Below, in pieces: positions 1 to 64,000 of a DNA stretch of 64,000 bases. The position numbers and the translations under genes were made by a program. The notes below the pieces were generated by a model. The model was not told where the DNA came from and did no database searches. It saw nothing but the letters and a program-made list of their open reading frames with translations. How positions within the stretch are numbered: the first letter of the stretch is position 1; each line of letters starts with the position of its first letter. Source of the DNA: an uncultured Acidobacteriota bacterium (GTDB lineage: Bacteria > Acidobacteriota > Thermoanaerobaculia > UBA5066); contig CAIMWE010000123.1 in the NCBI GenBank assembly GCA_903845115.1, positions 1,345 through 65,344 on the forward strand, read 5' to 3'.

Positions 1-732
1 TCGGGAACCGGGGTGGTCGAGCCGGCGAGCCGCGCCCCGGCGAGCAGGCCTTCCCCGCGGCCGTGGGTCGGGGTGACGCCGGTGAGGCACTCGTAGAGGA
101 TCGCGGCGGCGGAGAAGATGTCGCCCGCCACGCTGGGCTGGCCGGTCGCCACGACCTCGGGGGCGAGGTACGCGGCGAAGGCCTCGCGCGCCCTCGCCTT
201 CTGGAGGGAGGCCAGGAGCCCTCTCCCCAGGCCCGCCCCGTAGACGCGGGCCTCGCCCTCGTACGAGAGCGTGACGAACGCCGGGACGAGGAACCCGTGA
301 GGGGCGCCGGTCGGGACCGTGAGGATCTGGGTGGCCTCGAGCGAGACCAGGATCTTCTGCGCGACGAGGAGCCCGTACTCGGGCGGCACCTGGGTCCGCT
401 CGGAGCCGTGCCGGCCCAGGAGCCGGTCGAGCGGCTGCCCGGCGATGTAGTCGATCCCCGCGAACGGGACGTCGTCCACGATCCCCAGGACCGCCCCGCG
501 GGCGACCGCCTGGCCCCGGATGTCGTCGAGGTACTCGACGGCGGTCTCCATCGCCGGGATCAAGGCGGCGGTGTCGACCGCGTCGCCGTCGAACGTCCGG
601 ATCAGGAGGTACGGCGCGAGCTTCCGGCCGGCAGCCGTTCCCGCGAGGAAGGTCCCGCCGATGGGGTCCGAGCCGAACAGGCGGGTGAGGACGTAGGGAC
701 CGAACATCCTGGGCACGGACTGGTCGTCCATC
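1..732 (-). CDS. Ser/Thr protein-kinase-like (probable pseudokinase) domain protein; N-terminal 244 aa only, continues past the window start
   Basis: Reverse-strand translation from ATG at 732 is open to position 1. It begins MDDQSVPRMFGPYVLTRLFG... and contains YLAPEV...GDIFSAAAILYECLTG (APE and helix-F-like kinase motifs). No clear HRD or VAIK motif. Not in the ORF track because it runs off the edge. Confidence 0.45.
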
Positions 733-782
733 TATTCTTCTCCGCTGCTCCGGGGTCGCCCGACCTGCTGAATCCGGCCAGT

Positions 783-1868
783 CTACCTCGCGGTTTCCCG
801 GGCCAGCGGCTTCCTGGGCGCCCGCTGGGATTGACGGTAGCGGGCGACGTTCCGCTGCTGCCCCTCGTAGGTCTCCGAGAAGAAGTGGGAGCCGTCTCCC
901 CTGGCCACGAAATAGAGGGCCCGGCTCGCCGTGGGAGCCACCGCGGCGCGGAGCGAGGCGAGGGAGGGAGAGCAGATCGGGCCGGGAGGGAGACCTCCGT
1001 GCGCGTAGGTGTTGTAGGGATCGCTGACCGCCAGGTCGGCCCGGGTCAGGGGGCCGTGCCACCCTCCTCTTCGACGGAGCGCGTAGATGGTCGTCGGGTC
1101 GCACTGGAGCGGCATCCCGATCCGGAGGCGGTTGTGGTAGACGGCGGAGACGAGGGGCCGCTCGTCCGGAACAGAGGTCTCCTTCTCGATCATCGACGCG
1201 AGGGTGACCGCCCCGAGGACGCTCAGCCCCGCCTTCCCAGCGTCGCCGGAGAAGCCGGCCGGGAGCCGGAGCCGGAACTCCCTCGTCAGCTGCTCGACCA
1301 CCTCTCGGGCGGAACGCGGCCGCGTGAGGGCGTAGGTCTCCGGGAAGAGGAACCCCTCGAGCGTCGGCGCCCCTTCCGGGACCGCGCCGAGCTCGCGGGG
1401 CGAGGTGAACAGGCGCCGGTACTCCTCCGCGGTGCCGAAGCCCCTCGCCTCCAGGATGGCGAAGATCTCCTCGGCTGCGAGCCCCTCGGGGATCGTCACC
1501 TTCCAGCGAACGACGTCGCCGGCCACGATCGGACGGAGGAGCTCGACCGGAGAGAGCTCCCCGGTGAACCGGTATTCGCCGGCCTTCAGGGTCTTTCCCC
1601 GGAAGTAGACCTTCAGGGCGACCGAGCCGAGCCGGCGGTCGCGGAGGAGGCCCCCTTCCTCGAGGGCCGAGAGGATCGACTGGGTGCTGGAGCGGGCCGG
1701 GATCTCCACGAGGACGGACCGGTCGGGGCCCCGCCGCCAGGGGGTCTCGAGGAGCCTCCCGACGGCGGCCGCAGCGGCGAGGACCAGGGCCGCCGCCAGG
1801 ACCAGCCCGATCCCGAGCAGGGCCGCCGCCCGGTGTCTCGGCGGCCGCCCCGGCCGGTGGCTCCTCAT
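783..1868 (-). CDS. mltG: Endolytic murein transglycosylase MltG (YceG family)
   Basis: N-terminal TM segment followed by a YceG-like domain (LKVYFRGKTLKAGEYRF..., PEGLAAEEI, ETYALTRPRS, LVSAVYHNRLRIGMPLQCDPT). Start picked at the internal Met (MRSHRP...) overlapping the ruvX stop as ATGA. Confidence 0.8.
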   Translation of the reverse strand: MRSHRPGRPPRHRAAALLGIGLVLAAALVLAAAAAVGRLLETPWRRGPDRSVLVEIPARSSTQSILSALEEGGLLRDRRLGSVALKVYFRGKTLKAGEYRFTGELSPVELLRPIVAGDVVRWKVTIPEGLAAEEIFAILEARGFGTAEEYRRLFTSPRELGAVPEGAPTLEGFLFPETYALTRPRSAREVVEQLTREFRLRLPAGFSGDAGKAGLSVLGAVTLASMIEKETSVPDERPLVSAVYHNRLRIGMPLQCDPTTIYALRRRGGWHGPLTRADLAVSDPYNTYAHGGLPPGPICSPSLASLRAAVAPTASRALYFVARGDGSHFFSETYEGQQRNVARYRQSQRAPRKPLARETAR

Positions 1869-2290
1869 CGGTCCCGGATTTCCGTGCGGCTCGCGAGGTA
1901 GTCGCGGAGGATGACGGCGGCGGCCTCGGCATCGCGGGCCCCCTCCCTCCGTCGGGCCGGAACGCCGGCCTCCCTCAGGTTCTCCTCGGCGGCGACCGTC
2001 GTCAGCCCCTCGCCGTGCAGGTCCACCGGGAGGCCCGACACCTCGCCGAGACGCCGGGCGAAGAGCCGGGTCCTCGTTCCGCTGGGCCCCTCCGACCCGT
2101 CGGGCCGGACCGGATGCCCGACCACGATCCGCCCGACCTCCCGGTCGCGGGCGGCCTCCGCGATCGCGGAGGCCACCTGGGCGTCGTTCTTCCGGAAGAG
2201 GGCCCCGACGGGGACGACGAGGCTGCCCGTCTCGTCGGAGACGGCCAGCCCAACCCGTTTCTCGCCGAAGTCGACCGCCAGGACGCGCAA
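1865..2290 (-). CDS. ruvX: Holliday junction resolvase-like RuvX/YqgF
   Basis: 141 aa beginning MRVLAVDFGEKRVGLAVSD... with the conserved RNase H-like YqgF motifs. Translationally coupled to mltG. Confidence 0.85.
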   Translation of the reverse strand: MRVLAVDFGEKRVGLAVSDETGSLVVPVGALFRKNDAQVASAIAEAARDREVGRIVVGHPVRPDGSEGPSGTRTRLFARRLGEVSGLPVDLHGEGLTTVAAEENLREAGVPARRREGARDAEAAAVILRDYLASRTEIRDR

Positions 2291-2422
2291 CGGGGGCGAG
2301 GATAGGGGTGCCGGGCGCCCGGCGCAAACGAGGATGAAAAGAGGGCCGTCCCTGCGGTTAGAATCCGATCCGCCCGAGGGCCGGGCTCATCGAACCGGCT
2401 CGAACAGGGGGAGTTTGACGAA

Positions 2423-3607
2423 ATGCAAGACGTCCTGATTCTCTCCGCCGCGCGGACTCCGATCGGGAGCTTTCTCGGCTCCCTTTCCTCTCTCTCGGCC
2501 CCCGCGCTCGGCGCCACCGCGCTGAAGTCGGCGCTGGAGCGCGGGGAGACGCCCCCGCACAAGGTCGACCAGGTCATCCTGGGCAACGTCCTCCAGGCCG
2601 GGATCGGCCAGGCCCCGGCCCGGCAGGCGACCCTCGGGGCCGGCCTGCCGAAGGCCACGGGCGCGGTCACCGTCCACAAGGTCTGCGGCTCGGGAATGCG
2701 GGCGGTCATGGACGCCGCCAACGCCATCCGGACCGGCGAGTACTCGGTCGTCCTCGCGGGCGGAATGGAGTCGATGTCCAACGCTCCGTACCTCCTCGCG
2801 AAGGGGCGGACCGGCCTCCGGATGGGGCACGGCCAGCTCCTCGACTCGATGATCTCGGACGGCCTCTGGGACCCCTACAAGAATGTCCACATGGGGGTCT
2901 GCGCCGAGACCTGCGCCGCCAAGTACTCCTTCACCCGCGAGGCGCAGGACGCCTTCGCCTACGAGAGCTACCAGCGCGCCCGGCGGGCGAACGATGCGGG
3001 CGACTTCCGCGCCGAGATGGCCCCGGTGACGATCGAGGGGAAGAAGGGCTCGGTCACGATCGAGAAGGACGAGGAGCCGTTCGCCACGCCCGAGGACAAG
3101 CTCCAGAAGATGGGGAGCCTCCGGCCGGCCTTCCAGAAGGACGGGACGGTGACCGCCGCGAACGCGTCGAAGATCAACGACGGCGCCGCGGCGCTCCTCC
3201 TGGCGGGGACGGCTGCGGCTCAGGAGCTGCCGGCCAAGCCGATCGCCCGCCTCGTCGCGCAGGCGTCGCACGCCCAGGAGCCGGAGTGGTTCACCACGGC
3301 GCCGGCGTTCGCCGCCAGGAAGGCGCTCGAGAGGGCCGGGCTGACCCTCCCGCAGATCGACCTGTTCGAGGTGAACGAGGCCTTCGCCGTCGTGGCGATG
3401 GCGTTCATCCGGGACCTCGAGATCGACCCGAACAAGGTCAACGTGAACGGGGGCGCCGTGGCCCTCGGCCACCCGATCGGGTCATCCGGCGCGCGCATCG
3501 TCACGACGCTGATCCACGCGCTCCGCGCCCGGAAGAAACGCTACGGCCTGGCGGCCATCTGCATCGGCGGCGGGGAGGCGACGGCCGTGGTCGTCGAAGC
3601 GCTGTGA
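2423..3607 (+). CDS. Acetyl-CoA C-acetyltransferase (thiolase)
   Basis: 394 aa with N-terminal [26 protein letters not shown] (active-site Cys) and a C-terminal [11 protein letters not shown] thiolase signature. Confidence 0.9.
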
Positions 3608-4317
3608 TCGACAAGGTCGTCAAGGGGGCCACGCCGAAGGAGGCCGCCGCGAAGGCGGTGGCCGACATCCCGTCGGGCGCCACCCTCGTCGTCGGCGGTT
3701 TCGGCCTCTGCGGGATCCCGGAGAACCTCATCGGGGCGCTCTCGGAGCGGCCCGTGAAGGACCTGACCTGCGTCTCGAACAACTGCGGCGTCGACAACTG
3801 GGGCCTCGGGGTCCTTCTCGGCAAGAAGATGCTCCGGAAGATGCTCTCGTCGTACGTCGGCGAGAACGCCGAGTTCGAGAGGCAGTACCTCTCCGGCGAG
3901 CTGGAGCTGGAGTTCTGCCCGCAGGGGACGCTGGCGGAGCGGATGCGGGCCGGCGGCGCGGGAATCGCCGGTTTCTACACGCCGACCGGAGCCGGGACGC
4001 TGGTGGCGGAGGGGAAGGAGACGAAGGTGTTCGACGGGCGGGAATACGTCCTGGAGCGCGGCATCGTCGGCGACTACGCCCTCGTCGCGGCCTGGAAGGC
4101 CGATCGCTTCGGGAACCTCGTCTACCGGAAGACCGCGAAGAACTTCAACCCGATGGCCGCCACCGCCGGGAAGGTCACGATCGCCGAGGTGGAGGTGCTG
4201 GTGGAAGCCGGCGAGCTGGACCCAGACGAGATCGACACGCCGGGCGTCTACGTCCAGCGGGTCGTCGTGGCTCCCCGCGAGAAGCGGATCGAGCGCCGCA
4301 CCGTGAGGAAGGGGTAA
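3604..4317 (+). CDS. 3-oxoacid CoA-transferase subunit A
   Basis: GTG start overlapping the thiolase stop (GTGA). Motifs [14 protein letters not shown]..., [13 protein letters not shown] and the glutaconate/3-oxoacid CoA-transferase alpha fold. Confidence 0.85.
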
Positions 4318-4320
4318 GCC

Positions 4321-4983
4321 ATGCCGAAGCTGGATCGCGACGGGATCGTCAGGCGCGCGGCGAAGGAGCTGCGCGACGGCATGTACGTCAACCTCGGCAT
4401 CGGGATGCCGACGCTGGTCCCCAACTGGATCCCCGCCGGGATGGAGGTGGTCCTCCAGTCCGAGAACGGGATCCTGGGGATGGGGCCCTTCCCGCTCGAC
4501 GCGGACGTGGACCCCGACCTGATCAACGCCGGGAAGGAGACCGTCACGGTCGTCCCGGGGGCGTCGTTCTTCTCGTCGGCCGACTCCTTCGCGATGATCC
4601 GGGGCGGGCACATCGACCTCTGCATCCTCGGCGCGATGCAGGTCGACGCCGACGGGTCGATCGCGAACTGGATGATCCCCGGGAAGCTCGTGAAGGGGAT
4701 GGGCGGCGCGATGGACCTCGTGGCTGCGGCGCGGCGCGTGATCGTCACGATGGAGCACGTGGCGAGGAACGGCGAGAAGAAGATCCTGAACAAGTGCAAC
4801 CTGCCGCTCACCGGCCTCAGCTGCATCCACCGGATCATCACCGACATGGCCGTCCTGGACGTGAAGCCGGGCGGTGGACTGAGGCTGGTGGAACGGGCCC
4901 CGGGGGTCTCGGTCGCGGAGATCGTGGCCGCGACCGAGCCGCCGCTCGACGTGGCCGGGGACGTGCCGGAGATGCCAGCCTGA
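4321..4983 (+). CDS. 3-oxoacid CoA-transferase subunit B
   Basis: 220 aa with [31 protein letters not shown]...SENG, the CoA-transferase beta signature. Follows subunit A by 3 nt. Confidence 0.85.
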
Positions 4984-5026
4984 CCGCCGGCCCGGCGGCA
5001 CCCTTCTTGCGCGGGCCCCTCTTCGC

Positions 5027-7303
5027 GTGGTGATCGACTCCGAAAGAGGCCGTTCCGCCAGATTTTCCTTTCTCTTCCTCCTCTCGGCAGCCCTGGCCGG
5101 GGCGCTTCCGGCGTCGGCGCAGTCGTCGTTCGAGAGCGACCCGTTCGGCGCCCGCTTCCGGGAACGGTCCTCGTTCGACCTGAAGTTCCGCCTCCCCGAG
5201 AAGGGAGGGTCGGTCAAGGTCACGGTTCCCGAGGGAGAGGGGGGAAGGCAGACCCTGGTCTCGGAGAACGTCTGGGACGCCGAGGCGCCGCCGGGGAAGT
5301 TCGTCACGGTCGAGTACCAGGACATCAAGCTGAGAGCGCGGAAGATCCACGCCGACTACGGTCGGTACGTGGTGATCGCCGAGGGAGACGTCGAGTTCGA
5401 GCAGGGGGCGACCCGGATGCGGGGGAGCCGCCTCGACCTCGACCTGAACGACAAGACCGGCGTCGTGACCGACGGGGACGTCGAGATGGAAGGGGGACTC
5501 CACCTCCGGGGCGACATGCTCGCCAAGGTGGGGCCCCGGTCGTTCACGATGAGCGGCGCGACGCTGACCTCCTGCGACGGGGACAAGCCGGCCTGGCAGT
5601 TCGACTTCTCGTCGGGCCGGGCGACCCTGGAGGAGTACGCGTACCTCTCTCACGTCGTCTTCCGCCTCGGGGGAATCCCGCTCCTGTACACCCCGTACAT
5701 CCTCTGGCCCGCGATGCAGAACCGGACGTCGGGGTTCCTGATCCCGGCCATCGGCTACAGCAGCCAGCGGGGCGGATTCCTCGGCCTCGCCTACTTCTTC
5801 GCGCTGGGGCGGTCGGCCGACGCCACGCTGACCACGGAGAACTACACGAACGGGACCTTCGGCCTCGGGGCCGAGTTCCGGGCGAAGCCGTCGAAGGGGA
5901 CCACCTTCGAGGGAACGTACTTCAGGGTGAACGCGAATGACTCCAACCCCGACCTGGCAGGCTGGGGCTGGAACACGAGGGGGAAGCTCGTCTCGAGCGA
6001 CCTCGCCCCGAACGTCCGCGCCGTCGTCTCGTGGCTCGATTTTTCCAGCCTCGACTTCTTCCAGAACTACTCGCGGGACTTCACCCTCAGCTCCACCCGC
6101 AGCATCAAGTCGGAGGCGTTCGTGACGTGGAGCGTCGACCCCGTCTCGCTCAATTTCCGGCTCGACCACGAGCGGACGATCTTCGACTCGACCGGCGCGT
6201 ACGACGTCGTGACCGAGCGGATGCCCGTGCTGGAGATGCGCCTCCGGCCGACTCCCCTCCTGGGGCAGAACGTCTTCGTGGAGCTGAGCGGCCAGGCCGG
6301 ACAGCTCCACCTGGACCGCGGGCTGGGGCAGCCCGTCGGCACGTACGGCCGTTTCGACCTCTATCCCAAGGTCTCGGTCCCCCTCTCGCCGATCCCGTGG
6401 CTCTCGGTGCAGGCCGACGCCGGAGCGCGGGCCACCTGGTGGGGCAACTCGATCGACCCAGCGAACCCGTCCGCGTTCGACGGCGAGGCGTACACCCGCA
6501 GGCTCGCGCAGGTCGGGGTCCAGGTGACGGGGCCCTCGTTCTCCAGGATCTTCGAGACGACGCTGGGGCCGTTCACGAAGCTCAAGCACATCATCGAGCC
6601 CCGCATCGACTACCAGTACATGACCGACCCGCCCGACCTCGCCAGGGCTCCGCTCTTCGACGAGATCGACACCGTCAGCCCGGATCACTCGGTCAAGTAC
6701 GCGCTGGTCCAGCGGCTCCTCGGGAAGGGGAAGCAGGGGGGCTCGCGGGAGATCGCCTCGCTCGAGATCTCGAGGACGTACTACTTCCGGCTCCCCGACT
6801 ACGGGGCCGCCCCGGTCACCGGACTGACGAAGAGCTCGCCTGTCGACACCATCCTCCGCGTCAACCCCACCGCGAACTTCAACGTGGACGCGCGGGCGAC
6901 CTGGGACCCGATCGCCGCGCAGATCACCGCGGCCAGTCTCTCCGCGAACCTCAACGCGAAGGACAAGATGCTGTCGCTCTCCTACTTCGAGACCAACCCC
7001 ACCGCCGCGACCTGCACTCCCACGCCCGACGTCCCCTGCGTCTCCACTCAGATCCGGATCTTCGGGGGAATGCCGATCATCCCGAAGCGGCTCCGCCTCG
7101 ACCTCCAGACGAACTACGACCTCTCGCTCTCCAAGCTGCTCGAGTTCCGGACGCTCCTCACGCTGGAGGCCTCCTGCTACAAGATCCTCTTCGAGTACCG
7201 GGACCTGAGGCTCGGCACGACGGTCCCGTCCCGCGACATCCGGATCGGCCTGAACCTCAAGAACATCGGCAGCTTCCTCGACTTCCCGATCTCCCTCCCG
7301 TGA
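5027..7303 (+). CDS. lptD: LPS-assembly outer-membrane protein LptD (OstA family)
   Basis: 758 aa with an N-terminal signal peptide, an OstA N-terminal-like region (HADYGRYVVIAEGDVEFEQGATRMRGSRLDLDLN) and a long beta-barrel C-terminal region. Confidence 0.75.
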   Translation: MVIDSERGRSARFSFLFLLSAALAGALPASAQSSFESDPFGARFRERSSFDLKFRLPEKGGSVKVTVPEGEGGRQTLVSENVWDAEAPPGKFVTVEYQDIKLRARKIHADYGRYVVIAEGDVEFEQGATRMRGSRLDLDLNDKTGVVTDGDVEMEGGLHLRGDMLAKVGPRSFTMSGATLTSCDGDKPAWQFDFSSGRATLEEYAYLSHVVFRLGGIPLLYTPYILWPAMQNRTSGFLIPAIGYSSQRGGFLGLAYFFALGRSADATLTTENYTNGTFGLGAEFRAKPSKGTTFEGTYFRVNANDSNPDLAGWGWNTRGKLVSSDLAPNVRAVVSWLDFSSLDFFQNYSRDFTLSSTRSIKSEAFVTWSVDPVSLNFRLDHERTIFDSTGAYDVVTERMPVLEMRLRPTPLLGQNVFVELSGQAGQLHLDRGLGQPVGTYGRFDLYPKVSVPLSPIPWLSVQADAGARATWWGNSIDPANPSAFDGEAYTRRLAQVGVQVTGPSFSRIFETTLGPFTKLKHIIEPRIDYQYMTDPPDLARAPLFDEIDTVSPDHSVKYALVQRLLGKGKQGGSREIASLEISRTYYFRLPDYGAAPVTGLTKSSPVDTILRVNPTANFNVDARATWDPIAAQITAASLSANLNAKDKMLSLSYFETNPTAATCTPTPDVPCVSTQIRIFGGMPIIPKRLRLDLQTNYDLSLSKLLEFRTLLTLEASCYKILFEYRDLRLGTTVPSRDIRIGLNLKNIGSFLDFPISLP

Positions 7304-7358
7304 CGCCCGGAGCGCGGCGCCTCTCGCCCGTTCCGGGGGCTGCTAAACTCCGCCCCTC

Positions 7359-8444
7359 GTGAAGGGACTCATTCTCTCCGGCGGGAAGGGCACGCGCCTC
7401 AGGCCGCTCACCTACACCTCCGCCAAGCAGCTCGTCCCGGTGGCGAACAAGCCGGTCCTCTTCTACGGCATCGAGTCGCTCGTGTCGGCCGGGATCCGGG
7501 AGATCGGCATCGTCGTGGGGGACACCCACGCCGAGATCGAGGCCGCGGTGGGCGACGGCTCGCGCTTCGGGGCGAGGGTCACCTACATTCCCCAGGACGC
7601 CCCGCGCGGGCTGGCGCACGCGGTCCTCATCGCCGAGCCGTTCCTCCGCGGATCGCGGTTCGTCATGTACCTCGGCGACAACCTCCTGCAGCGGGGGATC
7701 ACCGCCCTCGTCGAGGAGTACCTGCAGCTCGGAGTCGACTGCGAGATCCTGCTGACCCGGGTCCCGAACCCCTCCTCGTTCGGGGTGGCGGAGCTGGACG
7801 CGACGGGGCGCGTGGCGCGCCTCGTGGAGAAGCCGAAGGAGCCTCGGTCCGACCTCGCGCTGGTCGGCGTCTACCTCTTCAACGAGACCGTCTTCGACGC
7901 GGTGAAGGCGATCCAGCCTTCGCCCCGCGGGGAGCTGGAGATCACCGACGCGATCCAGTGGCTCGTCGACCACGGCCGGAGCGTCCACGCCCACCTCGTC
8001 TCGGGGTGGTGGAAGGACACCGGCAAGGCCGAGGACATGCTGGAGGCGAACCGGACCGTCCTGGACGGCCTGGAGGACCACCGCGGGACCGCCACGGTCG
8101 ACTCGTCGAGCCGCGTCGAGGGGAAGGTCGTCTTCGAGGGGCCGCCCGGATCGGTCGTCCTCGTCGACTCCGTCGTCCGGGGGCCCGCCGTGATCGGAGA
8201 AGGGAGCCGCATCGAGCGGAGCTTCGTCGGCCCGTACACCGCGATCGCGGCCGGCTGCCGGCTGAACCGCGTGGAGATCGAAAACTCGATCGTCTGGGAG
8301 GGGTCGACCCTCGAGGACGTCTCGCTCAGGATCTCGGACTCGCTGATCGGGCGCGGCGTCGTGATCCGGCGCGACCCGGAGCGCAAGCCGAAGGCCCACC
8401 GCTTCCTCGTGGGGGATGCCTCCGAGGTCGGCATCGGCGAGTGA
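7359..8444 (+). CDS. Glucose-1-phosphate thymidylyltransferase, long form with a C-terminal left-handed beta-helix
   Basis: MKGLILSGGKGTRLRPLTYTSAKQLVPVANKPVLFYGIE is the sugar-nucleotidyltransferase signature. The C-terminus has hexapeptide repeats. Confidence 0.8.
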   Translation: MKGLILSGGKGTRLRPLTYTSAKQLVPVANKPVLFYGIESLVSAGIREIGIVVGDTHAEIEAAVGDGSRFGARVTYIPQDAPRGLAHAVLIAEPFLRGSRFVMYLGDNLLQRGITALVEEYLQLGVDCEILLTRVPNPSSFGVAELDATGRVARLVEKPKEPRSDLALVGVYLFNETVFDAVKAIQPSPRGELEITDAIQWLVDHGRSVHAHLVSGWWKDTGKAEDMLEANRTVLDGLEDHRGTATVDSSSRVEGKVVFEGPPGSVVLVDSVVRGPAVIGEGSRIERSFVGPYTAIAAGCRLNRVEIENSIVWEGSTLEDVSLRISDSLIGRGVVIRRDPERKPKAHRFLVGDASEVGIGE

Positions 8445-9310
8445 GAGCGCTGATCCTGGGCTCCCGGGGGATGCTGGGGCGCGAGCTCGCGGCGGAGTTC
8501 CCGGGTGCGCTGGGTCTCGACCTTCCCGACCTCGACATCCGCGACGAGGCCGCGGTCCGCGCGGTGCTGGCCGCCGAGAGGCCCGCGCTCGTCCTGAACG
8601 CCGCCGCCGACACGCGGGTCGACCTCGCGGAGAGCGACGGGGCCCACCTGGCCGTGAACGACGCCGCGGTCGGGACCCTGGCCGCCGCCTGCCGCGACGG
8701 CGGAATCCCCCTCGCCCACGTCTCCACCGACTACGTCTTCTCGGGGCGCGGCACCCGGCCCTGGCGCGAGGACGACCCCGTCGACCCCGTGAACGCGTAC
8801 GGCCGGGGAAAGCTGGGGGGCGAGCGGCGGTTCCTGGAGTCGGGCGTGAAGGGGTTCGTCGTCCGGACGTCGTGGCTCTTCGGGAACCACGGTCCCAACT
8901 TCGTCGACGCCATCCTCAAACAGGCGGAGGCGGGGAAGAGCGAGCTGAACGTCGTGGCCGACCAGGAAGGCCGCCCGACCTACGCCCCCGATCTCGCCCG
9001 GGCGATCCGCCTCCTCTTCGAGAAAGAGGCGAGCGGCCTCTTCCACTTCGCGAACTCCGGGGTGACCACCTGGTACACCTTCGCCCGCGAGGCGCTCCGG
9101 CTCGCCCTATTCGAAGGGGTCGTCGTCCGCCCCTGCACGACGGCCGATTTCCCGCGTCCGGCGCGGCGCCCGGCGTACTCGGCCCTCGACACGTCTCTCT
9201 ACGAGCGGACGGTCGGCGAGCGGCCCCGCCCCTACGTCGAGGCGCTCGAGGCGTACGTGGCGGCCCGGGCGGCGAGGCTCTCCCGGATCGCGCCGACGAC
9301 CGCGGCCTGA
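8441..9310 (+). CDS. rfbD: dTDP-4-dehydrorhamnose reductase
   Basis: GTG start overlapping the upstream stop (GTGA). N-terminal ILGSRGMLG Rossmann motif, then STDYVFSG...Y..K, the RmlD pattern. Confidence 0.8.
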   Translation: MRALILGSRGMLGRELAAEFPGALGLDLPDLDIRDEAAVRAVLAAERPALVLNAAADTRVDLAESDGAHLAVNDAAVGTLAAACRDGGIPLAHVSTDYVFSGRGTRPWREDDPVDPVNAYGRGKLGGERRFLESGVKGFVVRTSWLFGNHGPNFVDAILKQAEAGKSELNVVADQEGRPTYAPDLARAIRLLFEKEASGLFHFANSGVTTWYTFAREALRLALFEGVVVRPCTTADFPRPARRPAYSALDTSLYERTVGERPRPYVEALEAYVAARAARLSRIAPTTAA

Positions 9311-9344
9311 CCAGGGCGCCTCGACGACGGCGCGGCAAGGGGGA

Positions 9345-10673
9345 ATGACGGTCGTGGGCGTGGAGGGACTCCGCAAGGCGGTTCACATCGGGATGGCAGG
9401 CTTCGCCTTCCTCCTCCCGGCCCTGGGCTGGAGAGGGGGCGCGGCCGCGGCGATCGTCGCCATCGCGTTCAACGGACTCGTCCTTCCCCGGGTCGCGGGC
9501 CGGTCGCTCTCCCGCGAGAGCGACGCGGGGCGGCGCGTCCCGGTCGGCATCGCCCTCTACCCGGTGACCGTCCTCGTCCTGATCCTCCTCTTCCGGGACC
9601 ACCTCGAGATCGCGGCGGCCGGGTGGGGGTTCCTCGCCTTCGGGGACGGGTTCGCCACCCTGGTGGGGCGGGCGGCAGGGGGCATCCCGCTCCCGTGGAA
9701 CGGCGCGAAGTCGATCGCCGGGACGGCGGCGTACCTCCTCTGGGGAGGCGCGGGGGCCACGCTCCTCTACCGTTTCGTCTCCGGCCGTCCCCTCCGGGTG
9801 GTCGAGGTAGCGGTGATCGCGTTCGCGGCCCTGGCCGGGGCGATGCTGGAATCGCTCCCCTCCGAGATCGACGACAACCTCCTGCCCCCCGTCGGCGGAG
9901 CCCTGGTGCTGGCGCTCGCGCTCGAGGCCTTTCACGCGGCCCGGTTCCCGCCGGAGTGGCCGGCGCAGCTCCTGACGGCGCTGGCGTGGAACACGGCGCT
10001 CCCGCTCCTGGCCGTGGCCCTCGGGGTCGTCCGGGTCTCGGGGGCGATCGCGGGAGGGATCTGCGGAGCCCTGATCCTGGCCTTCGGGGGCCTCGCCTCC
10101 TACGGACTCCTCTGGGCGTTCTTCGCGATCGGAACGGCCGCGACGAGGTTCGGAAGGAGGCGGAAGGAGGCGATCGGCAAGGCCGAGGGCTCCGGCGGGC
10201 GCCGCGGGGCGGCGAACGTCGCCGCGAACGTCGCCGTTCCCGCCCTCCTCGTCGTGGCCGGCGGCCTTTCGGGAGACCCTGGATTCGCGGCGACGTGCCG
10301 GATGGCGGCCGCGGGCGCGTTCGCCACCGCCGTGATGGACACGGTCGGGACGGAGGTGGGGCAGGTCGTGCAGGGGAAGACCTTCCTCCTGCCGGACTTC
10401 CGGCGGGTCCCTCCGGGCACGGACGGGGCGGTCTCCCTGGCGGGGACGGCCGCGGGCCTGCTCGCCGCGGGCGGGATCGCGATCCTCTTCGTCGTCCTGT
10501 TCCGCCTCCCGTGGAGCGCGGGCGTCGTGGTCGCCGCGGCCGCCTGCGCCGGCACGGTCGTCGAGAGCCTCCTGGGGCGGCACGGGGCGCCGTGGCGAGT
10601 CTCGAACGGACACGTCCTGAACCTCTACAACACGGCGGCCGGGGCGTCGGTCGCGTGGCTCCTGGCCGGCTAG
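9345..10673 (+). CDS. Polytopic membrane protein fusing a VTE5/dolichol-kinase-like CTP-transferase-type domain to a DUF92 (VTE6-like) domain
   Basis: N-terminal half has GDGFATLVGRAAGG...GAKSIAGTAAYLL, the CTP_transf_1/dolichol-kinase C-terminal motif. C-terminal half has the DUF92/TIGR00297-like pattern (RRGAANVAANVAVPALL...TAVMDTVGTEVGQ). Multiple predicted TM helices. Confidence 0.5.
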   Translation: MTVVGVEGLRKAVHIGMAGFAFLLPALGWRGGAAAAIVAIAFNGLVLPRVAGRSLSRESDAGRRVPVGIALYPVTVLVLILLFRDHLEIAAAGWGFLAFGDGFATLVGRAAGGIPLPWNGAKSIAGTAAYLLWGGAGATLLYRFVSGRPLRVVEVAVIAFAALAGAMLESLPSEIDDNLLPPVGGALVLALALEAFHAARFPPEWPAQLLTALAWNTALPLLAVALGVVRVSGAIAGGICGALILAFGGLASYGLLWAFFAIGTAATRFGRRRKEAIGKAEGSGGRRGAANVAANVAVPALLVVAGGLSGDPGFAATCRMAAAGAFATAVMDTVGTEVGQVVQGKTFLLPDFRRVPPGTDGAVSLAGTAAGLLAAGGIAILFVVLFRLPWSAGVVVAAAACAGTVVESLLGRHGAPWRVSNGHVLNLYNTAAGASVAWLLAG

Positions 10674-10697
10674 GCTGGTGAGGCGAGAATCGGAGAG

Positions 10698-11699
10698 ATG
10701 AGCCGACCCCTGACCGTTGCCGTCGCGCTGAAGCTGACCCGCCCCTTCACGCTTCTTCCACCCCTGTTCGGGATCCTGTCCGGGGCGATCTGCGCCTTCG
10801 GGAGCGCCCACAACCCGGATCCGGCCAGGGCGGTGACGGCGTCGGTCGTCCTCGTCGTCGCCCTCGGGTCGCTCTGCGCCTCTCTGCTCAACGCCGCTTC
10901 CAACGTCCTGAACCAGATCACCGACCTGGAGCTCGACCGGATCAACAAGCCAGACCGGCCCCTCTGCACCGGCGAGGCGTCCCCGGGTTCGGCCTGGGCG
11001 CTGACGGGGGTCCTCTACGGCCTGGCCTTCCTGCCGACGTGGTGGATCGTGGTGCCCCCCGTCGACGGCTGGCTCGCCCGGGCCCTGGCGCCCCTCGGGA
11101 CCCACGAATGCTTCCTCCTCTTCGGAGGCGGCTTTCTCGCAACCCTCGTCTACTCGCTCCCGGAGCTCGGGCGGACGAAGCGCTTCGGGATGTGGGCGAA
11201 CGTCACGATCGCCATCCCTCGCGGCTGCCTCCTGAAGGTGGCCGGCTGGACGATGGTCGCCTCGTCGCGGACCCTCGAGCCGTGGGTGATCGGGTCGATC
11301 TTCGGCCTCTTCCTCCTCGGAGCCGCCACGACGAAGGACTTCTCGGACGTCGAGGGGGACCGCGCCGGCGGCTGCCGGACCCTGCCGATCCTCCACGGGA
11401 ACCGGAAGGCGGTCCGGATCATCTCCCCCTTCTTCGTCCTGCCGTGGCTCTGCCTCGTCGTCCTGGCGTTCGTCCCCGATCCGTTCGCGCCGGTTCCGGG
11501 CGCCAGGCTGCTGACCGGCAATTCGACCCTTCTCGTCCTGCTCGGGACCGTCCTCGCGGCGTGGGGCGCCTACACGGTCCGCCTCCTCTCGAGGAACCCC
11601 GAGGAGCTCTCGACGACCGAGAACCACCCGTCGTGGACCCACATGTACCTGATGATGATGGCGGCGCAGGTCGGGTTCGCGGTCGCGTACGTCTTCTGA
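10698..11699 (+). CDS. UbiA-family aromatic/glyceryl prenyltransferase (DGGGPS/ChlG-like subfamily)
   Basis: NQITDLELDRINKPDRPL (first Asp-rich motif, DRINKPxRP type) and KDFSDVEGDRAGGCRTLPI (second motif). 8-9 predicted TM helices. Confidence 0.8.
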   Translation: MSRPLTVAVALKLTRPFTLLPPLFGILSGAICAFGSAHNPDPARAVTASVVLVVALGSLCASLLNAASNVLNQITDLELDRINKPDRPLCTGEASPGSAWALTGVLYGLAFLPTWWIVVPPVDGWLARALAPLGTHECFLLFGGGFLATLVYSLPELGRTKRFGMWANVTIAIPRGCLLKVAGWTMVASSRTLEPWVIGSIFGLFLLGAATTKDFSDVEGDRAGGCRTLPILHGNRKAVRIISPFFVLPWLCLVVLAFVPDPFAPVPGARLLTGNSTLLVLLGTVLAAWGAYTVRLLSRNPEELSTTENHPSWTHMYLMMMAAQVGFAVAYVF

Positions 11700-11766
11700 C
11701 GCCGCGCTCCCTGGCCCGGGCCCCGGGTCACTCCGCGGGCGGGAATCAGATACGATCGGCCCGATG

Positions 11767-13780
11767 GTGCGTCCTGAAGTGAAAGCGCGAGGATTGGGTG
11801 GAAAGGGGAATCGCGTTGGAGCGAGCTGTACGTCTACAGCGGGTGAAAGTCCCGTCCAGAAAGCGCCGGAGCATCTGGTAGTCGGCCCCAGGCAGCGGGA
11901 GAGATCCCGATGACCCGAGCGGGGCGCCGAAAGCCTCCGAACAGGAGGGAGCGACGACGCGGGCTGCAACATGAAGTGAAGCCTGCCGCCTCGACAGATT
12001 TACAGCGAGGGAGCCGAGCCGAGCATTTCACGGCGAAGGCCATGCGCAGGGCGCAGGGGACCGGAAGAGAAAGCGCCGTGGGTTCCTCCGGGGTATGGGG
12101 CGCGGCACGTGTCGAAGGAGACGTACGGAACAGGAGAGACCCGTCTGCGCGGCCCGAGTCAGGGCAAAGTGGGCCGTATAAGCCGAAGGTGAAGTCGGCC
12201 GCTGCGCAGCGGGAGTCCGAGGGGATCGAAGTACCGAAGAAGGCGGCGACGAATAACGCTGCCAGAGGGAAGGGTCCCTGCGGTGGTCAAGCCGGAAAAG
12301 CAGGTAAGCGCGAGGGCATGTCCGGGACAGCCCGGACCAACGACCCCGATGAGCACAAGCCGATCGAGAAAGTGCGACGACTGCGGATCCGGCTGTGGAG
12401 GGCTGCCAAGCGGCAGCCGGAGCGGCGATTCCATGCCCTATATGACCGTATCCACAGGAGTGACGTTCTGTGGGAGGCGTGGAGACGAGTACGGAGCAAG
12501 AAAGGATGTGCGGGCGTCGACGCCGAGACGCTCGTACAGATCGAGCAGCGCGGGGTCGAAGGCTTCCTCGAGGAGCTTCGGACCGAGCTGCGCGTAGGCG
12601 AGTACCTGCCGAAGGCGGTTCTGCGGCGGTACGTGGACAAGGCCGATGGAAGGAAGCGGCCGCTTGGGATACCTGCGGTGAGGGACAGGGTCGTCCAGAT
12701 GGCGGCGACGCTGATACTGGAGCCGATCTTCGAGGCGGACTTCGAGGACGACTCGTATGGATTTCGGCCGAAGCGCAGCGGGACGGATGCGCTGGAGGCT
12801 CTGCGCAAGCGAGCGTATGCGGGCGGGGGCAGCCACGTATTTGATGCCGACATCCGGGACTACTTCGGGAGTCTCGACCGGGAGCTACTCCTCTCGTTTG
12901 TGGGAGAGCGGATCTCGGACCGACGGGTACTCAAGCTGATCCGGCTCTGGCTGGAGGCCGGGGTGATGGAAGATGGAGAGGTGACCGAGCCGAAGCTCGG
13001 GACGCCGCAAGGGGGCGTCATCTCACCGCTCTTGTCGAACATCTATCTCGACCGGCTCGACACGGTATGGGAACGGCGGCACCGGGACCTGGGGCTGCTG
13101 GTTCGTTATGCTGACGACTTTGTCGTGATGTGTGACACGGCGGAGGAGTGCGCGCGAGCGGCGCGGGAGATCGGGACGATCCTCCGCGAGCTGAAGCTGG
13201 AGCTGCACCCGGAAAAGACGAGGCAGGTCGACCTGACCGATGGCAAGGGCGGGTTCGACTTCCTCGGCTGCCATCTGCGGAAGAAAGTGTCGGGCCGCTT
13301 GCTGGAGAAAGGGGTACGGAGGTACTACCTGAGCCGGTGGCCCTCGGCGCGGAGCATGAAGCGGGTGAGACAGCGCGTGAAGGACGAAACCGACAGCAGA
13401 AAGAACGGCGTGAAAGACGTGAGAAAGCCAATCGAACGTCTGAATCCGATCCTTCGTGGCTGGGGGGCGTACTTCCGTACCGGGAATGCTGCTCAGAAGC
13501 TCAACCAGCTCGACGGCTACGTCTGGAGACGACTCCACCGCTTCAAGGTGAGGCGGAAAGGGCGAAACCTCCGGGCGGGTGAGGCCAGGGCTTGGTCGAG
13601 GGACTTCTTCTCGGGCCATGGACTCCACCGTCTGCGCGGCACTGTCCGCTATCCGGAGACTGCGTAATGCGACCCTTCGAGAGACCACCGGTAAGCCGTG
13701 TGCGGGAAAACCGCAAGCACGGTTTGAAAGGGGGTCTTGTGACTTCAGGAGCGGCCTTGCCGCGAAAGAATTGAACAGGA
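11767..13780 (+). mobile_element. Bacterial group II intron, intergenic, about 2.0 kb; the 3' boundary is approximate
   Basis: A GUGCG consensus 5' end at about 11767. A domain V-like 34-nt hairpin AAGCCGUGUGCGGGAAAACCGCAAGCACGGUUUG at about 13693-13726, followed by about 50 nt of domain VI-like sequence. An RT/maturase ORF sits inside (domain IV). Confidence 0.75.
12318..13667 (+). CDS. Group II intron-encoded reverse transcriptase/maturase (no endonuclease domain)
   Basis: RT blocks: RPLGIPAVRDRVVQ, FGFRPKRS, LGTPQGGVISPLLSNIYL, the YADDFVV catalytic motif and maturase domain X (RGWGAYFRTG). It ends without an HNH/En domain. Start taken at MSGTARTND... Confidence 0.85.
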   Translation: MSGTARTNDPDEHKPIEKVRRLRIRLWRAAKRQPERRFHALYDRIHRSDVLWEAWRRVRSKKGCAGVDAETLVQIEQRGVEGFLEELRTELRVGEYLPKAVLRRYVDKADGRKRPLGIPAVRDRVVQMAATLILEPIFEADFEDDSYGFRPKRSGTDALEALRKRAYAGGGSHVFDADIRDYFGSLDRELLLSFVGERISDRRVLKLIRLWLEAGVMEDGEVTEPKLGTPQGGVISPLLSNIYLDRLDTVWERRHRDLGLLVRYADDFVVMCDTAEECARAAREIGTILRELKLELHPEKTRQVDLTDGKGGFDFLGCHLRKKVSGRLLEKGVRRYYLSRWPSARSMKRVRQRVKDETDSRKNGVKDVRKPIERLNPILRGWGAYFRTGNAAQKLNQLDGYVWRRLHRFKVRRKGRNLRAGEARAWSRDFFSGHGLHRLRGTVRYPETA

Positions 13781-13787
13781 TCTACCA

Positions 13788-14333
13788 ATGAACCCCGATG
13801 AGATGGCGGCCCGCCCGACTCTGGACTTCCCGCCGCTCTCCGTGCGATGGGAGGGGCTGGTCGTCGTCCTGGACGCGACGACGCTCAACACCGTCGTCCG
13901 GAAGGCGCTCGCGAAGGTGCCCGAGATCCGGAAATTCCTGATCGAGCCGGAGTACGGCCGCCTCGGCGTGACCATGACGGTGAAGAAGAGAGGCGTGCCG
14001 GTCCCGCTCCGGTCTCACTTCACGTCGATCCGGCTGAAGGACGGCTTCCTCGGCTTTCACGTCGACGACCTGGTCGCGTTCGGCTTCGTCCCGATCCCCA
14101 ACTGGCTCCTCCGGCGGATCGCGCTCCGGCTGCCGTACCGCTCGGTCTTCTTCTACCCGGACGTGCGGGTGGTCGTGATCGACCTCAACGCCTTCCTCCC
14201 CGAGGACCTGATCGTGAACGTCCGCGACGTCCTCTGCGAGAACGGCGAGATGCGGTTCGTCTTCGGCCCCAGCCAGTACCGTCTCGACACGCTGGTCGAC
14301 GGGATCGGCAAGGACCCGTTCGCGGAGGAGTGA
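13788..14333 (+). CDS. Hypothetical protein (181 aa), no recognisable motif
   Basis: Clean ORF immediately downstream of the intron 3' end, with codon usage matching its neighbours. Confidence 0.45.
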   Translation: MNPDEMAARPTLDFPPLSVRWEGLVVVLDATTLNTVVRKALAKVPEIRKFLIEPEYGRLGVTMTVKKRGVPVPLRSHFTSIRLKDGFLGFHVDDLVAFGFVPIPNWLLRRIALRLPYRSVFFYPDVRVVVIDLNAFLPEDLIVNVRDVLCENGEMRFVFGPSQYRLDTLVDGIGKDPFAEE

Positions 14334-14378
14334 CCGCGGCTTCTGGCGCCCCGCCCGGCAAGGGCGCCTGCCCCGCTC

Positions 14379-15530
14379 CTACCGTCCCAGCCTTCGTGCC
14401 AGCACGCTGACCCCTCGCGCCACGACGTCGGGCGGGCAGGCGGTGTAGCAGATCCGGAAGTGCGTCGGGAACGGGCCGAAGCTCGGCCCGGGGGCCGCGA
14501 AGAGGCCGTCCTCGGCGCACCCTTCGAGGAAGGCCGCCAGGCCGCCCGGCCCTAGGCGCTCCGCGACGTCGAGGAAGAGGAAGGTGCTCCCCTGGGGGGG
14601 CGGGACGCCGAGCGCGTGCGCCGACGCCGTCCCGACCCGCCGGTACTCCTCGCGGGAGGCGCGCGCCCATTCGTCGCCCGCCCCTTCGAGGGCCCGGACG
14701 GCGGCCCACTGGGAGGCGGTGGGGGCGCTGTAGGTGGAGTGGGTGTGGAGCTTCAGCGCCTCCGCCATCGCAGCCCTCGGTCCGACGTCGAAGCCGACCC
14801 GCTGACCCGCCATTCCGTACGCCTTCGAGAAGGAGTGGAGCGAGAAGGAGCGCTCGGGAGCCAGCGGGAAGCCGTAGGTGTGGGTCCCTTCGAACTGCGT
14901 CTCCTCGTAGACCTCGTCGAAGAAGAGCCAGAGGTCTCTCCTCCGCGCCCAGGCGACGAGCGCCTCCAGCCAGGCCCGCGGCAGGACGCGCCCGGTCGGG
15001 TTGCTCGGCGTGTTGACGTAGAGGGCGGCGGTCTTCGCGGTCGCCTTCGCCTCGACGGCGGCGACCGCCTCCTCCGCCGACCCGGCCGAGAGGAGGACCG
15101 GGACGGGCACCGGCGTTGCCCCGAACATCCGCGTGATGCCGTCGATGAGCGGCCAGTGCGGCGCCAGGATCAGCACCTCGTCGCCCGGTCCGACGACCGC
15201 CCCGACCGCCGCCATGAGGCCGGCCGTGGCCCCGCCGCTGACGAGGACGTTCTCCCGCTCGACCGGGGCCCCGGTCCGCACCCGCATCCGCTCGACGACC
15301 AGGTCGACGAGGCGGGGGAGGCCCTGCGGTGGCGTGTACTGGTTCAGCCCCGCGTGGTCGGACGCGAGGATCCCGTCGGTGCCGCACCCCTCGGGCGGAC
15401 TCTTCCAGGTGTCTCCGACGTGGAAGGGGTAGACCTCCCCCTGGTGCGTCTTCAGCTTGTGAAGGAGCTTCGAGTAGACCGATCCCTTGATTCCGGCGAC
15501 CGAGTCCGAGACCTGCGGAGCTTTCGGCAT
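14379..15530 (-). CDS. PLP-dependent aminotransferase, class I/II (aspartate aminotransferase family)
   Basis: 383 aa with the SFSKAYGMAGQRVGF PLP-lysine motif and an N-terminal ...NQYTPPQGLP... region. Confidence 0.85.
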   Translation of the reverse strand: MPKAPQVSDSVAGIKGSVYSKLLHKLKTHQGEVYPFHVGDTWKSPPEGCGTDGILASDHAGLNQYTPPQGLPRLVDLVVERMRVRTGAPVERENVLVSGGATAGLMAAVGAVVGPGDEVLILAPHWPLIDGITRMFGATPVPVPVLLSAGSAEEAVAAVEAKATAKTAALYVNTPSNPTGRVLPRAWLEALVAWARRRDLWLFFDEVYEETQFEGTHTYGFPLAPERSFSLHSFSKAYGMAGQRVGFDVGPRAAMAEALKLHTHSTYSAPTASQWAAVRALEGAGDEWARASREEYRRVGTASAHALGVPPPQGSTFLFLDVAERLGPGGLAAFLEGCAEDGLFAAPGPSFGPFPTHFRICYTACPPDVVARGVSVLARRLGR

Positions 15531-15999
15531 CCTTCGATCCTATTCCGTTTGGGACACCGAGCAGGAGCACGGCCGAAAGGGACCGGCCCACAGAGTTCGC
15601 GTGCGGCGCTCGTCCTGGCGAACCGCCGCGAAGGTGCGTCGCGAAGATCCTGCGCGCGAGCCACCCGTTAGCGGCCCCGTGCTCGCGGAGTCGGGGCGCT
15701 CGCGAACTCGGCCTTCGGCCTCAAACAGCGCGAGCGCCTGACCCGACTTCACTCCGCGCGAGGCCGAACGGGTGCCCGGCACGTGCTCGAAGACCGTTCG
15801 CGACGCACCCTCGCGGCGCTACGCGCCGCACCAGAGAGGCTGCAGCGGATCAGGGGAGACCGGACGCCGCCGGCCTCCCCTGCGGCCCTTCGGGCCTACC
15901 CCTCCATTGTCGTGAGCGGGCAGCGCCAGGATCCCTGGGGTGTGGAAGCTCGGGGCGGTCTCCTTCTCTGGGGCGCGGAGAGGTAGGCCGTGAGGCCGC

Positions 16000-16152
16000 A
16001 GGGGCACCCGGCCCGGGTGCCCCTGATCAATATTGACCGCCCTCGGCGAGGCGCGAAGCGTCCTCGCCCTCGGCGAGGCGCGAAGCGTCCTCGCCCTCGG
16101 CGAGGCGCGAAGCGAGTCGCCCTCGGCGAGGCGCGAAGCGTCCTCGTCTCGC
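16000..16152. repeat. Structured repeat element, copy A: 10-bp-stem hairpin, then CTGATCAATATTG, then four 26-27-nt tandem units (GCCCTCGGCGAGGCGCGAAGCGTCCTC)
   Basis: Seen directly in the sequence. Second copy at 43510-43630 with the same architecture. Confidence 0.8.
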
Positions 16153-16153
16153 G

Positions 16154-16738
16154 TCAGTCGATCCACACCTCCACCTTCCCGTCGTGGCTCTGGATCTCCA
16201 GGAGGTTCCCTGCCTGCGAGTCGGTCAGCTCCCCGAGGAGGGCGTCGACGTCCAGCGGCCTGTCCCGGTCGGCGAGGCGGGAGAGGAAGACGGACGGGAT
16301 CGTGAGGGTCGCCGTGTCGTCGCTCCCTTCCTCGGAGCCGGGGCGGCCCACCGTGATCCGGACGGACGCCTTGTCCTTCACGAAGGTCCACCTGTCGTCG
16401 TCGAAGGTCCGGGTCACCTCGGTGCAGTCGGGCTTCTCGGACAGCTCCTTCCAGAGGCTCCGGACCTGCTCGGCCTCGATCGACTGGTCGAACCGGCTCT
16501 CCAGCTCCTGCCGGACGCGGGCGCCGGTGGCCTTGAGCCCGTGGCGGACGAGGCCGAAGGGGACCGAGAAGGAGATCTTGTCGGGGTGGACCGTCCCGTG
16601 CCCGACGTCGCTGATCTCCATCCGGAGGAAGCGGGGGGCGCTCTTGCCGTGGGCGTGGCCCGGCACCGTGAAGGCGTAGACCAGCAGGAAGACCAGGAAG
16701 CAGAAGACCGCATTGACGACCGACCGGAGCTCCTTCAT
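16154..16738 (-). CDS. Hypothetical exported/membrane-anchored protein (194 aa)
   Basis: Internal Met start MKELRSVVNAVFCFLVFLLVYAFTVPGHA (signal/TM), then a charged soluble domain. No recognised family. Confidence 0.45.
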   Translation of the reverse strand: MKELRSVVNAVFCFLVFLLVYAFTVPGHAHGKSAPRFLRMEISDVGHGTVHPDKISFSVPFGLVRHGLKATGARVRQELESRFDQSIEAEQVRSLWKELSEKPDCTEVTRTFDDDRWTFVKDKASVRITVGRPGSEEGSDDTATLTIPSVFLSRLADRDRPLDVDALLGELTDSQAGNLLEIQSHDGKVEVWID

Positions 16739-16850
16739 GGCTCCTCCTTGTCGGAAGAAACGGGACGGGGCGGAAAAGGTTCCGGCGGAATGGAGACCGG
16801 ACGGCCCGGGCGAGTGGACCCGGTCCCCGATCCGGGGGATCCTAGCGGCC

Positions 16851-17108
16851 ATGCTCTCTCTCCAGGAGCTAGGGATCGTCTTCCTCGGCGGCCTCCTCGG
16901 CTCGACGCACTGCATCGGGATGTGCGGTCCGTACGTCCTGATGTGCCTCGCCGCCCCCGGCTTGGGCGGAGCGCCCCGCCCCCTGGCCTTCGCCCTCTTC
17001 ACCGGAGCGCGCCTGTCGGTCTACGCAGGGCTGGGGGCCCTGGCCGGCCAGGCGGGAGGGTCGATCGCCGGGAGCGCCGGCACGGCGGCGGCCTGGGTTC
17101 CGTCGTAG
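16851..17108 (+). CDS. DsbD_2/CcdA-like thiol-disulfide transfer membrane protein (HCxGMCGP motif), apparently truncated or frameshifted
   Basis: MLSLQELGIVFLGGLLGSTHCIGMCGPYVLMCL...ALFTGARLSVYAGLGALAG matches the PF13386-type TM1 and HCxGMCGP signature. The ORF stops after about 85 aa, and TM-like sequence continues in other frames up to about 17331. Confidence 0.45.
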   Translation: MLSLQELGIVFLGGLLGSTHCIGMCGPYVLMCLAAPGLGGAPRPLAFALFTGARLSVYAGLGALAGQAGGSIAGSAGTAAAWVPS

Positions 17109-17349
17109 CGGGAGGTGTCGCCTTCCTGCTCGGCCTGTCGCTCCTCGGCATCGTGCCGGACCTCTCGGCCCTCCTCTCGCGGGCCGGCCTGGACCGGGTC
17201 GTGCGGGGGGGATGGCCGGCGCGCGGCGGCTCGACGGTCCCTCCTCGCCGCTGCCGGCCCCCTTCCGGAAGCTCCTCCTGGTCCTGCGGGGGCTGGCGGA
17301 CCTGAGGCTCCTGCCCCACGGTCCCGCCTGGTAGGGCGCCGTTCCTTTC

Positions 17350-17964
17350 CTAGCCCTGGCCCTTGACGATCGCGCGGAGCTCCGCGAGCCTCTTGCGGGT
17401 CGCGGCCCGGCCCCACTCCACGGGGCCGATGAAGGCCTCGATCACCTTTCCAGAGGGGTCCAGGAACCAGGTCTCGGGGAACATCTCGGTCCCGAACTTC
17501 TTCGCCGTCGCGCGCTCCGGGTCGAGGGCGACCGGGAGCCCCGTGGCTTTCGTCTTCGCGAGGAAGTCGTCCACGGTCTTCCAGTCGGTGTCGACGGAGA
17601 CCGCGAGGACCTCGATCGCCGGGTCGTCCTTCACCGACCGGGCGTACTCGAGAAGGCCGGGGAGCTCCTCCACGCAGGGGGGGCACCAGGTGGCCCAGAA
17701 GTGGACGACCAGGAGCTTGCCGGGAGCCCGGGCCAGGTCGCGCGTCTTGCCGTCGCGGAGGGTGACGGGGCGCGGGCCGGGCGGGACGGGGGCCGGCGCG
17801 GCCCCGGGTCTCTCCGCGGAAGGGGGCGGGGCCGACGGGCCGGGCGGGACGGGCCGCGGCACCATCGACTCGGGCTTCAGGCTGTCGCGCAGCCACCAGG
17901 AGGCGGCGGCGCCGGCCGCGACGACCGCCGCGAGCAGGACGAGACGCGATCTCGGGATCAGCAT
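17350..17964 (-). CDS. TlpA/ResA-like periplasmic thiol:disulfide oxidoreductase (thioredoxin fold)
   Basis: WATWCPPC active site and an N-terminal TM/signal (MLIPRSRLVLLAAVVAAGAAASWW). Confidence 0.8.
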   Translation of the reverse strand: MLIPRSRLVLLAAVVAAGAAASWWLRDSLKPESMVPRPVPPGPSAPPPSAERPGAAPAPVPPGPRPVTLRDGKTRDLARAPGKLLVVHFWATWCPPCVEELPGLLEYARSVKDDPAIEVLAVSVDTDWKTVDDFLAKTKATGLPVALDPERATAKKFGTEMFPETWFLDPSGKVIEAFIGPVEWGRAATRKRLAELRAIVKGQG

Positions 17965-18842
17965 GGCCCGGACATTACCGTAGCTTTCGACATCCGGCAG
18001 ATCGGGCTGACGGCGCACCGCTCGCAGTGGGAGCGGCGGATCTCGCGGACGCACTCCGTCAGGATCCCGAGCCGCGAGAGGGCCCAGTCGAACGAGACCG
18101 GGTCGCCGGGATCGACGCGCCGGAGGAGGGCCGTCGCCTCGCGGGACGCGGCCAGGTCGGCCGTGGGGCGGCGCGTCAGGCCCAGGTACCGGGAGATCCG
18201 GTGGACGTGGGTGTCCATCGGGAGGAGCAGCCTGGCCGGGGAGAGGGCGCCGCCCTTCCAGAGGCCGAGGTCGGGAGGGGCGCTCCGGACCATCCAGCGG
18301 AGGAAGAGGTGGGCCCGCTTGCAGGCTCCTCCCTCCTCGGGCCGCGGCAGGAGGAACCGAAGCCCGCGCGAAGGGGCGCGATCGCCGCTCCGCTCGCGGA
18401 GCGCGGCGAGGAAACGGCCGAGGGGCGCCACGAGGTCGTCCCCGCCGTCGTCCCCCTCGAGGAAGAGCGCTTCGAGGGAGCCGAACTCACGCCGCGCCGC
18501 GGAGAGGGCCCGGAGGAGCGAGTGGAGGTCGTCCTCGCCGACCCAGCGGTGGACGATTCCCTCGAGGCCCCGGATCGGCGAGCCGTCCCAGCGTTCGAGG
18601 AACCGGGCCGGCTCCGGCCCCAGCGGGGGAAGGATGCGGGAGAGCGTCGCCCGGATCGACGCGACGCGCCCGAATGCGAACGACGCGGCGAGGAACGCCG
18701 CCACCTCGCGGTCGGCGGCCGCGGGGTAACGGTGGGCGAACTCCAGCGGGTCGGACGCGAGGGGCGCCGCGATCCACTCCTCGCGGAGCCGCCGGAGATG
18801 CTCGCCGAGGAGCGGGACGTTCGGGGAGGGGGGACGTGGCAC
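17958..18842 (-). CDS. TIGR02757/DUF2400-family protein
   Basis: The C-terminal 294 aa of the long minus-strand ORF. Conserved MDTHVHRISRYLGL and C-terminal Cys cluster (CERCAVSPICR). GTG start proposed. Confidence 0.55.
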   Translation of the reverse strand: MPRPPSPNVPLLGEHLRRLREEWIAAPLASDPLEFAHRYPAAADREVAAFLAASFAFGRVASIRATLSRILPPLGPEPARFLERWDGSPIRGLEGIVHRWVGEDDLHSLLRALSAARREFGSLEALFLEGDDGGDDLVAPLGRFLAALRERSGDRAPSRGLRFLLPRPEEGGACKRAHLFLRWMVRSAPPDLGLWKGGALSPARLLLPMDTHVHRISRYLGLTRRPTADLAASREATALLRRVDPGDPVSFDWALSRLGILTECVREIRRSHCERCAVSPICRMSKATVMSGPC

Positions 18843-18914
18843 ACGGACCTCGGTCTCCAGCCTACTCCCCGCGGCGCGCGGCCCCGCCCGCGCGGCCTCC
18901 GCCGGGCTGCTACG

Positions 18915-20075
18915 ATGCCGGCGGTGAAGAAGTCGAAGACCGAGGACTCCCCGGACGGAAGGGCGGCCGCGGAAAAGCCGTCGAGCAACAAGACGGTGAT
19001 CGTCGGCGTCTTCGGGCGGGAGACCTCGCGGACGGAAGCCGAGGACCACCTGGACGAGCTGGAGCGGCTGGTCGACACGGCCGGCGGGGTCGTGGTGGCG
19101 CGCGCGCTCCAGGAGAGGCCCACGCCCGACCCGGCCACGTTCGTCGGGCGGGGGAAGGTGAAGGAGATCGCCGAGGTGGCGGAGGGGCTCGGCGCCGGGT
19201 GGACGATCTTCGACGACGAGCTGACCCCTTCGCAGATCAAGAACCTGGAGAAGGCCCTTCCGACCAACGTCCTGGACCGGTCGGCGGTGATCCTCCAGAT
19301 CTTCGCGTCGCGCGCGCGGAGCCGCGAGGCGATGACGCAGGTCGAGCTGGCCCGGCTGCAGTACCTCCTTCCGCGGCTCTCCGGGTCGACGACGGGCCTG
19401 GCCCAGCAGAGGGGCGGCGGGGCGTTCCGGGGAGGCGGGGGCGAGAAGCAGATCGAGCTGGACCGCCGGAAGATCCGCCGCAAGATCGCGACGCTCAAGG
19501 AAGAGCTCGCCCGCATCGAGAAGAGCCTGGGAGTCCGGAGGAAGGGGCTCCGGAAGGTCGCGACCGTGGCGCTGGCCGGCTACACGAACGCCGGGAAGAC
19601 GACCCTCTTCAACAAGCTGACCTCGTCGAAGGAATTCGCCGAGGACCGGCTCTTCGCGACGCTCGACCCCCGCCACGCCCGCCTCCTCGGGGTGGGCGGA
19701 CGGGCGATCGTCACGGCCGACACCGTCGGGTTCCTCCGGAAGCTCCCGCACTCGCTCGTCGCCTCGTTCCGGTCGACGTTGAAGGAGGTCGAGGAGGCCG
19801 ACCTCGTCGTCCACGTCGTCGACGCCTCGTCGGCGCAGGCGGATTCCCAGCGCCGGGTCGCGGAGGAGGTCCTGGCCGAGATGGGCGTCGAGAAGGACCG
19901 GATTCTCCTCGTCTACAACAAGGTCGACCGGCCCCACCCGGCCGCGCTCGACCCGGACGGCCTCCTCATCTCGGCCGTGACCGGAGACGGGCTCGACCGC
20001 CTGCGCGCCGCGGTCATCGCGCGCCTCGAGGCGCTCGGGGTCACGGTCCCCTTCTACGGCCGCGGCACGCCTTGA
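18915..20075 (+). CDS. hflX: GTPase HflX
   Basis: HflX N-terminal domain (VIVGVF...EL..L....G), then the G domain GYTNAGKTTLFN (G1), DTVGF (G3) and NKVD (G4). Confidence 0.85.
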   Translation: MPAVKKSKTEDSPDGRAAAEKPSSNKTVIVGVFGRETSRTEAEDHLDELERLVDTAGGVVVARALQERPTPDPATFVGRGKVKEIAEVAEGLGAGWTIFDDELTPSQIKNLEKALPTNVLDRSAVILQIFASRARSREAMTQVELARLQYLLPRLSGSTTGLAQQRGGGAFRGGGGEKQIELDRRKIRRKIATLKEELARIEKSLGVRRKGLRKVATVALAGYTNAGKTTLFNKLTSSKEFAEDRLFATLDPRHARLLGVGGRAIVTADTVGFLRKLPHSLVASFRSTLKEVEEADLVVHVVDASSAQADSQRRVAEEVLAEMGVEKDRILLVYNKVDRPHPAALDPDGLLISAVTGDGLDRLRAAVIARLEALGVTVPFYGRGTP

Positions 20076-20217
20076 AAGCGGCGCCGGCGATCGTTCGCCG
20101 GGCGGCGCAGCCAGCGTCCCTTCCTCGGACGGTTCGTGGCCGTTTCGAGGTGCCGCCCCGACGATAGCGGCGTTGTAGGATTCGAGGGGTCTGAACCGGA
20201 GTCTCAGGAGGTGGCCC

Positions 20218-21381
20218 ATGTCCGTTCCCGTCGAGATTCACTCCCGTGGCCAGGCGATCTGGCTCGACTCGATCTCGGCCAAGATGATCCACAGCGGACG
20301 GCTCGACGGCCTCATCACCTCGGGCACCGTCTACGGGGTCACGTCCAACCCGACCATCTTCGGCCAGGCGATCGAGGGGAACGACGGGGACTACGACCAG
20401 CGCCTCGCCCGCCTCGCCGACGACGGCAAGGACGCGTTCGGGATCTACGACGAGCTGACCCGGAAGGACATCGCCGAGGGAGCCGACCTCTTCCGGGCTC
20501 TCTTCCTCGCCAGCCCCGTCGACGGCTGGATCTCCCTCGAGGTCCTCCCCTCGCTCGCGCACGACGCCGCCGGCACCGTCGCCGAGGCGCGGCGCCTGGT
20601 CTCCCTCCTGGGACGGCCCAACGTCCTCATCAAGGTGCCGGCCACGCCCGCCGGGTGCGAGGCGATCCGGACCCTGATCGGCGACGGGATCTCGGTGAAC
20701 GTCACGCTGATGTTCAACCGGAAGCACTACCGCGACGTGGCGAACGCCTACCTCGAGGGGATCACGAGCCGTGTCGCAGGCAGCAAGAACCTGTCGAAGG
20801 TCCAATCGGTCGCGTCGTTCTTCGTCTCGCGCGTGGACACGACGGTGGACCGCCTGCTCGACGCGAAGGCCGAAGGGGCGGATGCGGCCCGCCGATCGCA
20901 CCTCCAGGGCCTCCGGGGGAAGGCGGGCCTGGCCAACTGCAAGGTGGTCTATCAGGACTTCCTCGCCGTCTTCGGCGACGACTTCCGTCCGCTCGCGGCG
21001 AAGGGAGCCAACGTCCAGCGCCCGCTCTGGGCCTCGACCGGAACCAAGAACCCGGCCTACCCGGACCTCCTCTACGTGGAGAACCTGGTGGGCCCCTCGA
21101 CCGTGAACACGATTCCCGAGAAGACCCTCGAGGCCCTCCTCGACCACGGCCGGTGCCTCGGCGACACGGTGCTCGAGGGGGTCGACGAGTCGAGGCGGAC
21201 CCTGGACGCCCTGGCGGAGGAAGGGATCGACGTGGAGGCCTTGGGCGAGCAGCTCCAGACCGAGGGGGTCGCGGCCTTCGCGAAGTCCTACGACGACCTG
21301 CTCGGGACGATCGAGAAGCGCCGGCTGGAGGTCCTGCAGGATTCCGTCCGGACCCGGAAGTTCATGATCCCCGGAGGATGA
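20218..21381 (+). CDS. tal: Transaldolase
   Basis: SIWLDSISAKMI...TSNPTIF and the Schiff-base Lys region (VLIKVPAT). Confidence 0.9.
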   Translation: MSVPVEIHSRGQAIWLDSISAKMIHSGRLDGLITSGTVYGVTSNPTIFGQAIEGNDGDYDQRLARLADDGKDAFGIYDELTRKDIAEGADLFRALFLASPVDGWISLEVLPSLAHDAAGTVAEARRLVSLLGRPNVLIKVPATPAGCEAIRTLIGDGISVNVTLMFNRKHYRDVANAYLEGITSRVAGSKNLSKVQSVASFFVSRVDTTVDRLLDAKAEGADAARRSHLQGLRGKAGLANCKVVYQDFLAVFGDDFRPLAAKGANVQRPLWASTGTKNPAYPDLLYVENLVGPSTVNTIPEKTLEALLDHGRCLGDTVLEGVDESRRTLDALAEEGIDVEALGEQLQTEGVAAFAKSYDDLLGTIEKRRLEVLQDSVRTRKFMIPGG

Positions 21382-21385
21382 CCGA

Positions 21386-23365
21386 GTGATCGTTGGCGAT
21401 TTCGAGACCCCGGACCTCACCGAAACCCAGCTCTCCACCTTCGCCCGGCTCGGCAGGGAGGCGCGCGGAGACATCCTCGAGATGACGACGCTCGCCGCGT
21501 CGGGGCATCCGGGGGGCTCCATTTCGAGCGTCGACTTCGAGCTGGTCCTCTGGGGGTGCGGCCGCTTCGATCCGGGAGACCCCTTCCGGCCGGACCGCGA
21601 CCGGGTCGTGGTGAGCCACGGCCACACGTCGCCTGCCGCCTACTCGATCCTGGCCCGCCTCGGCTGGTTCGACGTCTCGCTCCCGCTCCTCGGGTTCCGC
21701 CGGGGAGGCTCCCCCTTCGAGGGGCACGTCGAGCGGGACGTCCCGGGGATCGAGTGGGGCACCGGGAACCTCGGGCAGGGGCTCTCCGTGGCCGCCGGCT
21801 TCGCGCTCGCGGCGCGCCTCAAGGGCCTCGCCAGCCGCGTCTACTGCACGATGGGCGACGGCGAGCAGCAGAAGGGCCAGCTCTCCGAGGCGCGGCGCTT
21901 CGCGGTGCGCGAGGGGCTGACGAACCTGGTCGCCCTCCTCGACTGGAACCGCGAGCAGCTGTCGGGAGACAACGCCACGATCATGCCCCAGGACATCCTG
22001 GCGGGCTGGCGGGCGGACGGCTGGGAGGTCCTGGAGGTGGACGGGCACGACTACCGGGCGGTCTTCCACGCGGTGCGCGCCGCTCATGCGTCGGCCCGTC
22101 CGGCGCTCGTCGCCTGCCACACCGTGATGTCGAAGGGGATCCCGTTCATGGAGGCGGGCGGGTACAAGTGGCACGGGGCCCCCCTCGCGGCGGACCGGTG
22201 CAAGGAGGCGCTCGCGATCCTCGGCCTGCCCGACGACCTCGACCACTGGGTGGCCGAGCGGAAGAAGCCGGCCCCCGACTGGAAGACGGTCCTCCCGCAC
22301 CGTCCCGACGAGGCGGTCCTCCTCGACGAGTCCGGGACGCCGCGCACCTACGCCGCCGACAAGGCGACCGACAACCGCTCGGCCTTCGGGGCGGCCCTGG
22401 CCGACCTGGGCGACGCGTCGGCGGGGAAGGTCCCCCTCGTGGTCGTCGACTGCGACCTCTCGATCTCGACGAAGACCGACATCTTCCAGGCGAGGCACCC
22501 GTCGACCTTCCTCCAGTGCGGCATCGCCGAGCACCACGCGGCCGTCCTCGCGGGCGCCCTCTCGCTCGCGGGGGTGTCGGCCTGGTGGGGCGAGTTCTCG
22601 ATGTTCGGCGTGGCCGAGAGCTACAACCAGCAGCGGCTCAACGACATCAACGGGACGAACGTGAAGCTCTGCGTCACGCACGCGGGGATCGACGTGGGCG
22701 AGGACGGCAAGACGCACCACTCGATCGACTACTTCGGGCTCCTCAACTCGACCTTCGGCTGGCGGGTCTACACCCCGGCCGACCCGAACCAGACCGACCG
22801 CATCGTCCGCTGGATGGCGGGGACGAGGGGAAACCAGGCGCTGGTGCTGGGCCGGTCGAAGTGCCCGGTCATCCCGCGGGAGGACGGGACCCCGTTCTTC
22901 GCCGGCGACTACCACTTCGACCCGCGCCGCGCCGACGAGGTCCGGACGGGGGAGAGGCTGTCGATCGTCGCCGCGGGGAACATGCTAGGGGGCGCGCTCG
23001 AGGCGTGGCAGGTCCTCGAGGCGGAGGGGGTGCGGGTCGACCTCTTCTCGGTGGCCGCCTGGAGCGACCTCGGCGAGGGGAGCCTGGTCAACATGGCCCG
23101 CCACGGCCGGATCGTCTGCGTGGAAGACCACACGCCGCGCACCGGCCTCGGCACGCTGCTGCAGGCGCGAATGAACGACCTGGGCCTGGTGGTCCGGATC
23201 CGCAAGCTCGGGGTGGCCGGCTACGCGTCGTCGGCCCCGGCGAAGGAGCTGTACCGGAGGGCCGGTCTCGACCCGAAGGCCATCGCCCGCGCCGTGCGGG
23301 AGGAGATGCTCCGTCGCCCCCCTGGCGGCTGGTTCCCGGCGGCGGGGAGCGCCGGGACGTTCTAG
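21386..23365 (+). CDS. tkt: Transketolase
   Basis: GHPGGSISSVDFELVLW, the TPP-binding GDGEQQKGQLSEA motif, and pyrimidine-binding and C-terminal domains. Confidence 0.9.
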   Translation: MIVGDFETPDLTETQLSTFARLGREARGDILEMTTLAASGHPGGSISSVDFELVLWGCGRFDPGDPFRPDRDRVVVSHGHTSPAAYSILARLGWFDVSLPLLGFRRGGSPFEGHVERDVPGIEWGTGNLGQGLSVAAGFALAARLKGLASRVYCTMGDGEQQKGQLSEARRFAVREGLTNLVALLDWNREQLSGDNATIMPQDILAGWRADGWEVLEVDGHDYRAVFHAVRAAHASARPALVACHTVMSKGIPFMEAGGYKWHGAPLAADRCKEALAILGLPDDLDHWVAERKKPAPDWKTVLPHRPDEAVLLDESGTPRTYAADKATDNRSAFGAALADLGDASAGKVPLVVVDCDLSISTKTDIFQARHPSTFLQCGIAEHHAAVLAGALSLAGVSAWWGEFSMFGVAESYNQQRLNDINGTNVKLCVTHAGIDVGEDGKTHHSIDYFGLLNSTFGWRVYTPADPNQTDRIVRWMAGTRGNQALVLGRSKCPVIPREDGTPFFAGDYHFDPRRADEVRTGERLSIVAAGNMLGGALEAWQVLEAEGVRVDLFSVAAWSDLGEGSLVNMARHGRIVCVEDHTPRTGLGTLLQARMNDLGLVVRIRKLGVAGYASSAPAKELYRRAGLDPKAIARAVREEMLRRPPGGWFPAAGSAGTF

Positions 23366-23384
23366 CCGATCCCGCGGACCGACC

Positions 23385-24887
23385 ATGAGCGACCGCCCCG
23401 CGGACCCCTGCACGATCGTCATCCTGGGGGGTGCCGGCGACCTCGCGAAGCGCAAGCTCGTGCCGGCGCTCTACGAGGTGGCCAGGGGCGGCCTGCTGTC
23501 GCCGTCCACCGCGATCGTCGGGCTCGCGCGGTCGGCGGGGACCGACGGGAGCTGGCGGGACGCCGTGCGGGCGTCGGTAATGGAGTTCGCGCCCGCGGGG
23601 ACGTTCGACGAGGCCGCGTGGGGGGCCTTCGCCGGCCGCCTCTTCTTCCACCAGGGCGATTTCCTCTCGCCGGAGACATACGCGGCCCTCCAGTCCAGGC
23701 TGTGGGCGATCGAGGCCGAGCGCGGCCTCCCGGGGAACCGGCTCTACTACCTCGCGATCCCGCCGTCGGGGATCGCGGGAGCCGTCCGGAACCTCGGGGG
23801 CGGCGGCCTCGTCCGGCGCGGAGAGGAACGGCCCTGGACGCGCCTCGTCGTCGAGAAGCCGTTCGGCCACGACCTCGCGTCGGCCCGCGCTCTCAACGAC
23901 GAGATCGCCGGGACCTTCGACGAGCGCCAGGTCTTCCGGATCGACCACTACCTCGGGAAGGAGACGACGCAGAACATCCTCGTCTTCCGGCTCGGGAACG
24001 GGCTCTTCGAGCCGCTCTGGAACCGGCGCTACGTCGACCACGTCCAGATCACGGTGGCCGAGTCGATCGGCGTCGAGGGGCGGGGACGCTTCTTCGAGGA
24101 GGCGGGGATCCTCCGCGACATCATCCAGAACCACGCGATGCAGCTCCTCTGCCTCGTGGCGATGGAGCCGCCGGTGGCCTTCGAGCCGAATGCCGTCCGC
24201 GACGAGAAGGTGAAGGTCCTCCGCTCGATCCGGCCGCAGACGCCGGAGGAGATCCTGCGCGACACCGTCCGCGGGCAGTACGGTCCGGGCGCCCTGGAGG
24301 GCCAGCCCGTGGCCGGCTACCGGCAGGAGCCGAACGTGGCGGCCGACTCGGGGCGGGAGACGTATGCCGCCTGGAAGCTCCAGGTGGAGAACTGGCGCTG
24401 GGCGGGCGTGCCGTTCTACCTCCGGGCCGGCAAGCGGATGCCCAAGCGGGTCACCGAGATCGCCATTGCGTTCAAGACGCCCCCCATCGCGTTCTTCCGG
24501 CGGATGGGGGTGACCCACCAGGACCAGAACGTCCTGATCCTGAGGATCCAGCCCGACGAGGGGATCGCGCTCCGCTTCGGCGCCAAGCGGCCGGGGGCCG
24601 AGATGAGGATCGAGCCGGTGAAGATGGACTTCCACTACTCGGAGTTCTTCGGGTCCAAGTCGGCCGACGCCTACGAGCGGCTGCTGGTCGACGCGATCCA
24701 CGGGGATTCCACCCTCTTCGGCCGGAGGGACGAGGTGGAGGCCGCGTGGGAGCAGGTCACCGCCATCCTCGACACCTGGGGCGACGTCCCACCCTTCGAC
24801 CTTCCGAACTACGCCGCTGGCACCTGGGGTCCCGAGGCGGCGGTAGCCCTGATGGCCCGGGACGCCCGGGCATGGAGGCGTCCATGA
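23385..24887 (+). CDS. zwf: Glucose-6-phosphate 1-dehydrogenase
   Basis: VILGGAGDLAKRKL, RIDHYLGKE and the IQNHAMQLL signature. Confidence 0.9.
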   Translation: MSDRPADPCTIVILGGAGDLAKRKLVPALYEVARGGLLSPSTAIVGLARSAGTDGSWRDAVRASVMEFAPAGTFDEAAWGAFAGRLFFHQGDFLSPETYAALQSRLWAIEAERGLPGNRLYYLAIPPSGIAGAVRNLGGGGLVRRGEERPWTRLVVEKPFGHDLASARALNDEIAGTFDERQVFRIDHYLGKETTQNILVFRLGNGLFEPLWNRRYVDHVQITVAESIGVEGRGRFFEEAGILRDIIQNHAMQLLCLVAMEPPVAFEPNAVRDEKVKVLRSIRPQTPEEILRDTVRGQYGPGALEGQPVAGYRQEPNVAADSGRETYAAWKLQVENWRWAGVPFYLRAGKRMPKRVTEIAIAFKTPPIAFFRRMGVTHQDQNVLILRIQPDEGIALRFGAKRPGAEMRIEPVKMDFHYSEFFGSKSADAYERLLVDAIHGDSTLFGRRDEVEAAWEQVTAILDTWGDVPPFDLPNYAAGTWGPEAAVALMARDARAWRRP

Positions 24888-25630
24888 GCGACGACGCGAG
24901 AGTGACGGTGGAGAGGTTCGAGACGCCGGAGGCGCTGGCCGAGAGGGCGGCGGACCTCTTCGCGGAGGCGGCGGCGGAGGCCTGCGCGGCGCGGGGCCGG
25001 TTCCGGGTCGCGCTGGCCGGGGGGAGGACCCCGACGCACCTCCACCAGCTCCTGGGGACGCCGCCCTGGGTCGACCTGGTCCCCTGGGCGTCCACGGACC
25101 TCTTCTTCGGGGACGAGCGGTGCGTCCACGAGTGCTCCCCCGAACGGAACGACCTCGTGGCCAGGGAGGCGCTCTTCGCGGTGGTGGACCTTCCTCCCGA
25201 GAACGTCCACCGGATCGACACGTACCGCCGCGACGGCGCCGAGGCCTACGAGGGAGTCGTGCGCGAACGCTTCGGGGCCGGTCCGGGGGAGATCCCCGCG
25301 TTCGACCTGGTCTTCCTGGGGATCGGTTCCGACGGACACACCGCGTCGCTCTTCCCGGGACGCCCCGAGGTCGACGAAGAGGAGCGCCTCGTCGTGAAGG
25401 TCGTCGGCGCCCCGCAGCAGCCCCCCGACCGGATCACGATGACCCTTCCCCTCCTGAACCGCGCCCGCCTCGTCGTCTTCCTGGCCACCGGCGAGAAGAA
25501 GGCGGCCGTCGTGGCCCGGACCGTCGGCGGCGACCGGGCGCTGCCGGCCGCCCGGGTCGCCCCCGCCGAGGGGCGCCTCGTCTGGCTGCTGGACGCCGCC
25601 GCCGCCTCGGGGATCGGGGCTCCCCGGTGA
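24884..25630 (+). CDS. pgl: 6-phosphogluconolactonase
   Basis: ATGA overlap with zwf. RVALAGGRTP, LFFGDERCV and LGIGSDGHTASLFPG motifs. Confidence 0.85.
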   Translation: MSDDARVTVERFETPEALAERAADLFAEAAAEACAARGRFRVALAGGRTPTHLHQLLGTPPWVDLVPWASTDLFFGDERCVHECSPERNDLVAREALFAVVDLPPENVHRIDTYRRDGAEAYEGVVRERFGAGPGEIPAFDLVFLGIGSDGHTASLFPGRPEVDEEERLVVKVVGAPQQPPDRITMTLPLLNRARLVVFLATGEKKAAVVARTVGGDRALPAARVAPAEGRLVWLLDAAAASGIGAPR

Positions 25631-26643
25631 CCTCCCGCCGCCCGGCCCTCCTGGCGGGGGACCTGGGCGCGACGAACGTCCGCCTCTCCTTCTTCGACGA
25701 GGAGGGGGGACGCCTGGTCCCCGGGTGGTCGGTGCAGTACCGCGTCGCGGGCCTGTCGGGGATCCGGGAGGCGATCGAGCGGTTCCTCCTCGACTCGACG
25801 GAGGCGGGGGAGCTCCGTCCCGTCTCCGCGGCCGCGCTCGGCGTGGCCGGCCCCGTCCGGGCCGGCCGCGTGGTCTCGATGCAGATCCCGTGGGAGGTCG
25901 ACGAGGCCACGATCGCTCTCGCCCTGGGGATCGGATCGGTCCGGATCGTGAACGACCTCTTCGTGAACGCCCTCGGCCTCCGGGAGGTCGCGCCCGGGGA
26001 CTTCGCCGTCCTGAACGACGGCGTGGAGGAGCCCGACGGCAACGGCGTCCTCCTCTCGCCCGGGACGGGGCTGGGCGAGTCGATCCTCGTGCGGGAGGGC
26101 CCCGGCTTCCGGCCGATCCCGTCGGAGGGGGGGAACGCCTCGTTCGCCCCGCGGAACGCCGACGAGATCGCGCTCCTGGAGTGGCTGATGGGCGAGTTCG
26201 GCCACGTGTCGTGCGAGCGGGTCCTCTCCGGTCCCGGCCTCGCGAACCTCTACCGGTTCGAGCGGAGCCGCTCGCGGGAGCCGGAGCCGCGCTGGCTGAC
26301 GGAGCGGATCGCCGAGCTCGGGGACGTGGCCCCGGCCGTCACCGAGGCGGCGCTCGCCGAACGGGACCCGGCCTGCCAGAGGACCCTGGAGCGGTTCGCC
26401 TCGATCCTCGGCGGCGAGGCGGGAAACCTCGCCCTGAAGGGGCTGGCCACCGGCGGCGTCTACCTCGGGGGCGGCATCCCCCCGAAGATCCTCCCGAAGC
26501 TGCGGGACGGCTCGTTCTTCGCCGCCTTCTGCGACAAGGGACGCCTCGGCCCGCTCCTCTCGCGCATGCCCGTGAAGGTCGTCCTGGACGACCGCTGCGC
26601 CCTCCTCGGGGCCGCGCGGGTGGCTTCGTCCACCTTCCGCTAG
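25627..26643 (+). CDS. glk: Glucokinase (Glk family, not ROK)
   Basis: GTGA overlap with pgl. LAGDLGATNVRLSF, SCERVLSGPGLANLY and GGVYLGGGI, the Glk PF02685 pattern. Confidence 0.85.
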   Translation: MTSRRPALLAGDLGATNVRLSFFDEEGGRLVPGWSVQYRVAGLSGIREAIERFLLDSTEAGELRPVSAAALGVAGPVRAGRVVSMQIPWEVDEATIALALGIGSVRIVNDLFVNALGLREVAPGDFAVLNDGVEEPDGNGVLLSPGTGLGESILVREGPGFRPIPSEGGNASFAPRNADEIALLEWLMGEFGHVSCERVLSGPGLANLYRFERSRSREPEPRWLTERIAELGDVAPAVTEAALAERDPACQRTLERFASILGGEAGNLALKGLATGGVYLGGGIPPKILPKLRDGSFFAAFCDKGRLGPLLSRMPVKVVLDDRCALLGAARVASSTFR

Positions 26644-26691
26644 ACTCCGCCCGATCCGGCGCGCGAAGCGACGGACGGAAGGATCGAACCG

Positions 26692-27186
26692 ATGAAGAAG
26701 AACACCCTGACGGCCGCGGCGCTCGGCCTCGCCCTCGTCGCCGCGACCCTCTCGCTCTCCGCGCAGGAGAAGGCCGCCCCCAAGGCTGCCGAGAAGAAGG
26801 CGGAAAAGCCCGCCGCCGACAAGAAGGAGTCGAAATTGACCAAGACCCCCAGCGGCCTCGAGTACGAAGACGTGAAGGTCGGCACGGGCGCGGAGCCCAA
26901 GTCCGGCCAGACCTGTTCCGTTCACTACACCGGGTGGCTCTGGGTGAACGGGGCCAAGGGGACGAAGTTCGACAGCTCCGTCGACCGCGGCCAGCCCTTC
27001 CAGTTCCCCGTCGGCCAGGGGCGCGTCATCCGTGGCTGGGACGAAGGGGTCCTGACGATGAAGATCGGCGGCAAGCGCAACCTCGTCATCCCCCCGGGCC
27101 TCGGCTACGGGGCCCAGGGCGCCGGCGGCGTCATCCCGCCGAACGCGACCCTCTTCTTCGAGGTCGAGCTCCTCGGGGTCAAGTAG
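26692..27186 (+). CDS. Secreted FKBP-type peptidyl-prolyl cis-trans isomerase
   Basis: Signal peptide, then SGLEYEDVKVGTGAEPKSGQTCSVHYTGWL..GTKFDSS..RGQPFQFPVG...GWDEGV...GGKR.L.IPP.LGYG, the FKBP domain. Confidence 0.85.
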   Translation: MKKNTLTAAALGLALVAATLSLSAQEKAAPKAAEKKAEKPAADKKESKLTKTPSGLEYEDVKVGTGAEPKSGQTCSVHYTGWLWVNGAKGTKFDSSVDRGQPFQFPVGQGRVIRGWDEGVLTMKIGGKRNLVIPPGLGYGAQGAGGVIPPNATLFFEVELLGVK

Positions 27187-27210
27187 GACGATTCCACGGG
27201 CCGGGACCGG

Positions 27211-27657
27211 ATGGGCGAGCCGATGCTGCTGCTGACGCGCACGATCCACTTCAACGCCGCTCACCGGCTCTGGAACCCGGCGAAGAGCGCGGAGTGGAAC
27301 CTCGCCACGTTCGGTCCCGGCGCGAACCCGGCCGGCTACGGCCACAACTACTCGCTGGAGATCGCGGTCGCGGGAAGCCCCGACCCGGCGTCGGGGATGA
27401 TCGTGAACCTCACCGACCTGGACCGGGTCCTGAAGGAGGAGGTCGACCGCCCGCTCGACCACCGCCACCTGAACAACGAGGTGGCCGGGTTCGAGAGCAC
27501 CGTCCCGACGGCCGAGAACCTCGCGCTCTGGATCTGGCGGCGCGTGGAGGCCCGGCTGGAGCGGGACGGGTGGCCTTGCCGGCTCTCGAACCTCGTCCTC
27601 ACGGTGACGCCGGGCTTCTCGGTGGAGCTCTCCGCCCCGGCGGCCGCCGGGGCCTGA
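27211..27657 (+). CDS. 6-pyruvoyl-tetrahydropterin synthase family protein (QueD-like)
   Basis: IHFNAAHRL...GHNY and a T-fold. About 148 aa. Confidence 0.7.
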   Translation: MGEPMLLLTRTIHFNAAHRLWNPAKSAEWNLATFGPGANPAGYGHNYSLEIAVAGSPDPASGMIVNLTDLDRVLKEEVDRPLDHRHLNNEVAGFESTVPTAENLALWIWRRVEARLERDGWPCRLSNLVLTVTPGFSVELSAPAAAGA

Positions 27658-27664
27658 CGGCAGC

Positions 27665-29128
27665 GTGGCCGGAGACCCGTCCGCCCGTTTCGCCGACCCG
27701 TTCGCGGCGATCGCCCGCCTGGTGGAGGCGGTCCGGAGGACGCCGCTCCCTCCGGTCCTCTTCCTCTCGGGAGACGACGAGTGGTTCGTCAGGGAAGGGG
27801 CCCGCCGGATCGCCGCCGCCTTCATGGCCGCCTTCGCCGAGGGGGAGGTGGCGACGTACGACGGCACGCGCGACGCTGCGCCGAACGCGGTGGCCGACGT
27901 GGCGACCGTGGCGCTCTTCTCGACGAATCGGCTCGTCGTCCTGGAGGCGACCGACCTCCTGCACGGCAAGAAGCTCGCGGCGGAGGACGTCGACTCGCTC
28001 CTGGACGAGGCCGCGGAGGCCGGCGGCGACGGGAAGGCGCTGGCGCGGCTGGCGAGACGGGCGCGAGTCCTGGCGGTCGCCGCCGGGGCCGGCTCCGAGA
28101 CCGACGCCCGCGAGGCGGCCCGGAAGGTGACCGGGCGCGTCCGGCGGCAGGCGCGCGCCGAGCAGCTGGCCGCGTTGCTGGAGCTGGCGCCGCCGGAGCC
28201 GGAGGACCGGAGCGGCGGCGACCTCCTCCTCGGCTACCTCGCCGCGGCCCAGCCCGGGGACAACGCCCTCCTCGTCTGCGCCGTCTCGCCCGACGCGGAC
28301 CATCCCGCCGCCGAGGCTCTCTCGAAGAGGGCACTCTTCGGGTCCCTCGTCGCGCCCGGCGACGACGCTCGCCGGTTCCGCCTCGCCGCGCTCGGCCTGG
28401 AGCGGGCGATGGAGCGGAACGCGGTGGTCGATGCCGACGTGTACGAGATCCTCTGCAGCCGCGGGCGCCTGTCGGCGAGGGCGTTCCTCGGGGAGCTCGA
28501 CCGGCTGCTGGCGGGGGCCGCGGGCTCCCGGGTGCGGGCCGAGGACGCCGCGCGGCTCGTGTCGGACGAGAGGAAGGAATACGGGTCCGACTTCGTCGAC
28601 GCCGCGGTGAAGCGGCAGTTCGTCCCGGCCCTCCGCCTCCTCGACCGCCTCATGTCGTCCGACGACTTCACGGCGTTCCGCCCCTTCGGCGGCAAGGACG
28701 ACGCCGCGCCGGCCAGGAAGGGCCCGAAGGGCGAGGCCGCGTTCTTCCCCCTCCTCGGCCTGCTCGCGGGGGAGTTCCGGCGGGTCCTGGCGATGAAGGT
28801 GGTCCTGGCGCAGCTCCCGCAGGGCGGGCGGCCGGCGCGTCGCGTGGACTACCGGACGTTCGCCGATCGCCTGCTCCCGTCGCTGAAGAACCCTCCCCCG
28901 AACGCGCCTCCGGTGCCCCTCGACGGCCACCCGTTCGTCCTCCACAAGGCGTACCTCGCGTCGTTCGACTGGAGCCTCGCCGAGCTGATCGAGGCGATGA
29001 AGGGGATCGCGGCGATCGACGAGGGAGTGAAGACGGGGACGGGCGACGGACGCGAGCTGCTCGAGACGTTCCTCCTCTCCCGCGTGACGCCGCCGGGAGG
29101 GCCGGAAGGCCGGCGGATCCAGGCGTGA
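27665..29128 (+). CDS. holA: DNA polymerase III delta subunit-like (HolA), extended form
   Basis: N-terminal PVLFLSGDDEWFVREGARRI and C-terminal HPFVLHKAYLASFDWSLAELIEAMKGIAAIDEGVKTG motifs. Confidence 0.65.
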   Translation: MAGDPSARFADPFAAIARLVEAVRRTPLPPVLFLSGDDEWFVREGARRIAAAFMAAFAEGEVATYDGTRDAAPNAVADVATVALFSTNRLVVLEATDLLHGKKLAAEDVDSLLDEAAEAGGDGKALARLARRARVLAVAAGAGSETDAREAARKVTGRVRRQARAEQLAALLELAPPEPEDRSGGDLLLGYLAAAQPGDNALLVCAVSPDADHPAAEALSKRALFGSLVAPGDDARRFRLAALGLERAMERNAVVDADVYEILCSRGRLSARAFLGELDRLLAGAAGSRVRAEDAARLVSDERKEYGSDFVDAAVKRQFVPALRLLDRLMSSDDFTAFRPFGGKDDAAPARKGPKGEAAFFPLLGLLAGEFRRVLAMKVVLAQLPQGGRPARRVDYRTFADRLLPSLKNPPPNAPPVPLDGHPFVLHKAYLASFDWSLAELIEAMKGIAAIDEGVKTGTGDGRELLETFLLSRVTPPGGPEGRRIQA

Positions 29129-30312
29129 GGATCCTGTGGCTGGGGACGAAGCTTCCCTGGCCGCCGGCCGACGGAGGCCGGCTCCTTTCCTTCGACACGA
29201 TCCGCCTCCTGTCGAGGAGCCACCGGGTCACGCTCGTCGTCCCGGACAGCGTCCCCGCGCGGGAAGCGGAACGGCGCCGGGCGGCCGGGGAGCTCGCCCC
29301 GTTCTGCGACCTCCACGTCGTCCCCGTGCCGGAGAGGCCTCGGCTCGCCTCGCTCGCCCGTTCGATCGCGGGAATCCGCCCCTTCACCATCGACCGACAC
29401 CGCCACGCCGCCGTCGACGCCCACGTGGAGCGGCTCCTCCGGAACGAGGAGTACGACCTGGTCCACGCGGAACAGCTCCACTCCCTCCCGCCACCCTCCT
29501 CCCGGTGCTGGGAGAGGCCGGTGGTTCTCCGCGAGCAGAACGTGGAGTGCGACCTCTGGTACGGGGCGTCCCGCTTCGGAAGAGGCCCGCTCGCGTGGGG
29601 AATCGGAGTCGAGGCGCGGCGCCTGGAGCGGTGGGAGGCCGCGGCCGTCCGGAGGAGCGCGCTCACCGTCGCCCTGACGGAGGAGGACCGCCGCCGGCTC
29701 CTCGGGCTCTCGGGAGCGGGGGGGGAGAAGGTCGTGTCCGTCCCGGTCCCCTTCGCCGCGACCGCGGAGGCCGGCCCCGAGCCGCTGCCGGGCCGCCCGG
29801 CCGTCGTCCTGATCGGGAGCGCGGGCTGGCGGCCGAACTCCGACGGCACGAGGTGGTTCGTCGAGTCGGTCTGGCCCGAGGTGGCCCGCCTGACGCCCGG
29901 GGCCGTCCTGCACCTCTTCGGTGACGCCGGGTCCGCGGTTCCGTCGGCGGTGCTCCGCCTCCGCCCGGCACCGGCGGACGTCCGCATGGCGCTGGCGGCC
30001 GGGGCGGTCTGCGCCGTCCCGCTCCGGTTCGCCTCGGGGGTCAGGATGCGCATCCTGGACGCCTGGTCCCGGGGGATCCCGGTCGTGGCGACCTCCGTCG
30101 CGGCGGCGGGCCTGGAAGCGGTGGACGGGACCCACCTCCTCCTCGCGGACGACGCGGAGGCTTTCGCCCGGGCCTTCCGGCGGCTGGAGGACGATCCCAC
30201 CCTCGGCGGCGCCCTGGCGGAGAACGCGCGAGCGCTCCTGCGGCTCCGCCACGAGCCGGAAAGGGCGGTGTCCGGCCTCGAGGCGGCCTACGCGCAGGTC
30301 GTGGGCCGCTGA
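29125..30312 (+). CDS. Glycosyltransferase family 4 (GT-B)
   Basis: GTGA-coupled start. PWPPADGGRLLSFDTIRLLSRSH at the N-terminus and the C-terminal EX7E-like region (GSAGWRPNSDGTRWFVESVWPEV...RILDAWSRGIPVVAT). Confidence 0.8.
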   Translation: MRILWLGTKLPWPPADGGRLLSFDTIRLLSRSHRVTLVVPDSVPAREAERRRAAGELAPFCDLHVVPVPERPRLASLARSIAGIRPFTIDRHRHAAVDAHVERLLRNEEYDLVHAEQLHSLPPPSSRCWERPVVLREQNVECDLWYGASRFGRGPLAWGIGVEARRLERWEAAAVRRSALTVALTEEDRRRLLGLSGAGGEKVVSVPVPFAATAEAGPEPLPGRPAVVLIGSAGWRPNSDGTRWFVESVWPEVARLTPGAVLHLFGDAGSAVPSAVLRLRPAPADVRMALAAGAVCAVPLRFASGVRMRILDAWSRGIPVVATSVAAAGLEAVDGTHLLLADDAEAFARAFRRLEDDPTLGGALAENARALLRLRHEPERAVSGLEAAYAQVVGR

Positions 30313-30396
30313 GCCGTCGCCGTCCGTCGACCGGTTTTGAATTCGAGGCGCCGATCTCCTAGACTTCGCGCCCTCGGTGCTGGGAGGAGGTCCCGT

Positions 30397-31383
30397 GTGA
30401 CTTGGTGGACAGGCAAGAGGGTGCTCGTGACGGGCGGAACGGGGTTCCTCGGATCCGTCGTGGTCGGGAAGCTCCGTCGGCGCGGCGCGGCCGAGGTCTT
30501 CGCCCCCCGATCCCGTGAGTTCGACCTGACGCGGAGGGAGGACGTCGAGCGGTGCCTCGACGCGTCCCGGCCCGACGTCGTCATCCACGCGGCCGCGAAG
30601 GTGGGGGGGATCGGCGCGAACCGGCTGCACCCCGGCTCGTTCTTCCGGGACAACGCGCTGATGGGAATCCACCTGATCGAGGCCTGCCGGCTCCGGGCCC
30701 GGCGCCATCGCCTCTCGCGGTTCGTCTGCCTCGGGACCATCTGCGCCTATCCGAAGTTCACGCCCGTCCCGTTCCGCGAGGAGGACCTGTGGAACGGCTA
30801 TCCGGAGGAGACGAACGCGCCGTACGGGATCGCCAAGAAGGCCCTTCTCGTGATGCTGCAGGGGTATCGCGAGGAGTACGGGTTCTCGGGGACCTACCTC
30901 CTTCCGGTGAACCTGTACGGCCCGGGGGACAACTTCGACCCCGAGTCGAGCCACGTCATCCCCGCGATGATCCGGAAATTCGTGGAGGCGCGGGAGGCCG
31001 GACGGGACGAGGTGACTCTGTGGGGGGACGGAAGCCCGACCCGCGAGTTCCTCTACGTGGACGACGCCGCGGAGGGGATCCTGGCGGCCGCCGAGCGGTA
31101 CGACGGGGCCGACCCGGTCAACCTCGGGAGCGGCGAGGAGATCTCGATCCACGATCTCGCCGAGACGGTCCGGAAGGCGGCCGGGTTCGGCGGCCGGCTC
31201 GCGTGGGACGTCTCGAAGCCCAACGGCCAGCCGCGGCGGAGGCTGGACGTCTCGAGGGGCCGCGAGCTGTTCGGGTGGAGCGCCTCCACGCCGATGGCCG
31301 AAGGGCTCCGGGAGACCGTCGCGTGGTTCGAGGCCCACAGGCCCGAGAAGGCCGCCCCCGCGGCGAACGTCCATGGCGGCTGA
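30397..31383 (+). CDS. fcl: GDP-L-fucose synthase (GDP-4-keto-6-deoxymannose 3,5-epimerase/4-reductase)
   Basis: SD GGAGGAGG upstream of the [21 protein letters not shown] and [24 protein letters not shown] are hallmarks of Fcl/WcaG. Confidence 0.85.
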
Positions 31384-33145
31384 TCGCCCCATCGCCACCC
31401 GGGGCGCCACGTTGATCGCGACCGGCTTCAACGAATACCGGTCCCGGTTCGCGGCGATCACGCGGCGGGCCCCCGTCCGTTTCGCCAGCAGGGACTGGTC
31501 CGGCGGGCGCGACGACGCCGTCGAGCGGCTGGAGCTTTACAAGAAGGTCGTCACGCCGACGCTGGTCCGCCTCGAGACGCTGGTCGGCGCCGCCATCCGC
31601 GACAGGTCGCTCTGGACCGACATGAAGGAGGCGTTCGTGGCCCGGGTCCAGGGATGGCCCGACATGGAGCTGGCCGAGACGTTCTTCAACTCGCTCTCGC
31701 GAAAGGTCTTCACGACCGTCGGGGTGGACCCGAGCGTGGAGTTCGTCGCCTCCGAGACGGGCGGCCCGGAGAGCGGCGAGGGAGCGCTCGTCCGCGAGTA
31801 CCTCCCGGACGGCTCCGGGACCCTGGCGGCCGTCTTCCGGGCGATCCTCGAGGACCACCCGTTCGCCGCCCCCTGGGAGGACCTCGAGCGCGACGCGCTC
31901 AGCGCCGCCCGGGAATTCTCGAGGCGGCTCGTGGAGTCGCGGGGAACGGACGGCTTCGACGCGATCGAGATGCTGCGTCCCATCTTCTTCCGGAACAAGG
32001 GCGCCTACCTCGTCGGCAAGGTGAAGCGGGGCGACGGAGTCGTCCCTCTCGTCGTCAGCCTCCTCAACCCGGCCGGCAAGGTCGTGGTGGACGCGGTCCT
32101 GCTGGAGCCGGACGAGGTGAGCATCGTCTTCAGCTTCACGCGGTCGTACTTCCACGTGGAGACGTCGTCGCCGGCGAAGCTCGTGGGGTCCCTGAAGACG
32201 ATCATGCCGAAGAAGCCCGTCTCGGAGCTCTACACGGAGATCGGCCACAACAAGCACGGGAAGACGGAGCTCTTCCGGAACTTCCTCTCCCACATGGAGG
32301 CGTCCACGGACCACTTCGTCCGGGCGCCCGGAGTCGAGGGGATGGTGATGACGGTCTTCACCCTCCCGTCCTACGACGTCGTCTTCAAGGTCATCAAGGA
32401 CTCGTTCCCACCCCCCAAGGCCTCGACGCGGGCGGAAGTCCAGGCGAAGTACCGGCTGGTCTTCCGGCACGGGCGGGCGGGCCGGCTGGTCGACACGCAG
32501 GAGTTCGAGTACCTCGAGTTCCCCCTGACACGGTTCCGGCCGGAGCTCCTCGAGAGCCTCCTGAAGGTCGCCGGCGAGACCGTCAGGGTCGAGGGGGACC
32601 AGGTGGTGATCCGCCACCTCTACACCGAGCGGCGCCTGACGCCCCTCGACCTGTTCCTCAGGGAGGCCCCCGACGACGAGGCGCGAAGAGCCATCCTCGA
32701 CTTCGGGGAGGCGCTCAAGGAGCTGGCGTCCACGAACGTCTTCCCAGGCGACCTCCTCCTCAAGAACTTCGGCGTCACCCGGCACGGACGGGTGGTCTTC
32801 TACGACTACGACGAGCTGTGCCTTCTCACCGACTGCCACTTCCGGGAGCTGCCGGAGGAGAGCGACGGCGGCGAGCCCTCCTTCTACGTCGGGGCGAACG
32901 ACATCTTCCCCGAGGAGTTCCTGCCGTTCCTGGGCCTCAAGGGGGCGGCCCGGGAAGCCTTCCTGGGCGCCCACCGGGACCTCCTCGGGCCCGGGTTCTG
33001 GCGGGTGACGCAGGAGAGGATCCAGGCGGGGGAGCTGTTCGACATCTTCCCGTACCCGCCCGAGCGGCGGCTGGGAGGCCCGGCCCCGGCCGGCTTCCGC
33101 GTCTCTTGCCCGAGCCCGATTGACGGCGCCACCCCCTCCGAATAG
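31373..33145 (+). CDS. aceK: Isocitrate dehydrogenase kinase/phosphatase
   Basis: 590 aa with [25 protein letters not shown], the AceK kinase-domain signature. Length and layout match AceK. Confidence 0.8.
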
Positions 33146-33262
33146 ACTCCGGCGGTTGTCCCGGGGTTTCGGGATCATCCTTGGGGGCCAGCGGACTTCG
33201 AGGTCGACGTGGTGTCGTCTCGTGAGCCTTCCGGTCGGCCCCTCCTCTCGGAGGTAGCGTTC

Positions 33263-34894
33263 GTGAAAAGGTCTACGGGCTGGCGCGTCGCCCTGACGCT
33301 CGCCGTTCTCATCGGTTCCATTGCCGCCTACTGGTGGCGCGGGCACGAGGCGCTGAAGCGGTCTCCGACCGCGCCTCCCGATCCGACGCTCTCGGACGTC
33401 CTGAAGAACGGGCTGAAGCTCGGCCTGGACCTCCGGGGCGGGATCCACCTCGTCATGCAGGTGAAGACCGGCGACGCCCTCCGGGTGGAGGCGCAGGATG
33501 CGGCCGAGCACCTGAAGGACGAGGCCCGCAAGCGCGGAGTGAACGTCGGGACGCTTCCTCCCGCCACGGCCGAGGGGTTCACGATCCAGCTGAGCGAGCA
33601 GACGGAGCCGTCCAAGCTGAAGGAGCTCTGCAAGAGCGCGCTCTCGCAGACCGACTGGCAGATCGACGAGCGCGGGCGCGAGTGGAAGGTCTCCCTCCGG
33701 ACCCCGGCCAAGATGCAGATCGAGGACCAGTCGGTCCGGCAGGCGGTCGAGACGATCCGGAACCGGGTCGACGCCCTCGGCGTCACCGAACCGGTCATCC
33801 AGCGCCAGTCCACGGACCGGATCCTGGTCCAGCTCCCGGGCGTGGACGACCCGAGCCGCGTGAAGGAGATCATCGGGACGACCGGCCTCCTCTCGCTGAC
33901 CCTCGTCGACGACAAGGGCGGTCCGTACGGGTCCCAGGAAGCGCTTCTCCAGGCCTACGCCGGGGCGTTCCCGGCCGAGCTCGAGATCGTCGAAGGCTTC
34001 AACGAGGACTCCGAGTCCCGCATCCGCACCCCGGTGTTCTACGGCCTCAAGCGGGCCGCGGCGGTGACGGGTCGGGACCTGAAGAACGCCCGCGTGGGGC
34101 ACGACAAGTACAACCAGCCGGCCGTCGAGTTCTTCCTCAACGCCGTCGGGGCCGAGAAGTTCGGCCGGGTGACCGGGGAGAACATCGGCAAGCGGCTCGC
34201 GATCGTCCTGGACAGGCGGGTCCAGTCGGCTCCGGTCATCAACGGGAAGATCGAGTCCAACGGGATCATCGAGGGGAACTTCACGGCGGACAAGGCCGAG
34301 GCCCTCACGCTCGTCCTCCGGTCCGGGGCGCTTCCGGCGGAGATGATCGTCCTGGAGGAGCGGACCGTCGGGCCGTCCCTCGGCCTCGACTCGATCAAGC
34401 AGGGCGTCCTGGCCTCGGTCGTCGGGATGCTCCTGGTCTTCGTCGCCATGGTCGTCTACTACCGGCTGGCCGGCGTGAACGCCGTCCTGGCCCTCCTGCT
34501 CAACGCCGTCTTCCTCCTCGGGGCGATGGCGTGGATCAACGCGACCCTGACCCTGCCCGGCATCGCCGGCTTCATCCTGACGATCGGCATGGCGGTCGAC
34601 TCGAACGTCCTGATCTTCGAGCGCATCCGCGAGGAGATCGACGGCGGGAAGGCCCCCCTGAACGGGGTCGACATCGGGTTCAAGAAGGCCTTCGGGACGA
34701 TCATCGACACCCACGTCACGACGATCTCCGCGGCCGCGTTCCTCTTCCAGTTCGGCACCGGCCCGGTGAAGGGCTTCGCCGTGACGCTGGTGATCGGCCT
34801 CCTGGCCTCCGTCTTCACCGCGGTGTTCGTCTCGCACCTCCTCTTCGACCTCTTCTACCGGTCGCAGGAGAAGGTCGAGGCGATCTCCATCTGA
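33263..34894 (+). CDS. secD: Protein translocase subunit SecD
   Basis: N-terminal TM, a periplasmic domain (LGLDLRGGIHLVMQV) and a C-terminal 5-TM SecD/SecF domain. GTG start after GGAGG. Confidence 0.9.
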   Translation: MKRSTGWRVALTLAVLIGSIAAYWWRGHEALKRSPTAPPDPTLSDVLKNGLKLGLDLRGGIHLVMQVKTGDALRVEAQDAAEHLKDEARKRGVNVGTLPPATAEGFTIQLSEQTEPSKLKELCKSALSQTDWQIDERGREWKVSLRTPAKMQIEDQSVRQAVETIRNRVDALGVTEPVIQRQSTDRILVQLPGVDDPSRVKEIIGTTGLLSLTLVDDKGGPYGSQEALLQAYAGAFPAELEIVEGFNEDSESRIRTPVFYGLKRAAAVTGRDLKNARVGHDKYNQPAVEFFLNAVGAEKFGRVTGENIGKRLAIVLDRRVQSAPVINGKIESNGIIEGNFTADKAEALTLVLRSGALPAEMIVLEERTVGPSLGLDSIKQGVLASVVGMLLVFVAMVVYYRLAGVNAVLALLLNAVFLLGAMAWINATLTLPGIAGFILTIGMAVDSNVLIFERIREEIDGGKAPLNGVDIGFKKAFGTIIDTHVTTISAAAFLFQFGTGPVKGFAVTLVIGLLASVFTAVFVSHLLFDLFYRSQEKVEAISI

Positions 34895-34913
34895 CGAGCG
34901 AAAAGGCAAGACC

Positions 34914-36134
34914 GTGCGCATCTTCCATCAGCCCAAGTTCGATTTCCTCGGCATCAAGTGGTACTGCATCACCGGCTCGATCGTCTTCACGGCGATCGGC
35001 CTCCTCTCCCTGGTCGTCAAGGGCGGGCCCAACTTCGGCGTCGACTTCACCGGGGGCGCCCAGCTGATCTACGGCTTCTCCAGCCAGCCCGACGAGAACC
35101 AGATCCGGAAGGTCGTCGAGTCGGCTCAGGTGAAGGTCGACTCGGTCCAGCGGTTCGACCGCGCCGAGAAGAACCAGGTCCTCCTCCGCGTCCCGATGGA
35201 GAAGAAAGAAGGGCGTGACCTCTCCAAGGAGGTGACGGCGGCCCTCACGAAGGCGTTCTTCCCCCAGGCCTCCGCGGGAGCGTTCGACCTGAACCTGAAC
35301 GGCGCCGACGCGCTCCTGGCGAAGCTGATCGTGGACGACCCGGAGAAGCTGGCCGCCAAGCCCAACGCGGACCCGAAGGCGGACTACGGCCGCATCGCCC
35401 AGTCGATCATCGACGCGCGGTCCCGCATGGGCCTGTTCAAGACCGTCGACGACGCCGCGAAGGTGCAGGGGATCGCCCCCGTGACCGGGGCGTGGCTGAA
35501 GGAGAAGGCCGTGGCCGGCCCCTTCACCCTCCTGTCGGCCGAGAACGTCGGGCCGCAGGTCGGGAAGGACCTCCGCGAGAAGGGGGCCCTGGCGGTCTTC
35601 GCCTCGTGGGCCGCGATGCTCGCCTACATCGGGCTCCGCTTCCGGTCGGTCTCGTTCGGTACGGCGGCGGTCGTGGCGCTGGTCCACGACACGCTCTTCA
35701 CGCTGGGGCTCTGCTCGATCCTGAACACGGAGATCTCGCTGACCGTCGTGGCCGCGTTCCTGACCTTGATCGGCTACTCGGTCAACGACACGGTCGTCGT
35801 CTACGACCGGATCCGGGAGAACCTGCAAAAGAGCCGCCGCGAGCCTCTGCCGTCGGTCGTGAACCGCTCCATCAACGAGACGCTCTCCCGGACGATCCTG
35901 ACGTCTGGCCTCACCTTCCTCGTCTGCATCGCGCTCTTCTTCCTCGGCGGGGAGGTGCTCCGCGGCTTCTCGTTCGTCATGATCGTCGGGATCATCGTCG
36001 GGACGTACTCGTCGGTCTTCATCGCGGCCCCGCTCGTCATCGTCTGGGAAGAGTGGAAGTCGAAGAAGGCCGGCCAGAACGCGGCCCCCGCCGCGGCCTC
36101 CAGCCCGAAGGGGAAGCCGGCCAAGGCGAAGTAG
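34914..36134 (+). CDS. secF: Protein translocase subunit SecF
   Basis: GVDFTGGAQL...SecF fold, then YSVNDTVVVYDRIREN and a C-terminal Lys/Ala-rich tail. Confidence 0.9.
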   Translation: MRIFHQPKFDFLGIKWYCITGSIVFTAIGLLSLVVKGGPNFGVDFTGGAQLIYGFSSQPDENQIRKVVESAQVKVDSVQRFDRAEKNQVLLRVPMEKKEGRDLSKEVTAALTKAFFPQASAGAFDLNLNGADALLAKLIVDDPEKLAAKPNADPKADYGRIAQSIIDARSRMGLFKTVDDAAKVQGIAPVTGAWLKEKAVAGPFTLLSAENVGPQVGKDLREKGALAVFASWAAMLAYIGLRFRSVSFGTAAVVALVHDTLFTLGLCSILNTEISLTVVAAFLTLIGYSVNDTVVVYDRIRENLQKSRREPLPSVVNRSINETLSRTILTSGLTFLVCIALFFLGGEVLRGFSFVMIVGIIVGTYSSVFIAAPLVIVWEEWKSKKAGQNAAPAAASSPKGKPAKAK

Positions 36135-36165
36135 GCCCGCCGAGGAAACGCCCCGGAGACCTTCT

Positions 36166-36190
36166 CAGGCCCGCCTTCCGGCGGGCCTGA
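36166..36190 (+). terminator. Putative secDF terminator hairpin (GGCCCGCC-TTCC-GGCGGGCC), no clear U-tract
   Basis: Perfect 8-bp GC stem about 30 nt after the secF stop. Confidence 0.4.
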
Positions 36191-36294
36191 CCGCGTTCTG
36201 GGGCCTCGGCGACCCGGCCCGGCGGCGGCGGCCGGCCGGGGTCCGGAGGACGGGCCGGGCTGCGACGCCTCCTCTCGTGTGGGATAGTTGACGC

Positions 36295-36936
36295 TTGGAC
36301 GCAGGAATCGCGATCGACGACGAGGACGTGAGGCGCACCCTGCGCGCGTGGATCGAGGCCAGCATCCCGCCCCTTCACGGCTGGGCCACCGTGGAGAAGG
36401 GGCTCGCGCTGGCGGAGCTCGTGTACGCGACGCGCGCCGAGTCCTCCGTCGAGATCGGGGTGTTCGGGGGCCGCGGGACGATCTCCATGGCGCTCGGCCA
36501 CCGGGCGGCCGGCCGGGGCGTGGTCACGGCCATCGACCCGTGGGAAGCCGGAGCGGCGCTCGAGGGGGAGAACTCTCCCGAGAACGACGAGTGGTGGCAG
36601 AAGATCGACTACGAGGAGATCTTCCAGCATTTCGTCGGCGCCCTCGAGGCGTGCGGCCTGTCCGGGCAGTGCCGGATCCTCCGGAAGCGCTCCCACGATG
36701 CCGTGACGCTCTTCGAGGACGAAAGCATTTCCGTGCTCCACCAGGACGGCAACCACTCGGAGAAGGTCTCTTGCGCCGAAGTGCAGTCGTGGGGCCCGAA
36801 GGTCGGCCCTGGCGGGTACTGGGTCGCCGACGACACCGACTGGCCGACCACCCGGCGCGCCCAGGAGATGCTCCTGGAAAGGGGATTCCGGGTGATCGAG
36901 GACCGCGGCGCCTGGCGCGTCTACCAGAAGCCGTGA
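36295..36936 (+). CDS. Class I SAM-dependent methyltransferase, Methyltransf_24 (TylF/CmcI-like) family
   Basis: VEIGVFGGRGTISMALG (SAM-binding glycine-rich loop) and VLHQDGNHSEKVSCAEV, which fits the hxDGDHsye pattern of this family. The start codon is uncertain (a TTG at 36295 or a GTG at 36328). Confidence 0.6.
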   Translation: MDAGIAIDDEDVRRTLRAWIEASIPPLHGWATVEKGLALAELVYATRAESSVEIGVFGGRGTISMALGHRAAGRGVVTAIDPWEAGAALEGENSPENDEWWQKIDYEEIFQHFVGALEACGLSGQCRILRKRSHDAVTLFEDESISVLHQDGNHSEKVSCAEVQSWGPKVGPGGYWVADDTDWPTTRRAQEMLLERGFRVIEDRGAWRVYQKP

Positions 36937-36938
36937 CG

Positions 36939-37997
36939 ATGGTCGGGGCGTTCGGGGCCTGGATCGGGGACCGCATCTCGCGCCTTCGGGCGGAGCGTCG
37001 GAAACGGGCGCCGCTCTCCTCGTGGGACACCGGCCTCAGCGTCGTCTACGTCACCCGTCGCGCCGAGCCGCGCTTCGACTGGTTCGCCGATAGCCTGGCT
37101 TCCCAGCTAGGCGGAGAGGAGAGCCTCGAGGTCGTCTTCGTGGACGGGTTTCACTCCGCCGGGAGGTCGGCGGCCCTCGCAGGGATCGTGCGTGGCCGCT
37201 TTCCCTACCGGCACGTCCCCCCCAAGCCCTCCCCGTTGAGCGGCCCCTACAGGCTGACGGCGCGGGAATATTTCGCGGCTGCGAGCGCGCGCAACACGGG
37301 GATCGTCTACGCCCGGCACCCGTACGTCGTCTTCGTCGACGACGTATCGGTCCTCCTCCCGGGCTGGTGGAAGGAGGTTCGCCGGGCTGCGAGGCTCCGG
37401 TACGTGGTTGCCGGCGCCTACCAGAAACACTTCGAGATGACCGTGGAGGACGGCCTCCTCGTCGCGAGCCGGTCGGAGCCAGCCGGGATCGACTCGCGCT
37501 GGGCCCTGGGCGATTCCGGGGGCCTGGTTCCCATCCCGGGCGGCCAGCTGTACGGCTCGAGCGTCGGGGTGCCGCGGGACGCCCTCCTCGCCGTCAACGG
37601 CTTCGACGAGCTCTGCGACTCGGCCGGGGGCGAGGACTACCAGCTCGGAGTGCGACTGGAGTGGGCCGGGGAAGCGATCTACTACAGCCGCGCGATGCTG
37701 ACGGTCGAGAGCGAGGAGCTTCACCGGCAGGGCGCCGCTCTCGGTGGCATCGATCGCACGCTGGACGAGGCCGCCTACATGAGCTTGCTCAGGACGTTCG
37801 GGGTGGGGCGCCGCACGACTGACGGCCCGCGCGAGATGGGCTTCATGGTCCTCGACATCCTCTACGGGACGCATTCGGTCCGGTCCCTGGGCAACTCCTA
37901 CTCCCTCGCGGAGCTCCGGGAGGAGGATCTTCCCGGTCTCGTCGAAAGGTTCCCCCGCCGCCACTGGTTCACGGGCGAGGCCCTCTCCGACCTATGA
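36939..37997 (+). CDS. Hypothetical protein, possibly a GT-A-like nucleotide-sugar transferase
   Basis: 352 aa. VVFVDGFHS and HPYVVFVDDVSVLLPGWW, two hydrophobic-D-D style segments, and FDELCDSAGGEDYQLGVRLEW. Weak assignment. Confidence 0.35.
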   Translation: MVGAFGAWIGDRISRLRAERRKRAPLSSWDTGLSVVYVTRRAEPRFDWFADSLASQLGGEESLEVVFVDGFHSAGRSAALAGIVRGRFPYRHVPPKPSPLSGPYRLTAREYFAAASARNTGIVYARHPYVVFVDDVSVLLPGWWKEVRRAARLRYVVAGAYQKHFEMTVEDGLLVASRSEPAGIDSRWALGDSGGLVPIPGGQLYGSSVGVPRDALLAVNGFDELCDSAGGEDYQLGVRLEWAGEAIYYSRAMLTVESEELHRQGAALGGIDRTLDEAAYMSLLRTFGVGRRTTDGPREMGFMVLDILYGTHSVRSLGNSYSLAELREEDLPGLVERFPRRHWFTGEALSDL

Positions 37998-38917
37998 GGC
38001 CGCAGGCCCTCCACCGGCGGATCGTCTCGCGAGGGGACCTGCCGGGAAGCGACGGCGGGATCTACAACCCCGCGGCGGTCCCGGCTGGCTCCGCGATCCT
38101 CCTGCTGTGTCGCCGGGAGATCGACTACCGATTCACCGCCCGGGTCCACCCGGAGGCGATCCTCGTCGATCCCGACTCCTTCGCCGTCCTGCGTCACTGG
38201 ACGCTCCAGAAACGGGGCTTCCCCCGGTCTTCCCGCGTGGAGGACTTCCGGCTCCTCGCGCACCGGGACGAGCTCCTCGTCGTCCACACCCTCGTCACGG
38301 AGGACCGGATCAAGCCCGTGATCTCCCGCGTCTCGGGCAGGCGGCTGGAGCTGTTCGACGAGCTCGAGCTCCCCGTGGCGATCGACCGCGTGGAGAAGAA
38401 CTGGGTCCTCTTCGAGCGGGGAGGGACGATCCACTGCCTCTACCGGCTCGACCCCCTCACGATCTTCGCCAGGAAGCGGCGCGGATCGTGGACTCTCGTC
38501 CGGCGGGAGCCGAGCGGCTGGTCGGGCGAGCTCGAAGGCGGGCTGAGCAACTCCACCAACCTCATCCCGTTCATGGACGGATTCCTGGGCTTCTGGCACA
38601 CGCGGCTCCACGGACGGTACGTCCAGGGCGCCTTCCTCCTCGACGCCGACCTGCGGCTCCGGTTTCGGACGGGCGTGCTGCTCGACGGCGCCGACGTCCG
38701 AGAGGGGTTCAAGCCGGGCGTTCTCTACGTCAGCGCCCTCGTCGAGCATCGGGGGACGATCCTCGCGTTCTACGGCGAGGGAGACGCCCACACGAGCGTC
38801 GCGATCTTCGACGCCCGGGAGCTCGAGGACGAGCTCCGGCGTTCCCCGTCGGCGGGCGAAGGCCCTGCGCCGGACGGCGGGTTCCGGTCCTGGTGCCCTG
38901 TCTGCGACCTGCGCTAG
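37994..38917 (+). CDS. Hypothetical protein of unknown family; paralogous to the C-terminal domain of the 41413..43533 protein
   Basis: Shared motif blocks with the GT2-TPR protein C-terminus: GIYNPAAV..ILLLCRRE vs LACNPSIL..YLVNCRAV, EKNWVLFE vs QKNWLPFVE, H.RLHGRYVQGAFLLD vs HGIRYYLHRFLLLD. Confidence 0.5.
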   Translation: MRPQALHRRIVSRGDLPGSDGGIYNPAAVPAGSAILLLCRREIDYRFTARVHPEAILVDPDSFAVLRHWTLQKRGFPRSSRVEDFRLLAHRDELLVVHTLVTEDRIKPVISRVSGRRLELFDELELPVAIDRVEKNWVLFERGGTIHCLYRLDPLTIFARKRRGSWTLVRREPSGWSGELEGGLSNSTNLIPFMDGFLGFWHTRLHGRYVQGAFLLDADLRLRFRTGVLLDGADVREGFKPGVLYVSALVEHRGTILAFYGEGDAHTSVAIFDARELEDELRRSPSAGEGPAPDGGFRSWCPVCDLR

Positions 38918-38956
38918 GCGGTCGGCCCGGACGGTCTCCGGCCGGAGCGACCGCGG

Positions 38957-39766
38957 CTACCTTCCGGCGTCGCCCCCCCGCCCGCCGGGCCTCCTCGGCA
39001 TTCCCGCGATCAGCGCGCGGGCGGCCCCGTCCGCCTCTCCCCGAGCCCCCTTGAGAGCCTCTGCCCGTATCGCGGCGAGACGGAGCGTCCGGGAAGCGAG
39101 GTCGAGGCGCTGCCGGCCCGCCAGGGCGAAGCTGAGGAGCTCGAGGAGGGCTTCCCCGGCCGACAGCTTCGTCGGATTCCACGCCGCCCCGGGACGGTGC
39201 CTGAGGACGGCGATCCTTCCCACCGGGAGGGGGCGCGCGGGCACTCGTGCCCCGAGGGACTCGTGGCCGACGCGCAGGAAGCCGTCCCTCCGGAGCACGA
39301 TGGGGCGGGCGTAGGGGTGGGCCCGGCCCTGTTCGTCGATCACGGCGAACTCGTCCGAGAGGTACTCGGCGCCGGCACGCAGCAGAGCCGCGACGAGCTC
39401 GCTCTTGCCGCTGCCCGACCGTCCGGGCAGGAGGATGGCCTGGCCGTTCCACGCGACCGCCCCCGCGTGCACGAAGACGAGCCCCTCGGCGCGGCATGCG
39501 AGGAACCGCTCCACGTCGTCGACGACGAGGTCCGCGGCGACGGCGGCGGTGGGCGCGTTCAGCACGAGGCGGGCGCCCCGGCGGACGGCCATTCCCGGAC
39601 GGGCGCCGTCATCGTCCCTCACGGCGTAGCGCCGGTCCGCCGGGGCCGCCGGAGACAGCGCCTCCACCGGCGGCAGCCGGGCGGAGAGGAGCGGCCAGAA
39701 CGAGGCGTCGGGCGCGTCGACCCTCAACGCGACACCGAAGAGCCGGAACGTGGTCCGCTCGGGCAA
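38957..39766 (-). CDS. HPr-kinase/phosphorylase C-terminal-domain-like P-loop kinase (lasso-peptide-kinase-like)
   Basis: GRSGSGKSE Walker A in the HprK-like context (AILLPGRSGSGKSELVAALLRAGAEYLSDEFAVID). No N-terminal HprK regulatory domain. 269 aa. Confidence 0.7.
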   Translation of the reverse strand: MPERTTFRLFGVALRVDAPDASFWPLLSARLPPVEALSPAAPADRRYAVRDDDGARPGMAVRRGARLVLNAPTAAVAADLVVDDVERFLACRAEGLVFVHAGAVAWNGQAILLPGRSGSGKSELVAALLRAGAEYLSDEFAVIDEQGRAHPYARPIVLRRDGFLRVGHESLGARVPARPLPVGRIAVLRHRPGAAWNPTKLSAGEALLELLSFALAGRQRLDLASRTLRLAAIRAEALKGARGEADGAARALIAGMPRRPGGRGGDAGR

Positions 39767-39773
39767 GGCCGCG

Positions 39774-40955
39774 TCAGGCCGCCCGCCAGCGAAGGCGGGA
39801 GCGGATCTTCTTCAGGAGCGCGAGGGGGAGCTCTCTCTCCTGGTGCAGGCCCCACATCTCCCGCAGGTACGTCGGGAACGCCCGGATCCGCTCTCCGAGG
39901 GGAAGGGCTTTCAGCTCCCCGGACGAGGCGCGCCAGTGGAGGAAGACCCCTCGGAGCAGCGACGGCCGCCGCATTCGCGAAGCGACCTCCAGGCGGCGGC
40001 GCCACCCGCGGGAATGCCGCCGGAGGTTCGCCAGGACCTCGGTCGGCACGGCGGCGCCGAACTCCGACCCCAGGAAATTCAGCGCAAGCAGGAGGGGGAG
40101 GCAGAGGTCCCGGGCGCGCGCCTCGGAGACGAGAACGTCCCAGTCGAGGGCCGCGGGCTCGCGCCGGAGGAGGAGGACGGCGTCGGCGACCCAGTGTACG
40201 GGGGGGACGGGGCTCCATCGAAGGCCGTGCACGCACACGGACAGGAGATGGTCGGCCGGCGACAGGGTCCAGGCCCTCACGTCGCCCGAGACGAAGGGGA
40301 CGCTCCGGGCGAGAAAGCCCGCGTCGGCCCCTCCGGCACACGACTCCATCAGTGCGTGCCGGTGAAGGTCGACCTCCATCGGCGCCGGACCCGCGAAAGC
40401 TTGGCCGTGAAGATGGAGCATCCGGGACGCGGGCTCTCGCGCCACCGCTCGCCACCCCTCGGCCTCGAGGCAGCCCACGGCGGCGCCGAATTCTCCCTCG
40501 GGGACGAGAAGGTCGACGTCCCCCATGGGCCGCAGCGCCCGGTGGGGATAGACGAGCGCGGCGAGGGCGAGGCCTTTGATCACGACCACCCGGCTGACGA
40601 CCCGCGACAGCGAACCGATCAGCGATGCGGCCGCATCGGCGATCCCCTCCTGCTGGACCCAGGCTTCCTCCACGGTCCCGGGCCTTCCCGTCGCGGTGCC
40701 CGCCGCCAGGATCCCCAGCCTCCTGAGGTTCCACTCTGCCAGCGGAAGGAGGCGGCGCGCCGGACCCGAGGGGGGGCTCCCCCCGGCCAGCAACCACCGG
40801 TCCCAGGCGTTGCCGGCTCCTTCGCCCTCGAACAGGCCGGCCCGCAGGAGGTCGAGATCCGAGCCGCCTGGCCGGGTTCCCCGCGGCTCCGATATACTGG
40901 CCACGTTCGAGCGAATGAGACCCGCTCCATCGTGCGGGAACACGGAGGACGGCAT
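39774..40955 (-). CDS. Nucleotidyltransferase-family protein of the PF14907 (RiPP/lasso-associated NTase) type
   Basis: 393 aa with the hG[GS]/DxD NTase core (PMGDVDLLVPEG). Size and layout fit PF14907. It sits 8 nt upstream of the HprK-like gene on the same strand. Assignment is by pattern memory. Confidence 0.6.
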   Translation of the reverse strand: MPSSVFPHDGAGLIRSNVASISEPRGTRPGGSDLDLLRAGLFEGEGAGNAWDRWLLAGGSPPSGPARRLLPLAEWNLRRLGILAAGTATGRPGTVEEAWVQQEGIADAAASLIGSLSRVVSRVVVIKGLALAALVYPHRALRPMGDVDLLVPEGEFGAAVGCLEAEGWRAVAREPASRMLHLHGQAFAGPAPMEVDLHRHALMESCAGGADAGFLARSVPFVSGDVRAWTLSPADHLLSVCVHGLRWSPVPPVHWVADAVLLLRREPAALDWDVLVSEARARDLCLPLLLALNFLGSEFGAAVPTEVLANLRRHSRGWRRRLEVASRMRRPSLLRGVFLHWRASSGELKALPLGERIRAFPTYLREMWGLHQERELPLALLKKIRSRLRWRAA

Positions 40956-41382
40956 GACCGTATCGTACCCGAGGGCCCGCCGCGTCGGTCTGAGGACCGA
41001 GACGCTCCTCGACGAGTTGCTCGTCTACGACCTCGCCAAGAAGAAGGCTCACTGCCTCAACGCGACGGCGGCGTGCGTCTACCAGCTCGCGGACGGAACG
41101 CGTTCGACGAAGGTCCTCGCCAAGGAGCTCTCGGAGCGCTTCGGAACCCCGGCTGGCGAGGACCTCGTCTGGTACTGCCTGGACGAGCTCGGGCGCCAGG
41201 GACTCCTGGAGTCGGGCCAGGCGGAGACGTCGAAGGTGGTGGTCCCGTCGCGCCGCCACCTGCTGACCCGCCTCGGAATCGCGGCCGCCGTTCTCCCGGT
41301 CGTCCTCTCCGTGGCGCTGCCTCGTCCGGCGTCGGCTCAGCTGCGGAGCCCCGGGCCGACGGGCACTCCCATCCCCGACTAG
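40936..41382 (+). CDS. PqqD-family protein (RiPP recognition element-like) with an unusual C-terminal extension
   Basis: TETLLDELLVYDLAKKKAHCLNATAACVYQLADGTRSTKVLAKELSERFGTPAGEDLVWYCLDELGRQGLLE matches the PqqD/RRE winged-helix pattern (LxxYD...hxLNxxAxxIWxL.DG..T...L). Track coordinates are used. The ATG I read lies about 18 nt later, where it shares a CATG with the divergent NTase start. Confidence 0.65.
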   Translation, partial: GNTEDGMTVSYPRARRVGLRTETLLDELLVYDLAKKKAHCLNATAACVYQLADGTRSTKVLAKELSERFGTPAGEDLVWYCLDELGRQGLLESGQAETSKVVVPSRRHLLTRLGIAAAVLPVVLSVALPRPASAQLRSPGPTGTPIPD

Positions 41383-41412
41383 GCGGCCACGCCTCTCCAC
41401 GGTCGCCATTTC

Positions 41413-43533
41413 ATGACCCGGGAATCGCGCGCCTCGAGGGAACCGTCCCCGCCGCCCAGGGTCTGCCTCTGCATGATCGTCCGGAACGAGAAGCGAGTCC
41501 TCCGGCGCTGCCTCGACGCGGCCGGGCCGATCGTCGACGCGGTCAGCCTCTGCGACACCGGGTCGGACGACGGGACGCCGGAGATCGCGACCGCGTGGCT
41601 CGCCGAACGGTCCGTTCCGGGGCGCGTTCACCGCCACGTCTTCCGCAACTTCGGCCGCAACCGGACCCTCGCGGCCGAAGCGGCCCGCCGGACGATGCTC
41701 GGCCTCGGCTGGGACCTCGAGACGAGCTACCTCCTCTTCCTGGACGCCGACATGGTCCTCGAGATCGCGCCGTCGTTCCGGGCGAAGTCGCTCGGGGCGG
41801 ACGTCTACCGCGTCTTCCAGCGGAACGGCCGGTATCTCTACCCGAACGTCCGCCTGGTCCGCGCGAGCCTTCTCGGGCGTTTCCTGGGGGCCACCCACGA
41901 GTTCTTCCAGCCTCCACCGGGGACGCGGCAGCGGACTCTCGAGACGCTCTCCATCGACGACCGGTCGGACGGGGGGTTTCGCGCCCAGAAGCTCGAGAGG
42001 GACCGCAGGCTCCTCCTGGCGGAACTCCGCGCGAGGCCGCGGGACACGCGGGCCATGTTCTATCTCGCGCAGACCTTTCGGGACCGGCTGGAATGGGACG
42101 ACGCCCTCCGCTGGTATCGAAAGCGCATCGGAGCCGCGGTAGGGGCCGAAGAGGTCTGGTACTCCCACTACGCGAGCGGTCTCATCCAGCTGCGAAGGGG
42201 AGACACCCGGGCCGCGGTCTCGAGCCTCCACCGGGCGATCCGTCTCGATCCCTCGCGAGCCGAGCCCTACTACTACCTGGCCGGCTACCTGGCCGCCCGC
42301 GGGCGCTTCCTCTTCGCGGCGCGACTCGCCCGGCGCGGGGCAGCGCTCCCGATGCCCCGGAACCGCTCTCTGTTCCTGGAACCTGACGTCTACCGGTGGG
42401 GGCTTCTCTCCGAGTTCGCCCGGCTGGCCTACTTCACGCGGCTCCGCGACGCGGGGCTCGAGGTAAACGAACGGCTGGTCCTGGGCGCCGGCACTCCCGC
42501 CGACGCGGTGGAGCGGGCGAAGGGAAACGCCGTCCTGTATGCGCGGCCCCTGCCCGACGCCACCTACCTCGAGCTCACGCCCAAGCTGCCCGCCGGCTAC
42601 CTCGCCTGCAACCCCAGCATCCTCAGGACGACGAGCGGGTACCTCGTGAACTGCCGCGCCGTCAGCTACCGGCTCGACGAGTCCCAGCGCTATCACTCCC
42701 GGAGGCCGGACGGTGCGCTCCGGACCCGCAACTTCCTCCTCCGGACGGACCGTTCGCTCCGTTCCCTCGAGCAGCAAGAGCTCCGCTGCCGCGAGCGGCC
42801 GTTGCGCCCCAGCCACGTTCGGGGGCTCGAGGACTGCCGGATCTTCCGGCTGGGCGGGTCCCTCGCCGCCACGTGCACGACGGCCGAGCTCCACCCGGCG
42901 GGCCCGGCGCGCATGTCGCTGGTCCGGTTCGACCGCGACCTCGGGCTCGTCCGGCACCTGCCCCTCACCGGCTACCGGGACGCCCTCCCCCAGAAGAACT
43001 GGCTTCCTTTCGTGGAACCGGCCACCGGCGACCTCCAGGCGGTTTACGGCCTTGCGCCGTTCGTCACGCTTCGGATCGACCCCGCGAGCGGCGTGTGCGA
43101 GCCCACGAGGGAACGAGCCGAGCCCAGGCCCTTCGGGGACTTTCGCGGTTCCGCCGGGCCCGTCGACCTGCCCCGGCCGCTCGGCGGCGGCCGACTGCTG
43201 CTCGTCCACGAGGTGGCGTTCCACGGCATCCGCTATTACCTGCACCGCTTCCTGCTGCTGGATCGGGGCTGGCGGGTCACTCGCGTGTCACGCCCGTTCT
43301 TCTTCCACCACCGGGGGATCGAGTTCGCGAGCGGCGCCTGCGTCGCCCACGGAGGGAGGGACCTCCTCGTGACGCTCGGCGTCGAGGACCGGGAGGCCTG
43401 GATCTGTCGCGTCTCCCTCCGCTCCGTCCTCGCCTCCCTGCGCCCGCTCCCCGACGCTGAAGAATTCCCAGGGAGCGGAGAGGTAGCGGCGGGCGGAGCC
43501 CGACGCGCAGGGGAACCGGAGGGGTTCCCCTGA
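41413..43533 (+). CDS. Multidomain protein: SunS-like GT2 glycosyltransferase, TPR-like helical region, and an about 330-aa unknown C-terminal domain
   Basis: N-terminus CLCMIVRNEKRVLRRCLDAAGPIVDAVSLCDTGSDDGT...FLDADM is the GT-A DxD, comparable to the glycocin glycosyltransferase SunS (GIIVYNE...CLNS..., FIDADN). TPR-like helices (AMFYLAQTFRDRLEWDDALRWYRKRI; EPYYYLAGYLAARG). The C-terminal domain is a paralog of 37994..38917. Confidence 0.65.
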   Translation: MTRESRASREPSPPPRVCLCMIVRNEKRVLRRCLDAAGPIVDAVSLCDTGSDDGTPEIATAWLAERSVPGRVHRHVFRNFGRNRTLAAEAARRTMLGLGWDLETSYLLFLDADMVLEIAPSFRAKSLGADVYRVFQRNGRYLYPNVRLVRASLLGRFLGATHEFFQPPPGTRQRTLETLSIDDRSDGGFRAQKLERDRRLLLAELRARPRDTRAMFYLAQTFRDRLEWDDALRWYRKRIGAAVGAEEVWYSHYASGLIQLRRGDTRAAVSSLHRAIRLDPSRAEPYYYLAGYLAARGRFLFAARLARRGAALPMPRNRSLFLEPDVYRWGLLSEFARLAYFTRLRDAGLEVNERLVLGAGTPADAVERAKGNAVLYARPLPDATYLELTPKLPAGYLACNPSILRTTSGYLVNCRAVSYRLDESQRYHSRRPDGALRTRNFLLRTDRSLRSLEQQELRCRERPLRPSHVRGLEDCRIFRLGGSLAATCTTAELHPAGPARMSLVRFDRDLGLVRHLPLTGYRDALPQKNWLPFVEPATGDLQAVYGLAPFVTLRIDPASGVCEPTRERAEPRPFGDFRGSAGPVDLPRPLGGGRLLLVHEVAFHGIRYYLHRFLLLDRGWRVTRVSRPFFFHHRGIEFASGACVAHGGRDLLVTLGVEDREAWICRVSLRSVLASLRPLPDAEEFPGSGEVAAGGARRAGEPEGFP

Positions 43534-43630
43534 TCAATATTGGCTGCCCTCGGTAGAGGCGCGAAGCGACTCGCCCTCGGCAGAGGCGCGAAGCGACTCG
43601 CCCTCGGCGAGGCGCGTAGCGTCTCGCTCC
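43510..43630. repeat. Structured repeat element, copy B (hairpin GGGGAACC-GGAG-GGTTCCCC, then CTGATCAATATTG, then three 26-27-nt tandem units)
   Basis: Same architecture as copy A, with compensatory base changes in the hairpin stem. It overlaps the 3' ends of both convergent genes. Confidence 0.8.
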
Positions 43631-44874
43631 GACCCGAAGACCCCTTCCCACTTCGCCACGACCACCGCCGCCACGCAGTTGCCGGCGAGGTTGATCGAGG
43701 TACGGGCCATGTCCATCAGCTCGTCGACGGCGAGGATCATCGCGACTCCCGCCTCGCCCGGCAGGTTGAACGCCGCGCAGCCGGACACGATGATGACGAG
43801 CGAGGCCCTGGGCACCGCGGCCACCCCCTTCGTCGTGAGCATGAAGGTGAGCATCATCAGGACCTGCTCGGTCCAGGTCATGTGCCGTCCGGCCGCCTGC
43901 GCGATCGTGAGCGAGGCGAGCGCGATGTAGAGCGTGGAGCCGTCCAGGTTGAAGCTGTAGCCGGCCGGGAGGACGAAGCCGGCCACGCTCTTCGGGACTC
44001 CGAACTCCACGATCCGCTCGAGGGCGCGCGGGAGGGCCGCCTCGGAGGACGCGGTCGAGAAGGCGATCATGAAGGGCTCCCGGATCGCCCGGAAGAACTT
44101 GAGGACCGGGACCTTCGCCAGCTTCAGGGCGGGGACCATCACGATCAGGACGAAGATGACCAGGGAGAGGTAGAGCGACCCGACGAGCTTCACGTAGCTC
44201 CGGAGGACCCCGAGGCCGTGGTGGGACACGGCGCCCGCCATCGCGCCGAAGACGCCGAGCGGGGTCAGCGCCATCACGTAGTCGGTCAGCTTGAACAGGA
44301 CCGCGACGGCCGACTCGAAGAAGGCGACGAACGGCTCGGACCGCTTCCCGACGTGGGCCGCAGCGATTCCGAGGAGGGTGGCGAAGATGACGATCTGGAG
44401 GATGTCCTGCCTCGCCATCGCGTCGATGACGTTCGAGGGGAAGAGGTGGAGGAGGGTCTCCACGAGCGTCTTCGGCTTCGCGAGGTTGGCCTCGCCGGTC
44501 ATCGGGAGCTTCAGGTCGAGGCCGGGCTTGACGACGTTGGCCATCACGAGGCCGATGACGAGGGCGATCGTGGTGGCGACCTCGAAGTAGACGAGGGCCT
44601 TCACGCCCATCCTTCCCACGGCCTTGATGTCGCCCGTCTTGCCGATGCCGAGGACGATGGTCGCGAAGATCAGCGGGACCACCAGCATCTTGATGAGGCT
44701 GATGAACGCCTTCGAGAGGAAACGGAACGTCTCGTAGGCCGCCGGGTACTGTTCCGCGGGGAGGCGGTCGCCGAGGACGACGCCGAGCACCAGCGCGTAC
44801 ATGATCAACGCCGTCCCCGACAGGAACGCGGAGCGGCCGCGCGGAGCGGCCGCGGGCGGGGCGCCGCCGGTCAT
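43534..44874 (-). CDS. Dicarboxylate/amino acid:cation symporter (DAACS family, GltP/DctA-like)
   Basis: Typical DAACS TM layout and motifs (e.g. AAFNLPGEAGVAMILAVDELMDMARTSINL). Start set at MTGG..., overlapping the dedA stop (ATGA). The last about 30 aa (AEGESLRAS repeats) come from the tandem repeat element. Confidence 0.8.
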   Translation of the reverse strand: MTGGAPPAAAPRGRSAFLSGTALIMYALVLGVVLGDRLPAEQYPAAYETFRFLSKAFISLIKMLVVPLIFATIVLGIGKTGDIKAVGRMGVKALVYFEVATTIALVIGLVMANVVKPGLDLKLPMTGEANLAKPKTLVETLLHLFPSNVIDAMARQDILQIVIFATLLGIAAAHVGKRSEPFVAFFESAVAVLFKLTDYVMALTPLGVFGAMAGAVSHHGLGVLRSYVKLVGSLYLSLVIFVLIVMVPALKLAKVPVLKFFRAIREPFMIAFSTASSEAALPRALERIVEFGVPKSVAGFVLPAGYSFNLDGSTLYIALASLTIAQAAGRHMTWTEQVLMMLTFMLTTKGVAAVPRASLVIIVSGCAAFNLPGEAGVAMILAVDELMDMARTSINLAGNCVAAVVVAKWEGVFGSERDATRLAEGESLRASAEGESLRASTEGSQY

Positions 44875-45527
44875 GCGGGGGGCTGCGGGGCCGGTTTCTC
44901 GCGCCAGGTCTTCCAGGCCTCCCACGCGATGGGGAGGACCGAGACGACGATGATCGCGAGGATCACGACGGAAAAGTTCCGCTTGACGACCGGGATGTTC
45001 CCGAAGAAGTAGCCGGAGAAGACGAACAGCCCGACCCAGAGGACACCGCCGATGACGTTGTAGGCCAGGAAGACCGGGTAGCTCATCGACCCGACTCCCG
45101 CCACGAAGGGCGCGAACGTCCGGACGATCGGGACGAAGCGGGCCAGGATGATCGTCGACCGGCCGTACTTCTCGTAGAACGTGTGGGTCTTCTGGAGGTG
45201 CTCCCTCTTGAGGAACCGGACGTGGCCGCTGAAGGCCCGCGGCCCGATCCGGCTCCCGATCCAGTAGTTCAGGGAGTCGCCGAGGATCGCGGCGGCGGCC
45301 AGGAGGAGGAAGACCGTGAAGAGGTTCAGGGAGCCGAGCGCGGCGAACGTCCCCGCAGCGAAGAGAAGGGAGTCGCCGGGGAGGAACGGCGTGACGACCA
45401 GCCCCGTCTCGCAGAAGACGATCAGGAAGAGGATCGCGTTCGTCCAGGCCCCGTAGTCGCGAAGGACGTCGGCCAGGTGCTTGTCCAGGTGGAGGAAGAT
45501 GTCGACGAACTGCTTGAGAAGGTCCAT
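44871..45527 (-). CDS. DedA/SNARE-associated (TVP38) family membrane protein
   Basis: 218 aa with FLPGDSLLFAAG, GSRIG and ILARFVPIVRTFAPFVAGV, the DedA signature. Confidence 0.8.
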   Translation of the reverse strand: MDLLKQFVDIFLHLDKHLADVLRDYGAWTNAILFLIVFCETGLVVTPFLPGDSLLFAAGTFAALGSLNLFTVFLLLAAAAILGDSLNYWIGSRIGPRAFSGHVRFLKREHLQKTHTFYEKYGRSTIILARFVPIVRTFAPFVAGVGSMSYPVFLAYNVIGGVLWVGLFVFSGYFFGNIPVVKRNFSVVILAIIVVSVLPIAWEAWKTWREKPAPQPPA

Positions 45528-45608
45528 GCGGCTCCTAGAGGGCAGGAGATTAGCAGGGCCGGAGGCGGTCCGGAGGGCGGTTCGAGAGGTTCCGAGGATA
45601 ATGGATCG

Positions 45609-47795
45609 ATGCTGCGGTTCGAGGACATCCTCGACCAGGTGGAGAGCTACCTTCCCAAGGTGGACGAGGGGCTGCTCCGGAAGGCGTACGTCTTCTCGGC
45701 GCACGCCCACCGGAACCAGCTCCGGTCCTCGGGCGAGCCGTACCTGATCCACCCCCTCAACGTGGCGATGATCCTCGCCAGGATGAAGCTGGACGAGACC
45801 TCCATCGCGACGGGCCTCCTCCACGACGTCCTGGAGGACTCCGACACGACGAAGGAGCGGCTGGCGGAGCTGTTCGGGCCGGAGGTGGCGCACCTCGTGG
45901 ACGGCGTCACGAAGATCGGGAGGTACGCGTTCACCTCCCGGGAGGCGCAGCAGGCCGAGACGTTCCGGAAGATGCTCCTGGCGATGACGGACGACGTGCG
46001 CGTCATCCTGGTGAAGCTCGCGGACCGCCTCCACAACATGCAGACCCTGAAGTTCCTCGCCGAGCCGAAGCAGCGCGCGGTCGCCGCCGAGACGCTCGAG
46101 ATCTACGCCCCGCTCGCGAACCGGCTGGGGATGGGGAAGATGAAGGGAGAGCTGGAGGACCTGGCGTTCGGCTACCTCTACCCGGAGGAGTTCTCGGTCC
46201 TCACGGCCGCGGTGGACGAACGGATCCGGGCTTCGGCGGCGTCGGTCGAGCGGCTGCGCCGCATGCTCCTGGAGCAGACCGAGCGGGCGGGGGTCCGGGC
46301 CGAGGTGACGGGCCGGGTGAAGAGGTACTGGTCGATCCGGCAGAAGCTGATCCGGCAGGCGATCCCGCTGGACCAGCTCTACGACATCCTCGCGTTCCGG
46401 ATCCTGGTCGACTCGATGAAGGACTGCTACGCGGTCCTGGGCATCGTGCACCAGGCCTGGCGGCCGGTCCCGGGACGGATCAAGGACTACATCGCGATGC
46501 CCAAGCAGAACTTCTACCAGGCGCTCCACACGACGGTCGTCCCGGAAGGGACTCCGCCGTTCGAGATCCAGATCCGGACGAAGGAGATGGACTCGGTCGC
46601 CGAGAACGGGATCGCGGCGCACTGGAAGTACAAGGAAGGGCGGCTCGACCCGAGGGCCGACGAGGCCCGGATCGCGCTCCTCCGGCAGATCGTCGAGACC
46701 ACGCGCGAGGTCTCCGACCCGCGCGAGTTCCTCTCGTCCCTGAAGATCGACCTCTACCCGGACGAGGTCTACATCTTCTCGCCCAAGGGGGCGGTGTTCG
46801 CGTTCCCGCGGGGGGCCACCCCGGTCGACTTCGCCTACCGGGTCCACACCGACGTCGGCCACCGCTGCACGGGAGCGCGGGTGAACGGGCGCCTCGTCCC
46901 GCTGAAGACGCTGCTCCGGAACGGCGACATCGTCGAGATCATGACGGCGCCGGTCGCGCAGCCTTCCCGGGACTGGCTGACCTTCGTCGTGACGTCCCGC
47001 GCGAAGAACAAGATCCGGGCGTTCATCCAGGCGGCCGAGAAGGAGAAGTCGATCGAGATCGGCCGTCGGCTCCTGGAGAAGGAGCTGCGGAAGTTCCAGA
47101 AGCGCCTCCCGAAGCTCCTGGAGGCGCGGGCGTTCGACCCCTTCCTGCAGGAATTCGGGGTGGCCAAGGCGGAGGACCTGCTCGCCGACATCGGCTTCGG
47201 GAAGACCTCCCCGAAGCTGGTGGTGGCGAGGGTCTTCCCGCCGGCGGCAGACGGGACGACCGGGGAGGCGGCCGACAAGGGGCCCTCCCCGCTGCAGAAG
47301 GCGGTCCGCAAGATCCTGCCGTTCCGGTCGGCGGGGATCCGGGTCACGGGCGAGCACGACCTGATGGCGACGCTCGCGACCTGCTGCCGGCCGGTCCCGG
47401 GAGACGAGATCACCGGCTACGTGACGCGGGGGCGGGGCGTGTCGGTCCACTCGACCGCCTGCCCGAACGTCAAGAACCTGCTGTTCGACCCGAGCCGGGA
47501 GATCGAGGTCGAGTGGGAGCGCGCCGACGACGCGTCCTTCACGGTCGAGCTGGAGATCCGGACGGAGGACCGGCCGGGCCTCCTCGCCAAGATCACGCAG
47601 GTCATCTCCGCGGCGAACTCGAACATCCAGTCGATCCAGGCGAGGACGCTTCCCGACGGGACCGCCACGATCGACAGCTACGTGACGACTCCCGACCGGA
47701 AGCACCTGGACAAGCTCCTGGTGACGCTCCGCAGCCTTCCCGGCGTCAACCAGGTCCGCCGGAAATTCAACAGCTCCCGCCCGGTCACGGCCTGA
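45609..47795 (+). CDS. Bifunctional (p)ppGpp synthetase/hydrolase RelA/SpoT
   Basis: HD hydrolase domain (HRNQLRSSGEPYLIHPL, HD motif in LLHDVLEDSD), synthetase domain (RVKRYWSIRQKL, DILAFRILV), TGS and a C-terminal ACT domain. Confidence 0.9.
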   Translation: MLRFEDILDQVESYLPKVDEGLLRKAYVFSAHAHRNQLRSSGEPYLIHPLNVAMILARMKLDETSIATGLLHDVLEDSDTTKERLAELFGPEVAHLVDGVTKIGRYAFTSREAQQAETFRKMLLAMTDDVRVILVKLADRLHNMQTLKFLAEPKQRAVAAETLEIYAPLANRLGMGKMKGELEDLAFGYLYPEEFSVLTAAVDERIRASAASVERLRRMLLEQTERAGVRAEVTGRVKRYWSIRQKLIRQAIPLDQLYDILAFRILVDSMKDCYAVLGIVHQAWRPVPGRIKDYIAMPKQNFYQALHTTVVPEGTPPFEIQIRTKEMDSVAENGIAAHWKYKEGRLDPRADEARIALLRQIVETTREVSDPREFLSSLKIDLYPDEVYIFSPKGAVFAFPRGATPVDFAYRVHTDVGHRCTGARVNGRLVPLKTLLRNGDIVEIMTAPVAQPSRDWLTFVVTSRAKNKIRAFIQAAEKEKSIEIGRRLLEKELRKFQKRLPKLLEARAFDPFLQEFGVAKAEDLLADIGFGKTSPKLVVARVFPPAADGTTGEAADKGPSPLQKAVRKILPFRSAGIRVTGEHDLMATLATCCRPVPGDEITGYVTRGRGVSVHSTACPNVKNLLFDPSREIEVEWERADDASFTVELEIRTEDRPGLLAKITQVISAANSNIQSIQARTLPDGTATIDSYVTTPDRKHLDKLLVTLRSLPGVNQVRRKFNSSRPVTA

Positions 47796-47888
47796 GCCCA
47801 CAGGCGGGGCAGGGCGGATTTCGGGGAGAGTCTCGCCGGAAGGCGGCCCGGGGCCCCGGGCCCGGGTCCCCCGTAGGGACTTCTGCCC

Positions 47889-48083
47889 CTACCGGACGAC
47901 CTTCGTCACCTTCCCCGAGCGGATGCAGCGAGTGCAGACCTTCATCCGCCTGGAGCCACCGGGGGTGGCGGCGCGGACGGGCCTCAGGTTCGGCTTGAAC
48001 TGCCGGAGGGAGACATTGTTGGCGTGACTGACCTTCCGACCGGCAACCGGGGACTTTCCGCAAACCGCGCAACACTGGGCCAT
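47889..48083 (-). CDS. rpmB: 50S ribosomal protein L28
   Basis: 64 aa. C.VCGKSPVAG.KVSHANN...R.F.PNL pattern. Confidence 0.8.
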   Translation of the reverse strand: MAQCCAVCGKSPVAGRKVSHANNVSLRQFKPNLRPVRAATPGGSRRMKVCTRCIRSGKVTKVVR

Positions 48084-48221
48084 GGTCTCGTCTTCCTTCT
48101 TTTCCCTTTTGGGATCTCCGACCCTCGGAGCCGGGTGGGCCAGATTCGACCCTTCCCGAACCCTGACTTATAACCCCTTATTTGATTCAATGCAAGGGAT
48201 TTCTGGGTCATTTTCTGATCC

Positions 48222-48252
48222 TTGACACCAGGTGGGGTGAGAGCGCGAAAAT
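48222..48252 (+). promoter_or_regulatory. Candidate sigma70-like promoter for pilM (TTGACA -35, weak GAAAAT -10 at 19-nt spacing)
   Basis: Perfect -35 hexamer in a locally AT-enriched divergent region between rpmB and pilM. The -10 is weak. Confidence 0.25.
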
Positions 48253-48331
48253 GACGTATCAGTCCAGGCTGGATTCGATTGCCTCGACGTATGCCCTGCG
48301 GTTCCGAAGCGTAAGGGAGGGAGACCGTACC

Positions 48332-49387
48332 GTGTTGTTCCGCAAGCCAAAGAATCTGGTCGGTCTCGACATCGGCTCCTCTGCCGTGAAGCTCGTGGAG
48401 CTGAAGGAGTCGAAGGATGGGCGCTACCAGCTCGTGAAGGCGGGAATGGAGAGTCTCTCTCCAGAAGCCATCGTCGACGGAGCCATCATGGACTCCTCGC
48501 TCGTGGTCGAGACGATCGTCCGGCTGCTGGCGTCCACGGGGGTCAAGAACCAGAACATGGCGGTGGCGGTCTCGGGTCACTCGGTCATCGTCAAGCAGAT
48601 CCAGCTTCCGACGATGCCGGAGGACGAGCTGGCCGAGTCGATCCGCTGGGAGGCGGAGCAGTACGTCCCGTTCGACATCAACGACGTCTACCTCGACTAC
48701 GTCGTCCTGGACCCGGGCTCGGCCGGCGACACGATGAAGGTCCTCCTCGTGGCCGCCAAGAAGGAGAAGGTCGACGACTTCAAGAACGTGGTGACGCAGG
48801 CAGGCCGGGTGCCGGCGCTGGTCGACTACGACGCCTTCGCGCTGCAGAACTGCTACGAGGTCAACTACGGCGTCGACGCGACCCGCGTCATCGCGCTCGT
48901 GAACATCGGCGCGTCGGTGATGAACGTGAACATCCTGGCGCAGGGCCAGACGGTCTTCTGGCGCGACATCACCTTCGGAGGAAACCAGTTCACGGAGTCC
49001 CTCCAGAAGGCGTTCTCCCTGAACTTCGAGCAGGCCGAGGCGCTCAAGAAGGGGGAGCCGGTCGCCGGCCAGACGCGGCAGTCGATCGAGCCAGTCCTCC
49101 GGGGAGTGTCGGAGGACGCGGCGGCGGAGCTGCAGAAGACCCTCGATTTCTTCCAGGCGACGTCGGGGGCCGACAAGGTCGACTCCGTCATGATCGCGGG
49201 CGGGGGGGCGAAGGTCGACCGGCTGGACGAGGTGCTGCGGGACAAGTTCGGTATCTCCGTCGAGATCATGAATCCCTTCCGCTCGATCCCGGCGCTGGAT
49301 CGCGCCGCCGACCCCAACTGGCTCGGGGACGTCTCCCCGGCGCTTGCCGTGGCCGTGGGGCTGGGCCTCCGGAAGACCGGCGAGTAG
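48332..49387 (+). CDS. pilM: Type IV pilus assembly protein PilM (actin-like ATPase fold)
   Basis: GTG start after AGGGAGGG. VLFRKPKNLVGLDIGSSAVKLVEL is the canonical PilM N-terminus. Divided actin-like domain. Confidence 0.85.
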   Translation: MLFRKPKNLVGLDIGSSAVKLVELKESKDGRYQLVKAGMESLSPEAIVDGAIMDSSLVVETIVRLLASTGVKNQNMAVAVSGHSVIVKQIQLPTMPEDELAESIRWEAEQYVPFDINDVYLDYVVLDPGSAGDTMKVLLVAAKKEKVDDFKNVVTQAGRVPALVDYDAFALQNCYEVNYGVDATRVIALVNIGASVMNVNILAQGQTVFWRDITFGGNQFTESLQKAFSLNFEQAEALKKGEPVAGQTRQSIEPVLRGVSEDAAAELQKTLDFFQATSGADKVDSVMIAGGGAKVDRLDEVLRDKFGISVEIMNPFRSIPALDRAADPNWLGDVSPALAVAVGLGLRKTGE

Positions 49388-49397
49388 GAGGCGCGCG

Positions 49398-50096
49398 ATG
49401 ATCAAGATCAACCTCCTCCCCGACACCAAGCCGACCAAGAAGAGGAAGGCGGCGGCGGCATTCGGCGGCGCCGGCCGCCTGAACCTCATGCTCGTGGCCG
49501 GCGGGGTGGCCGTCGGGCTCCTGGTCATCCTCGTCCACTACCTGATCCTCGCCTCGCAGATCAAGGACCTCGACGAGAAGATCCGGAAGGACCAGCTCGA
49601 GGTCGCCCGGCTGGAGTCGATCCTTCGCGAGGTGAAGGACTTCGAGGACAAGAAGTCCCGCCTCCAGAAGAAGGTCGACCTGATCAACCAGCTGAAGCAG
49701 AACCAGAAGGGGCCGGTCCGTCTGATGGACGAAGTCTCGAATGCGCTGCCCGACCTCGTCTGGATCGAGAGCATGGAGTACAGGGGCAACACGATCAACA
49801 TCGGCGGCAAGGCGTTCAACCCGCCGGCGGTCTCGAATTTCATCACCAACCTCAAGAAGATCCCGTCGTTCCAGGAGCCGGTGCTCCTGGACCTGAGGGC
49901 GACCGCCGCCGGTAGCGCGCAGCTCTACAGCTACCGGCTCACCTTCGTCTTCACGAACCTCGACCGAACCCAGGGTGAGCCCTCGTCGCCGCCGCCTCCT
50001 CCGGCGGCCGGGAGCGCGCCCGCTGCCCCGGCACCTCCGAAGGCCGAGCTCGTCCGTCCGGCTGTGGCTGCCGTGCCGGCCGCGGCCGGGATGTGA
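49398..50096 (+). CDS. pilN: Type IV pilus assembly protein PilN
   Basis: MIKINLLP... N-terminus, a single TM and a coiled-coil/periplasmic domain. AGGAGG SD. Confidence 0.8.
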   Translation: MIKINLLPDTKPTKKRKAAAAFGGAGRLNLMLVAGGVAVGLLVILVHYLILASQIKDLDEKIRKDQLEVARLESILREVKDFEDKKSRLQKKVDLINQLKQNQKGPVRLMDEVSNALPDLVWIESMEYRGNTINIGGKAFNPPAVSNFITNLKKIPSFQEPVLLDLRATAAGSAQLYSYRLTFVFTNLDRTQGEPSSPPPPPAAGSAPAAPAPPKAELVRPAVAAVPAAAGM

Positions 50097-50109
50097 GGGA
50101 GGAGCGACC

Positions 50110-50769
50110 GTGGCGCTCGACCTGAAACAGCTCGAATCGAAGCCCTGGTACTGGGGACTCGGCATCGGCCTCGGGATCGCCGTGGTCCTCTACCTCGCCG
50201 TGACCTTCTACGTGCCGCCGAACTTCAACGAGATGCGGGACACGATCGGCCGCAAGAAGAGCGAGATCGCCGCGCTGGAGGAGAAGATCAACCAGGGCAG
50301 GGCCGCGGAACGCCGGCTGCCCCAGCTCCGTGAGGAGGTCCGCCGGATCGAGCTGGACCTGCAGCGCCTCCTCCAGATCCTGCCGACCCGCCGCAACGTC
50401 GAGGAGCTGATCAAGAAGGTCGAGGCGCTGACCCGGCAGGGCGACTTCTTCTTCAAGAGCTTCGTCCCGAAGCCCTACGTCAACAAGGACTTCTACGCGG
50501 AGTGGCCGATCGACATCACGTTCGACGGGACCTACCACAACCTCGCCCTCTTCTTCGACAAGCTCGCCCGTTTCTCCCGGATCATCAACGTCGAGGATCT
50601 CGTGATGACCGGAACCTCGGACACGTCGGGCGGGCGGACGCTGTCGGCCGCCTTCACGGCCAAGACGTTCATCTACCTCGGCGACAAGGAAGAGGGCGCC
50701 GACGCTAAGAAGGGGCCGCAGGACAAGCCGGGGGCGAAGCCGGCCGGTCCCAAGCCGGCGGGAGGTTGA
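50110..50769 (+). CDS. pilO: Type IV pilus assembly protein PilO
   Basis: Single N-terminal TM, coiled coil, then a PilO periplasmic domain. Operon position. Confidence 0.7.
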   Translation: MALDLKQLESKPWYWGLGIGLGIAVVLYLAVTFYVPPNFNEMRDTIGRKKSEIAALEEKINQGRAAERRLPQLREEVRRIELDLQRLLQILPTRRNVEELIKKVEALTRQGDFFFKSFVPKPYVNKDFYAEWPIDITFDGTYHNLALFFDKLARFSRIINVEDLVMTGTSDTSGGRTLSAAFTAKTFIYLGDKEEGADAKKGPQDKPGAKPAGPKPAGG

Positions 50770-50774
50770 GCAGG

Positions 50775-51311
50775 ATGCGTGCTCTGAAAGGCAAGAGTCT
50801 CGGGACGTCCCTCGAGGTCGTCGCGACGCTCGTCATGCTGGCAACGCTGGCCCTGGCTCCGGTCCTCGCCGCTCCGGCCGCGGGCGCTCCGCCGCCGGCC
50901 CCGGCTCCTGTGCCCGACCCCGTGGCGGCCAAGGACGCCCAGGCCGCTCCGGCCGACCCCGATCTGGCGCCCTCGGTCTACACCTACGAGGTCCGCGGCC
51001 GGCGCGACCCTTTCCGCTCCCTCCTGATCCGGAAGCAGGTCGAGCGGTCCGGCATCGCAGGGCCGGCGGGAATGACGGTCGACGAGCTCGAGCTGCAGGG
51101 CACGATCAAGACGAAGGCCGGCTGGATCGCCATGATGCGGGGATCGGACAACCGCTCGTATCTTCTGAAGAAGGGCTCGGTGCTCTTCGACGGCGAGGTG
51201 ACCGACATCTCGTCGACCGAGGTCAGCTTCCGCCAGAACGTGAACGACCCCGCGAGTCCCAAGCCGTTCCGGGACGTGGTGAAGTCGCTCGCGTTGCAGC
51301 AGAAACAATGA
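50775..51311 (+). CDS. pilP: Type IV pilus assembly lipoprotein PilP
   Basis: Signal peptide, a Pro/Ala-rich linker and a C-terminal beta domain (YTYEVRGRRDPF...LQGTIKTKAGWIAMM). Operon position. Confidence 0.65.
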   Translation: MRALKGKSLGTSLEVVATLVMLATLALAPVLAAPAAGAPPPAPAPVPDPVAAKDAQAAPADPDLAPSVYTYEVRGRRDPFRSLLIRKQVERSGIAGPAGMTVDELELQGTIKTKAGWIAMMRGSDNRSYLLKKGSVLFDGEVTDISSTEVSFRQNVNDPASPKPFRDVVKSLALQQKQ

Positions 51312-51353
51312 GCGCCGAGACCCCGATGACTACGATCAACTTGGGGAGGAACC

Positions 51354-54293
51354 ATGCTCTCTAAAGGAAGGGTCACCGCACCCGCCCTCGCGACGCTCGC
51401 TCTCGCGGCGTCCCTGGTCGTGACCGGTTGTGCCTCTCGGAGCGGAACGGGCGTCTCCACCGCCGGCCACGGGCCCGGCCCTGCCGGCCCGACCGTCGAG
51501 CTGACAGGAGCGACCCTGGTGTCCGACGGAGACGCGCCGCGCCTCCTCCTTTCGGGCTCGGCTCCGCTCACGCCGACCGTCTTCTCCCGCGACGAAGGGA
51601 AACGCGTGGTCGTGGACCTCTCCGACACCGTGGTGGCCGCCGGATTGGAGCCTCCGCGGCCCGCGCGCGGGACGACCGGCGTGATCTCCAAGGTGACGAT
51701 GAGCTCGTTCTCCGAGCTCGGGAAGCCTCACGTCCTGTTCGAGTTCGTGGGAACGCAGCCGTTCTCGCCCCGGGTCGAGGCCGGGGTCAGCTCCTCCGGA
51801 GCGCTGGCCGTGGTCTTCGAGCCGAAGGCCCGGCCCGCGCCGGAGCCGACCGTTCTCGCCGCGTCGTCCTCCGTTCCGAAGCCGCAGCCGGTCCAGCCCG
51901 CCCTCGAGCCTTCGGTGAGCGTCCCGCCCGCCTCGGGCGACGCGGGAACGGTCGGAACGGCGTCCCTGCCACCGGCCGTTCCCGAGGCCGGGGTGCCCGA
52001 GAGGCAGAACTTCGTCCAGCACGACGCGACCGGACCCGCCGCGTCGCGCCTCCAGGCCGTGAGCGCCCGCAAGTCGACCTCCTCCGGACTGGTCGTCCAG
52101 CTCGCCGGGAACGGCGAGTTCGCCTACGAGGCGTTCCTCCTCGCCAACCCGCCCCGCTGGGTGATGGACCTGTCCGGCGTCAAGAACGGCGGCGTCCCGA
52201 AGGCGCAGGAGATCCGGGGCGGGCCGGTGACGCGCATCCGCGTCTCCCAGTTCCGGAACGATCCCACCGCGGTCACGCGCGTGGTGTTCGACCTCGCCGA
52301 GGGAGTGGTTCCCGAGCTCCGCCAGAGCCGGGCGGGACTCTCGGTGGCCTTCCGCGAGGCAGGAACGGTTCCGCCGGCGCAGGTGGCCGACAATTCCGGT
52401 CCGTCCCGGACCGCGCCGGCGCCCGAAACGGTCGCCGCCGGCCAGCCGGTCCCGGGGGCCGGCTCCTACGAGGCGCACGAGGCGAACGATCAGTCCGAGA
52501 AGGTCGTCCCGCTGGCCCCCGAGCCTGCCGAGACCACCGCGGCGGTGACGCCGATCGAACCGGCCCTGGTCGCGGTGGCCCGTCCCGCCGACCCACCGGT
52601 CGAGGTGATGACCGTCACCGTCTCCCCGAGCGAGCCCTCGAGCCCCGAGGCCTCCGCCCCCGTGGTCGCCGCGGCACCCGTGCCGGCTGTGGTGACGGCC
52701 CCGGCCCTCAGGCCGCCGAGCGCCCCCGCGCCGGCGTCGTCGACCGCAAGCGCCGCCGTCCCCGCCGGAGGGTCCGCCGGCAAGCTCGTGACTGTCGAGA
52801 GCGCCCCCGCCCCAGCTCCTGCCGCTCAGGCCGCCCGGGCCCGGATGGCGCCTGAGGCCGTCCCGGCGACCACCGAGGTCCGGGTGGCCGAGAAGAAGGA
52901 GCCGAAGACCGTGCCGGCCGTCGCCGAGGTCAGGCCGCCCACGCCGCCCCGGAGGGCGAAGTCGTCCGCCGTGGACCGGACCCACGTGGAAGCCGCCGAG
53001 GCGCTTCTCCTCCAGCAGGACGGAAGCGGCCCGACGAAGGACCTCGGGAACCCCTACGAGGCCCGCGTCATGGGAGCCACGGAGAAGCAGTACACGGGCG
53101 AGCCGATCACGCTCAACCTCAAGGACGCCGACGTCAAGGACACGCTCCAGAAATTCAGCGAGCTGACGGGCCTCAACATCGTCCTCGACCCCGAGGTCCG
53201 GGGAACGGTCACGGTGAGCCTCACCGACATCCCCTGGGACCAGGCCCTGGAGCTGATCCTGAAGATCAACGGCCTCGGGTACACGCTCGAGGGGAACGTC
53301 ATGCGGATCGCCACGACGGGCAAGCTCGCCAACGAGGAAACCCAGAAACGGGCGCTCGTGATGGCGCAGGAGCAGAACCGGCCGGTCAAGACCATCATCC
53401 AGAAGCTTTCGTACGCGCAGGGCACCAGGATGGTCGAGGCGATCAAGAAGGTGATGACGCCGCGGGGCGACGTCTACGTGGACATGGCCTCGAACAACCT
53501 GATCATCAAGGAGCTCCCGGAGAACATCCCGGTCATCCTCGACCTCATCCGGAACCTCGACATCGCCCCGCTGCAGGTGATGATCGAAGCCCGGATCGTG
53601 GAGGCGACGCGCACGTTCTCGAAGCAGCTGGGGGTGAACTGGTCCTTCACCGGCGTGGCGGATGCCGCCCACGGGAACACGACCGGCCTCGTCTTCCCGA
53701 ACAACTACAACATCGGGGGGCAGGTGTCGCTCCCGAGCGGGACGAACCTCCTGAACATCTCGATGGGGAACGTCCTCAACACGTTCAACCTCGACTTCGC
53801 CCTCTCGGCGGCGGAGAACCGGGGCCTCGTCAAGGTGATCTCCAGCCCGAAGATCGTGACCACCCAGCTCCAGACGGCGTCGATCCAATCCGGCTTCCAG
53901 ATCCCGATCCAGACGACGGTCAACAACACGACGAGCGTCCTCTACATCGACGCGACGACCAGGCTCGACGTCCTGCCCTTCATCACGGCCGAGGGGACGA
54001 TCATGATGGACATCACGATCCAGCGGCGTGAGCCGGCCGTCGGCATCAACATCGCCGCGGGCACGAACGTCCCCCTGGTCACGCGGGACGCCAAGACCAA
54101 GCTCCTCGTCCGGGACGGCGGTACGGCGGTCATCGGCGGAATCATGAAGCTGACGACCAACAGCCAGAAGAACATGATCCCCGGCCTCTGGAAGATCCCG
54201 ATCCTCGGCAACCTGTTCAAGAACATGAACGACTCCGAGAACAACGACGAACTCATGATCTTCATCACCCCGCGAATCGTGAAGAACACGTGA
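51354..54293 (+). CDS. pilQ: Type IV pilus secretin PilQ (lipobox signal, AMIN-like N-terminal domains, long low-complexity linker, secretin C-domain)
   Basis: LVVTGC lipobox. The secretin domain has IKDTLQKFSELTGLNIVLDPEVRGTVTV...PLVTRDAKTKLLVRDGGTAVIGGI...ELMIFITPRIV. Confidence 0.85.
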   Translation: MLSKGRVTAPALATLALAASLVVTGCASRSGTGVSTAGHGPGPAGPTVELTGATLVSDGDAPRLLLSGSAPLTPTVFSRDEGKRVVVDLSDTVVAAGLEPPRPARGTTGVISKVTMSSFSELGKPHVLFEFVGTQPFSPRVEAGVSSSGALAVVFEPKARPAPEPTVLAASSSVPKPQPVQPALEPSVSVPPASGDAGTVGTASLPPAVPEAGVPERQNFVQHDATGPAASRLQAVSARKSTSSGLVVQLAGNGEFAYEAFLLANPPRWVMDLSGVKNGGVPKAQEIRGGPVTRIRVSQFRNDPTAVTRVVFDLAEGVVPELRQSRAGLSVAFREAGTVPPAQVADNSGPSRTAPAPETVAAGQPVPGAGSYEAHEANDQSEKVVPLAPEPAETTAAVTPIEPALVAVARPADPPVEVMTVTVSPSEPSSPEASAPVVAAAPVPAVVTAPALRPPSAPAPASSTASAAVPAGGSAGKLVTVESAPAPAPAAQAARARMAPEAVPATTEVRVAEKKEPKTVPAVAEVRPPTPPRRAKSSAVDRTHVEAAEALLLQQDGSGPTKDLGNPYEARVMGATEKQYTGEPITLNLKDADVKDTLQKFSELTGLNIVLDPEVRGTVTVSLTDIPWDQALELILKINGLGYTLEGNVMRIATTGKLANEETQKRALVMAQEQNRPVKTIIQKLSYAQGTRMVEAIKKVMTPRGDVYVDMASNNLIIKELPENIPVILDLIRNLDIAPLQVMIEARIVEATRTFSKQLGVNWSFTGVADAAHGNTTGLVFPNNYNIGGQVSLPSGTNLLNISMGNVLNTFNLDFALSAAENRGLVKVISSPKIVTTQLQTASIQSGFQIPIQTTVNNTTSVLYIDATTRLDVLPFITAEGTIMMDITIQRREPAVGINIAAGTNVPLVTRDAKTKLLVRDGGTAVIGGIMKLTTNSQKNMIPGLWKIPILGNLFKNMNDSENNDELMIFITPRIVKNT

Positions 54294-54316
54294 CGCGAGC
54301 GGACCGGAGAGACGAC

Positions 54317-54871
54317 ATGATCAAGACCTCGATGCGCTTCGCCGCCGCCTTCGCCCTCGTGCTGGCCTTCCTGGCCCTCCCGGGATGCTCGACCAACAAC
54401 CAGGGGGACGACGCGGTGCCGCTCTACCTGACGGTCGACTTCACCCTCCTCCCGGCGGTCAAGCACGTGTCGGACGGCTCCCTCCTCCAGTTCAGCACCG
54501 TCACCATCAAGAGCGTGATGAAGAGCCCGACCGCGGCGACGAGCAGCATGCTGGACACGCGGCTCGACGACTACGTCATCGTCTGGTCGAGGCTCGACCA
54601 GGGGACGAAGGTCCCGAAGACGGAGACGTTCGCCGGAAACGTCATGATCCCCGTGGGCGGGACCTCGACCCTCTCGAACTACCCTTTCATGAGCATCTCG
54701 GCGCTCTCCCTCTCGCCGCTCGACCAGCTCTTCCCGTACAACGGGGGGATCGACCGTGAGACCGGGAGCAGCGAGATCCGCTGTGCCGGCACCGTCACGT
54801 TCAGAGGGCACACGATGGCGGGCCAGCCGGTCCAGGGGACCGGCACGTTCGGGATGGCGTTCCTCTACTAG
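54317..54871 (+). CDS. Hypothetical lipoprotein (LPGC lipobox), about 184 aa
   Basis: Signal and lipobox, then a soluble domain of unknown family. Immediately downstream of pilQ. Confidence 0.5.
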   Translation: MIKTSMRFAAAFALVLAFLALPGCSTNNQGDDAVPLYLTVDFTLLPAVKHVSDGSLLQFSTVTIKSVMKSPTAATSSMLDTRLDDYVIVWSRLDQGTKVPKTETFAGNVMIPVGGTSTLSNYPFMSISALSLSPLDQLFPYNGGIDRETGSSEIRCAGTVTFRGHTMAGQPVQGTGTFGMAFLY

Positions 54872-54984
54872 GCGTGAGCAAGAGCGAGGACCAAGGATTG
54901 AACGCGATGCGAGCCACCACCCCTTCCCCGCGGGACCCCCGGCCGATCCGGGAAGCCGCGGACTCCCGTCACGAGGTGAAACCG

Positions 54985-57900
54985 ATGCGCCGACTCCTGA
55001 CGCCGTCCGTCGTCCTACTCGCGGGCCTTTCGCTGGCCCTGGTCGGGTGCTCCGGTGAATCGCCGACCTCCCCCTCGGGAGCGGGAGGAGGTTCTGGAAG
55101 CGGGACCTGCGCGGTGACGATTTCCCTCAGCGCCACGTCCGTGACCCCGCTCGCGGGGACCGGCGTGATCATCCGGGCGACCGTCAAGAAGAACGGAGTG
55201 GCCGTGCCGGACGGTTCCTCCGTCGTCTTCACGACCGACTTCGGCATCTTCCTGGAGACCGGTCTGCCCAGCGTCTCGAAGGTGACGACGAGCGGCTTCG
55301 CGGACGTCACGCTCGGATCGGCTGCGTCCGGGACCTCGAACGTGAAAGCCACCCTCGACTGCGGGACGTCCACGATCGCCGTCCAGTTCGCCGCGATCCC
55401 GACGGACGGCCCGTACATCTCCTCGATGTCGCCGCTGACCGGCAGCTGCCTGGGAGGCGACATCGTCACGATCATCGGCGGGCGCTTCCTGACCTCGCTC
55501 GCCGTCCAGCCGAAGGTGACGTTCGGCGGCGCCCAGGCGACGGTCACCTCGGCGAGTGCCAGTCAGATCGTCGTCCTGACACCGTCTCGGACGCTGGCGG
55601 ATTCGTCCGTTCCGGAGACGGTGAACGTCGTGGTGACGGTCAATCCGGGGACGGGGGCGATCCAGACGACGACCCCGGCGAAGTTCACGTACACCTGCAT
55701 CGGCAAGCGCGTGGCGATCACCTCGGTCAACCCGAAAGTTGGCTCGCAGCTGGGGAACGAGCCGGTCGTGGTCACCGGCGTCAACTTCCTCCCGTCGTCC
55801 TCGTCCGGGCCTGCCACGACTCGCGTCACATTCGGCAACGTCACCGCAAGCGTGACCGGCCAGACCAACACGGCCCTGAACGTCACCACCCCGAAGCACC
55901 TACTGGCGAACCCGGCCGTCCCGGAGACCGTGGACGTCGGGGTCACCGTCGACCTCGGGCTCCCGACCCAGCAGTCGGCGTCGCTCCCCCAGTCGTTCAC
56001 CTACGTCGCGACCGGACAGGGAACAGCGTGCGGCAGCGATCCCCGCCTGTTCATCACCCGGGTGGCCACCCCGGCGAACAGCACGAGCCCGGGCTCGACG
56101 GACGGGGGCGAGGTCGTCACGATCAGCGGCGGCGGGTTCCTGCCGCAGGTGAACAGCCGCATCAAGGTCGAGTTCGGCGGGATCCAGGCCGTCGCCACCG
56201 CCGACTCCGACAGCCAGATCACCGCGATCGCGCCCCGGTTCACCCTGACGAATCCTGACCAGCCGCAGGCGGTCGACATCAAGGTCACCGTCGACGTGGG
56301 CGGTTCCCGCGAGGCGTGTATAACGGCCACGAAGGCATACACCTACTTCCCGGGCTCGTACACGATCCCCTTCATCACCTCGATGTCGCCCTCGACCGGG
56401 CCGAACGACGCGTCCACCCGCGTCACGATCTTCGGGAAGAACTTCCGCTTCCCGGCCCAGGTCTTCGTCGGCGTCGCGGAGGCGGCGGTCGTGTCGATCA
56501 GCTCGAGCCAGATCGTCTTCATGACCCCGACGGCTACCGGCGCGAACGCCGCCATGGCCGGGCAGCCCCAGCAGGTCAAGGTGCTCGACACCTACTCCGG
56601 CTCCTACGCCCTGAACCCGAACAACATCACGTTCCGGTACTACTCCTGCCCGACCACCGGGACGGCCGCGCCCGCCACCGCTCCGTGGAACGTCTCCACG
56701 CCGGTCACGATCTCTGGCAGCGGGTTCGAGGAGCCGGTCGAGGCTGTCTTCACGGCGAAGGGGTCGACCTACCGGGTGAACGTGGTCTCCGTCTCCTCGA
56801 GCGCCATCGTCGTCCAGATGCCGGTGCTCGACCAGTTGCTCGGAACAGGGAACTTCGACTGTACCGACGTGACCGGCTCGATTGCGCTGACCTTCCCGGG
56901 CCTCGCCTGCGCGGGCACGATCCAGGTGTCGTTCACCTACCAGATGAACCGGCCGACCATCTCCTCGGTGTCTCCGCCCACGGTGACGCAGGCGGGAGGC
57001 CAGACCGTGACCGTGACGGGCACGAACTTCACCTCTCCGATGTCCGTCGTGATCTCTGCAAGCGGCTACAGCCAGACCGTCAACGCGGTCACGGTCGGGT
57101 CGAGCAGCCAGCTGACGTTCACGGCGCCTGCGCTGCCCAGCTCGGCGTTCACGACGCAGTCCTGCACGACGTCCGGGGTCACGGGCACCCAGCTGACGAC
57201 GACCAGCTTCGGCGTCGCCATCACCCGCTCCTCCGGAGGGTGCACCGCCCAGCTTTCGAACTCGCTCAGCTACACGCCGACCGACACGACCTGCAAGACG
57301 ACGCCGGTCATCACCACGACCTCGCTGCCGGCGGCCGCCGTTTGCGCGACCTACACCCCGACGACGATCGCCGTCGCCGGGGGCTTGTCACCGTACTCGT
57401 TCAGCGCGACCGGCCTCCCGGCGGGCCTCGCCATCGACCCGGCCCTGGGCAAGATCACCGGAAACCCCAGCCTCCCCGTCCCCGGTCCGGGGGTCCTGAA
57501 CACGACGTACAACGTGATCGTCACGGTGACGGACTCGTCCACGCCGCCTCTTTCGGCCTCGCGGACGTTACCGCTCTTCCTCAACGACCCGACCGCTCCG
57601 CTGGGCATCGCCGGTCCGGCGAACGGCACCGTTCCCGCGACGGGAGGGACGGTCGGACCCTACACGGCGTCGGGAGGCGCCGGGACGATCGCCTGGACGG
57701 TCACCTCGGTCAACCCGGCCACGGGCCTGATCACCGCCTCGGCTAGCCCGGTCAACCTGGTCGTCTCACCGACCCTGGCCGCCGGCTCCTACACGGTCAC
57801 CCTGCAAGCAGCTGACTCTCTGTCGTGCGGGCCGCACGCCGCGACGAAGACCGTGACGGTCGTCAAGCAGGCTGGGACGGTCCTCGACATCAACCCGGTC

Positions 57901-59160
57901 ACGATTCCGCAGCAGACCCTCTGCACAGCGTCGACCGTTCCGCAGTTCACCACGGCGGCAGGGGCCTCCGGGACTGGCACCCTGACGTGGGCTCTCTCGT
58001 CCGTGCCGGCCCTGCCGAACGGATTGGTCTTCAACACGGGGACGGGCGCGCTGACAGGCACGCCGCAGCTGATGGCATCTAGCCCGTACGCCCAGACGAC
58101 GACCTATGCGCTGACGGTCACGGTCACCGACTCCGCGATCCCGGCCCAGACGGCTACCCGGACCTTCTCGATGGTGATCAGCGACCCGATGGCGCCGTTC
58201 AACATCCTCGGGCCGACGAACGTCGTCATTCCGGCGGCGGGAGGAGCTCAGGCCTACTCGATCAATCCAAGCGCGACGGGCGCCTTCGTCCCGGTCACCT
58301 GGCAGCTCAGTGGCTCGATCCCTGCGGGCATCACGTTGTCGCCTCTGTCGGGAAACTCGACGACCATCGTCGTCGATGCCTCGGTGCCGGCCACGGGGGG
58401 CGTCGGGACTCCCTTCTACGAATTCACTCTCAAGGCAGTGGATAACAGCTGCGGCACGGTGAAACACACGGTTGATCTAGTCGTTCGGGTCACGAAGCCG
58501 TCCGGCGGTCTCCTGGCGTTCAATTACACCTCGTTCCCGAATGCGACGGTCTGTGCGGCCTATTTGAATGCCCCCACGACGACAGGCGGAACCGGGCCCA
58601 TCACGTACTCCCTGGTTGCCTCCTCGCTTCCGACGGGGCTCAATCTCAATACGAGCAACGGGGCGATCACCGGTGCGGCGGCAATCCTCGCGAGCGGGCC
58701 CGGCACGGTATCGCAGTCGTACACGGTGAGCATCCGGGCGACCGATTCGACGAGTCCCCCTCAGACCGTGACGAACACGTACACCTTCAACGTTCTCGAC
58801 CCGGCGGCGCTGTTCGGTGTCACGGGATCGACGACCGTGGCTCCAACGTCCGCGGCCGGCGGAAATTTCACTTACAACCTCTCCGGTACAACCGTCCCCG
58901 TCCCGGAGAATTGGCCGTACACGTGGTCCATCGTATCGGTCACTCCCGTCGGTGCGGCTCAGTCGGCTCCAGGGGGAGCCTTCACGCTGAGTCCGAATGG
59001 GGTGTCGAACAGCACGTCGGCGACCTTGGGGGTTGCAGGAAGCGGAGTACTGGTGACGGGAGATTCTTACGACGTGACTATCCAGGTCCGCGATAGTGGG
59101 TGTTCGAGTGCCGGGAACTACCACGTGAACACGATCACGGTTCGCGTGAACGTCTCGTGA
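54985..59160 (+). CDS. Very large surface lipoprotein with tandem IPT/TIG-like and He_PIG (putative Ig) domains
   Basis: Lipoprotein signal MRRLLTPSVVLLAGLSLALVGCSG. Repeated about 90-aa modules with S.SP.TG...GG..VTI.G..F (IPT/TIG-like), and later modules with GLPAGL...G.ITG.P (He_PIG-like). About 1390 aa. Confidence 0.65.
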   Translation: MRRLLTPSVVLLAGLSLALVGCSGESPTSPSGAGGGSGSGTCAVTISLSATSVTPLAGTGVIIRATVKKNGVAVPDGSSVVFTTDFGIFLETGLPSVSKVTTSGFADVTLGSAASGTSNVKATLDCGTSTIAVQFAAIPTDGPYISSMSPLTGSCLGGDIVTIIGGRFLTSLAVQPKVTFGGAQATVTSASASQIVVLTPSRTLADSSVPETVNVVVTVNPGTGAIQTTTPAKFTYTCIGKRVAITSVNPKVGSQLGNEPVVVTGVNFLPSSSSGPATTRVTFGNVTASVTGQTNTALNVTTPKHLLANPAVPETVDVGVTVDLGLPTQQSASLPQSFTYVATGQGTACGSDPRLFITRVATPANSTSPGSTDGGEVVTISGGGFLPQVNSRIKVEFGGIQAVATADSDSQITAIAPRFTLTNPDQPQAVDIKVTVDVGGSREACITATKAYTYFPGSYTIPFITSMSPSTGPNDASTRVTIFGKNFRFPAQVFVGVAEAAVVSISSSQIVFMTPTATGANAAMAGQPQQVKVLDTYSGSYALNPNNITFRYYSCPTTGTAAPATAPWNVSTPVTISGSGFEEPVEAVFTAKGSTYRVNVVSVSSSAIVVQMPVLDQLLGTGNFDCTDVTGSIALTFPGLACAGTIQVSFTYQMNRPTISSVSPPTVTQAGGQTVTVTGTNFTSPMSVVISASGYSQTVNAVTVGSSSQLTFTAPALPSSAFTTQSCTTSGVTGTQLTTTSFGVAITRSSGGCTAQLSNSLSYTPTDTTCKTTPVITTTSLPAAAVCATYTPTTIAVAGGLSPYSFSATGLPAGLAIDPALGKITGNPSLPVPGPGVLNTTYNVIVTVTDSSTPPLSASRTLPLFLNDPTAPLGIAGPANGTVPATGGTVGPYTASGGAGTIAWTVTSVNPATGLITASASPVNLVVSPTLAAGSYTVTLQAADSLSCGPHAATKTVTVVKQAGTVLDINPVTIPQQTLCTASTVPQFTTAAGASGTGTLTWALSSVPALPNGLVFNTGTGALTGTPQLMASSPYAQTTTYALTVTVTDSAIPAQTATRTFSMVISDPMAPFNILGPTNVVIPAAGGAQAYSINPSATGAFVPVTWQLSGSIPAGITLSPLSGNSTTIVVDASVPATGGVGTPFYEFTLKAVDNSCGTVKHTVDLVVRVTKPSGGLLAFNYTSFPNATVCAAYLNAPTTTGGTGPITYSLVASSLPTGLNLNTSNGAITGAAAILASGPGTVSQSYTVSIRATDSTSPPQTVTNTYTFNVLDPAALFGVTGSTTVAPTSAAGGNFTYNLSGTTVPVPENWPYTWSIVSVTPVGAAQSAPGGAFTLSPNGVSNSTSATLGVAGSGVLVTGDSYDVTIQVRDSGCSSAGNYHVNTITVRVNVS

Positions 59161-59204
59161 GTTCACGCGACAAGGCGCTGATGGCCGGCTGATCTCGAGT
59201 CGAT

Positions 59205-59240
59205 TTCCGGGCCGCCTCCGGGCGGCCCGGTTCTTTGTAC
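59205..59240 (+). terminator. Rho-independent terminator (GGGCCGCC-TCCG-GGCGGCCC followed by GGTTCTTTG)
   Basis: GC stem-loop plus a T-rich tail about 50 nt after the large lipoprotein stop. Confidence 0.55.
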
Positions 59241-59336
59241 GTTTTCCTCCCCCCTCCTGGGGCAGAAAGGCACCCAAGGGCCCTCTTCTGTTCCAGGGGT
59301 TGCTCCCGTAAACTTTCTTGTCCTACCGGGAGAACG

Positions 59337-60887
59337 ATGGCTTTCTTCGGACGTTCCGCCCCCCCACCCACGCGGCTCGAGGAGCTGAAGAGGGCGCTCC
59401 AGAAGGAGCCGGGCTCCCGCCAGTTCCTGGCGTTGGCCGAGGAGCTCCGGAAGGAAGGGGAGTTCGGCGAGGCGATCCGGGCCCTGGAGAACGGGCTCAG
59501 GTACCACCCGACCTACGTCGCGGCGCAAGTCTCGCTGGGCCGGGTCCTTCGCGAGTCCGGCCGGCCCGACGACGCGCTGAAGGCCTTCCTGAACGCCCTG
59601 AGGCTCGACGGGGAGAACCTGGTCGCCATCAAGCAGGCGGCGCTCCTCTACCTCGAGAAGGGCGAGCAGGTCGAAGCCGTGAAGAAGCTGAAGCGGTACC
59701 GGGGCCTCAACCCCGGCGACAAGGAGGTCGCCGAGGAGATCGAGCGTCTCGACCTGGAGCTGGGCTCGACCTCGCGGCTGCGGTCGTCGTCGATCCCGGC
59801 CGGGCTTCCTCTCCCCCAGCGGGATCCGTCCACGCGGCCCTTCATCACGCCGCCACCGGCCCCGCAGGCGCCGGAGGAGATGCGGATTCAGGCGGAGCCC
59901 TTCCCCGTCTATTCGGTCGAGCCGCCTCGGGAGCCGTCCGTGGCTGGCGAGCCCGACCGCTCGCCCGCGGGACTGGAGCCGGCGTACGCCTCCCTCACGA
60001 AGGTGGTGGTGCGGGAAGACGATCGCGCCTCCCGGCCGCCTGTCGCCGAGCCGGACGTCTTCCTCTTCGAGGCGGAGGTGGAGCCGGTGCGGCAGGGGGA
60101 GCCCTCCCCGGCACCTTCCGATCCGTTCGCCGGCGAGGTCGAGCGGTCGGTGGAGGACGAGGATCGGACCCTTCCTGGCAGGCCGATCGGCCTGCCCGTG
60201 TCCGGCACCGCCCCCGAAGCGCCCTCCGGCTCGGCCGGCACGGGCGAGGCTCCGGCGAAAGAGCGGCGCGGGGAGCGGCGCGGTGAGCTGTTCTCGGAAA
60301 CCCTCGCAGACCTGTACCTCTCCCAGGGGCTCAGGCTCGAGGCGAGGAACGCGTTCGAGACCATGGCGTGCACGGAGGAGGATCCGGGGCGCGCGGCGGC
60401 CTTCCGGGCCCGAGCGCGAGCGATTGCGGAAGAGGACGCCGCGGCCGCGGCGACCGCGGGCGCCGGGGATCCCCGGGTGCGGCGGCTCGTGGCCTACCTC
60501 GGCCTCGTCGGAAGGCCCGAGCCAGGCCCCGGGGACCTGAACGAGATCGTGGACGAGCTCGTCCGTTCCGGCTCGGGCATCGAGACCGCGATCGTGATGG
60601 AGTCCGGTGGCGTCCCGGTGGTGATGGCCGGCCCGTTCGGGCAGGCCGAGGAGCTCCTGTCGGCCGAGCTGGGCGCCTTCTGGAAGAACCTGAAACGGGG
60701 GAGCGACGACGTCGAGGCGGGGAAGCCGTCCGCGGTGTCGCTCGTGGCGGATGCGGGAAGCGCGGTAGTCTCCGGAATCGGGGACGGCTACGCCCTCGTC
60801 CTTCGGATCGCCGCGGGGGTGTCGCTGGGCCGGATCCGCTACCAGGCGGCCCGGGCAGTGTGCCGCCTGCGCCCCCTTCTGGCCTGA
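59337..60887 (+). CDS. TPR-repeat protein with a C-terminal roadblock/LC7 (MglB-like) domain
   Basis: N-terminal TPRs (ALAEELRKEGEFGEAIRALENGLRYHPTYVAAQVSLGRVL...ALKAFLNALRLD). A long acidic Pro-rich linker. C-terminus GIETAIVMESGGVPVVMAGP...GYALVLRIAAGVSLGRIRYQAARA matches the roadblock fold pattern. Confidence 0.55.
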   Translation: MAFFGRSAPPPTRLEELKRALQKEPGSRQFLALAEELRKEGEFGEAIRALENGLRYHPTYVAAQVSLGRVLRESGRPDDALKAFLNALRLDGENLVAIKQAALLYLEKGEQVEAVKKLKRYRGLNPGDKEVAEEIERLDLELGSTSRLRSSSIPAGLPLPQRDPSTRPFITPPPAPQAPEEMRIQAEPFPVYSVEPPREPSVAGEPDRSPAGLEPAYASLTKVVVREDDRASRPPVAEPDVFLFEAEVEPVRQGEPSPAPSDPFAGEVERSVEDEDRTLPGRPIGLPVSGTAPEAPSGSAGTGEAPAKERRGERRGELFSETLADLYLSQGLRLEARNAFETMACTEEDPGRAAAFRARARAIAEEDAAAAATAGAGDPRVRRLVAYLGLVGRPEPGPGDLNEIVDELVRSGSGIETAIVMESGGVPVVMAGPFGQAEELLSAELGAFWKNLKRGSDDVEAGKPSAVSLVADAGSAVVSGIGDGYALVLRIAAGVSLGRIRYQAARAVCRLRPLLA

Positions 60888-60912
60888 CAGCCCTTTCTTT
60901 TCGAGGAGACCG

Positions 60913-61413
60913 ATGAACGTCAAAGAGATCAAGGAGCTCGTGGACCTCGTGGCGCGCCGCGGACTGGCGGGCCTGGAAGTGGAGAGGGCCGGATTCCGCC
61001 TCCGGATCGAGGGGCCTCGCCAGGAGCACTTCCGGGCGGCCTCCCACGCGGGGGCCCACCCGGCGGAGCTGGTGGACGCCGTCCCGATGTCGCTTCCCCC
61101 GTCCTCCGCGCCCGCCCCGGCGGCCTCCACGGCCGCGGGATCGGCGGCCAGGCCGGCGCCCGTCGAGGACGGCCTCCACGTCGTCACGGCGCCGATCGTG
61201 GGGACCTTCTACCGCTCTCCGAACCCGGACGCGGAGCCGTTCGTCAAGACGGGCGGGACGGTCGAGAAGGGCCAGACCCTCTGCATCATCGAGGCGATGA
61301 AGCTCATGAACGAGATCGAGGCGGACGCCGACGGCACGGTCGTCGAGGTCTTCCCTCAGAACGGTCAGCCGGTCGAGTACGGCGAGCGGCTGTTCTCGAT
61401 CCGTCCCCGCTGA
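60913..61413 (+). CDS. accB: Acetyl-CoA carboxylase biotin carboxyl carrier protein
   Basis: C-terminal biotinyl domain with [15 protein letters not shown]. Confidence 0.9.
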
Positions 61414-61435
61414 TCCGTGGCCGCCAGAACCTGAC

Positions 61436-62803
61436 ATGTTCCAGAAGATCCTCGTCGCGAACCGGGGCGAGATCGCCCTGCGCGTGATCGCCGCCTGCAA
61501 GGAGCTCGGCATCCAGACCGTTGCGGTCCACTCCGAGGCGGACCGGGAGGCGCTCCACGTGCAGGCCGCGGACGAGTCGGTGTGCATCGGCCCCGCCGCT
61601 TCTTCCGGCTCCTACCTGAACATCACGAGCCTCGTCGCCGCCGCCGAGATCACCGGCGCCGACGCGGTCCACCCCGGCTACGGCTTCCTCGCCGAGAACG
61701 CCCGCTTCGCCGAGATCCTCGAGGAGGTCGGCCTGACCTGGATCGGACCTTCGCCGGATGCGATCCGGCGGATGGGGGACAAGGCGGTCGCCCGCGACAC
61801 GATGAAGAGGGTGGGGGTGCCGACCGTGCCCGGGAGCCCGGGACCGCTGGACTCGGTGGAAGACGGCCTCGCCATCGCGGACCGGATCGGCTACCCGGTC
61901 CTCCTGAAGGCGGTGGCGGGCGGCGGAGGCCGCGGCATGCGCGTCGCCGCAAACGGCAAGGAGCTGGCCGCCGCGTTCGAGCTGGCGACCTCGGAGGCGG
62001 AGCGCGCCTTCGGCAATGGCAGCGTGTACCTCGAGAAGTACCTCTCCGAGCCTCGCCACATCGAGTTCCAGGTCTTCGGGGACCAGCACGGCAGGGTGGT
62101 CCACCTGGGCGAGAGGGAGTGCTCGCTGCAGCGAAGGCACCAGAAAGTCCTCGAGGAGTCTCCGTCGCCGGCGATGACCCGGGCGCTCCGGGCGGCGATG
62201 GGGAATGCCGCGGTCGCGGCGGCCCGCGCCGTCGACTACGTCGGCGCCGGAACGGTCGAGTTCCTCCTGGAGGACGGAAAGTTCTACTTCATGGAGATGA
62301 ACACCCGGATCCAGGTCGAGCACCCGGTGACCGAGATGGTGACCGGCTTCGACCTCGTCAAGGAGCAGATCCGGGCGGCGGCCGGCGAGCCGCTCTCGTT
62401 CCCCGGCGTCGTCGGCAAGGGCGGGGGCTCGGAATTCCAGCCTCGCGGACACGCGATCGAGTTCCGGATCAACGCCGAGGACCCGGTCACGTTCGCCCCG
62501 TCGCCCGGGACGATCACCACGTTTCACCCGCCCGGCGGACCCGGGGTCCGGGTCGACACCGCCGCCTACCAGGGCTGGAAGATCCCGCCCTACTACGACT
62601 CGCTGATCGCCAAGCTCGTGGTTCACGGGCGAGACCGCGAGGAGGCTCTCGCCCGCGGCAAGAGGGCGCTCGAGCTGTTCGTCATCGAGGGGGTCAAGAC
62701 GACGATCCCTCTCCACCTGAGGCTGATCGGGGCGAAGGACGTCCGGGAGGGCAACACGTCGACGAAGTGGCTGGAGCGCTGGCTGAAGGAGTCGAAAGAC
62801 TGA
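61436..62803 (+). CDS. accC: Acetyl-CoA carboxylase biotin carboxylase subunit
   Basis: [16 protein letters not shown]..., ATP-grasp ([19 protein letters not shown]) and [14 protein letters not shown]. Confidence 0.9.
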
Positions 62804-63318
62804 ACGCGCGTTCCACCTCGAGGGTCTACCTCGTCGGGTTCATGGGCTCGGGGAAGACGTCCGTCGGGAGGATTCTGGCGGCGCGTCGCGGCGTCCCCTT
62901 CGTCGACCTCGACCAGGCGTTCGAGGCGATGGCGGGTCAGACCGTTCGGGAGGTCTTCAGGGTGCACGGCGAGGCGTGGTTCCGCGAGCGGGAGGCGGAG
63001 CTGCTCCGGGGAACCGTGACGCTGCCGGCCGCGGTGGTCGCCGCCGGGGGCGGGACCTTCACGTTTCCGGCGAACCGGGAGTTCATCGCGTCGAGCGGCA
63101 TCTCGGTCTTCCTGGACGTGCCGTTCTCCGTGATCGAGAAGCGGCTCGAGGGAAAGGCGGCCGACCGCCCCCTCTTCCGGTCCGTCTCCCAGGCGTTCGT
63201 GCTCTACGAGGCGCGGCTCCCCTCCTATAGAATGTCGGACCTCGTGGTGAGAGTCGGGGCGACGGAGAGCGCTGGGACGGTGGCGCTTCGTGTAGACGGG
63301 GCGCTGTGCGCTATCTGA
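62767..63318 (+). CDS. aroK: Shikimate kinase
   Basis: [19 protein letters not shown] (P-loop) and [17 protein letters not shown]. The start is uncertain (GTG at 62767 overlaps accC, or a non-canonical start). Confidence 0.7.
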
Positions 63319-64000
63319 TCCTGTCGGACCTTCACGGGAACGACGAAGCCCTCTCCGCGGTGCTCGGGCGGCTGAAACGCAAGAGGCTCGACCGGATCGT
63401 CTGCCTGGGGGACTTCGTCGGGTACGGCGCCGACCCGAACAAGATCGTGGATCGCTTCCGGCGGATGCCCCGTCCGACTCTCGCGATCCGGGGGAACCAC
63501 GACAAGGTCGCCTCCGGGATCGACAACGGCGATACGTTCAACCCTCCGGCGCTCGAGGCGGCGCGCTGGACCCGCGAGAAGCTCTCCCGGGAGAACGCGG
63601 AGTTCCTCCGCCGTCTCCCTCCGGGGCCGGCCATCGTGGACGGGAGCTTCGGCATCTGCCACGGCTCGCCGATCGACGAGGATTCCTACATCTTCTCGGA
63701 CCTCGACGCCTCGGTGAATTTCCTGTACCTCGAGCGTCTCGTGCCGGGCATCGACCTTTTCTTCTTCGGCCACAGCCACATCCCGTCGATCTTCACGCTC
63801 GACGGCGACGAGATCCTCGTGGAGGCGGTCCGGAAGCCCCGGGCGCGGCTCGTGCTCGAGCCCGGAAAGCGCTACCTGGTGAACCCGGGCTCGGTCGGCC
63901 AGCCCCGCGACCGGAACCCCAGGGCGAGCTACGTTCTCTACGACTCCGGCACGCGGACGATTCACTTCGAGCGGGTCGCGTTCGACGTCGAGCGGTCGCG
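63306..64000 (+). CDS. Metallophosphoesterase (YfcE/MJ0936-like), C-terminus beyond the window
   Basis: GTG start overlapping the aroK stop. [21 protein letters not shown] and GHSH are the calcineurin-like phosphoesterase motifs. Confidence 0.7.
   Translation, partial: MRYLILSDLHGNDEALSAVLGRLKRKRLDRIVCLGDFVGYGADPNKIVDRFRRMPRPTLAIRGNHDKVASGIDNGDTFNPPALEAARWTREKLSRENAEFLRRLPPGPAIVDGSFGICHGSPIDEDSYIFSDLDASVNFLYLERLVPGIDLFFFGHSHIPSIFTLDGDEILVEAVRKPRARLVLEPGKRYLVNPGSVGQPRDRNPRASYVLYDSGTRTIHFERVAFDVERS

Follow-up and report, generated by a model that had tools for sequence, protein, structure and literature searches.

A gene in a 64-kb stretch of DNA (64,000 nucleotides, the whole of which we call the window) encodes a three-domain protein that is, with a probability we put at roughly 60%, a cytoplasmic protein O-glycosyltransferase of the GT-A plus TPR type known from SunS/ThuS, GmaR and SgtA. 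Its acceptor would be the threonine of Gly-X-Thr (collagen-like) motifs, here most likely that in the tail QLRSPGPTGTPIPD of the protein encoded upstream. The proposal draws on observed folds, homologies and gene order, and on an observed statistical link between the enzyme family and Gly-X-Thr tails. Because the front half of the enzyme resembles protein-glycosylating enzymes and its homologs neighbour Gly-X-Thr sequences across groups, glycosylation of the Gly-Pro-Thr tail appears to be its most likely function.

The translation of the open reading frame, MTRESRASREPSPPPRVCLCMIVRNEKRVLRRCLDAAGPIVDAVSLCDTGSDDGT...YLLFLDADMVLE, contains the motifs quoted in an earlier reading made from the letters alone (the sequence-only reading), which had proposed a SunS/ThuS-like GT-A domain with TPR helices at the N-terminus. 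Motifs, Pfam, the AlphaFold2 model and the structural search all agree with that proposal. Pfam Glycos_transf_2 (PF00535) matches aa 19-116 above its cutoff (27.3 versus 23.3 bits), several Pfam TPR models match aa 250-308, all below threshold, and aa 205-310 match designed consensus TPR proteins with an E of 1.9e-22. In the AlphaFold2 model, which was built from 45 homologs (pLDDT 93, pTM 0.88), an alpha/beta domain (aa 16-183) is followed by ten helices (aa 190-376) and an all-beta domain (aa 384-668). Among the 45 homologs the DxD motif (here D111-A-D113, the DAD of aa 111-113), CDTGSxDxT, THE and DDxxDGG are invariant, and the invariance of the DxD, CDTGSxDxT and THE motifs argues for an active transferase. 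The full three-domain architecture is kept in 397 homologs (33-72% identity to the enzyme described here) and is conserved over many phyla. The span singled out in the sequence-only reading, 41413-42400 (aa 1-329), does take in the GT-A domain and the greater part of the TPR region, yet amounts to just 47% of the gene; overlooked there were the GH130-like domain at the C-terminus and the link of the whole family to Gly-X-Thr sequences.

Features of the gene cluster, with positions in the window
Feature	Coordinates	Strand	Remarks
Methyltransf_24 SAM-dependent methyltransferase	36295..36936	+	PF13578, E 4e-16
Second GT2 glycosyltransferase	36972..37997	+	weakly EpsD/MftF-like
Stand-alone GH130-like protein	37994..38917	+	weak PF04041 match; paralogue of the C-terminal domain of the target
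HPr-kinase-like P-loop protein	38957..39766	-	Walker A GRSGSGKS at aa 115; TIGR04352 E 1.4e-16
NTP_transf_5 nucleotidyltransferase-family protein	39774..40955	-	PF14907, E 5.7e-30
Putative acceptor/precursor, 142 aa	40954..41382	+	PqqD/RRE domain, Tat-like signal, short tail
PqqD/RRE domain	40981..41208	+	aa ~10-85; three strands then three helices; model pLDDT >90
Internal Tat-like signal	41248..41337	+	aa 99-128, SRRHLLTRLGIAAAVLPVVLSVALPRPASA; TIGR01409
C-terminal tail, candidate glycosylated core	41338..41379	+	QLRSPGPTGTPIPD; 14 residues, GPTG motif
Target gene	41413..43533	+	706-aa three-domain protein: GT-A, TPR, GH130-like beta-propeller
GT-A (GT2) catalytic domain	41446..41976	+	aa ~12-188; PF00535, invariant columns, profile matches
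TPR-like helical domain	41977..42540	+	aa ~189-376, ten helices; Pfam, consensus TPR, model
GH130-like beta-propeller domain	42550..43470	+	aa ~380-686; Foldseek, weak profile matches

When the predicted model was compared with the PDB by Foldseek, the check that had been suggested against SunS (7MSN and relatives), 7msn, 7msk and 7msp took ranks 1-6 (E 7e-14 to 1.5e-11; TM-scores on target 0.55-0.68). Among all PDB chains the N-terminal ~370 aa are nearest to SunS (7msn/7msp, E 7e-14; 290 columns, 2.8-3.1 A) and ThuS (7msk), and since the SunS/ThuS alignments extend over 360-380 columns, they cover the TPR region. A single-sequence search of PDB sequences gave short N-terminal matches to GmaR and ThuS only, so that profiles were needed. 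With these, GmaR was matched at E 3e-15 (22ao_A, profile positions 7-200) and 3e-12 (GT-A domain), SunS at 6e-13 and 3e-7, and ThuS at 3e-9 and 5e-6, whereas a polysaccharide GT2, chondroitin synthase, came behind all three at E 1e-4 only. By profile comparison, then, the GT-A domain groups with protein and peptide glycosyltransferases and not with polysaccharide GT2s, which is the opposite of the generic grouping that the sequence-only reading had set against its own proposal.

The likeness to SunS/ThuS, whose substrates are ribosomal peptides, takes in aa ~1-370 of the enzyme, but identity is 14-16%, their own acceptor is a Cys (for ThuS also a Ser) in a helix-loop-helix bacteriocin, their own clusters contain SunT, BdbA/B and an immunity gene, and they have neither a propeller domain nor an RRE partner. 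GmaR, the flagellin O-GlcNAc transferase of Listeria monocytogenes (PDB 22ao), is the best sequence-profile match of the GT-A domain, has the motif IVxNEE...CL.S...D.I.I.DTGSTD.T in common with it, and is likewise a GT2 plus TPR protein O-glycosyltransferase; it differs in its substrate, in doubling as an anti-repressor and in lacking a propeller domain. Flagellin glycosylation of the GmaR type was rejected for this cluster because the open reading frames and the Pfam scan revealed no flagellar genes inside or flanking it. To our knowledge, the characterised GT-A plus TPR protein glycosyltransferases are a handful of Firmicutes enzymes, namely SunS/ThuS, GmaR and SgtA.

SgtA of C. difficile (CD3350; 358 aa, GT-A plus TPR) was assayed in vitro with UDP-GlcNAc as donor and Mn2+, and there transfers beta-O-GlcNAc onto Thr in the BclA3 GPT repeats (PMC7157674). 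Compared by published architecture and gene context, it has a GT-A domain (~260 aa) followed by C-terminal TPR and is encoded beside a collagen-like GPT-repeat protein; an adjacency of this kind holds at the family level for the enzyme studied here, and this family-wide Gly-X-Thr link suggests SgtA, by analogy, as a closer functional analogue than SunS. Unlike our enzyme, SgtA lacks a GH130-like domain, and it acts on a spore exosporium protein rather than on a PqqD-Tat-tail protein. SgtA was not among the best 120 of 3107 matches to the two-domain relative from Desulfosporosinus (Clostridia); Bacillaceae are named among the matches listed for this relative.

The family-level link was seen in 83 loci with homologs of the enzyme, drawn from Chlamydiota, Chloroflexota, Actinomycetota, Proteobacteria, Acidobacteriota, Planctomycetota and Firmicutes. 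Gly-X-Thr-repeat ORFs cluster around the homologs, with 65 within 3 kb and 3 farther off, that is, at 14.8 versus 0.37 per 100 kb, a 40-fold difference (binomial p 4e-26; this value and the Fisher p below overstate independence because the loci are phylogenetically related). Such an ORF lies within 3 kb in 49 of the 83 loci overall and in 44 of the 70 with the three-domain form; the other 26 three-domain loci have none at the threshold used, and a number of Actinomycetota loci have a neighbour with just a short GPTGxTGPTGP motif. The collagen-like neighbours lack a PqqD domain in most phyla; in the Acidobacteriota and at one locus from Planctomycetota, the Gly-X-Thr repeat forms the tail of a PqqD-Tat-like protein encoded directly upstream of the enzyme. 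Two-domain Firmicutes relatives (35-38% identity over aa 16-376) adjoin BclA-like genes, and relatives without the propeller keep collagen-like neighbours. Relatives of the family are also found among giant viruses and phages.

An independent sample was drawn in the reverse direction, from 120 metagenome loci seeded on the PqqD motif only by a degenerate DNA pattern scan. It held 104 ORFs with Cys-rich tails and 2 with Gly-X-Thr tails, and HMMs built for the GT-A domain and for the GH130-like one matched exactly the latter two loci and no other of the sample (2/2 versus 0/104; Fisher p 1.8e-4). Two more GPT-tail proteins (L089, L090) have adjacent glycosyltransferases, and two Cys-tail loci have none.

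The neighbouring protein had been described earlier as an RRE-type PqqD protein, and judged by its model and its relatives this fold is genuine. Its own Pfam PqqD score is slightly below the cutoff (21.6 versus 23.4 bits), and 33 of the 34 members of its family match; PqqD_rel_X (TIGR04353) scores 20.1 bits, far below its cutoff of 35, and is matched at E<=0.05 by 17 of the 34. The model predicts strands at aa 13-35 and helices at aa 37-81, which is the beta3-alpha3 RRE fold, and a further strand at aa 117-121. Its top PDB folds are the lasso B1 RREs TbiB1 (5v1u) and 6jx3, TigE, and PqqD (5sxy), with TM-scores on target of 0.61-0.78 for the stand-alone RREs and 0.16 for TigE, a chain of 448 residues. 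Behind this domain TIGR01409 (TAT_signal_seq) scores 17.6 bits against a cutoff of 16.7; an SRRHLL motif, an h-region of 16 aa and ASA can all be recognised, but within the protein rather than at its N-terminus. Across the family R100 and R101 vary little or not at all. TIGR01409 is matched by only 6 of the 34 relatives, and the Tat-signal HMM matches 3 of ten neighbouring collagen-like proteins weakly, so that the term Tat-like rests mostly on the visible RR pair and the hydrophobic stretch.

Relatives of the 142-aa protein carry (GPT)n collagen-like tails at the position where the protein in the window has one full GPT triplet plus GTP (GPTGTP). In QLRSPGPTGTPIPD lies the only GPTG after a signal sequence in the whole 64 kb, and this tail, already named as a possible acceptor in the sequence-only reading, is the best candidate. 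As here, the enzyme gene begins 30 bp past the PqqD-tail gene in six loci; in the most similar complete cluster (L015) the tail is QTGFTAV, without any GPT. Of the peptide or protein S- or O-glycosylation envisaged at the outset, the protein-directed part is supported by the profile comparisons, and S-glycosylation is unlikely because the candidate tail contains no Cys.

The C-terminal domain of the predicted model is matched by the GH130 phosphorylases 4udk, 1vkd, 7fip and 4kmi (Foldseek E 2e-9 to 4e-8), with 3wau and 5ayd likewise among the GH130-fold matches (TM-scores on target 0.54-0.65 for the set). A Pfam scan of the protein gave no match in this region, which scores below every curated GH130 threshold; 4 of 15 homologs match the Pfam GH130/BMT models weakly (best E 0.011), and a PDB profile search with the domain returned GH130 chains only, again weakly (E 0.13-1.1). 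Invariant in the domain are E473-D474-x-R476, K528-N529-W530, H599, Y609 and R612, and by analogy, rather than by residue-level alignment to a GH130 structure, E473-D474 would correspond to the Glu141-Asp142 pair carried by the GH130 enzyme BT3780 (PMC4599007). GH130 enzymes themselves are marked by an invariant catalytic Asp and by three basic residues that bind phosphate, for which the candidates here are D474 and the basic residues among those just listed. GH130 enzymes are phosphorylases or hydrolases, some with weak transferase activity (PMC4599007, PMC12814180). The domain resembles the mannoside phosphorylases and hydrolases of GH130, to which the GT108 and GT91 (BMT) beta-mannosyltransferases are related, in its propeller fold and, putatively, in its invariant Glu-Asp pair; unlike in those enzymes, the propeller is here fused to a GT-A/TPR module. 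Its paralogue, the stand-alone GH130-like protein, aligns with the C-terminal profile in hhalign at a probability of 95.7% (E 9.5e-9, 246 columns) and has the EDxR and EKNW motifs in common with it; BLASTP of the C-terminal half against this ORF gave nothing significant, the homology being visible by profile comparison only.

Among the other cluster genes, that for the NTP_transf_5 protein, which probably starts downstream of the ATG listed for it, is conserved beside PqqD-tail genes. The HPr-kinase-like protein scores 60.5 bits with HprK_rel_A (TIGR04352), far below the cutoff of 200; its gene is found in 43 of the 120 PqqD-seeded loci, and in one protein (P0293) an HprK-like domain and the PqqD-tail protein are fused. 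Both genes commonly accompany PqqD-tail proteins without an enzyme of the type described here. Relatives of the second GT2 (48-59% identity) adjoin homologs of the enzyme in 9 loci, 8 of them in Actinomycetota, and the methyltransferase gene is adjacent in L002/L003 and L015 and fused to homologs of the enzyme in P0063 and P0079. Between 36295 and 43533 each gene follows the last with no gap above 40 bp, which leaves no room for a small precursor ORF.

In lasso peptides, an HPr-kinase homologue phosphorylates Ser and a nucleotidyltransferase then adds hexoses to the phosphate (PMC8498205). The cluster recalls this kinase/nucleotidyltransferase tailoring (paeninodin, pseudomycoidin) and the NCBIfam 'HPr-rel-A system' in combining an HPr-kinase homologue, an NTP_transf_5-type nucleotidyltransferase and a PqqD/RRE protein whose closest folds are lasso B1 proteins; it differs in having neither a lasso cyclase nor a B2 protease, and in the fusion of the RRE to the putative substrate via the Tat-like signal. 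In the searchable literature we found no account of proteins that combine a PqqD domain with a Tat-like signal and a variable tail and occur with a kinase and a nucleotidyltransferase, and searches on PqqD with collagen-like proteins, on Tat with collagen-like proteins and glycosyltransferases, and on HPr-rel-A, TIGR04352 or PF14907 returned nothing relevant.

The sequence-only reading had called the glycosyltransferase glycocin-type, in which case the enzyme would be a peptide S-glycosyltransferase with an antimicrobial glycopeptide as product. Glycocin clusters are defined by a SunA-like precursor, a SunT-type transporter and thiol-disulfide oxidoreductases, and the SunA-type precursor has ~60 aa, a helix-loop-helix, an acceptor Cys in a Gly-Cys-Gly-Gly/Ser loop and disulfide Cys (PMC6405829). 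Although SunS and ThuS are the best PDB structural matches and are detectable by profile, the low identity, the additional GH130-like domain, the Cys-free tail and the missing intergenic space speak against this reading; the cluster holds no SunA-type Cys precursor, and Pfam scans of its seven genes and five flanking ones found neither a SunT-type C39 peptidase/ABC exporter nor Bdb/Trx/DsbB thiol-disulfide oxidoreductases. We therefore regard a glycocin as scarcely credible here. It is also quite improbable that the two GT2s, the two GH130-like domains and the methyltransferase form a polysaccharide or glycolipid cluster that makes a methylated mannan-like polymer, with the PqqD, HprK and NTP_transf_5 genes as an unrelated neighbouring module. 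The weak EpsD match of the second GT2 would fit such a cluster, mannosides are substrates of GH130 and BMT-like domains, and Methyltransf_24 enzymes often methylate sugars. However, the GT-A domain groups with protein and peptide glycosyltransferases, Pfam scans found no flippase, polymerase, priming transferase or export genes in the cluster, and the specific, reciprocal association with Gly-X-Thr proteins would be left unexplained.

The invariant Glu-Asp pair and several invariant basic residues of the propeller, together with the known phosphorolytic, hydrolytic and weak transferase activities of GH130 enzymes, could also mean that the GH130-like half is the main activity and recycles or trims a beta-mannoside, the GT-A/TPR part being a targeting or regulatory module comparable to GmaR as anti-repressor. 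We consider this very improbable, given that the GT-A motifs are invariant in 45 homologs and that the propeller-less two-domain relatives retain their collagen-like neighbours. Less far-fetched, though still unlikely, is an enzyme that O-glycosylates Gly-X-Thr or Tat-exported proteins encoded elsewhere, in trans, with the PqqD protein serving only as an adaptor, a chaperone or a substrate of the kinase and nucleotidyltransferase. The tails in the window and in L015 are very short or devoid of GPT, the collagen-like neighbours in most phyla have no PqqD domain, and PqqD-tail proteins commonly occur with the HprK-like and NTP_transf_5 genes in the absence of the enzyme, all of which would suit a substrate in trans. 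Against it stand the uniqueness of GPTG after a signal sequence among the ORFs of the window, the recurrent 30-bp spacing of the two genes, and the exact tracking of tail type by the enzyme in the PqqD-seeded sample.

The donor sugar, the acceptor and the export route of the product are what we infer in the following scheme. The GT-A domain would place the first sugar on the Thr of GPTG, for which SgtA offers UDP-HexNAc as a precedent. The propeller, the stand-alone GH130-like paralogue, the second GT2 and the methyltransferase would then extend or trim and methylate the glycan, and a phospho-linked sugar like that of phosphoglycosylated lasso peptides may come from the HPr-kinase-like and NTP_transf_5 proteins, which the PqqD domain would recruit. 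The modified tail would leave via Tat, and signal peptidase may release it after Ala-Ser-Ala. The neighbours of the chlamydial homologs appear to have Sec-type signals, which fits poorly with glycosylation in the cytoplasm followed by export in the folded state.

We tentatively extend this scheme to the cluster as a whole, whose product is possibly an undescribed kind of ribosomal, modified and secreted product. Its precursor would carry its own PqqD domain, a Tat-type signal as 'leader' and a hypervariable core; most of the ~4750 cluster representatives have a Cys-rich core, and this subtype has a Gly-X-Thr one. Tailoring would be by HPr-kinase-like and NTP_transf_5 proteins and, in the cytoplasm, through O-glycosylation by a SunS/SgtA-like glycosyltransferase fused to a GH130-like propeller, before Tat export in the folded state and release by signal peptidase.

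GT-A plus TPR modules fused to GH130-like propellers occur widely, among the Acidobacteriota, Chlamydiota, Chloroflexota, Actinomycetota, Proteobacteria and Planctomycetota, and offer a candidate route for the glycosylation of bacterial collagen-like surface proteins outside spore-formers. This suggests that the modification of such proteins takes place in the cytoplasm and precedes their export by Tat. The size of the enzyme and of its 14-residue candidate substrate suits direct in vitro work. Beyond this subtype, the very large family in which a PqqD domain and a Tat-like signal precede a variable tail, with a kinase and a nucleotidyltransferase alongside, may represent a new route to secreted modified peptides.

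The translation of the target opens with MTRESRASREPSPPPRVCLCMIVRNEKRVLRRCLDAAGPIVDAVSLCDTGSDDGT... and, in a window of about 70% G+C, contains all the motifs cited in the sequence-only reading, including LLFLDADM (D111-A-D113). Pfam recognizes Glycos_transf_2 at residues 19-116 (27.3 bits against a cutoff of 23.3) and gives sub-threshold TPR matches at residues 250-308, while residues 205-310 match consensus TPR proteins in the PDB at E 1.9e-22. An AlphaFold2 model of the 706-residue protein, built on 45 homologs (pLDDT 93, pTM 0.88), divides it into three domains (see table), of which the previously proposed SunS-like GT2 + TPR region spans only the first two. Among 5.8 billion proteins searched we found 397 homologs, which have 33-72% identity and cover 92-97% of the query, so that the whole architecture of 660-720 residues is conserved. 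The DxD, CDTGSxDxT, THE and DDxxDGG motifs are invariant across the family, which argues for the GT-A domain being an active transferase. The only name that NCBI gives to proteins of this type is 'tetratricopeptide repeat-containing glycosyltransferase'. In BFVD the model has strong structural relatives among Caudovirales phages and giant viruses, Pithovirus-like ones included, with E values from 6e-36 to 1e-24, identities of 16-33% and as many as about 530 aligned columns; one phage protein reaches 745 alignment columns.

When the model was compared with the PDB by Foldseek, SunS (7msn, 7msp) and ThuS (7msk) ranked at the top, with E values of 7e-14 to 1.5e-11 over 290-380 columns and an rmsd of 2.8-3.1 A to 7msp. 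In sequence alone, the family profile matches GmaR, the flagellin O-GlcNAc transferase of Listeria, at E 3e-15, followed by SunS (6e-13) and ThuS (3e-9). With a profile restricted to the GT-A domain, the same three come at 3e-12, 3e-7 and 5e-6, and the first polysaccharide enzyme, a chondroitin synthase, does not appear before 1e-4. Both the best folds and the best profiles thus agree with the proposed SunS-like GT2 + TPR assignment. Given that GmaR, SunS and ThuS all precede chondroitin synthase and that a TPR domain is present, the comparison also speaks against the alternative named in that reading, a generic polysaccharide GT2 without TPR domain. These likenesses differ in kind: GmaR is the closest GT-A sequence and SunS/ThuS the closest solved fold, whereas the likeness to SgtA of C. 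difficile is one of proposed acceptor type, resting on architecture and context. SgtA, a GT-A + TPR protein of 358 aa, attaches beta-O-GlcNAc to the threonine of GPT repeats in vitro (PMC7157674).

The sequence-only reading overlooked the C-terminal half, which is GH130-like. In Foldseek, residues ~380-686 match the GH130 mannoside phosphorylases 4udk, 1vkd, 7fip, 4kmi, 3wau and 5ayd (E 2e-9 to 4e-8). A profile of the propeller domain finds only GH130 chains in the PDB, faintly (E 0.13-1.1), and Pfam GH130 is touched by 4 of 15 homologs and BMT, a fungal beta-mannosyltransferase family, by 3 of 15. The domain is homologous, as judged by profile alignment (hhalign probability 95.7%, E 9.5e-9, 246 columns), to the product of the stand-alone ORF 37994-38917, with which it shares the NPS, (L/V)EDxR and EKNW motifs. 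Two paralogues of the GH130-like beta-propeller are encoded in the cluster, a free one and one (42550-43470) that forms part of the glycosyltransferase. Invariant in the propeller are a Glu-Asp pair, E473-D474, and the basic residues R476, K528, H599 and R612, which would correspond by analogy to the Glu141-Asp142 pair and the basic phosphate-binding residues of GH130 enzymes (PMC4599007). Since weak glycosyltransferase activity occurs in some of the GH130 enzymes that use beta-1,2 and beta-1,3 mannosides (PMC12814180), it is plausible that this domain adds sugar.

The target is the last of seven tightly packed genes with housekeeping genes on both sides, SecF upstream and a dicarboxylate symporter, DedA, RelA/SpoT and PilM downstream. 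All seven, in rearranged order, are found in an Acidobacteria MAG (L015), and subsets occur at the loci L001 and L023 and in a Planctomycetota genome (L066). Genes for a peptidase/ABC exporter, thioredoxin or DsbB are missing from the cluster, whose intergenic gaps leave no room even for a small precursor. A glycocin system was rejected because these features, which define glycocin clusters (PMC6405829), were looked for and are all absent, thus placing the target outside such systems. The listed start codons of the divergent NTP_transf_5 (minus strand, 40955) and PqqD-like (plus strand, 40954) genes overlap at 40953-40955; given that the NTP_transf_5 homolog in L001 has 371 aa against 393 aa in the window, the true start probably lies downstream of the one listed, leaving a short divergent promoter region. 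In two homologs of the target (P0063 and P0079, 890-892 aa) a Methyltransf_24 domain is fused to the enzyme; in the window the methyltransferase is a separate gene (36295-36936), and one also lies beside a chlamydial-type homolog on a 2.1-Mb contig (L002/L003). Together, fusion and adjacency point to a methylated sugar.

Genes of the cluster in the window and domains of the target
Feature	Position	Strand	Basis
Methyltransf_24 methyltransferase	36295-36936	+	
Second GT2	36972-37997	+	
GH130-like paralogue	37994-38917	+	
HPr-kinase-like P-loop protein (GRSGSGKS)	38957-39766	-	
NTP_transf_5	39774-40955	-	
PqqD-like protein	40954-41382	+	
Target	41413-43533	+	
Target, alpha/beta domain	aa 16-183		AlphaFold2 model
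Target, helical domain (ten helices)	aa 190-376		AlphaFold2 model
Target, all-beta domain	aa 384-668		AlphaFold2 model

Directly upstream of the target, the PqqD-like protein (142 aa) is modeled (pLDDT 85) with three strands and three helices at residues 13-81, and its best PDB folds are leader-bound B1 RREs of lasso-peptide systems (TbiB1, 5v1u; 6jx3, rmsd 2.2 A) and PqqD, in agreement with its earlier description as an RRE-type neighbor. The domain is followed by SRRHLLTRLGIAAAVLPVVLSVALPRPASA and a 14-residue tail, QLRSPGPTGTPIPD. The product thus combines an RRE, a Tat-like signal and a tail in one chain. The SRRHLLTRLGIAAAVLPVVLSVALPRPASA region (residues 99-128) scores 17.6 bits against the NCBI Tat-signal model, whose cutoff is 16.7. 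Among proteins at the same position upstream of target homologs, those of L001, L013, L023 and L066 carry an RR-hydrophobic-AxA segment and then a tail of collagen-like (GPT)n sequence, at most ~190 residues long; the tails in L007 and L015 are instead short. An exhaustive HMMER search returned 4750 cluster representatives at E<=1e-3, with alignments that extend over the PqqD domain as well as the RR segment, in which the twin arginines are (nearly) invariant. In a sample of 34 members, Pfam PqqD was found in 33 and Pfam Collagen in 7; because Tat-HMM scores were obtained for only 6, all weak, 'Tat signal' is an interpretation. The family layout is a PqqD/RRE domain, a Tat-like RR, hydrophobic and AxA stretch, and a hypervariable tail, which may consist of Gly-X-Thr repeats, Cys-rich peptides, GPQ repeats or a Cys-rich segment with a Hint domain. 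We found no description of such a family in the searchable literature.

Several members of this family are unusual. In P0293 (439 aa), a natural fusion, an HprK-like P-loop domain is joined to a PqqD domain with Tat-like segment and GPT tail, in support of a functional connection of the kinase-like with the PqqD-tail protein. P0242 (4040 aa) has 49 separate stretches matching residues 92-135 of the PqqD-like protein, the RR-hydrophobic segment. In P0334 and P0376 a Hint/intein-like (PT-HINT) domain comes after the Cys-rich tail, which suggests a variant with autoproteolytic release or toxin delivery. RREs take up leader peptides as an extra strand, and AlphaFold predicts a beta-strand, VVLSV (residues 117-121, window 41302-41316, pLDDT about 80), inside the Tat-like hydrophobic region; given these two points, the PqqD/RRE domain might bind its own signal/leader in cis.

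A scan for target homologs, with one genome per species, gave 80 loci from Chlamydiota, Chloroflexota, Actinomycetota, Alpha- and Betaproteobacteria, Acidobacteriota, Planctomycetota, Myxococcota and Firmicutes, to which three were added from contig look-ups. In 49 of these 83 loci an ORF with Gly-X-Thr repeats lies within 3 kb of the homolog. Overall, 65 such ORFs fall within 3 kb (0.44 Mb) versus 3 farther away (0.81 Mb), a 40-fold enrichment (binomial p 4e-26, with loci that are not independent). No Gly-X-Thr repeat ORF was detected in 26 of the 70 three-domain loci. Many of the Gly-X-Thr neighbors in Chloroflexia, Betaproteobacteria and Actinomycetota have a Tat-like (RR-hydrophobic) N-terminal signal, and in Actinomycetota loci without long repeats the downstream gene encodes a Tat-like signal followed by GPTGxTGPTGP. 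In Firmicutes the Gly-X-Thr neighbors are BclA-like; the relatives there lack the propeller and consist of GT-A and TPR domains (35-38% identity over residues 16-376), with BclA-like genes nearby in 5 of the 13 loci. In the Bacillus cereus group, no collagen-like ORF was found within 10 kb of the two-domain relatives in the set L076-L083, unlike L072-L075 and L079; there the substrate may be encoded elsewhere, e.g. by bclA. Two betaproteobacterial collagen-like neighbors (L032 9253-9933, L068 5498-6319) combine a Tat-like N-terminal signal with a PEP-CTERM-like C-terminus, a hydrophobic stretch ending ...ALRRLR that weakly matches the midcut-by-XrtH model. In the Chloroflexia loci L017 (6892-9856), L018 (7068-9845) and L027, two to three tandem paralogous genes precede the enzyme, each encoding a Tat-like signal and a globular domain in addition to Gly-X-Thr repeats; a long glycine-rich C-terminus of GGTGG type is present in some.

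The association was also approached from the other side, independently of the enzyme, by scanning a soil-dominated metagenome sample for DNA that could encode the PqqD motif VYD-x5-AHCLN, using a degenerate pattern. The scan gave 120 loci (L094-L213, 0.47 Mb) with 127 PqqD-like ORFs, of which 104 have Cys-rich and 2 have Gly-X-Thr tails. The only loci matched by the GT-A and GH130-like HMMs are L144 and L195, precisely those whose tails are of the Gly-X-Thr type (Fisher p 1.8e-4). HprK-like genes occur in 43 and NTP_transf_5-like genes in 42 of the 120 loci, although the contigs are mostly short. Kinase, nucleotidyltransferase and PqqD-tail protein therefore make up a core, with the target-type enzyme as an accessory that goes only with Gly-X-Thr tails. 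Contig look-ups placed one GPT-tail member (L089) beside a 361-aa GT2+TPR protein and another (L090) beside an 1863-aa GT2+GT25 protein (2162-7753), GT25 being the family of animal collagen galactosyltransferases. Two Cys-tail members had no adjacent glycosyltransferase in the same look-ups.

The analogy with SgtA and these context statistics make threonine in the GPTG motif of the neighboring protein's tail the most likely site of O-glycosylation by the GT-A domain. Substrate binding would fall to the TPR domain, and glycan elaboration to the methyltransferase and the second GT2 together with the GH130-like domain and its free paralogue. A phospho-linked sugar may be added by the HprK-like and NTP_transf_5 proteins, an addition described in paeninodin and pseudomycoidin (PMC8498205), and the modified product would presumably be exported by Tat. 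Weak points of this mechanism are the very short tail in the window, the L015 tail without GPT, the 26 three-domain loci in which no repeat ORF was detected, the link to SgtA by architecture and context only, and the chlamydial neighbors, which appear Sec-dependent. Neither the three-domain fusion, its multi-phylum distribution nor the PqqD-Tat-tail partner was found in the searchable literature, and the precursor system around the enzyme may represent a new kind.

Follow-up and report, generated by a model that had tools for sequence, protein, structure and literature searches.

Repeats with a palindromic structure are known to provide stop codons and 3' extensions to bacterial genes (PMC3733652, PMC3184786). 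The GTAG-tagged REPs are mainly located between convergent or unidirectional ORFs, are found as inverted dimers and tandem reiterations, comprise subfamilies with alternative complementary stems, and 'often provide the stop codon', more than 10% being located at ORF ends (PMC3733652). Repeats that lengthen the 3' ends of protein genes were reviewed by Delihas in 2011 (PMC3184786).

The locus described here, at which a repeat element ends two convergent genes, was found in the window, by which we mean the whole stretch of DNA that was analysed (64,000 nucleotides from an uncultured Thermoanaerobaculia bacterium). Two other kinds of system bear on it. In-frame coding minisatellites give rise to repeat-number variation in the surface and contingency genes of bacteria, through slippage in multiples of three. 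Furthermore, Liang, Rudd and Deutscher reportedly described in Mol Cell in 2015 that E. coli REP hairpins near stop codons interfere with translation termination.

The GT2-TPR/DctA junction

The features of the junction, together with the other repeat modules of the window, are as follows:

41413..43533, plus strand: ORF of a GT2-TPR glycosyltransferase (Pfam; C-termini of homologues)
43470..43626, plus strand: element copy B, 157 bp, comprised of tag, hairpin 1, hairpin 2, core and 27-nt array (boundaries from comparison with L010 and copy A)
43475..43486, plus strand: conserved 5' GTAG tag GCGGAGAGGTAG (identical in copy A at 15975-15986)
43487..43507, plus strand: hairpin 1, CGGCGGGC-GGA-GCCCGACGCG (folds; covariation of helix 1)
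43508..43532, plus strand: hairpin 2, CA-GGGGAACC-GGAGG-GGTTCCCC-TG (folds; covariation of helix 2)
43527..43542, plus strand: conserved core 16-mer CCCCTGATCAATATTG, AT-rich unlike the rest of the element (present exactly twice in the window)
43531..43536, both strands: TGATCA palindrome (TGA of GT2-TPR at 43531-43533 on the plus strand, TGA of DctA at 43536-43534 on the minus strand)
43534..44874, minus strand: DctA-type dicarboxylate/amino-acid:cation symporter (PF00375), 446 aa (identical to P0265)
43546..43626, plus strand: 27-nt minisatellite with box CCCTCGG and mini-hairpin GCGC-GAA-GCG (TRF)
15815..15907, minus strand: copy A module L, in inverted orientation to module R at a distance of 71 nt (R1 model; folds)
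15975..16146, plus strand: copy A module R with 27-nt array, non-coding (R1, 81.8 bits)
47823..47907, plus strand: diverged third module (R1, 25.2 bits, E = 3e-4)

The GT2-TPR gene, whose start is placed by the gene callers at 41473 (686 aa), and the dctA gene form a convergent pair with an intergenic distance of 0. Based on the sequence and the ORF reading, GT2-TPR ends in ...GEPEGFP*, and DctA ends in ...AEGESLRASAEGESLRASTEGSQY*. Because TGATCA reads TGA on both strands, one site supplies the stops of both genes, as the first-pass annotation had proposed; the ORFs and the sequence agree on this, with a spacer of zero. The same annotation had the hairpin encoded as the GT2 C-terminus, and indeed the hairpin (43510-43530) sits within the GT2 reading frame. 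The zero-intergenic convergent arrangement, which it called unusual, is not unique in the clade, since L013 has another zero-spacer convergent pair, joined at TAGCTA. The plus strand of the element contains stops in all three frames, and on the minus strand the TGATCA frame alone stops nearby; the shared stop is not a very improbable event.

The conserved codons of GT2-TPR end on one side of copy B and those of DctA on the other, with nothing else in between, and the module of this copy is recognized by covariance model R1 with 64.5 bits at 43475-43570. The tag of this copy reads GGAGAGGTAG; its conserved part is translated as G-E-V-A in GT2, and the motif GGAGRGGTAG is found four times in the window versus 0.22 expected. 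Hairpin 1 is unrelated in sequence to that of copy A, with the pairing retained. Hairpin 2 (43508-43532), very stable in the predicted folds, begins 1 nt past the DctA stop on the opposite strand. Exact copies of the 16-mer core, which is also given as TGATCAATATTG directly after hairpin 2 on the plus strand, are present twice in the window (at 16020 and 43527), where 0.08 are expected even with up to three mismatches. Copies A and B share the same layout of tag, hairpins, core and 27-nt array, copy B carrying only one arm of the palindrome seen in copy A.

The minisatellite, called by TRF at 43546-43627 with 3.1 copies and 92% matches, lies inside the DctA frame and consists in copy B of two full units and a degenerate one, which encode the DctA tail RDATRLAEGESLRASAEGESLRASTEGSQY. 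The first-pass annotation had recognized the last approximately 30 residues of DctA as translated 27-nt units with a 9-codon period, which is correct; of its three AEGESLRAS repeats, two units read (A/T)EGESLRAS, and the third, gene-proximal unit, being one base short, is in another frame and reads ERDATRL. Since the period of 27 nt equals nine codons, slippage shifts the tail by steps of nine residues and keeps the stop. DctA alleles of 437, 446, 455 and 464 aa in public assemblies differ in unit number alone (one, two, three or four nine-residue units, found on 15, 5, 2 and 1 contigs, respectively, of up to 120 kb). Assembly L002 has one array unit more than the window, and L005 at least four.

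These alleles also bear on whether the junction could have been created in assembly, by a chimeric join across the tandem repeat. The JGI contig L005 stops within the array, so assemblers do break there; however, both flanks agree exactly between the window and the independent assemblies L002 (ENA) and L005 (JGI), both of which have the GT2-element-DctA junction, and the one- to four-unit alleles are carried by the many contigs listed above. An artefact is therefore hardly credible. As the protein cluster includes at least 24 contigs with the GT2-DctA junction, the junction and its shared stop are confirmed as real.

Origin of the two protein tails

The last 20 residues of GT2-TPR, GSGEVAAGGARRAGEPEGFP, and the last 30 of DctA are derived from the element, and approximately 170 homologues in all are without these tails. 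The 119 DctA orthologues (74-89% identity) are conserved until WEGV[FL]G[SPT]E and then continue into short unrelated tails, none of the 119 containing AEGESLRAS; P0264 from L018, which belongs to the same 90% cluster as DctA, ends in ...GSETNGAAARAAAPTV*. Likewise, some 50 GT2-TPR homologues end in ...LRPL(PD) followed by 0-20 unrelated residues. The first-pass annotation had pointed to the C-termini of element-free relatives, and to whether the DctA orthologues end before the repeat, as the place to look; the comparison agrees with its reading for both genes, and the same extensions were seen in none of the repeat-free orthologues.

Could the tails nevertheless be ancestral coding sequence, a DctA repeat domain and a native GT2 C-terminus, to which the likeness of copy A is secondary? 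Such an origin would be consistent with a period, 27 nt, that is divisible by three, and with ORFs free of interruptions. Set against this are the absence of the tails from every homologue, and the single match of the DctA tail peptide among 1.84 billion cluster representatives, an unrelated TEGPELRMV-repeat protein. In copy A this sequence is non-coding and includes a 26-nt unit, and the gene-proximal unit of copy B is in a different frame. Moreover, third-position GC drops in both tails, to 0.68 versus 0.90 in the rest of GT2 and to approximately 0.74 (hand count) versus 0.96 before the tail in DctA. Ancestral tails are exceedingly improbable, and this reading is effectively refuted.

Empty sites were seen in L010, L018 and L001. 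The first of these displays the same pair of GT2 and DctA genes facing each other; the element is absent, each gene has its own native stop, and a 22-bp spacer lies between the two. On comparison of the sequences, the element is shown to have replaced approximately 70 bp at the GT2-TPR/DctA junction, comprising both native tails, both stops and the spacer, and as a result both ORFs read into the element. The earlier proposal of an element inserted between two convergent genes and fused to both therefore holds for the fusion, not for a plain insertion. No target-site duplication is visible at the junctions of copy B in comparison with copy A and L010.

The GT2 gene belongs to a 7.4-kb accessory island that is absent from the closest relative, L001, in which DctA faces SecF in place of GT2. 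Copy B is located exactly at the junction of this island with DctA, and its tandem direct repeats lie beside an AT-rich palindrome that contains GATC; together with the second array-bearing copy, a direct repeat 27.5 kb away, this would suit a protein-binding or recombination site (iteron- or att-like) at the edge of a glycosylation island. We consider such a site very unlikely. In L010 the GT2 gene of the island abuts DctA without an element, which indicates that the island came first; no integrase, Rep protein or transposase is present among the ORFs tested; the 27.5-kb interval encodes housekeeping functions (pentose-phosphate enzymes, SecDF and the DNA polymerase III delta subunit); and copy A and the third module are located away from the island borders. 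Two related candidates were rejected: arrival of the element with the glycosylation island, because L010 has the island junction without it, and two direct copies bounding a 27.5-kb mobile island, because of the housekeeping genes in between.

Repeat modules in the window and in related genomes

The module to which copy B belongs has a consensus of approximately 90 nt. On the tag strand it runs from GGAGRGGTAG through hairpin 1 (4-5 bp, with a G-N-A loop), CGCA and hairpin 2 (GGGG...CCCC) to an AT-rich linker of the TGATCA type, a CTCCGG/CCCTCGG box and the mini-hairpin GGCGC-GNA-GCGCC. In the window species the last 27 nt of the module (box and mini-hairpin) are tandemly amplified to the minisatellite. 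GGTAG is found immediately 5' of hairpin 1 in five of eight modules, the others having GTGG, GGAG or GAGG at this position, and 14 of 15 short module loops are of the form C(GNA)G, which is known to give unusually stable DNA mini-hairpins.

Model R1 detected eight modules with 58-83 bits (in the window, L007, L011 and L012) as well as a partial one in L009; the 64-kb window holds only three to four. Copy A begins with its module R 7 nt past the stop of a 194-aa gene. Being inverted and 71 nt apart, its modules R and L are predicted to form a long three-way hairpin, and an imperfect palindrome with 16- to 19-nt arms spans all of copy A (15848-16029). Its array has four units in the window and three in L004 and L006. 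The third module is flanked by the stops of RelA and of the convergent L28, at a site where some 68 nt have no counterpart in the alignment with relative L001. The spacer between the 194-aa gene and an aminotransferase gene is variable: it is module-free in L008 (31 bp) and also short in the more distant L016 (58 bp), has one module in L007 (164 bp) and L011 (595 bp) and three in L012 (445 bp), and contains two modules and the array in the window (623 bp). Besides the R/L pair of the window, an inverted pair is formed by modules b and c of L012, which are 7 nt apart; modules a and b of the same spacer are arranged head-to-tail.

The fold of the module is supported by covariation. Two caveats attach to the counts: they were made on a model-fitted alignment (A5), as the MAFFT alignment (A2) was structurally poor, and its eight sequences are partly orthologous. 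In A5, 80.7% of the cells are paired versus 38-50% with the partners slid, and nine pairs are changed on both sides, which was reached by 0 of 500 shuffles. Folding z-scores range from -2.9 to -3.5 on both strands.

Alternatively, selection could have kept the module as a cis-acting RNA or DNA structure, such as one that terminates or stabilises 3'-UTRs or that insulates convergent genes in both directions, instead of its having spread as a selfish repeat, the coding overlap at locus B then being a side effect of tight gene spacing. Such a role would fit the very stable hairpin 2, the conservation of the unpaired motifs next to covarying stems, and G-T wobbles that by inspection are restricted to one strand (hairpin 2 for window module L and L012b, the mini-hairpin for window module R). 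Every locus is found at the 3' end of a gene, and two of the three in the window are located between convergent genes (B and C; locus A is unidirectional). However, the orientation of the eight modules relative to the upstream gene is inconsistent, five being antisense and three sense; inverted pairs and variable copy number are found within one orthologous spacer; the close relatives L008, L018 and L001 are without the module; and no Rfam family or T-run terminator was found. On balance we regard a selected structure as unlikely. It should be kept in mind that conserved unpaired motifs and covarying stems equally fit a selected RNA or DNA structure, which counts against a selfish repeat.

At the gathering threshold, Rfam returned no family for the element, its sole report being a group II intron at 11837-13799, and in E-value mode both copies gave only sub-threshold, miRNA-like hairpin noise. 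No T-run terminators were found at 43000-44000 or 15500-16500 (hairpin 2 is followed by the core on the plus strand and by TGCGCG on the minus strand), and a sigma-70 promoter scan around both copies returned nothing. A search of 185,579 species genomes with the exact pattern CAGGGG-N6-30-CCCCTGATCAATATTG gave one chance match, in a Treponema MAG, and the exact hairpin-plus-core pattern found in JGI metagenomes only the two known loci, for which it yielded repeat-number alleles; both scans miss diverged copies. The array pattern was absent from IMG/VR viral contigs, none of 72,556 plasmids was hit by copy A in blastn, and neither a PF01797-type (Y1/RAYT) nor any other transposase was found among the 29 ORFs tested at 1.8-43.5 kb. 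That the exact scans returned two loci counts against a repeat family, whose copy number may be low.

Several other candidates were set aside. A generic window scan for GTAG plus a 5-7-bp hairpin was discarded as non-specific, since it matched coding sequence; with stems of 4-5 bp, real modules are missed by it. The array is not a CRISPR array, its units being head-to-tail and without spacers. Hairpin 2 as 16S rRNA helix 45, and an iteron-like reading, were dropped after inspection by eye.

Interpretation and comparison with known systems

Copy B is probably a member of a small family of structured, palindromic repeats of intergenic regions, REP/BIME- or MITE-like and specific to this Thermoanaerobaculia lineage, which is our best explanation. 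Modules of this family would spread as DNA, possibly via single-stranded hairpin intermediates, and the junction may be the product of recombination, either illegitimate or microhomology-mediated, or of a transposition that deleted DNA. GT2 has gained 20 residues and DctA 30, both proteins being ended by TGATCA in the sole AT-rich stretch of the element. The tails are presumably tolerated by-products and not new functional domains, the C-termini of both families appearing variable already. The stable hairpin just past the DctA stop is a putative terminator or stabiliser of the 3' end that may also hinder ribosomes at termination.

A bolder proposal is a new composite mobile-element class of Acidobacteriota with three hairpins on one strand, mostly C(GNA)G loops, a GTAG tag and a linker with stops on both strands, which would be transferred as ssDNA by an HUH-type enzyme, target convergent 3' ends and rewrite C-termini, with an expandable in-frame minisatellite tuning the cytoplasmic tail of the transporter; we hold this to be distinctly improbable. 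We read the family as undescribed so far, and the two-sided stop and the in-frame length polymorphism as details, not as a new principle. The fusion of repeat and genes belongs to a known kind, of which it is a clean case, and involves no new mechanism. Its value is that of a well-documented natural case in which non-coding repeat DNA became protein-coding in two genes at once, and for which public data contain the empty site, a sister copy that is non-coding, and the series of one- to four-unit alleles. It illustrates how gene ends are remodelled and spacers erased by small structured repeats in compact, GC-rich genomes, and is a warning for annotation, as repeat 'domains' at C-termini and convergent genes with no spacer can stem from repeats. 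The covariance model and the consensus are a starting point for cataloguing the family in Thermoanaerobaculia.

With MITEs and other palindromic elements (Rickettsia RPE, Correia/NEMIS, ERIC and enterobacterial small mobile sequences) the element shares that it is a small, non-autonomous, structured repeat, inserted at or within genes, read through in frame, lengthening protein 3' ends and bringing its own stops (PMC3184786). In contrast to these, copy B has no identified terminal inverted repeats with target-site duplication and represents half of the palindromic pair of copy A, its arrival was a replacement with deletion, and one element is fused to both convergent genes with a common palindromic stop.

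The length alleles of the DctA tail, with one to four and possibly more nine-residue units, resemble those of coding minisatellites. Here, however, the array is non-coding in origin (intergenic at copy A) and forms the very end of the C-terminus in a transporter with a housekeeping role, with no sign of on/off switching or selection. The position of hairpin 2 directly behind the DctA UGA is reminiscent of the very stable E. coli REP hairpins that begin a few nucleotides from stop codons, and may have a similar effect; organism and element are unrelated.

In layout the modules resemble the GTAG-tagged REPs, BIMEs and REPINs, in which an unpaired GTAG-type tag adjoins a GC-rich stem-loop (Di Nocera et al. 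2013, PMC3733652; Nunvar et al. 2010, PMC2817692). Similar to these, the modules have subtypes with alternative complementary stems, form inverted dimers that fold to longer hairpins, are tandemly reiterated with flanking DNA in strain-variable unit numbers, lie downstream of ORFs, notably between convergent ones, and give stop codons at their ends, some units being translated at ORF ends. A typical REP exceeds 100 dispersed copies per genome and has a cognate RAYT (Y1 HUH transposase) gene flanked by the repeats; three to four modules are known here from 64 kb, and no RAYT was found among the 29 ORFs tested. A REP is a single palindrome of 20-40 nt, whereas the module, at approximately 90 nt, has three hairpins and conserved linkers; its hairpin 1 has only 4-5 bp, and hairpin 1 and tag alone resemble a short-stem REP. 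Finally, the stop is provided by the TGATCA linker and not by the TAG of the tag, and part of the module has been turned into a 27-nt minisatellite.

The stop shared by the GT2-TPR and DctA genes

The window has an overall G+C content of 70%, and the junction joins two convergent genes:

41413-43533, + strand: GT2-TPR, a family-2 glycosyltransferase with TPR repeats (Pfam)
ORF end at 43534, - strand: DctA-type dicarboxylate/amino-acid:cation symporter (PF00375)

The first-pass annotation proposed that a TGATCA palindrome is the TGA stop of both genes, and the sequence and ORFs confirm this. GT2-TPR ends in ...GEPEGFP with its TGA at 43531-43533, and DctA ends in ...AEGESLRASAEGESLRASTEGSQY with its TGA at 43536-43534 (- strand), leaving 0 intergenic bases. 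A hairpin, GGGGAACC-GGAGG-GGTTCCCC (43510-43530), is located inside the GT2 frame, and a 27-nt tandem array (43546-43627; 3.1 copies, 92% matches) inside the DctA frame. The array is indeed translated in the DctA frame, but the threefold AEGESLRAS tail read from it shrinks to two units, (A/T)EGESLRAS; the gene-proximal unit lacks a base and is therefore read in a different frame, as ERDATRL.

On the + strand all three frames are closed within the element (at 43484 by the TAG of the tag, at 43531 by TGA, and at 43554 by a TAG in the first array unit), and the chance of GT2 ending on the TGA is roughly one in three. On the - strand the TGATCA frame alone stops nearby. The other two continue to 43279 and 43238, and a DctA fusion in either of them, which would add ~115-130 residues from the element junction, antisense to GT2 and ~85-100 residues beyond the observed tail, would probably be lost. 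The two-sided stop is therefore the natural outcome of a palindromic hexamer in the sole AT-rich patch of a GC-rich element, together with purifying selection, and is no evidence of design. Nor are abutting stops unique in the clade, since a more distant relative (L013 6586-6591; also L014 and L015) carries a zero-spacer convergent pair with TAGCTA common to both genes, within GAGTAGCTACTC, and no repeat element.

Origin, variation and timing of the two tails

The same tails were looked for in repeat-free relatives and were not found. The 119 listed DctA homologues outside the window's own 90% protein cluster (74-89% identity; Thermoanaerobaculia where named at all) are conserved to WEGV[FL]G[SPT]E, followed by 6-30 unrelated residues, and the repeat tail is present in none of them (0/119). 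Some 50 GT2-TPR homologues end in ...LRPL, ...LRPLPD or short unrelated extensions. Within the window's own cluster, the DctA protein P0264 ends in ...GSETNGAAARAAAPTV, and a different gene converges on it across an 18-bp spacer. Contig L010 of a relative (GT2 72% identical) possesses the same convergent GT2/DctA pair without the element: GT2 ...LRPLPLGFPP-TGA, a 22-bp spacer, and DctA ...GSELPGATSSGEAAT-TAG. In the alignment of L010 with the window the breakpoints fall after TTCCC (43469) and before CTCCGACCC (43627), which therefore delimits the element:

43470-43626: element copy B, 157 bp (basis: alignment with L010)

It stands where L010 has 68 bp comprising the GT2 end and stop, the spacer, and 13 DctA codons with their stop. 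The observation made at first pass is thus confirmed, and its interpretation, an element placed between convergent genes and fused to both frames, is supported by the homologues and L010 with refinements, as the element occupies a site that in L010 contains both stops.

Third-position GC is lower in both tails than in the gene bodies: 0.68 versus 0.90 for GT2, and ~0.74 (hand count over 31 correctly framed tail codons) versus 0.96 for DctA. The junction also recurs in ENA and JGI assemblies made independently, which differ in unit number: L002 has one array unit above the window's number, and L005 at least 4, its contig ending inside the array. DctA alleles of the 90% cluster measure 437, 446, 455 and 464 aa, corresponding to 1, 2, 3 and 4 nine-residue units, and are otherwise identical (1, 15+1, 2+1 and 5 contigs, respectively); the window carries the 446-aa allele. 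The independent assemblies and the unit-number alleles rule out an assembly artefact. Since the tails replace variable, unconserved C-termini, have an atypical codon composition and differ freely in length between strains, we infer that they are tolerated by-products. By analogy with REP hairpins, hairpin 2 of the element, which starts one base past the DctA stop and falls within the final codons of GT2, could set or stabilise the 3' ends of the mRNAs from both genes, and could slow terminating ribosomes.

In L001, whose DctA (89%) is the nearest among relatives that have a readable flank, DctA faces SecF with 13 bp between them. SecF of the window ends at 36134, and is separated from DctA by:

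36135-43469: accessory block, 7.4 kb (methyltransferase, two GT2 proteins, GH130-like, HPr-kinase-like, NTP_transf_5, PqqD-like, GT2-TPR)

This block, whose PqqD, NTP_transf_5 and HPr-kinase-like genes recall peptide-modification clusters, is absent from L001, and L018 has a PEP-CTERM-like gene instead; the DNA downstream of DctA is thus variable among relatives. The element is later than the island, because L010 has the island GT2 directly against DctA without it. At L010 2808-3130, DctA is represented by its last 89 codons only, abutting sequence like a SecF 3' end and terminator hairpin, in a gene order not consistent with simple synteny; either the DNA was rearranged here or the assembly is chimeric at a GC-rich microhomology.

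A recurring structured module

The 16-mer CCCCTGATCAATATTG has exactly two sites in the window, 16020 and 43527, with 0.08 matches expected even when up to 3 mismatches are allowed. The former belongs to a second copy:

15975-16146: copy A, non-coding; starts 7 nt past the stop of a 194-aa gene, and the 623-bp spacer around it precedes an aminotransferase gene

Copies A and B have a common layout (GCGGAGAGGTAG, first hairpin, second hairpin GCAGGGG...CCCC, core, 27-nt array), with wholly different hairpin interiors in which pairing is kept. The copy A array comprises 4 units in the window but 3 in L004 and L006, and one of its units is 26 nt long, as is to be expected when there is no reading frame to maintain.

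Spacer holding copy A in the window and its orthologues in relatives (contig, length, modules)
L008: 31 bp, none
L016 (more distant relative): 58 bp, none
L007: 164 bp, 1
L012: 445 bp, 3
L011: 595 bp, 1
Window: 623 bp, 2 + array

Read on the tag strand, a module consists of GGAGRGGTAG, hairpin 1, CGCA or GA, and hairpin 2 (GGGG...CCCC), followed by a TGATCA/TCATGA-type linker, a CTCCGG box and a mini-hairpin, GGCGC-GNA-GCGCC; the window's 27-nt array unit is the box plus mini-hairpin, tandemly amplified. With respect to the flanking genes, modules point either way, and some form inverted pairs (window R/L, 71 nt apart; L012 b/c, 7 nt apart); contig L009 ends in a partial module. The covariance model R1, built from eight modules, recovered all eight (58-83 bits) and a further site:

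47823-47907, + strand: diverged module (R1 25 bits, E = 3e-4), in the gap separating the RelA stop from that of convergent L28

At this junction ~68 nt of the window are missing in L001. The box and mini-hairpin part coincides with the conserved L28 3' end (CTACCGGAC...), a hint that junctions may favour CTCCGG/CTACCGG-like sequences.

On the alignment fitted to the model, of eight partly orthologous sequences, 80.7% of cells paired versus 38-50% with partners slid, and 9 pairs were changed on both sides, a number reached in 0/500 shuffles. Both strands of copies A and B fold better than shuffles (z -2.9 to -3.5). By inspection, 14 of the 15 hairpin 1 and mini-hairpin loops are C(GNA)G on the tag strand, and the three G-T wobbles found are all on that strand; d(GCGNAGC) mini-hairpins are exceptionally stable. 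These loops and wobbles weakly suggest that the tag strand is the one that folds.

A second palindromic feature in the spacer of copy A (15618-15824; no Rfam match) is a 151-nt segment flanked by inverted repeats of 28 nt, 89% complementary to each other. L011 carries the same segment (~2030-2190) turned the other way with respect to the genes on either side, which makes it a possible invertible segment or second MITE-like element. A conserved stretch 5' of the aminotransferase start, GCGCCCTCGCGGCGGTTCGCC...GGCGATCGGATCCCTC (window ~15560-15625, - strand; L011 2370-2440; L012 1335-1400), likewise without an Rfam match, could be a leader or regulatory sequence. In L007 (4573-4607) the stop codon of the 194-aa gene lies within a perfect palindrome, the last codons of the gene returning as their reverse complement in its 3' arm (GGATCGACTGA...TCAGTCGATCC), and L009 (4573-4610) has a compensated version, GGATCGATTAG...CTAATCGATCC; in the window the 3' arm is lost and the array begins there instead. 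A group II intron downstream of the UbiA gene (11837-13799, + strand; Rfam RF02003 at 11837-11974, RF00029 at 13691-13799; RT/maturase ORF 11910-13667) is absent from the syntenic region of L008.

Comparison with known repeat families

The element has no Rfam family and no plasmid or viral match, and a scan found no sigma-70 promoter or T-run terminator. The 29 ORFs tested in the 1.8-43.5 kb interval include no transposase or integrase; they are housekeeping genes save the intron maturase, the accessory island and two without Pfam match. Exact scans of genome and metagenome collections, which diverged copies would escape, returned two array-bearing loci only.

The closest described class is that of the GTAG-tagged REP/BIME/REPIN repeats. 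GTAG-tagged REPs bear an unpaired tag, GTAG or a variant of it such as GTGG, form subfamilies with alternative complementary stems, are arranged head-head, tail-tail or in tandem, and favour sites between convergent and unidirectional ORFs; their ends "often provide the stop codon", and >10% of the units sit at the end of an ORF (Di Nocera et al., PMC3733652). The modules agree with these in tag, dimers, tandem arrangement and location, but are not a single 20-40-nt palindrome. The element thus looks and may work like a composite REP/BIME- or MITE-type repeat, without being filed as a proven REP family member. Small structured repeats of this kind are known, and the element adds a member not described before. 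In-frame fusions of repeats, which lengthen protein genes at their 3' ends, have been reviewed (Delihas, PMC3184786); gene-end fusion is a known phenomenon, which is here particularly clean, two-sided and polymorphic.
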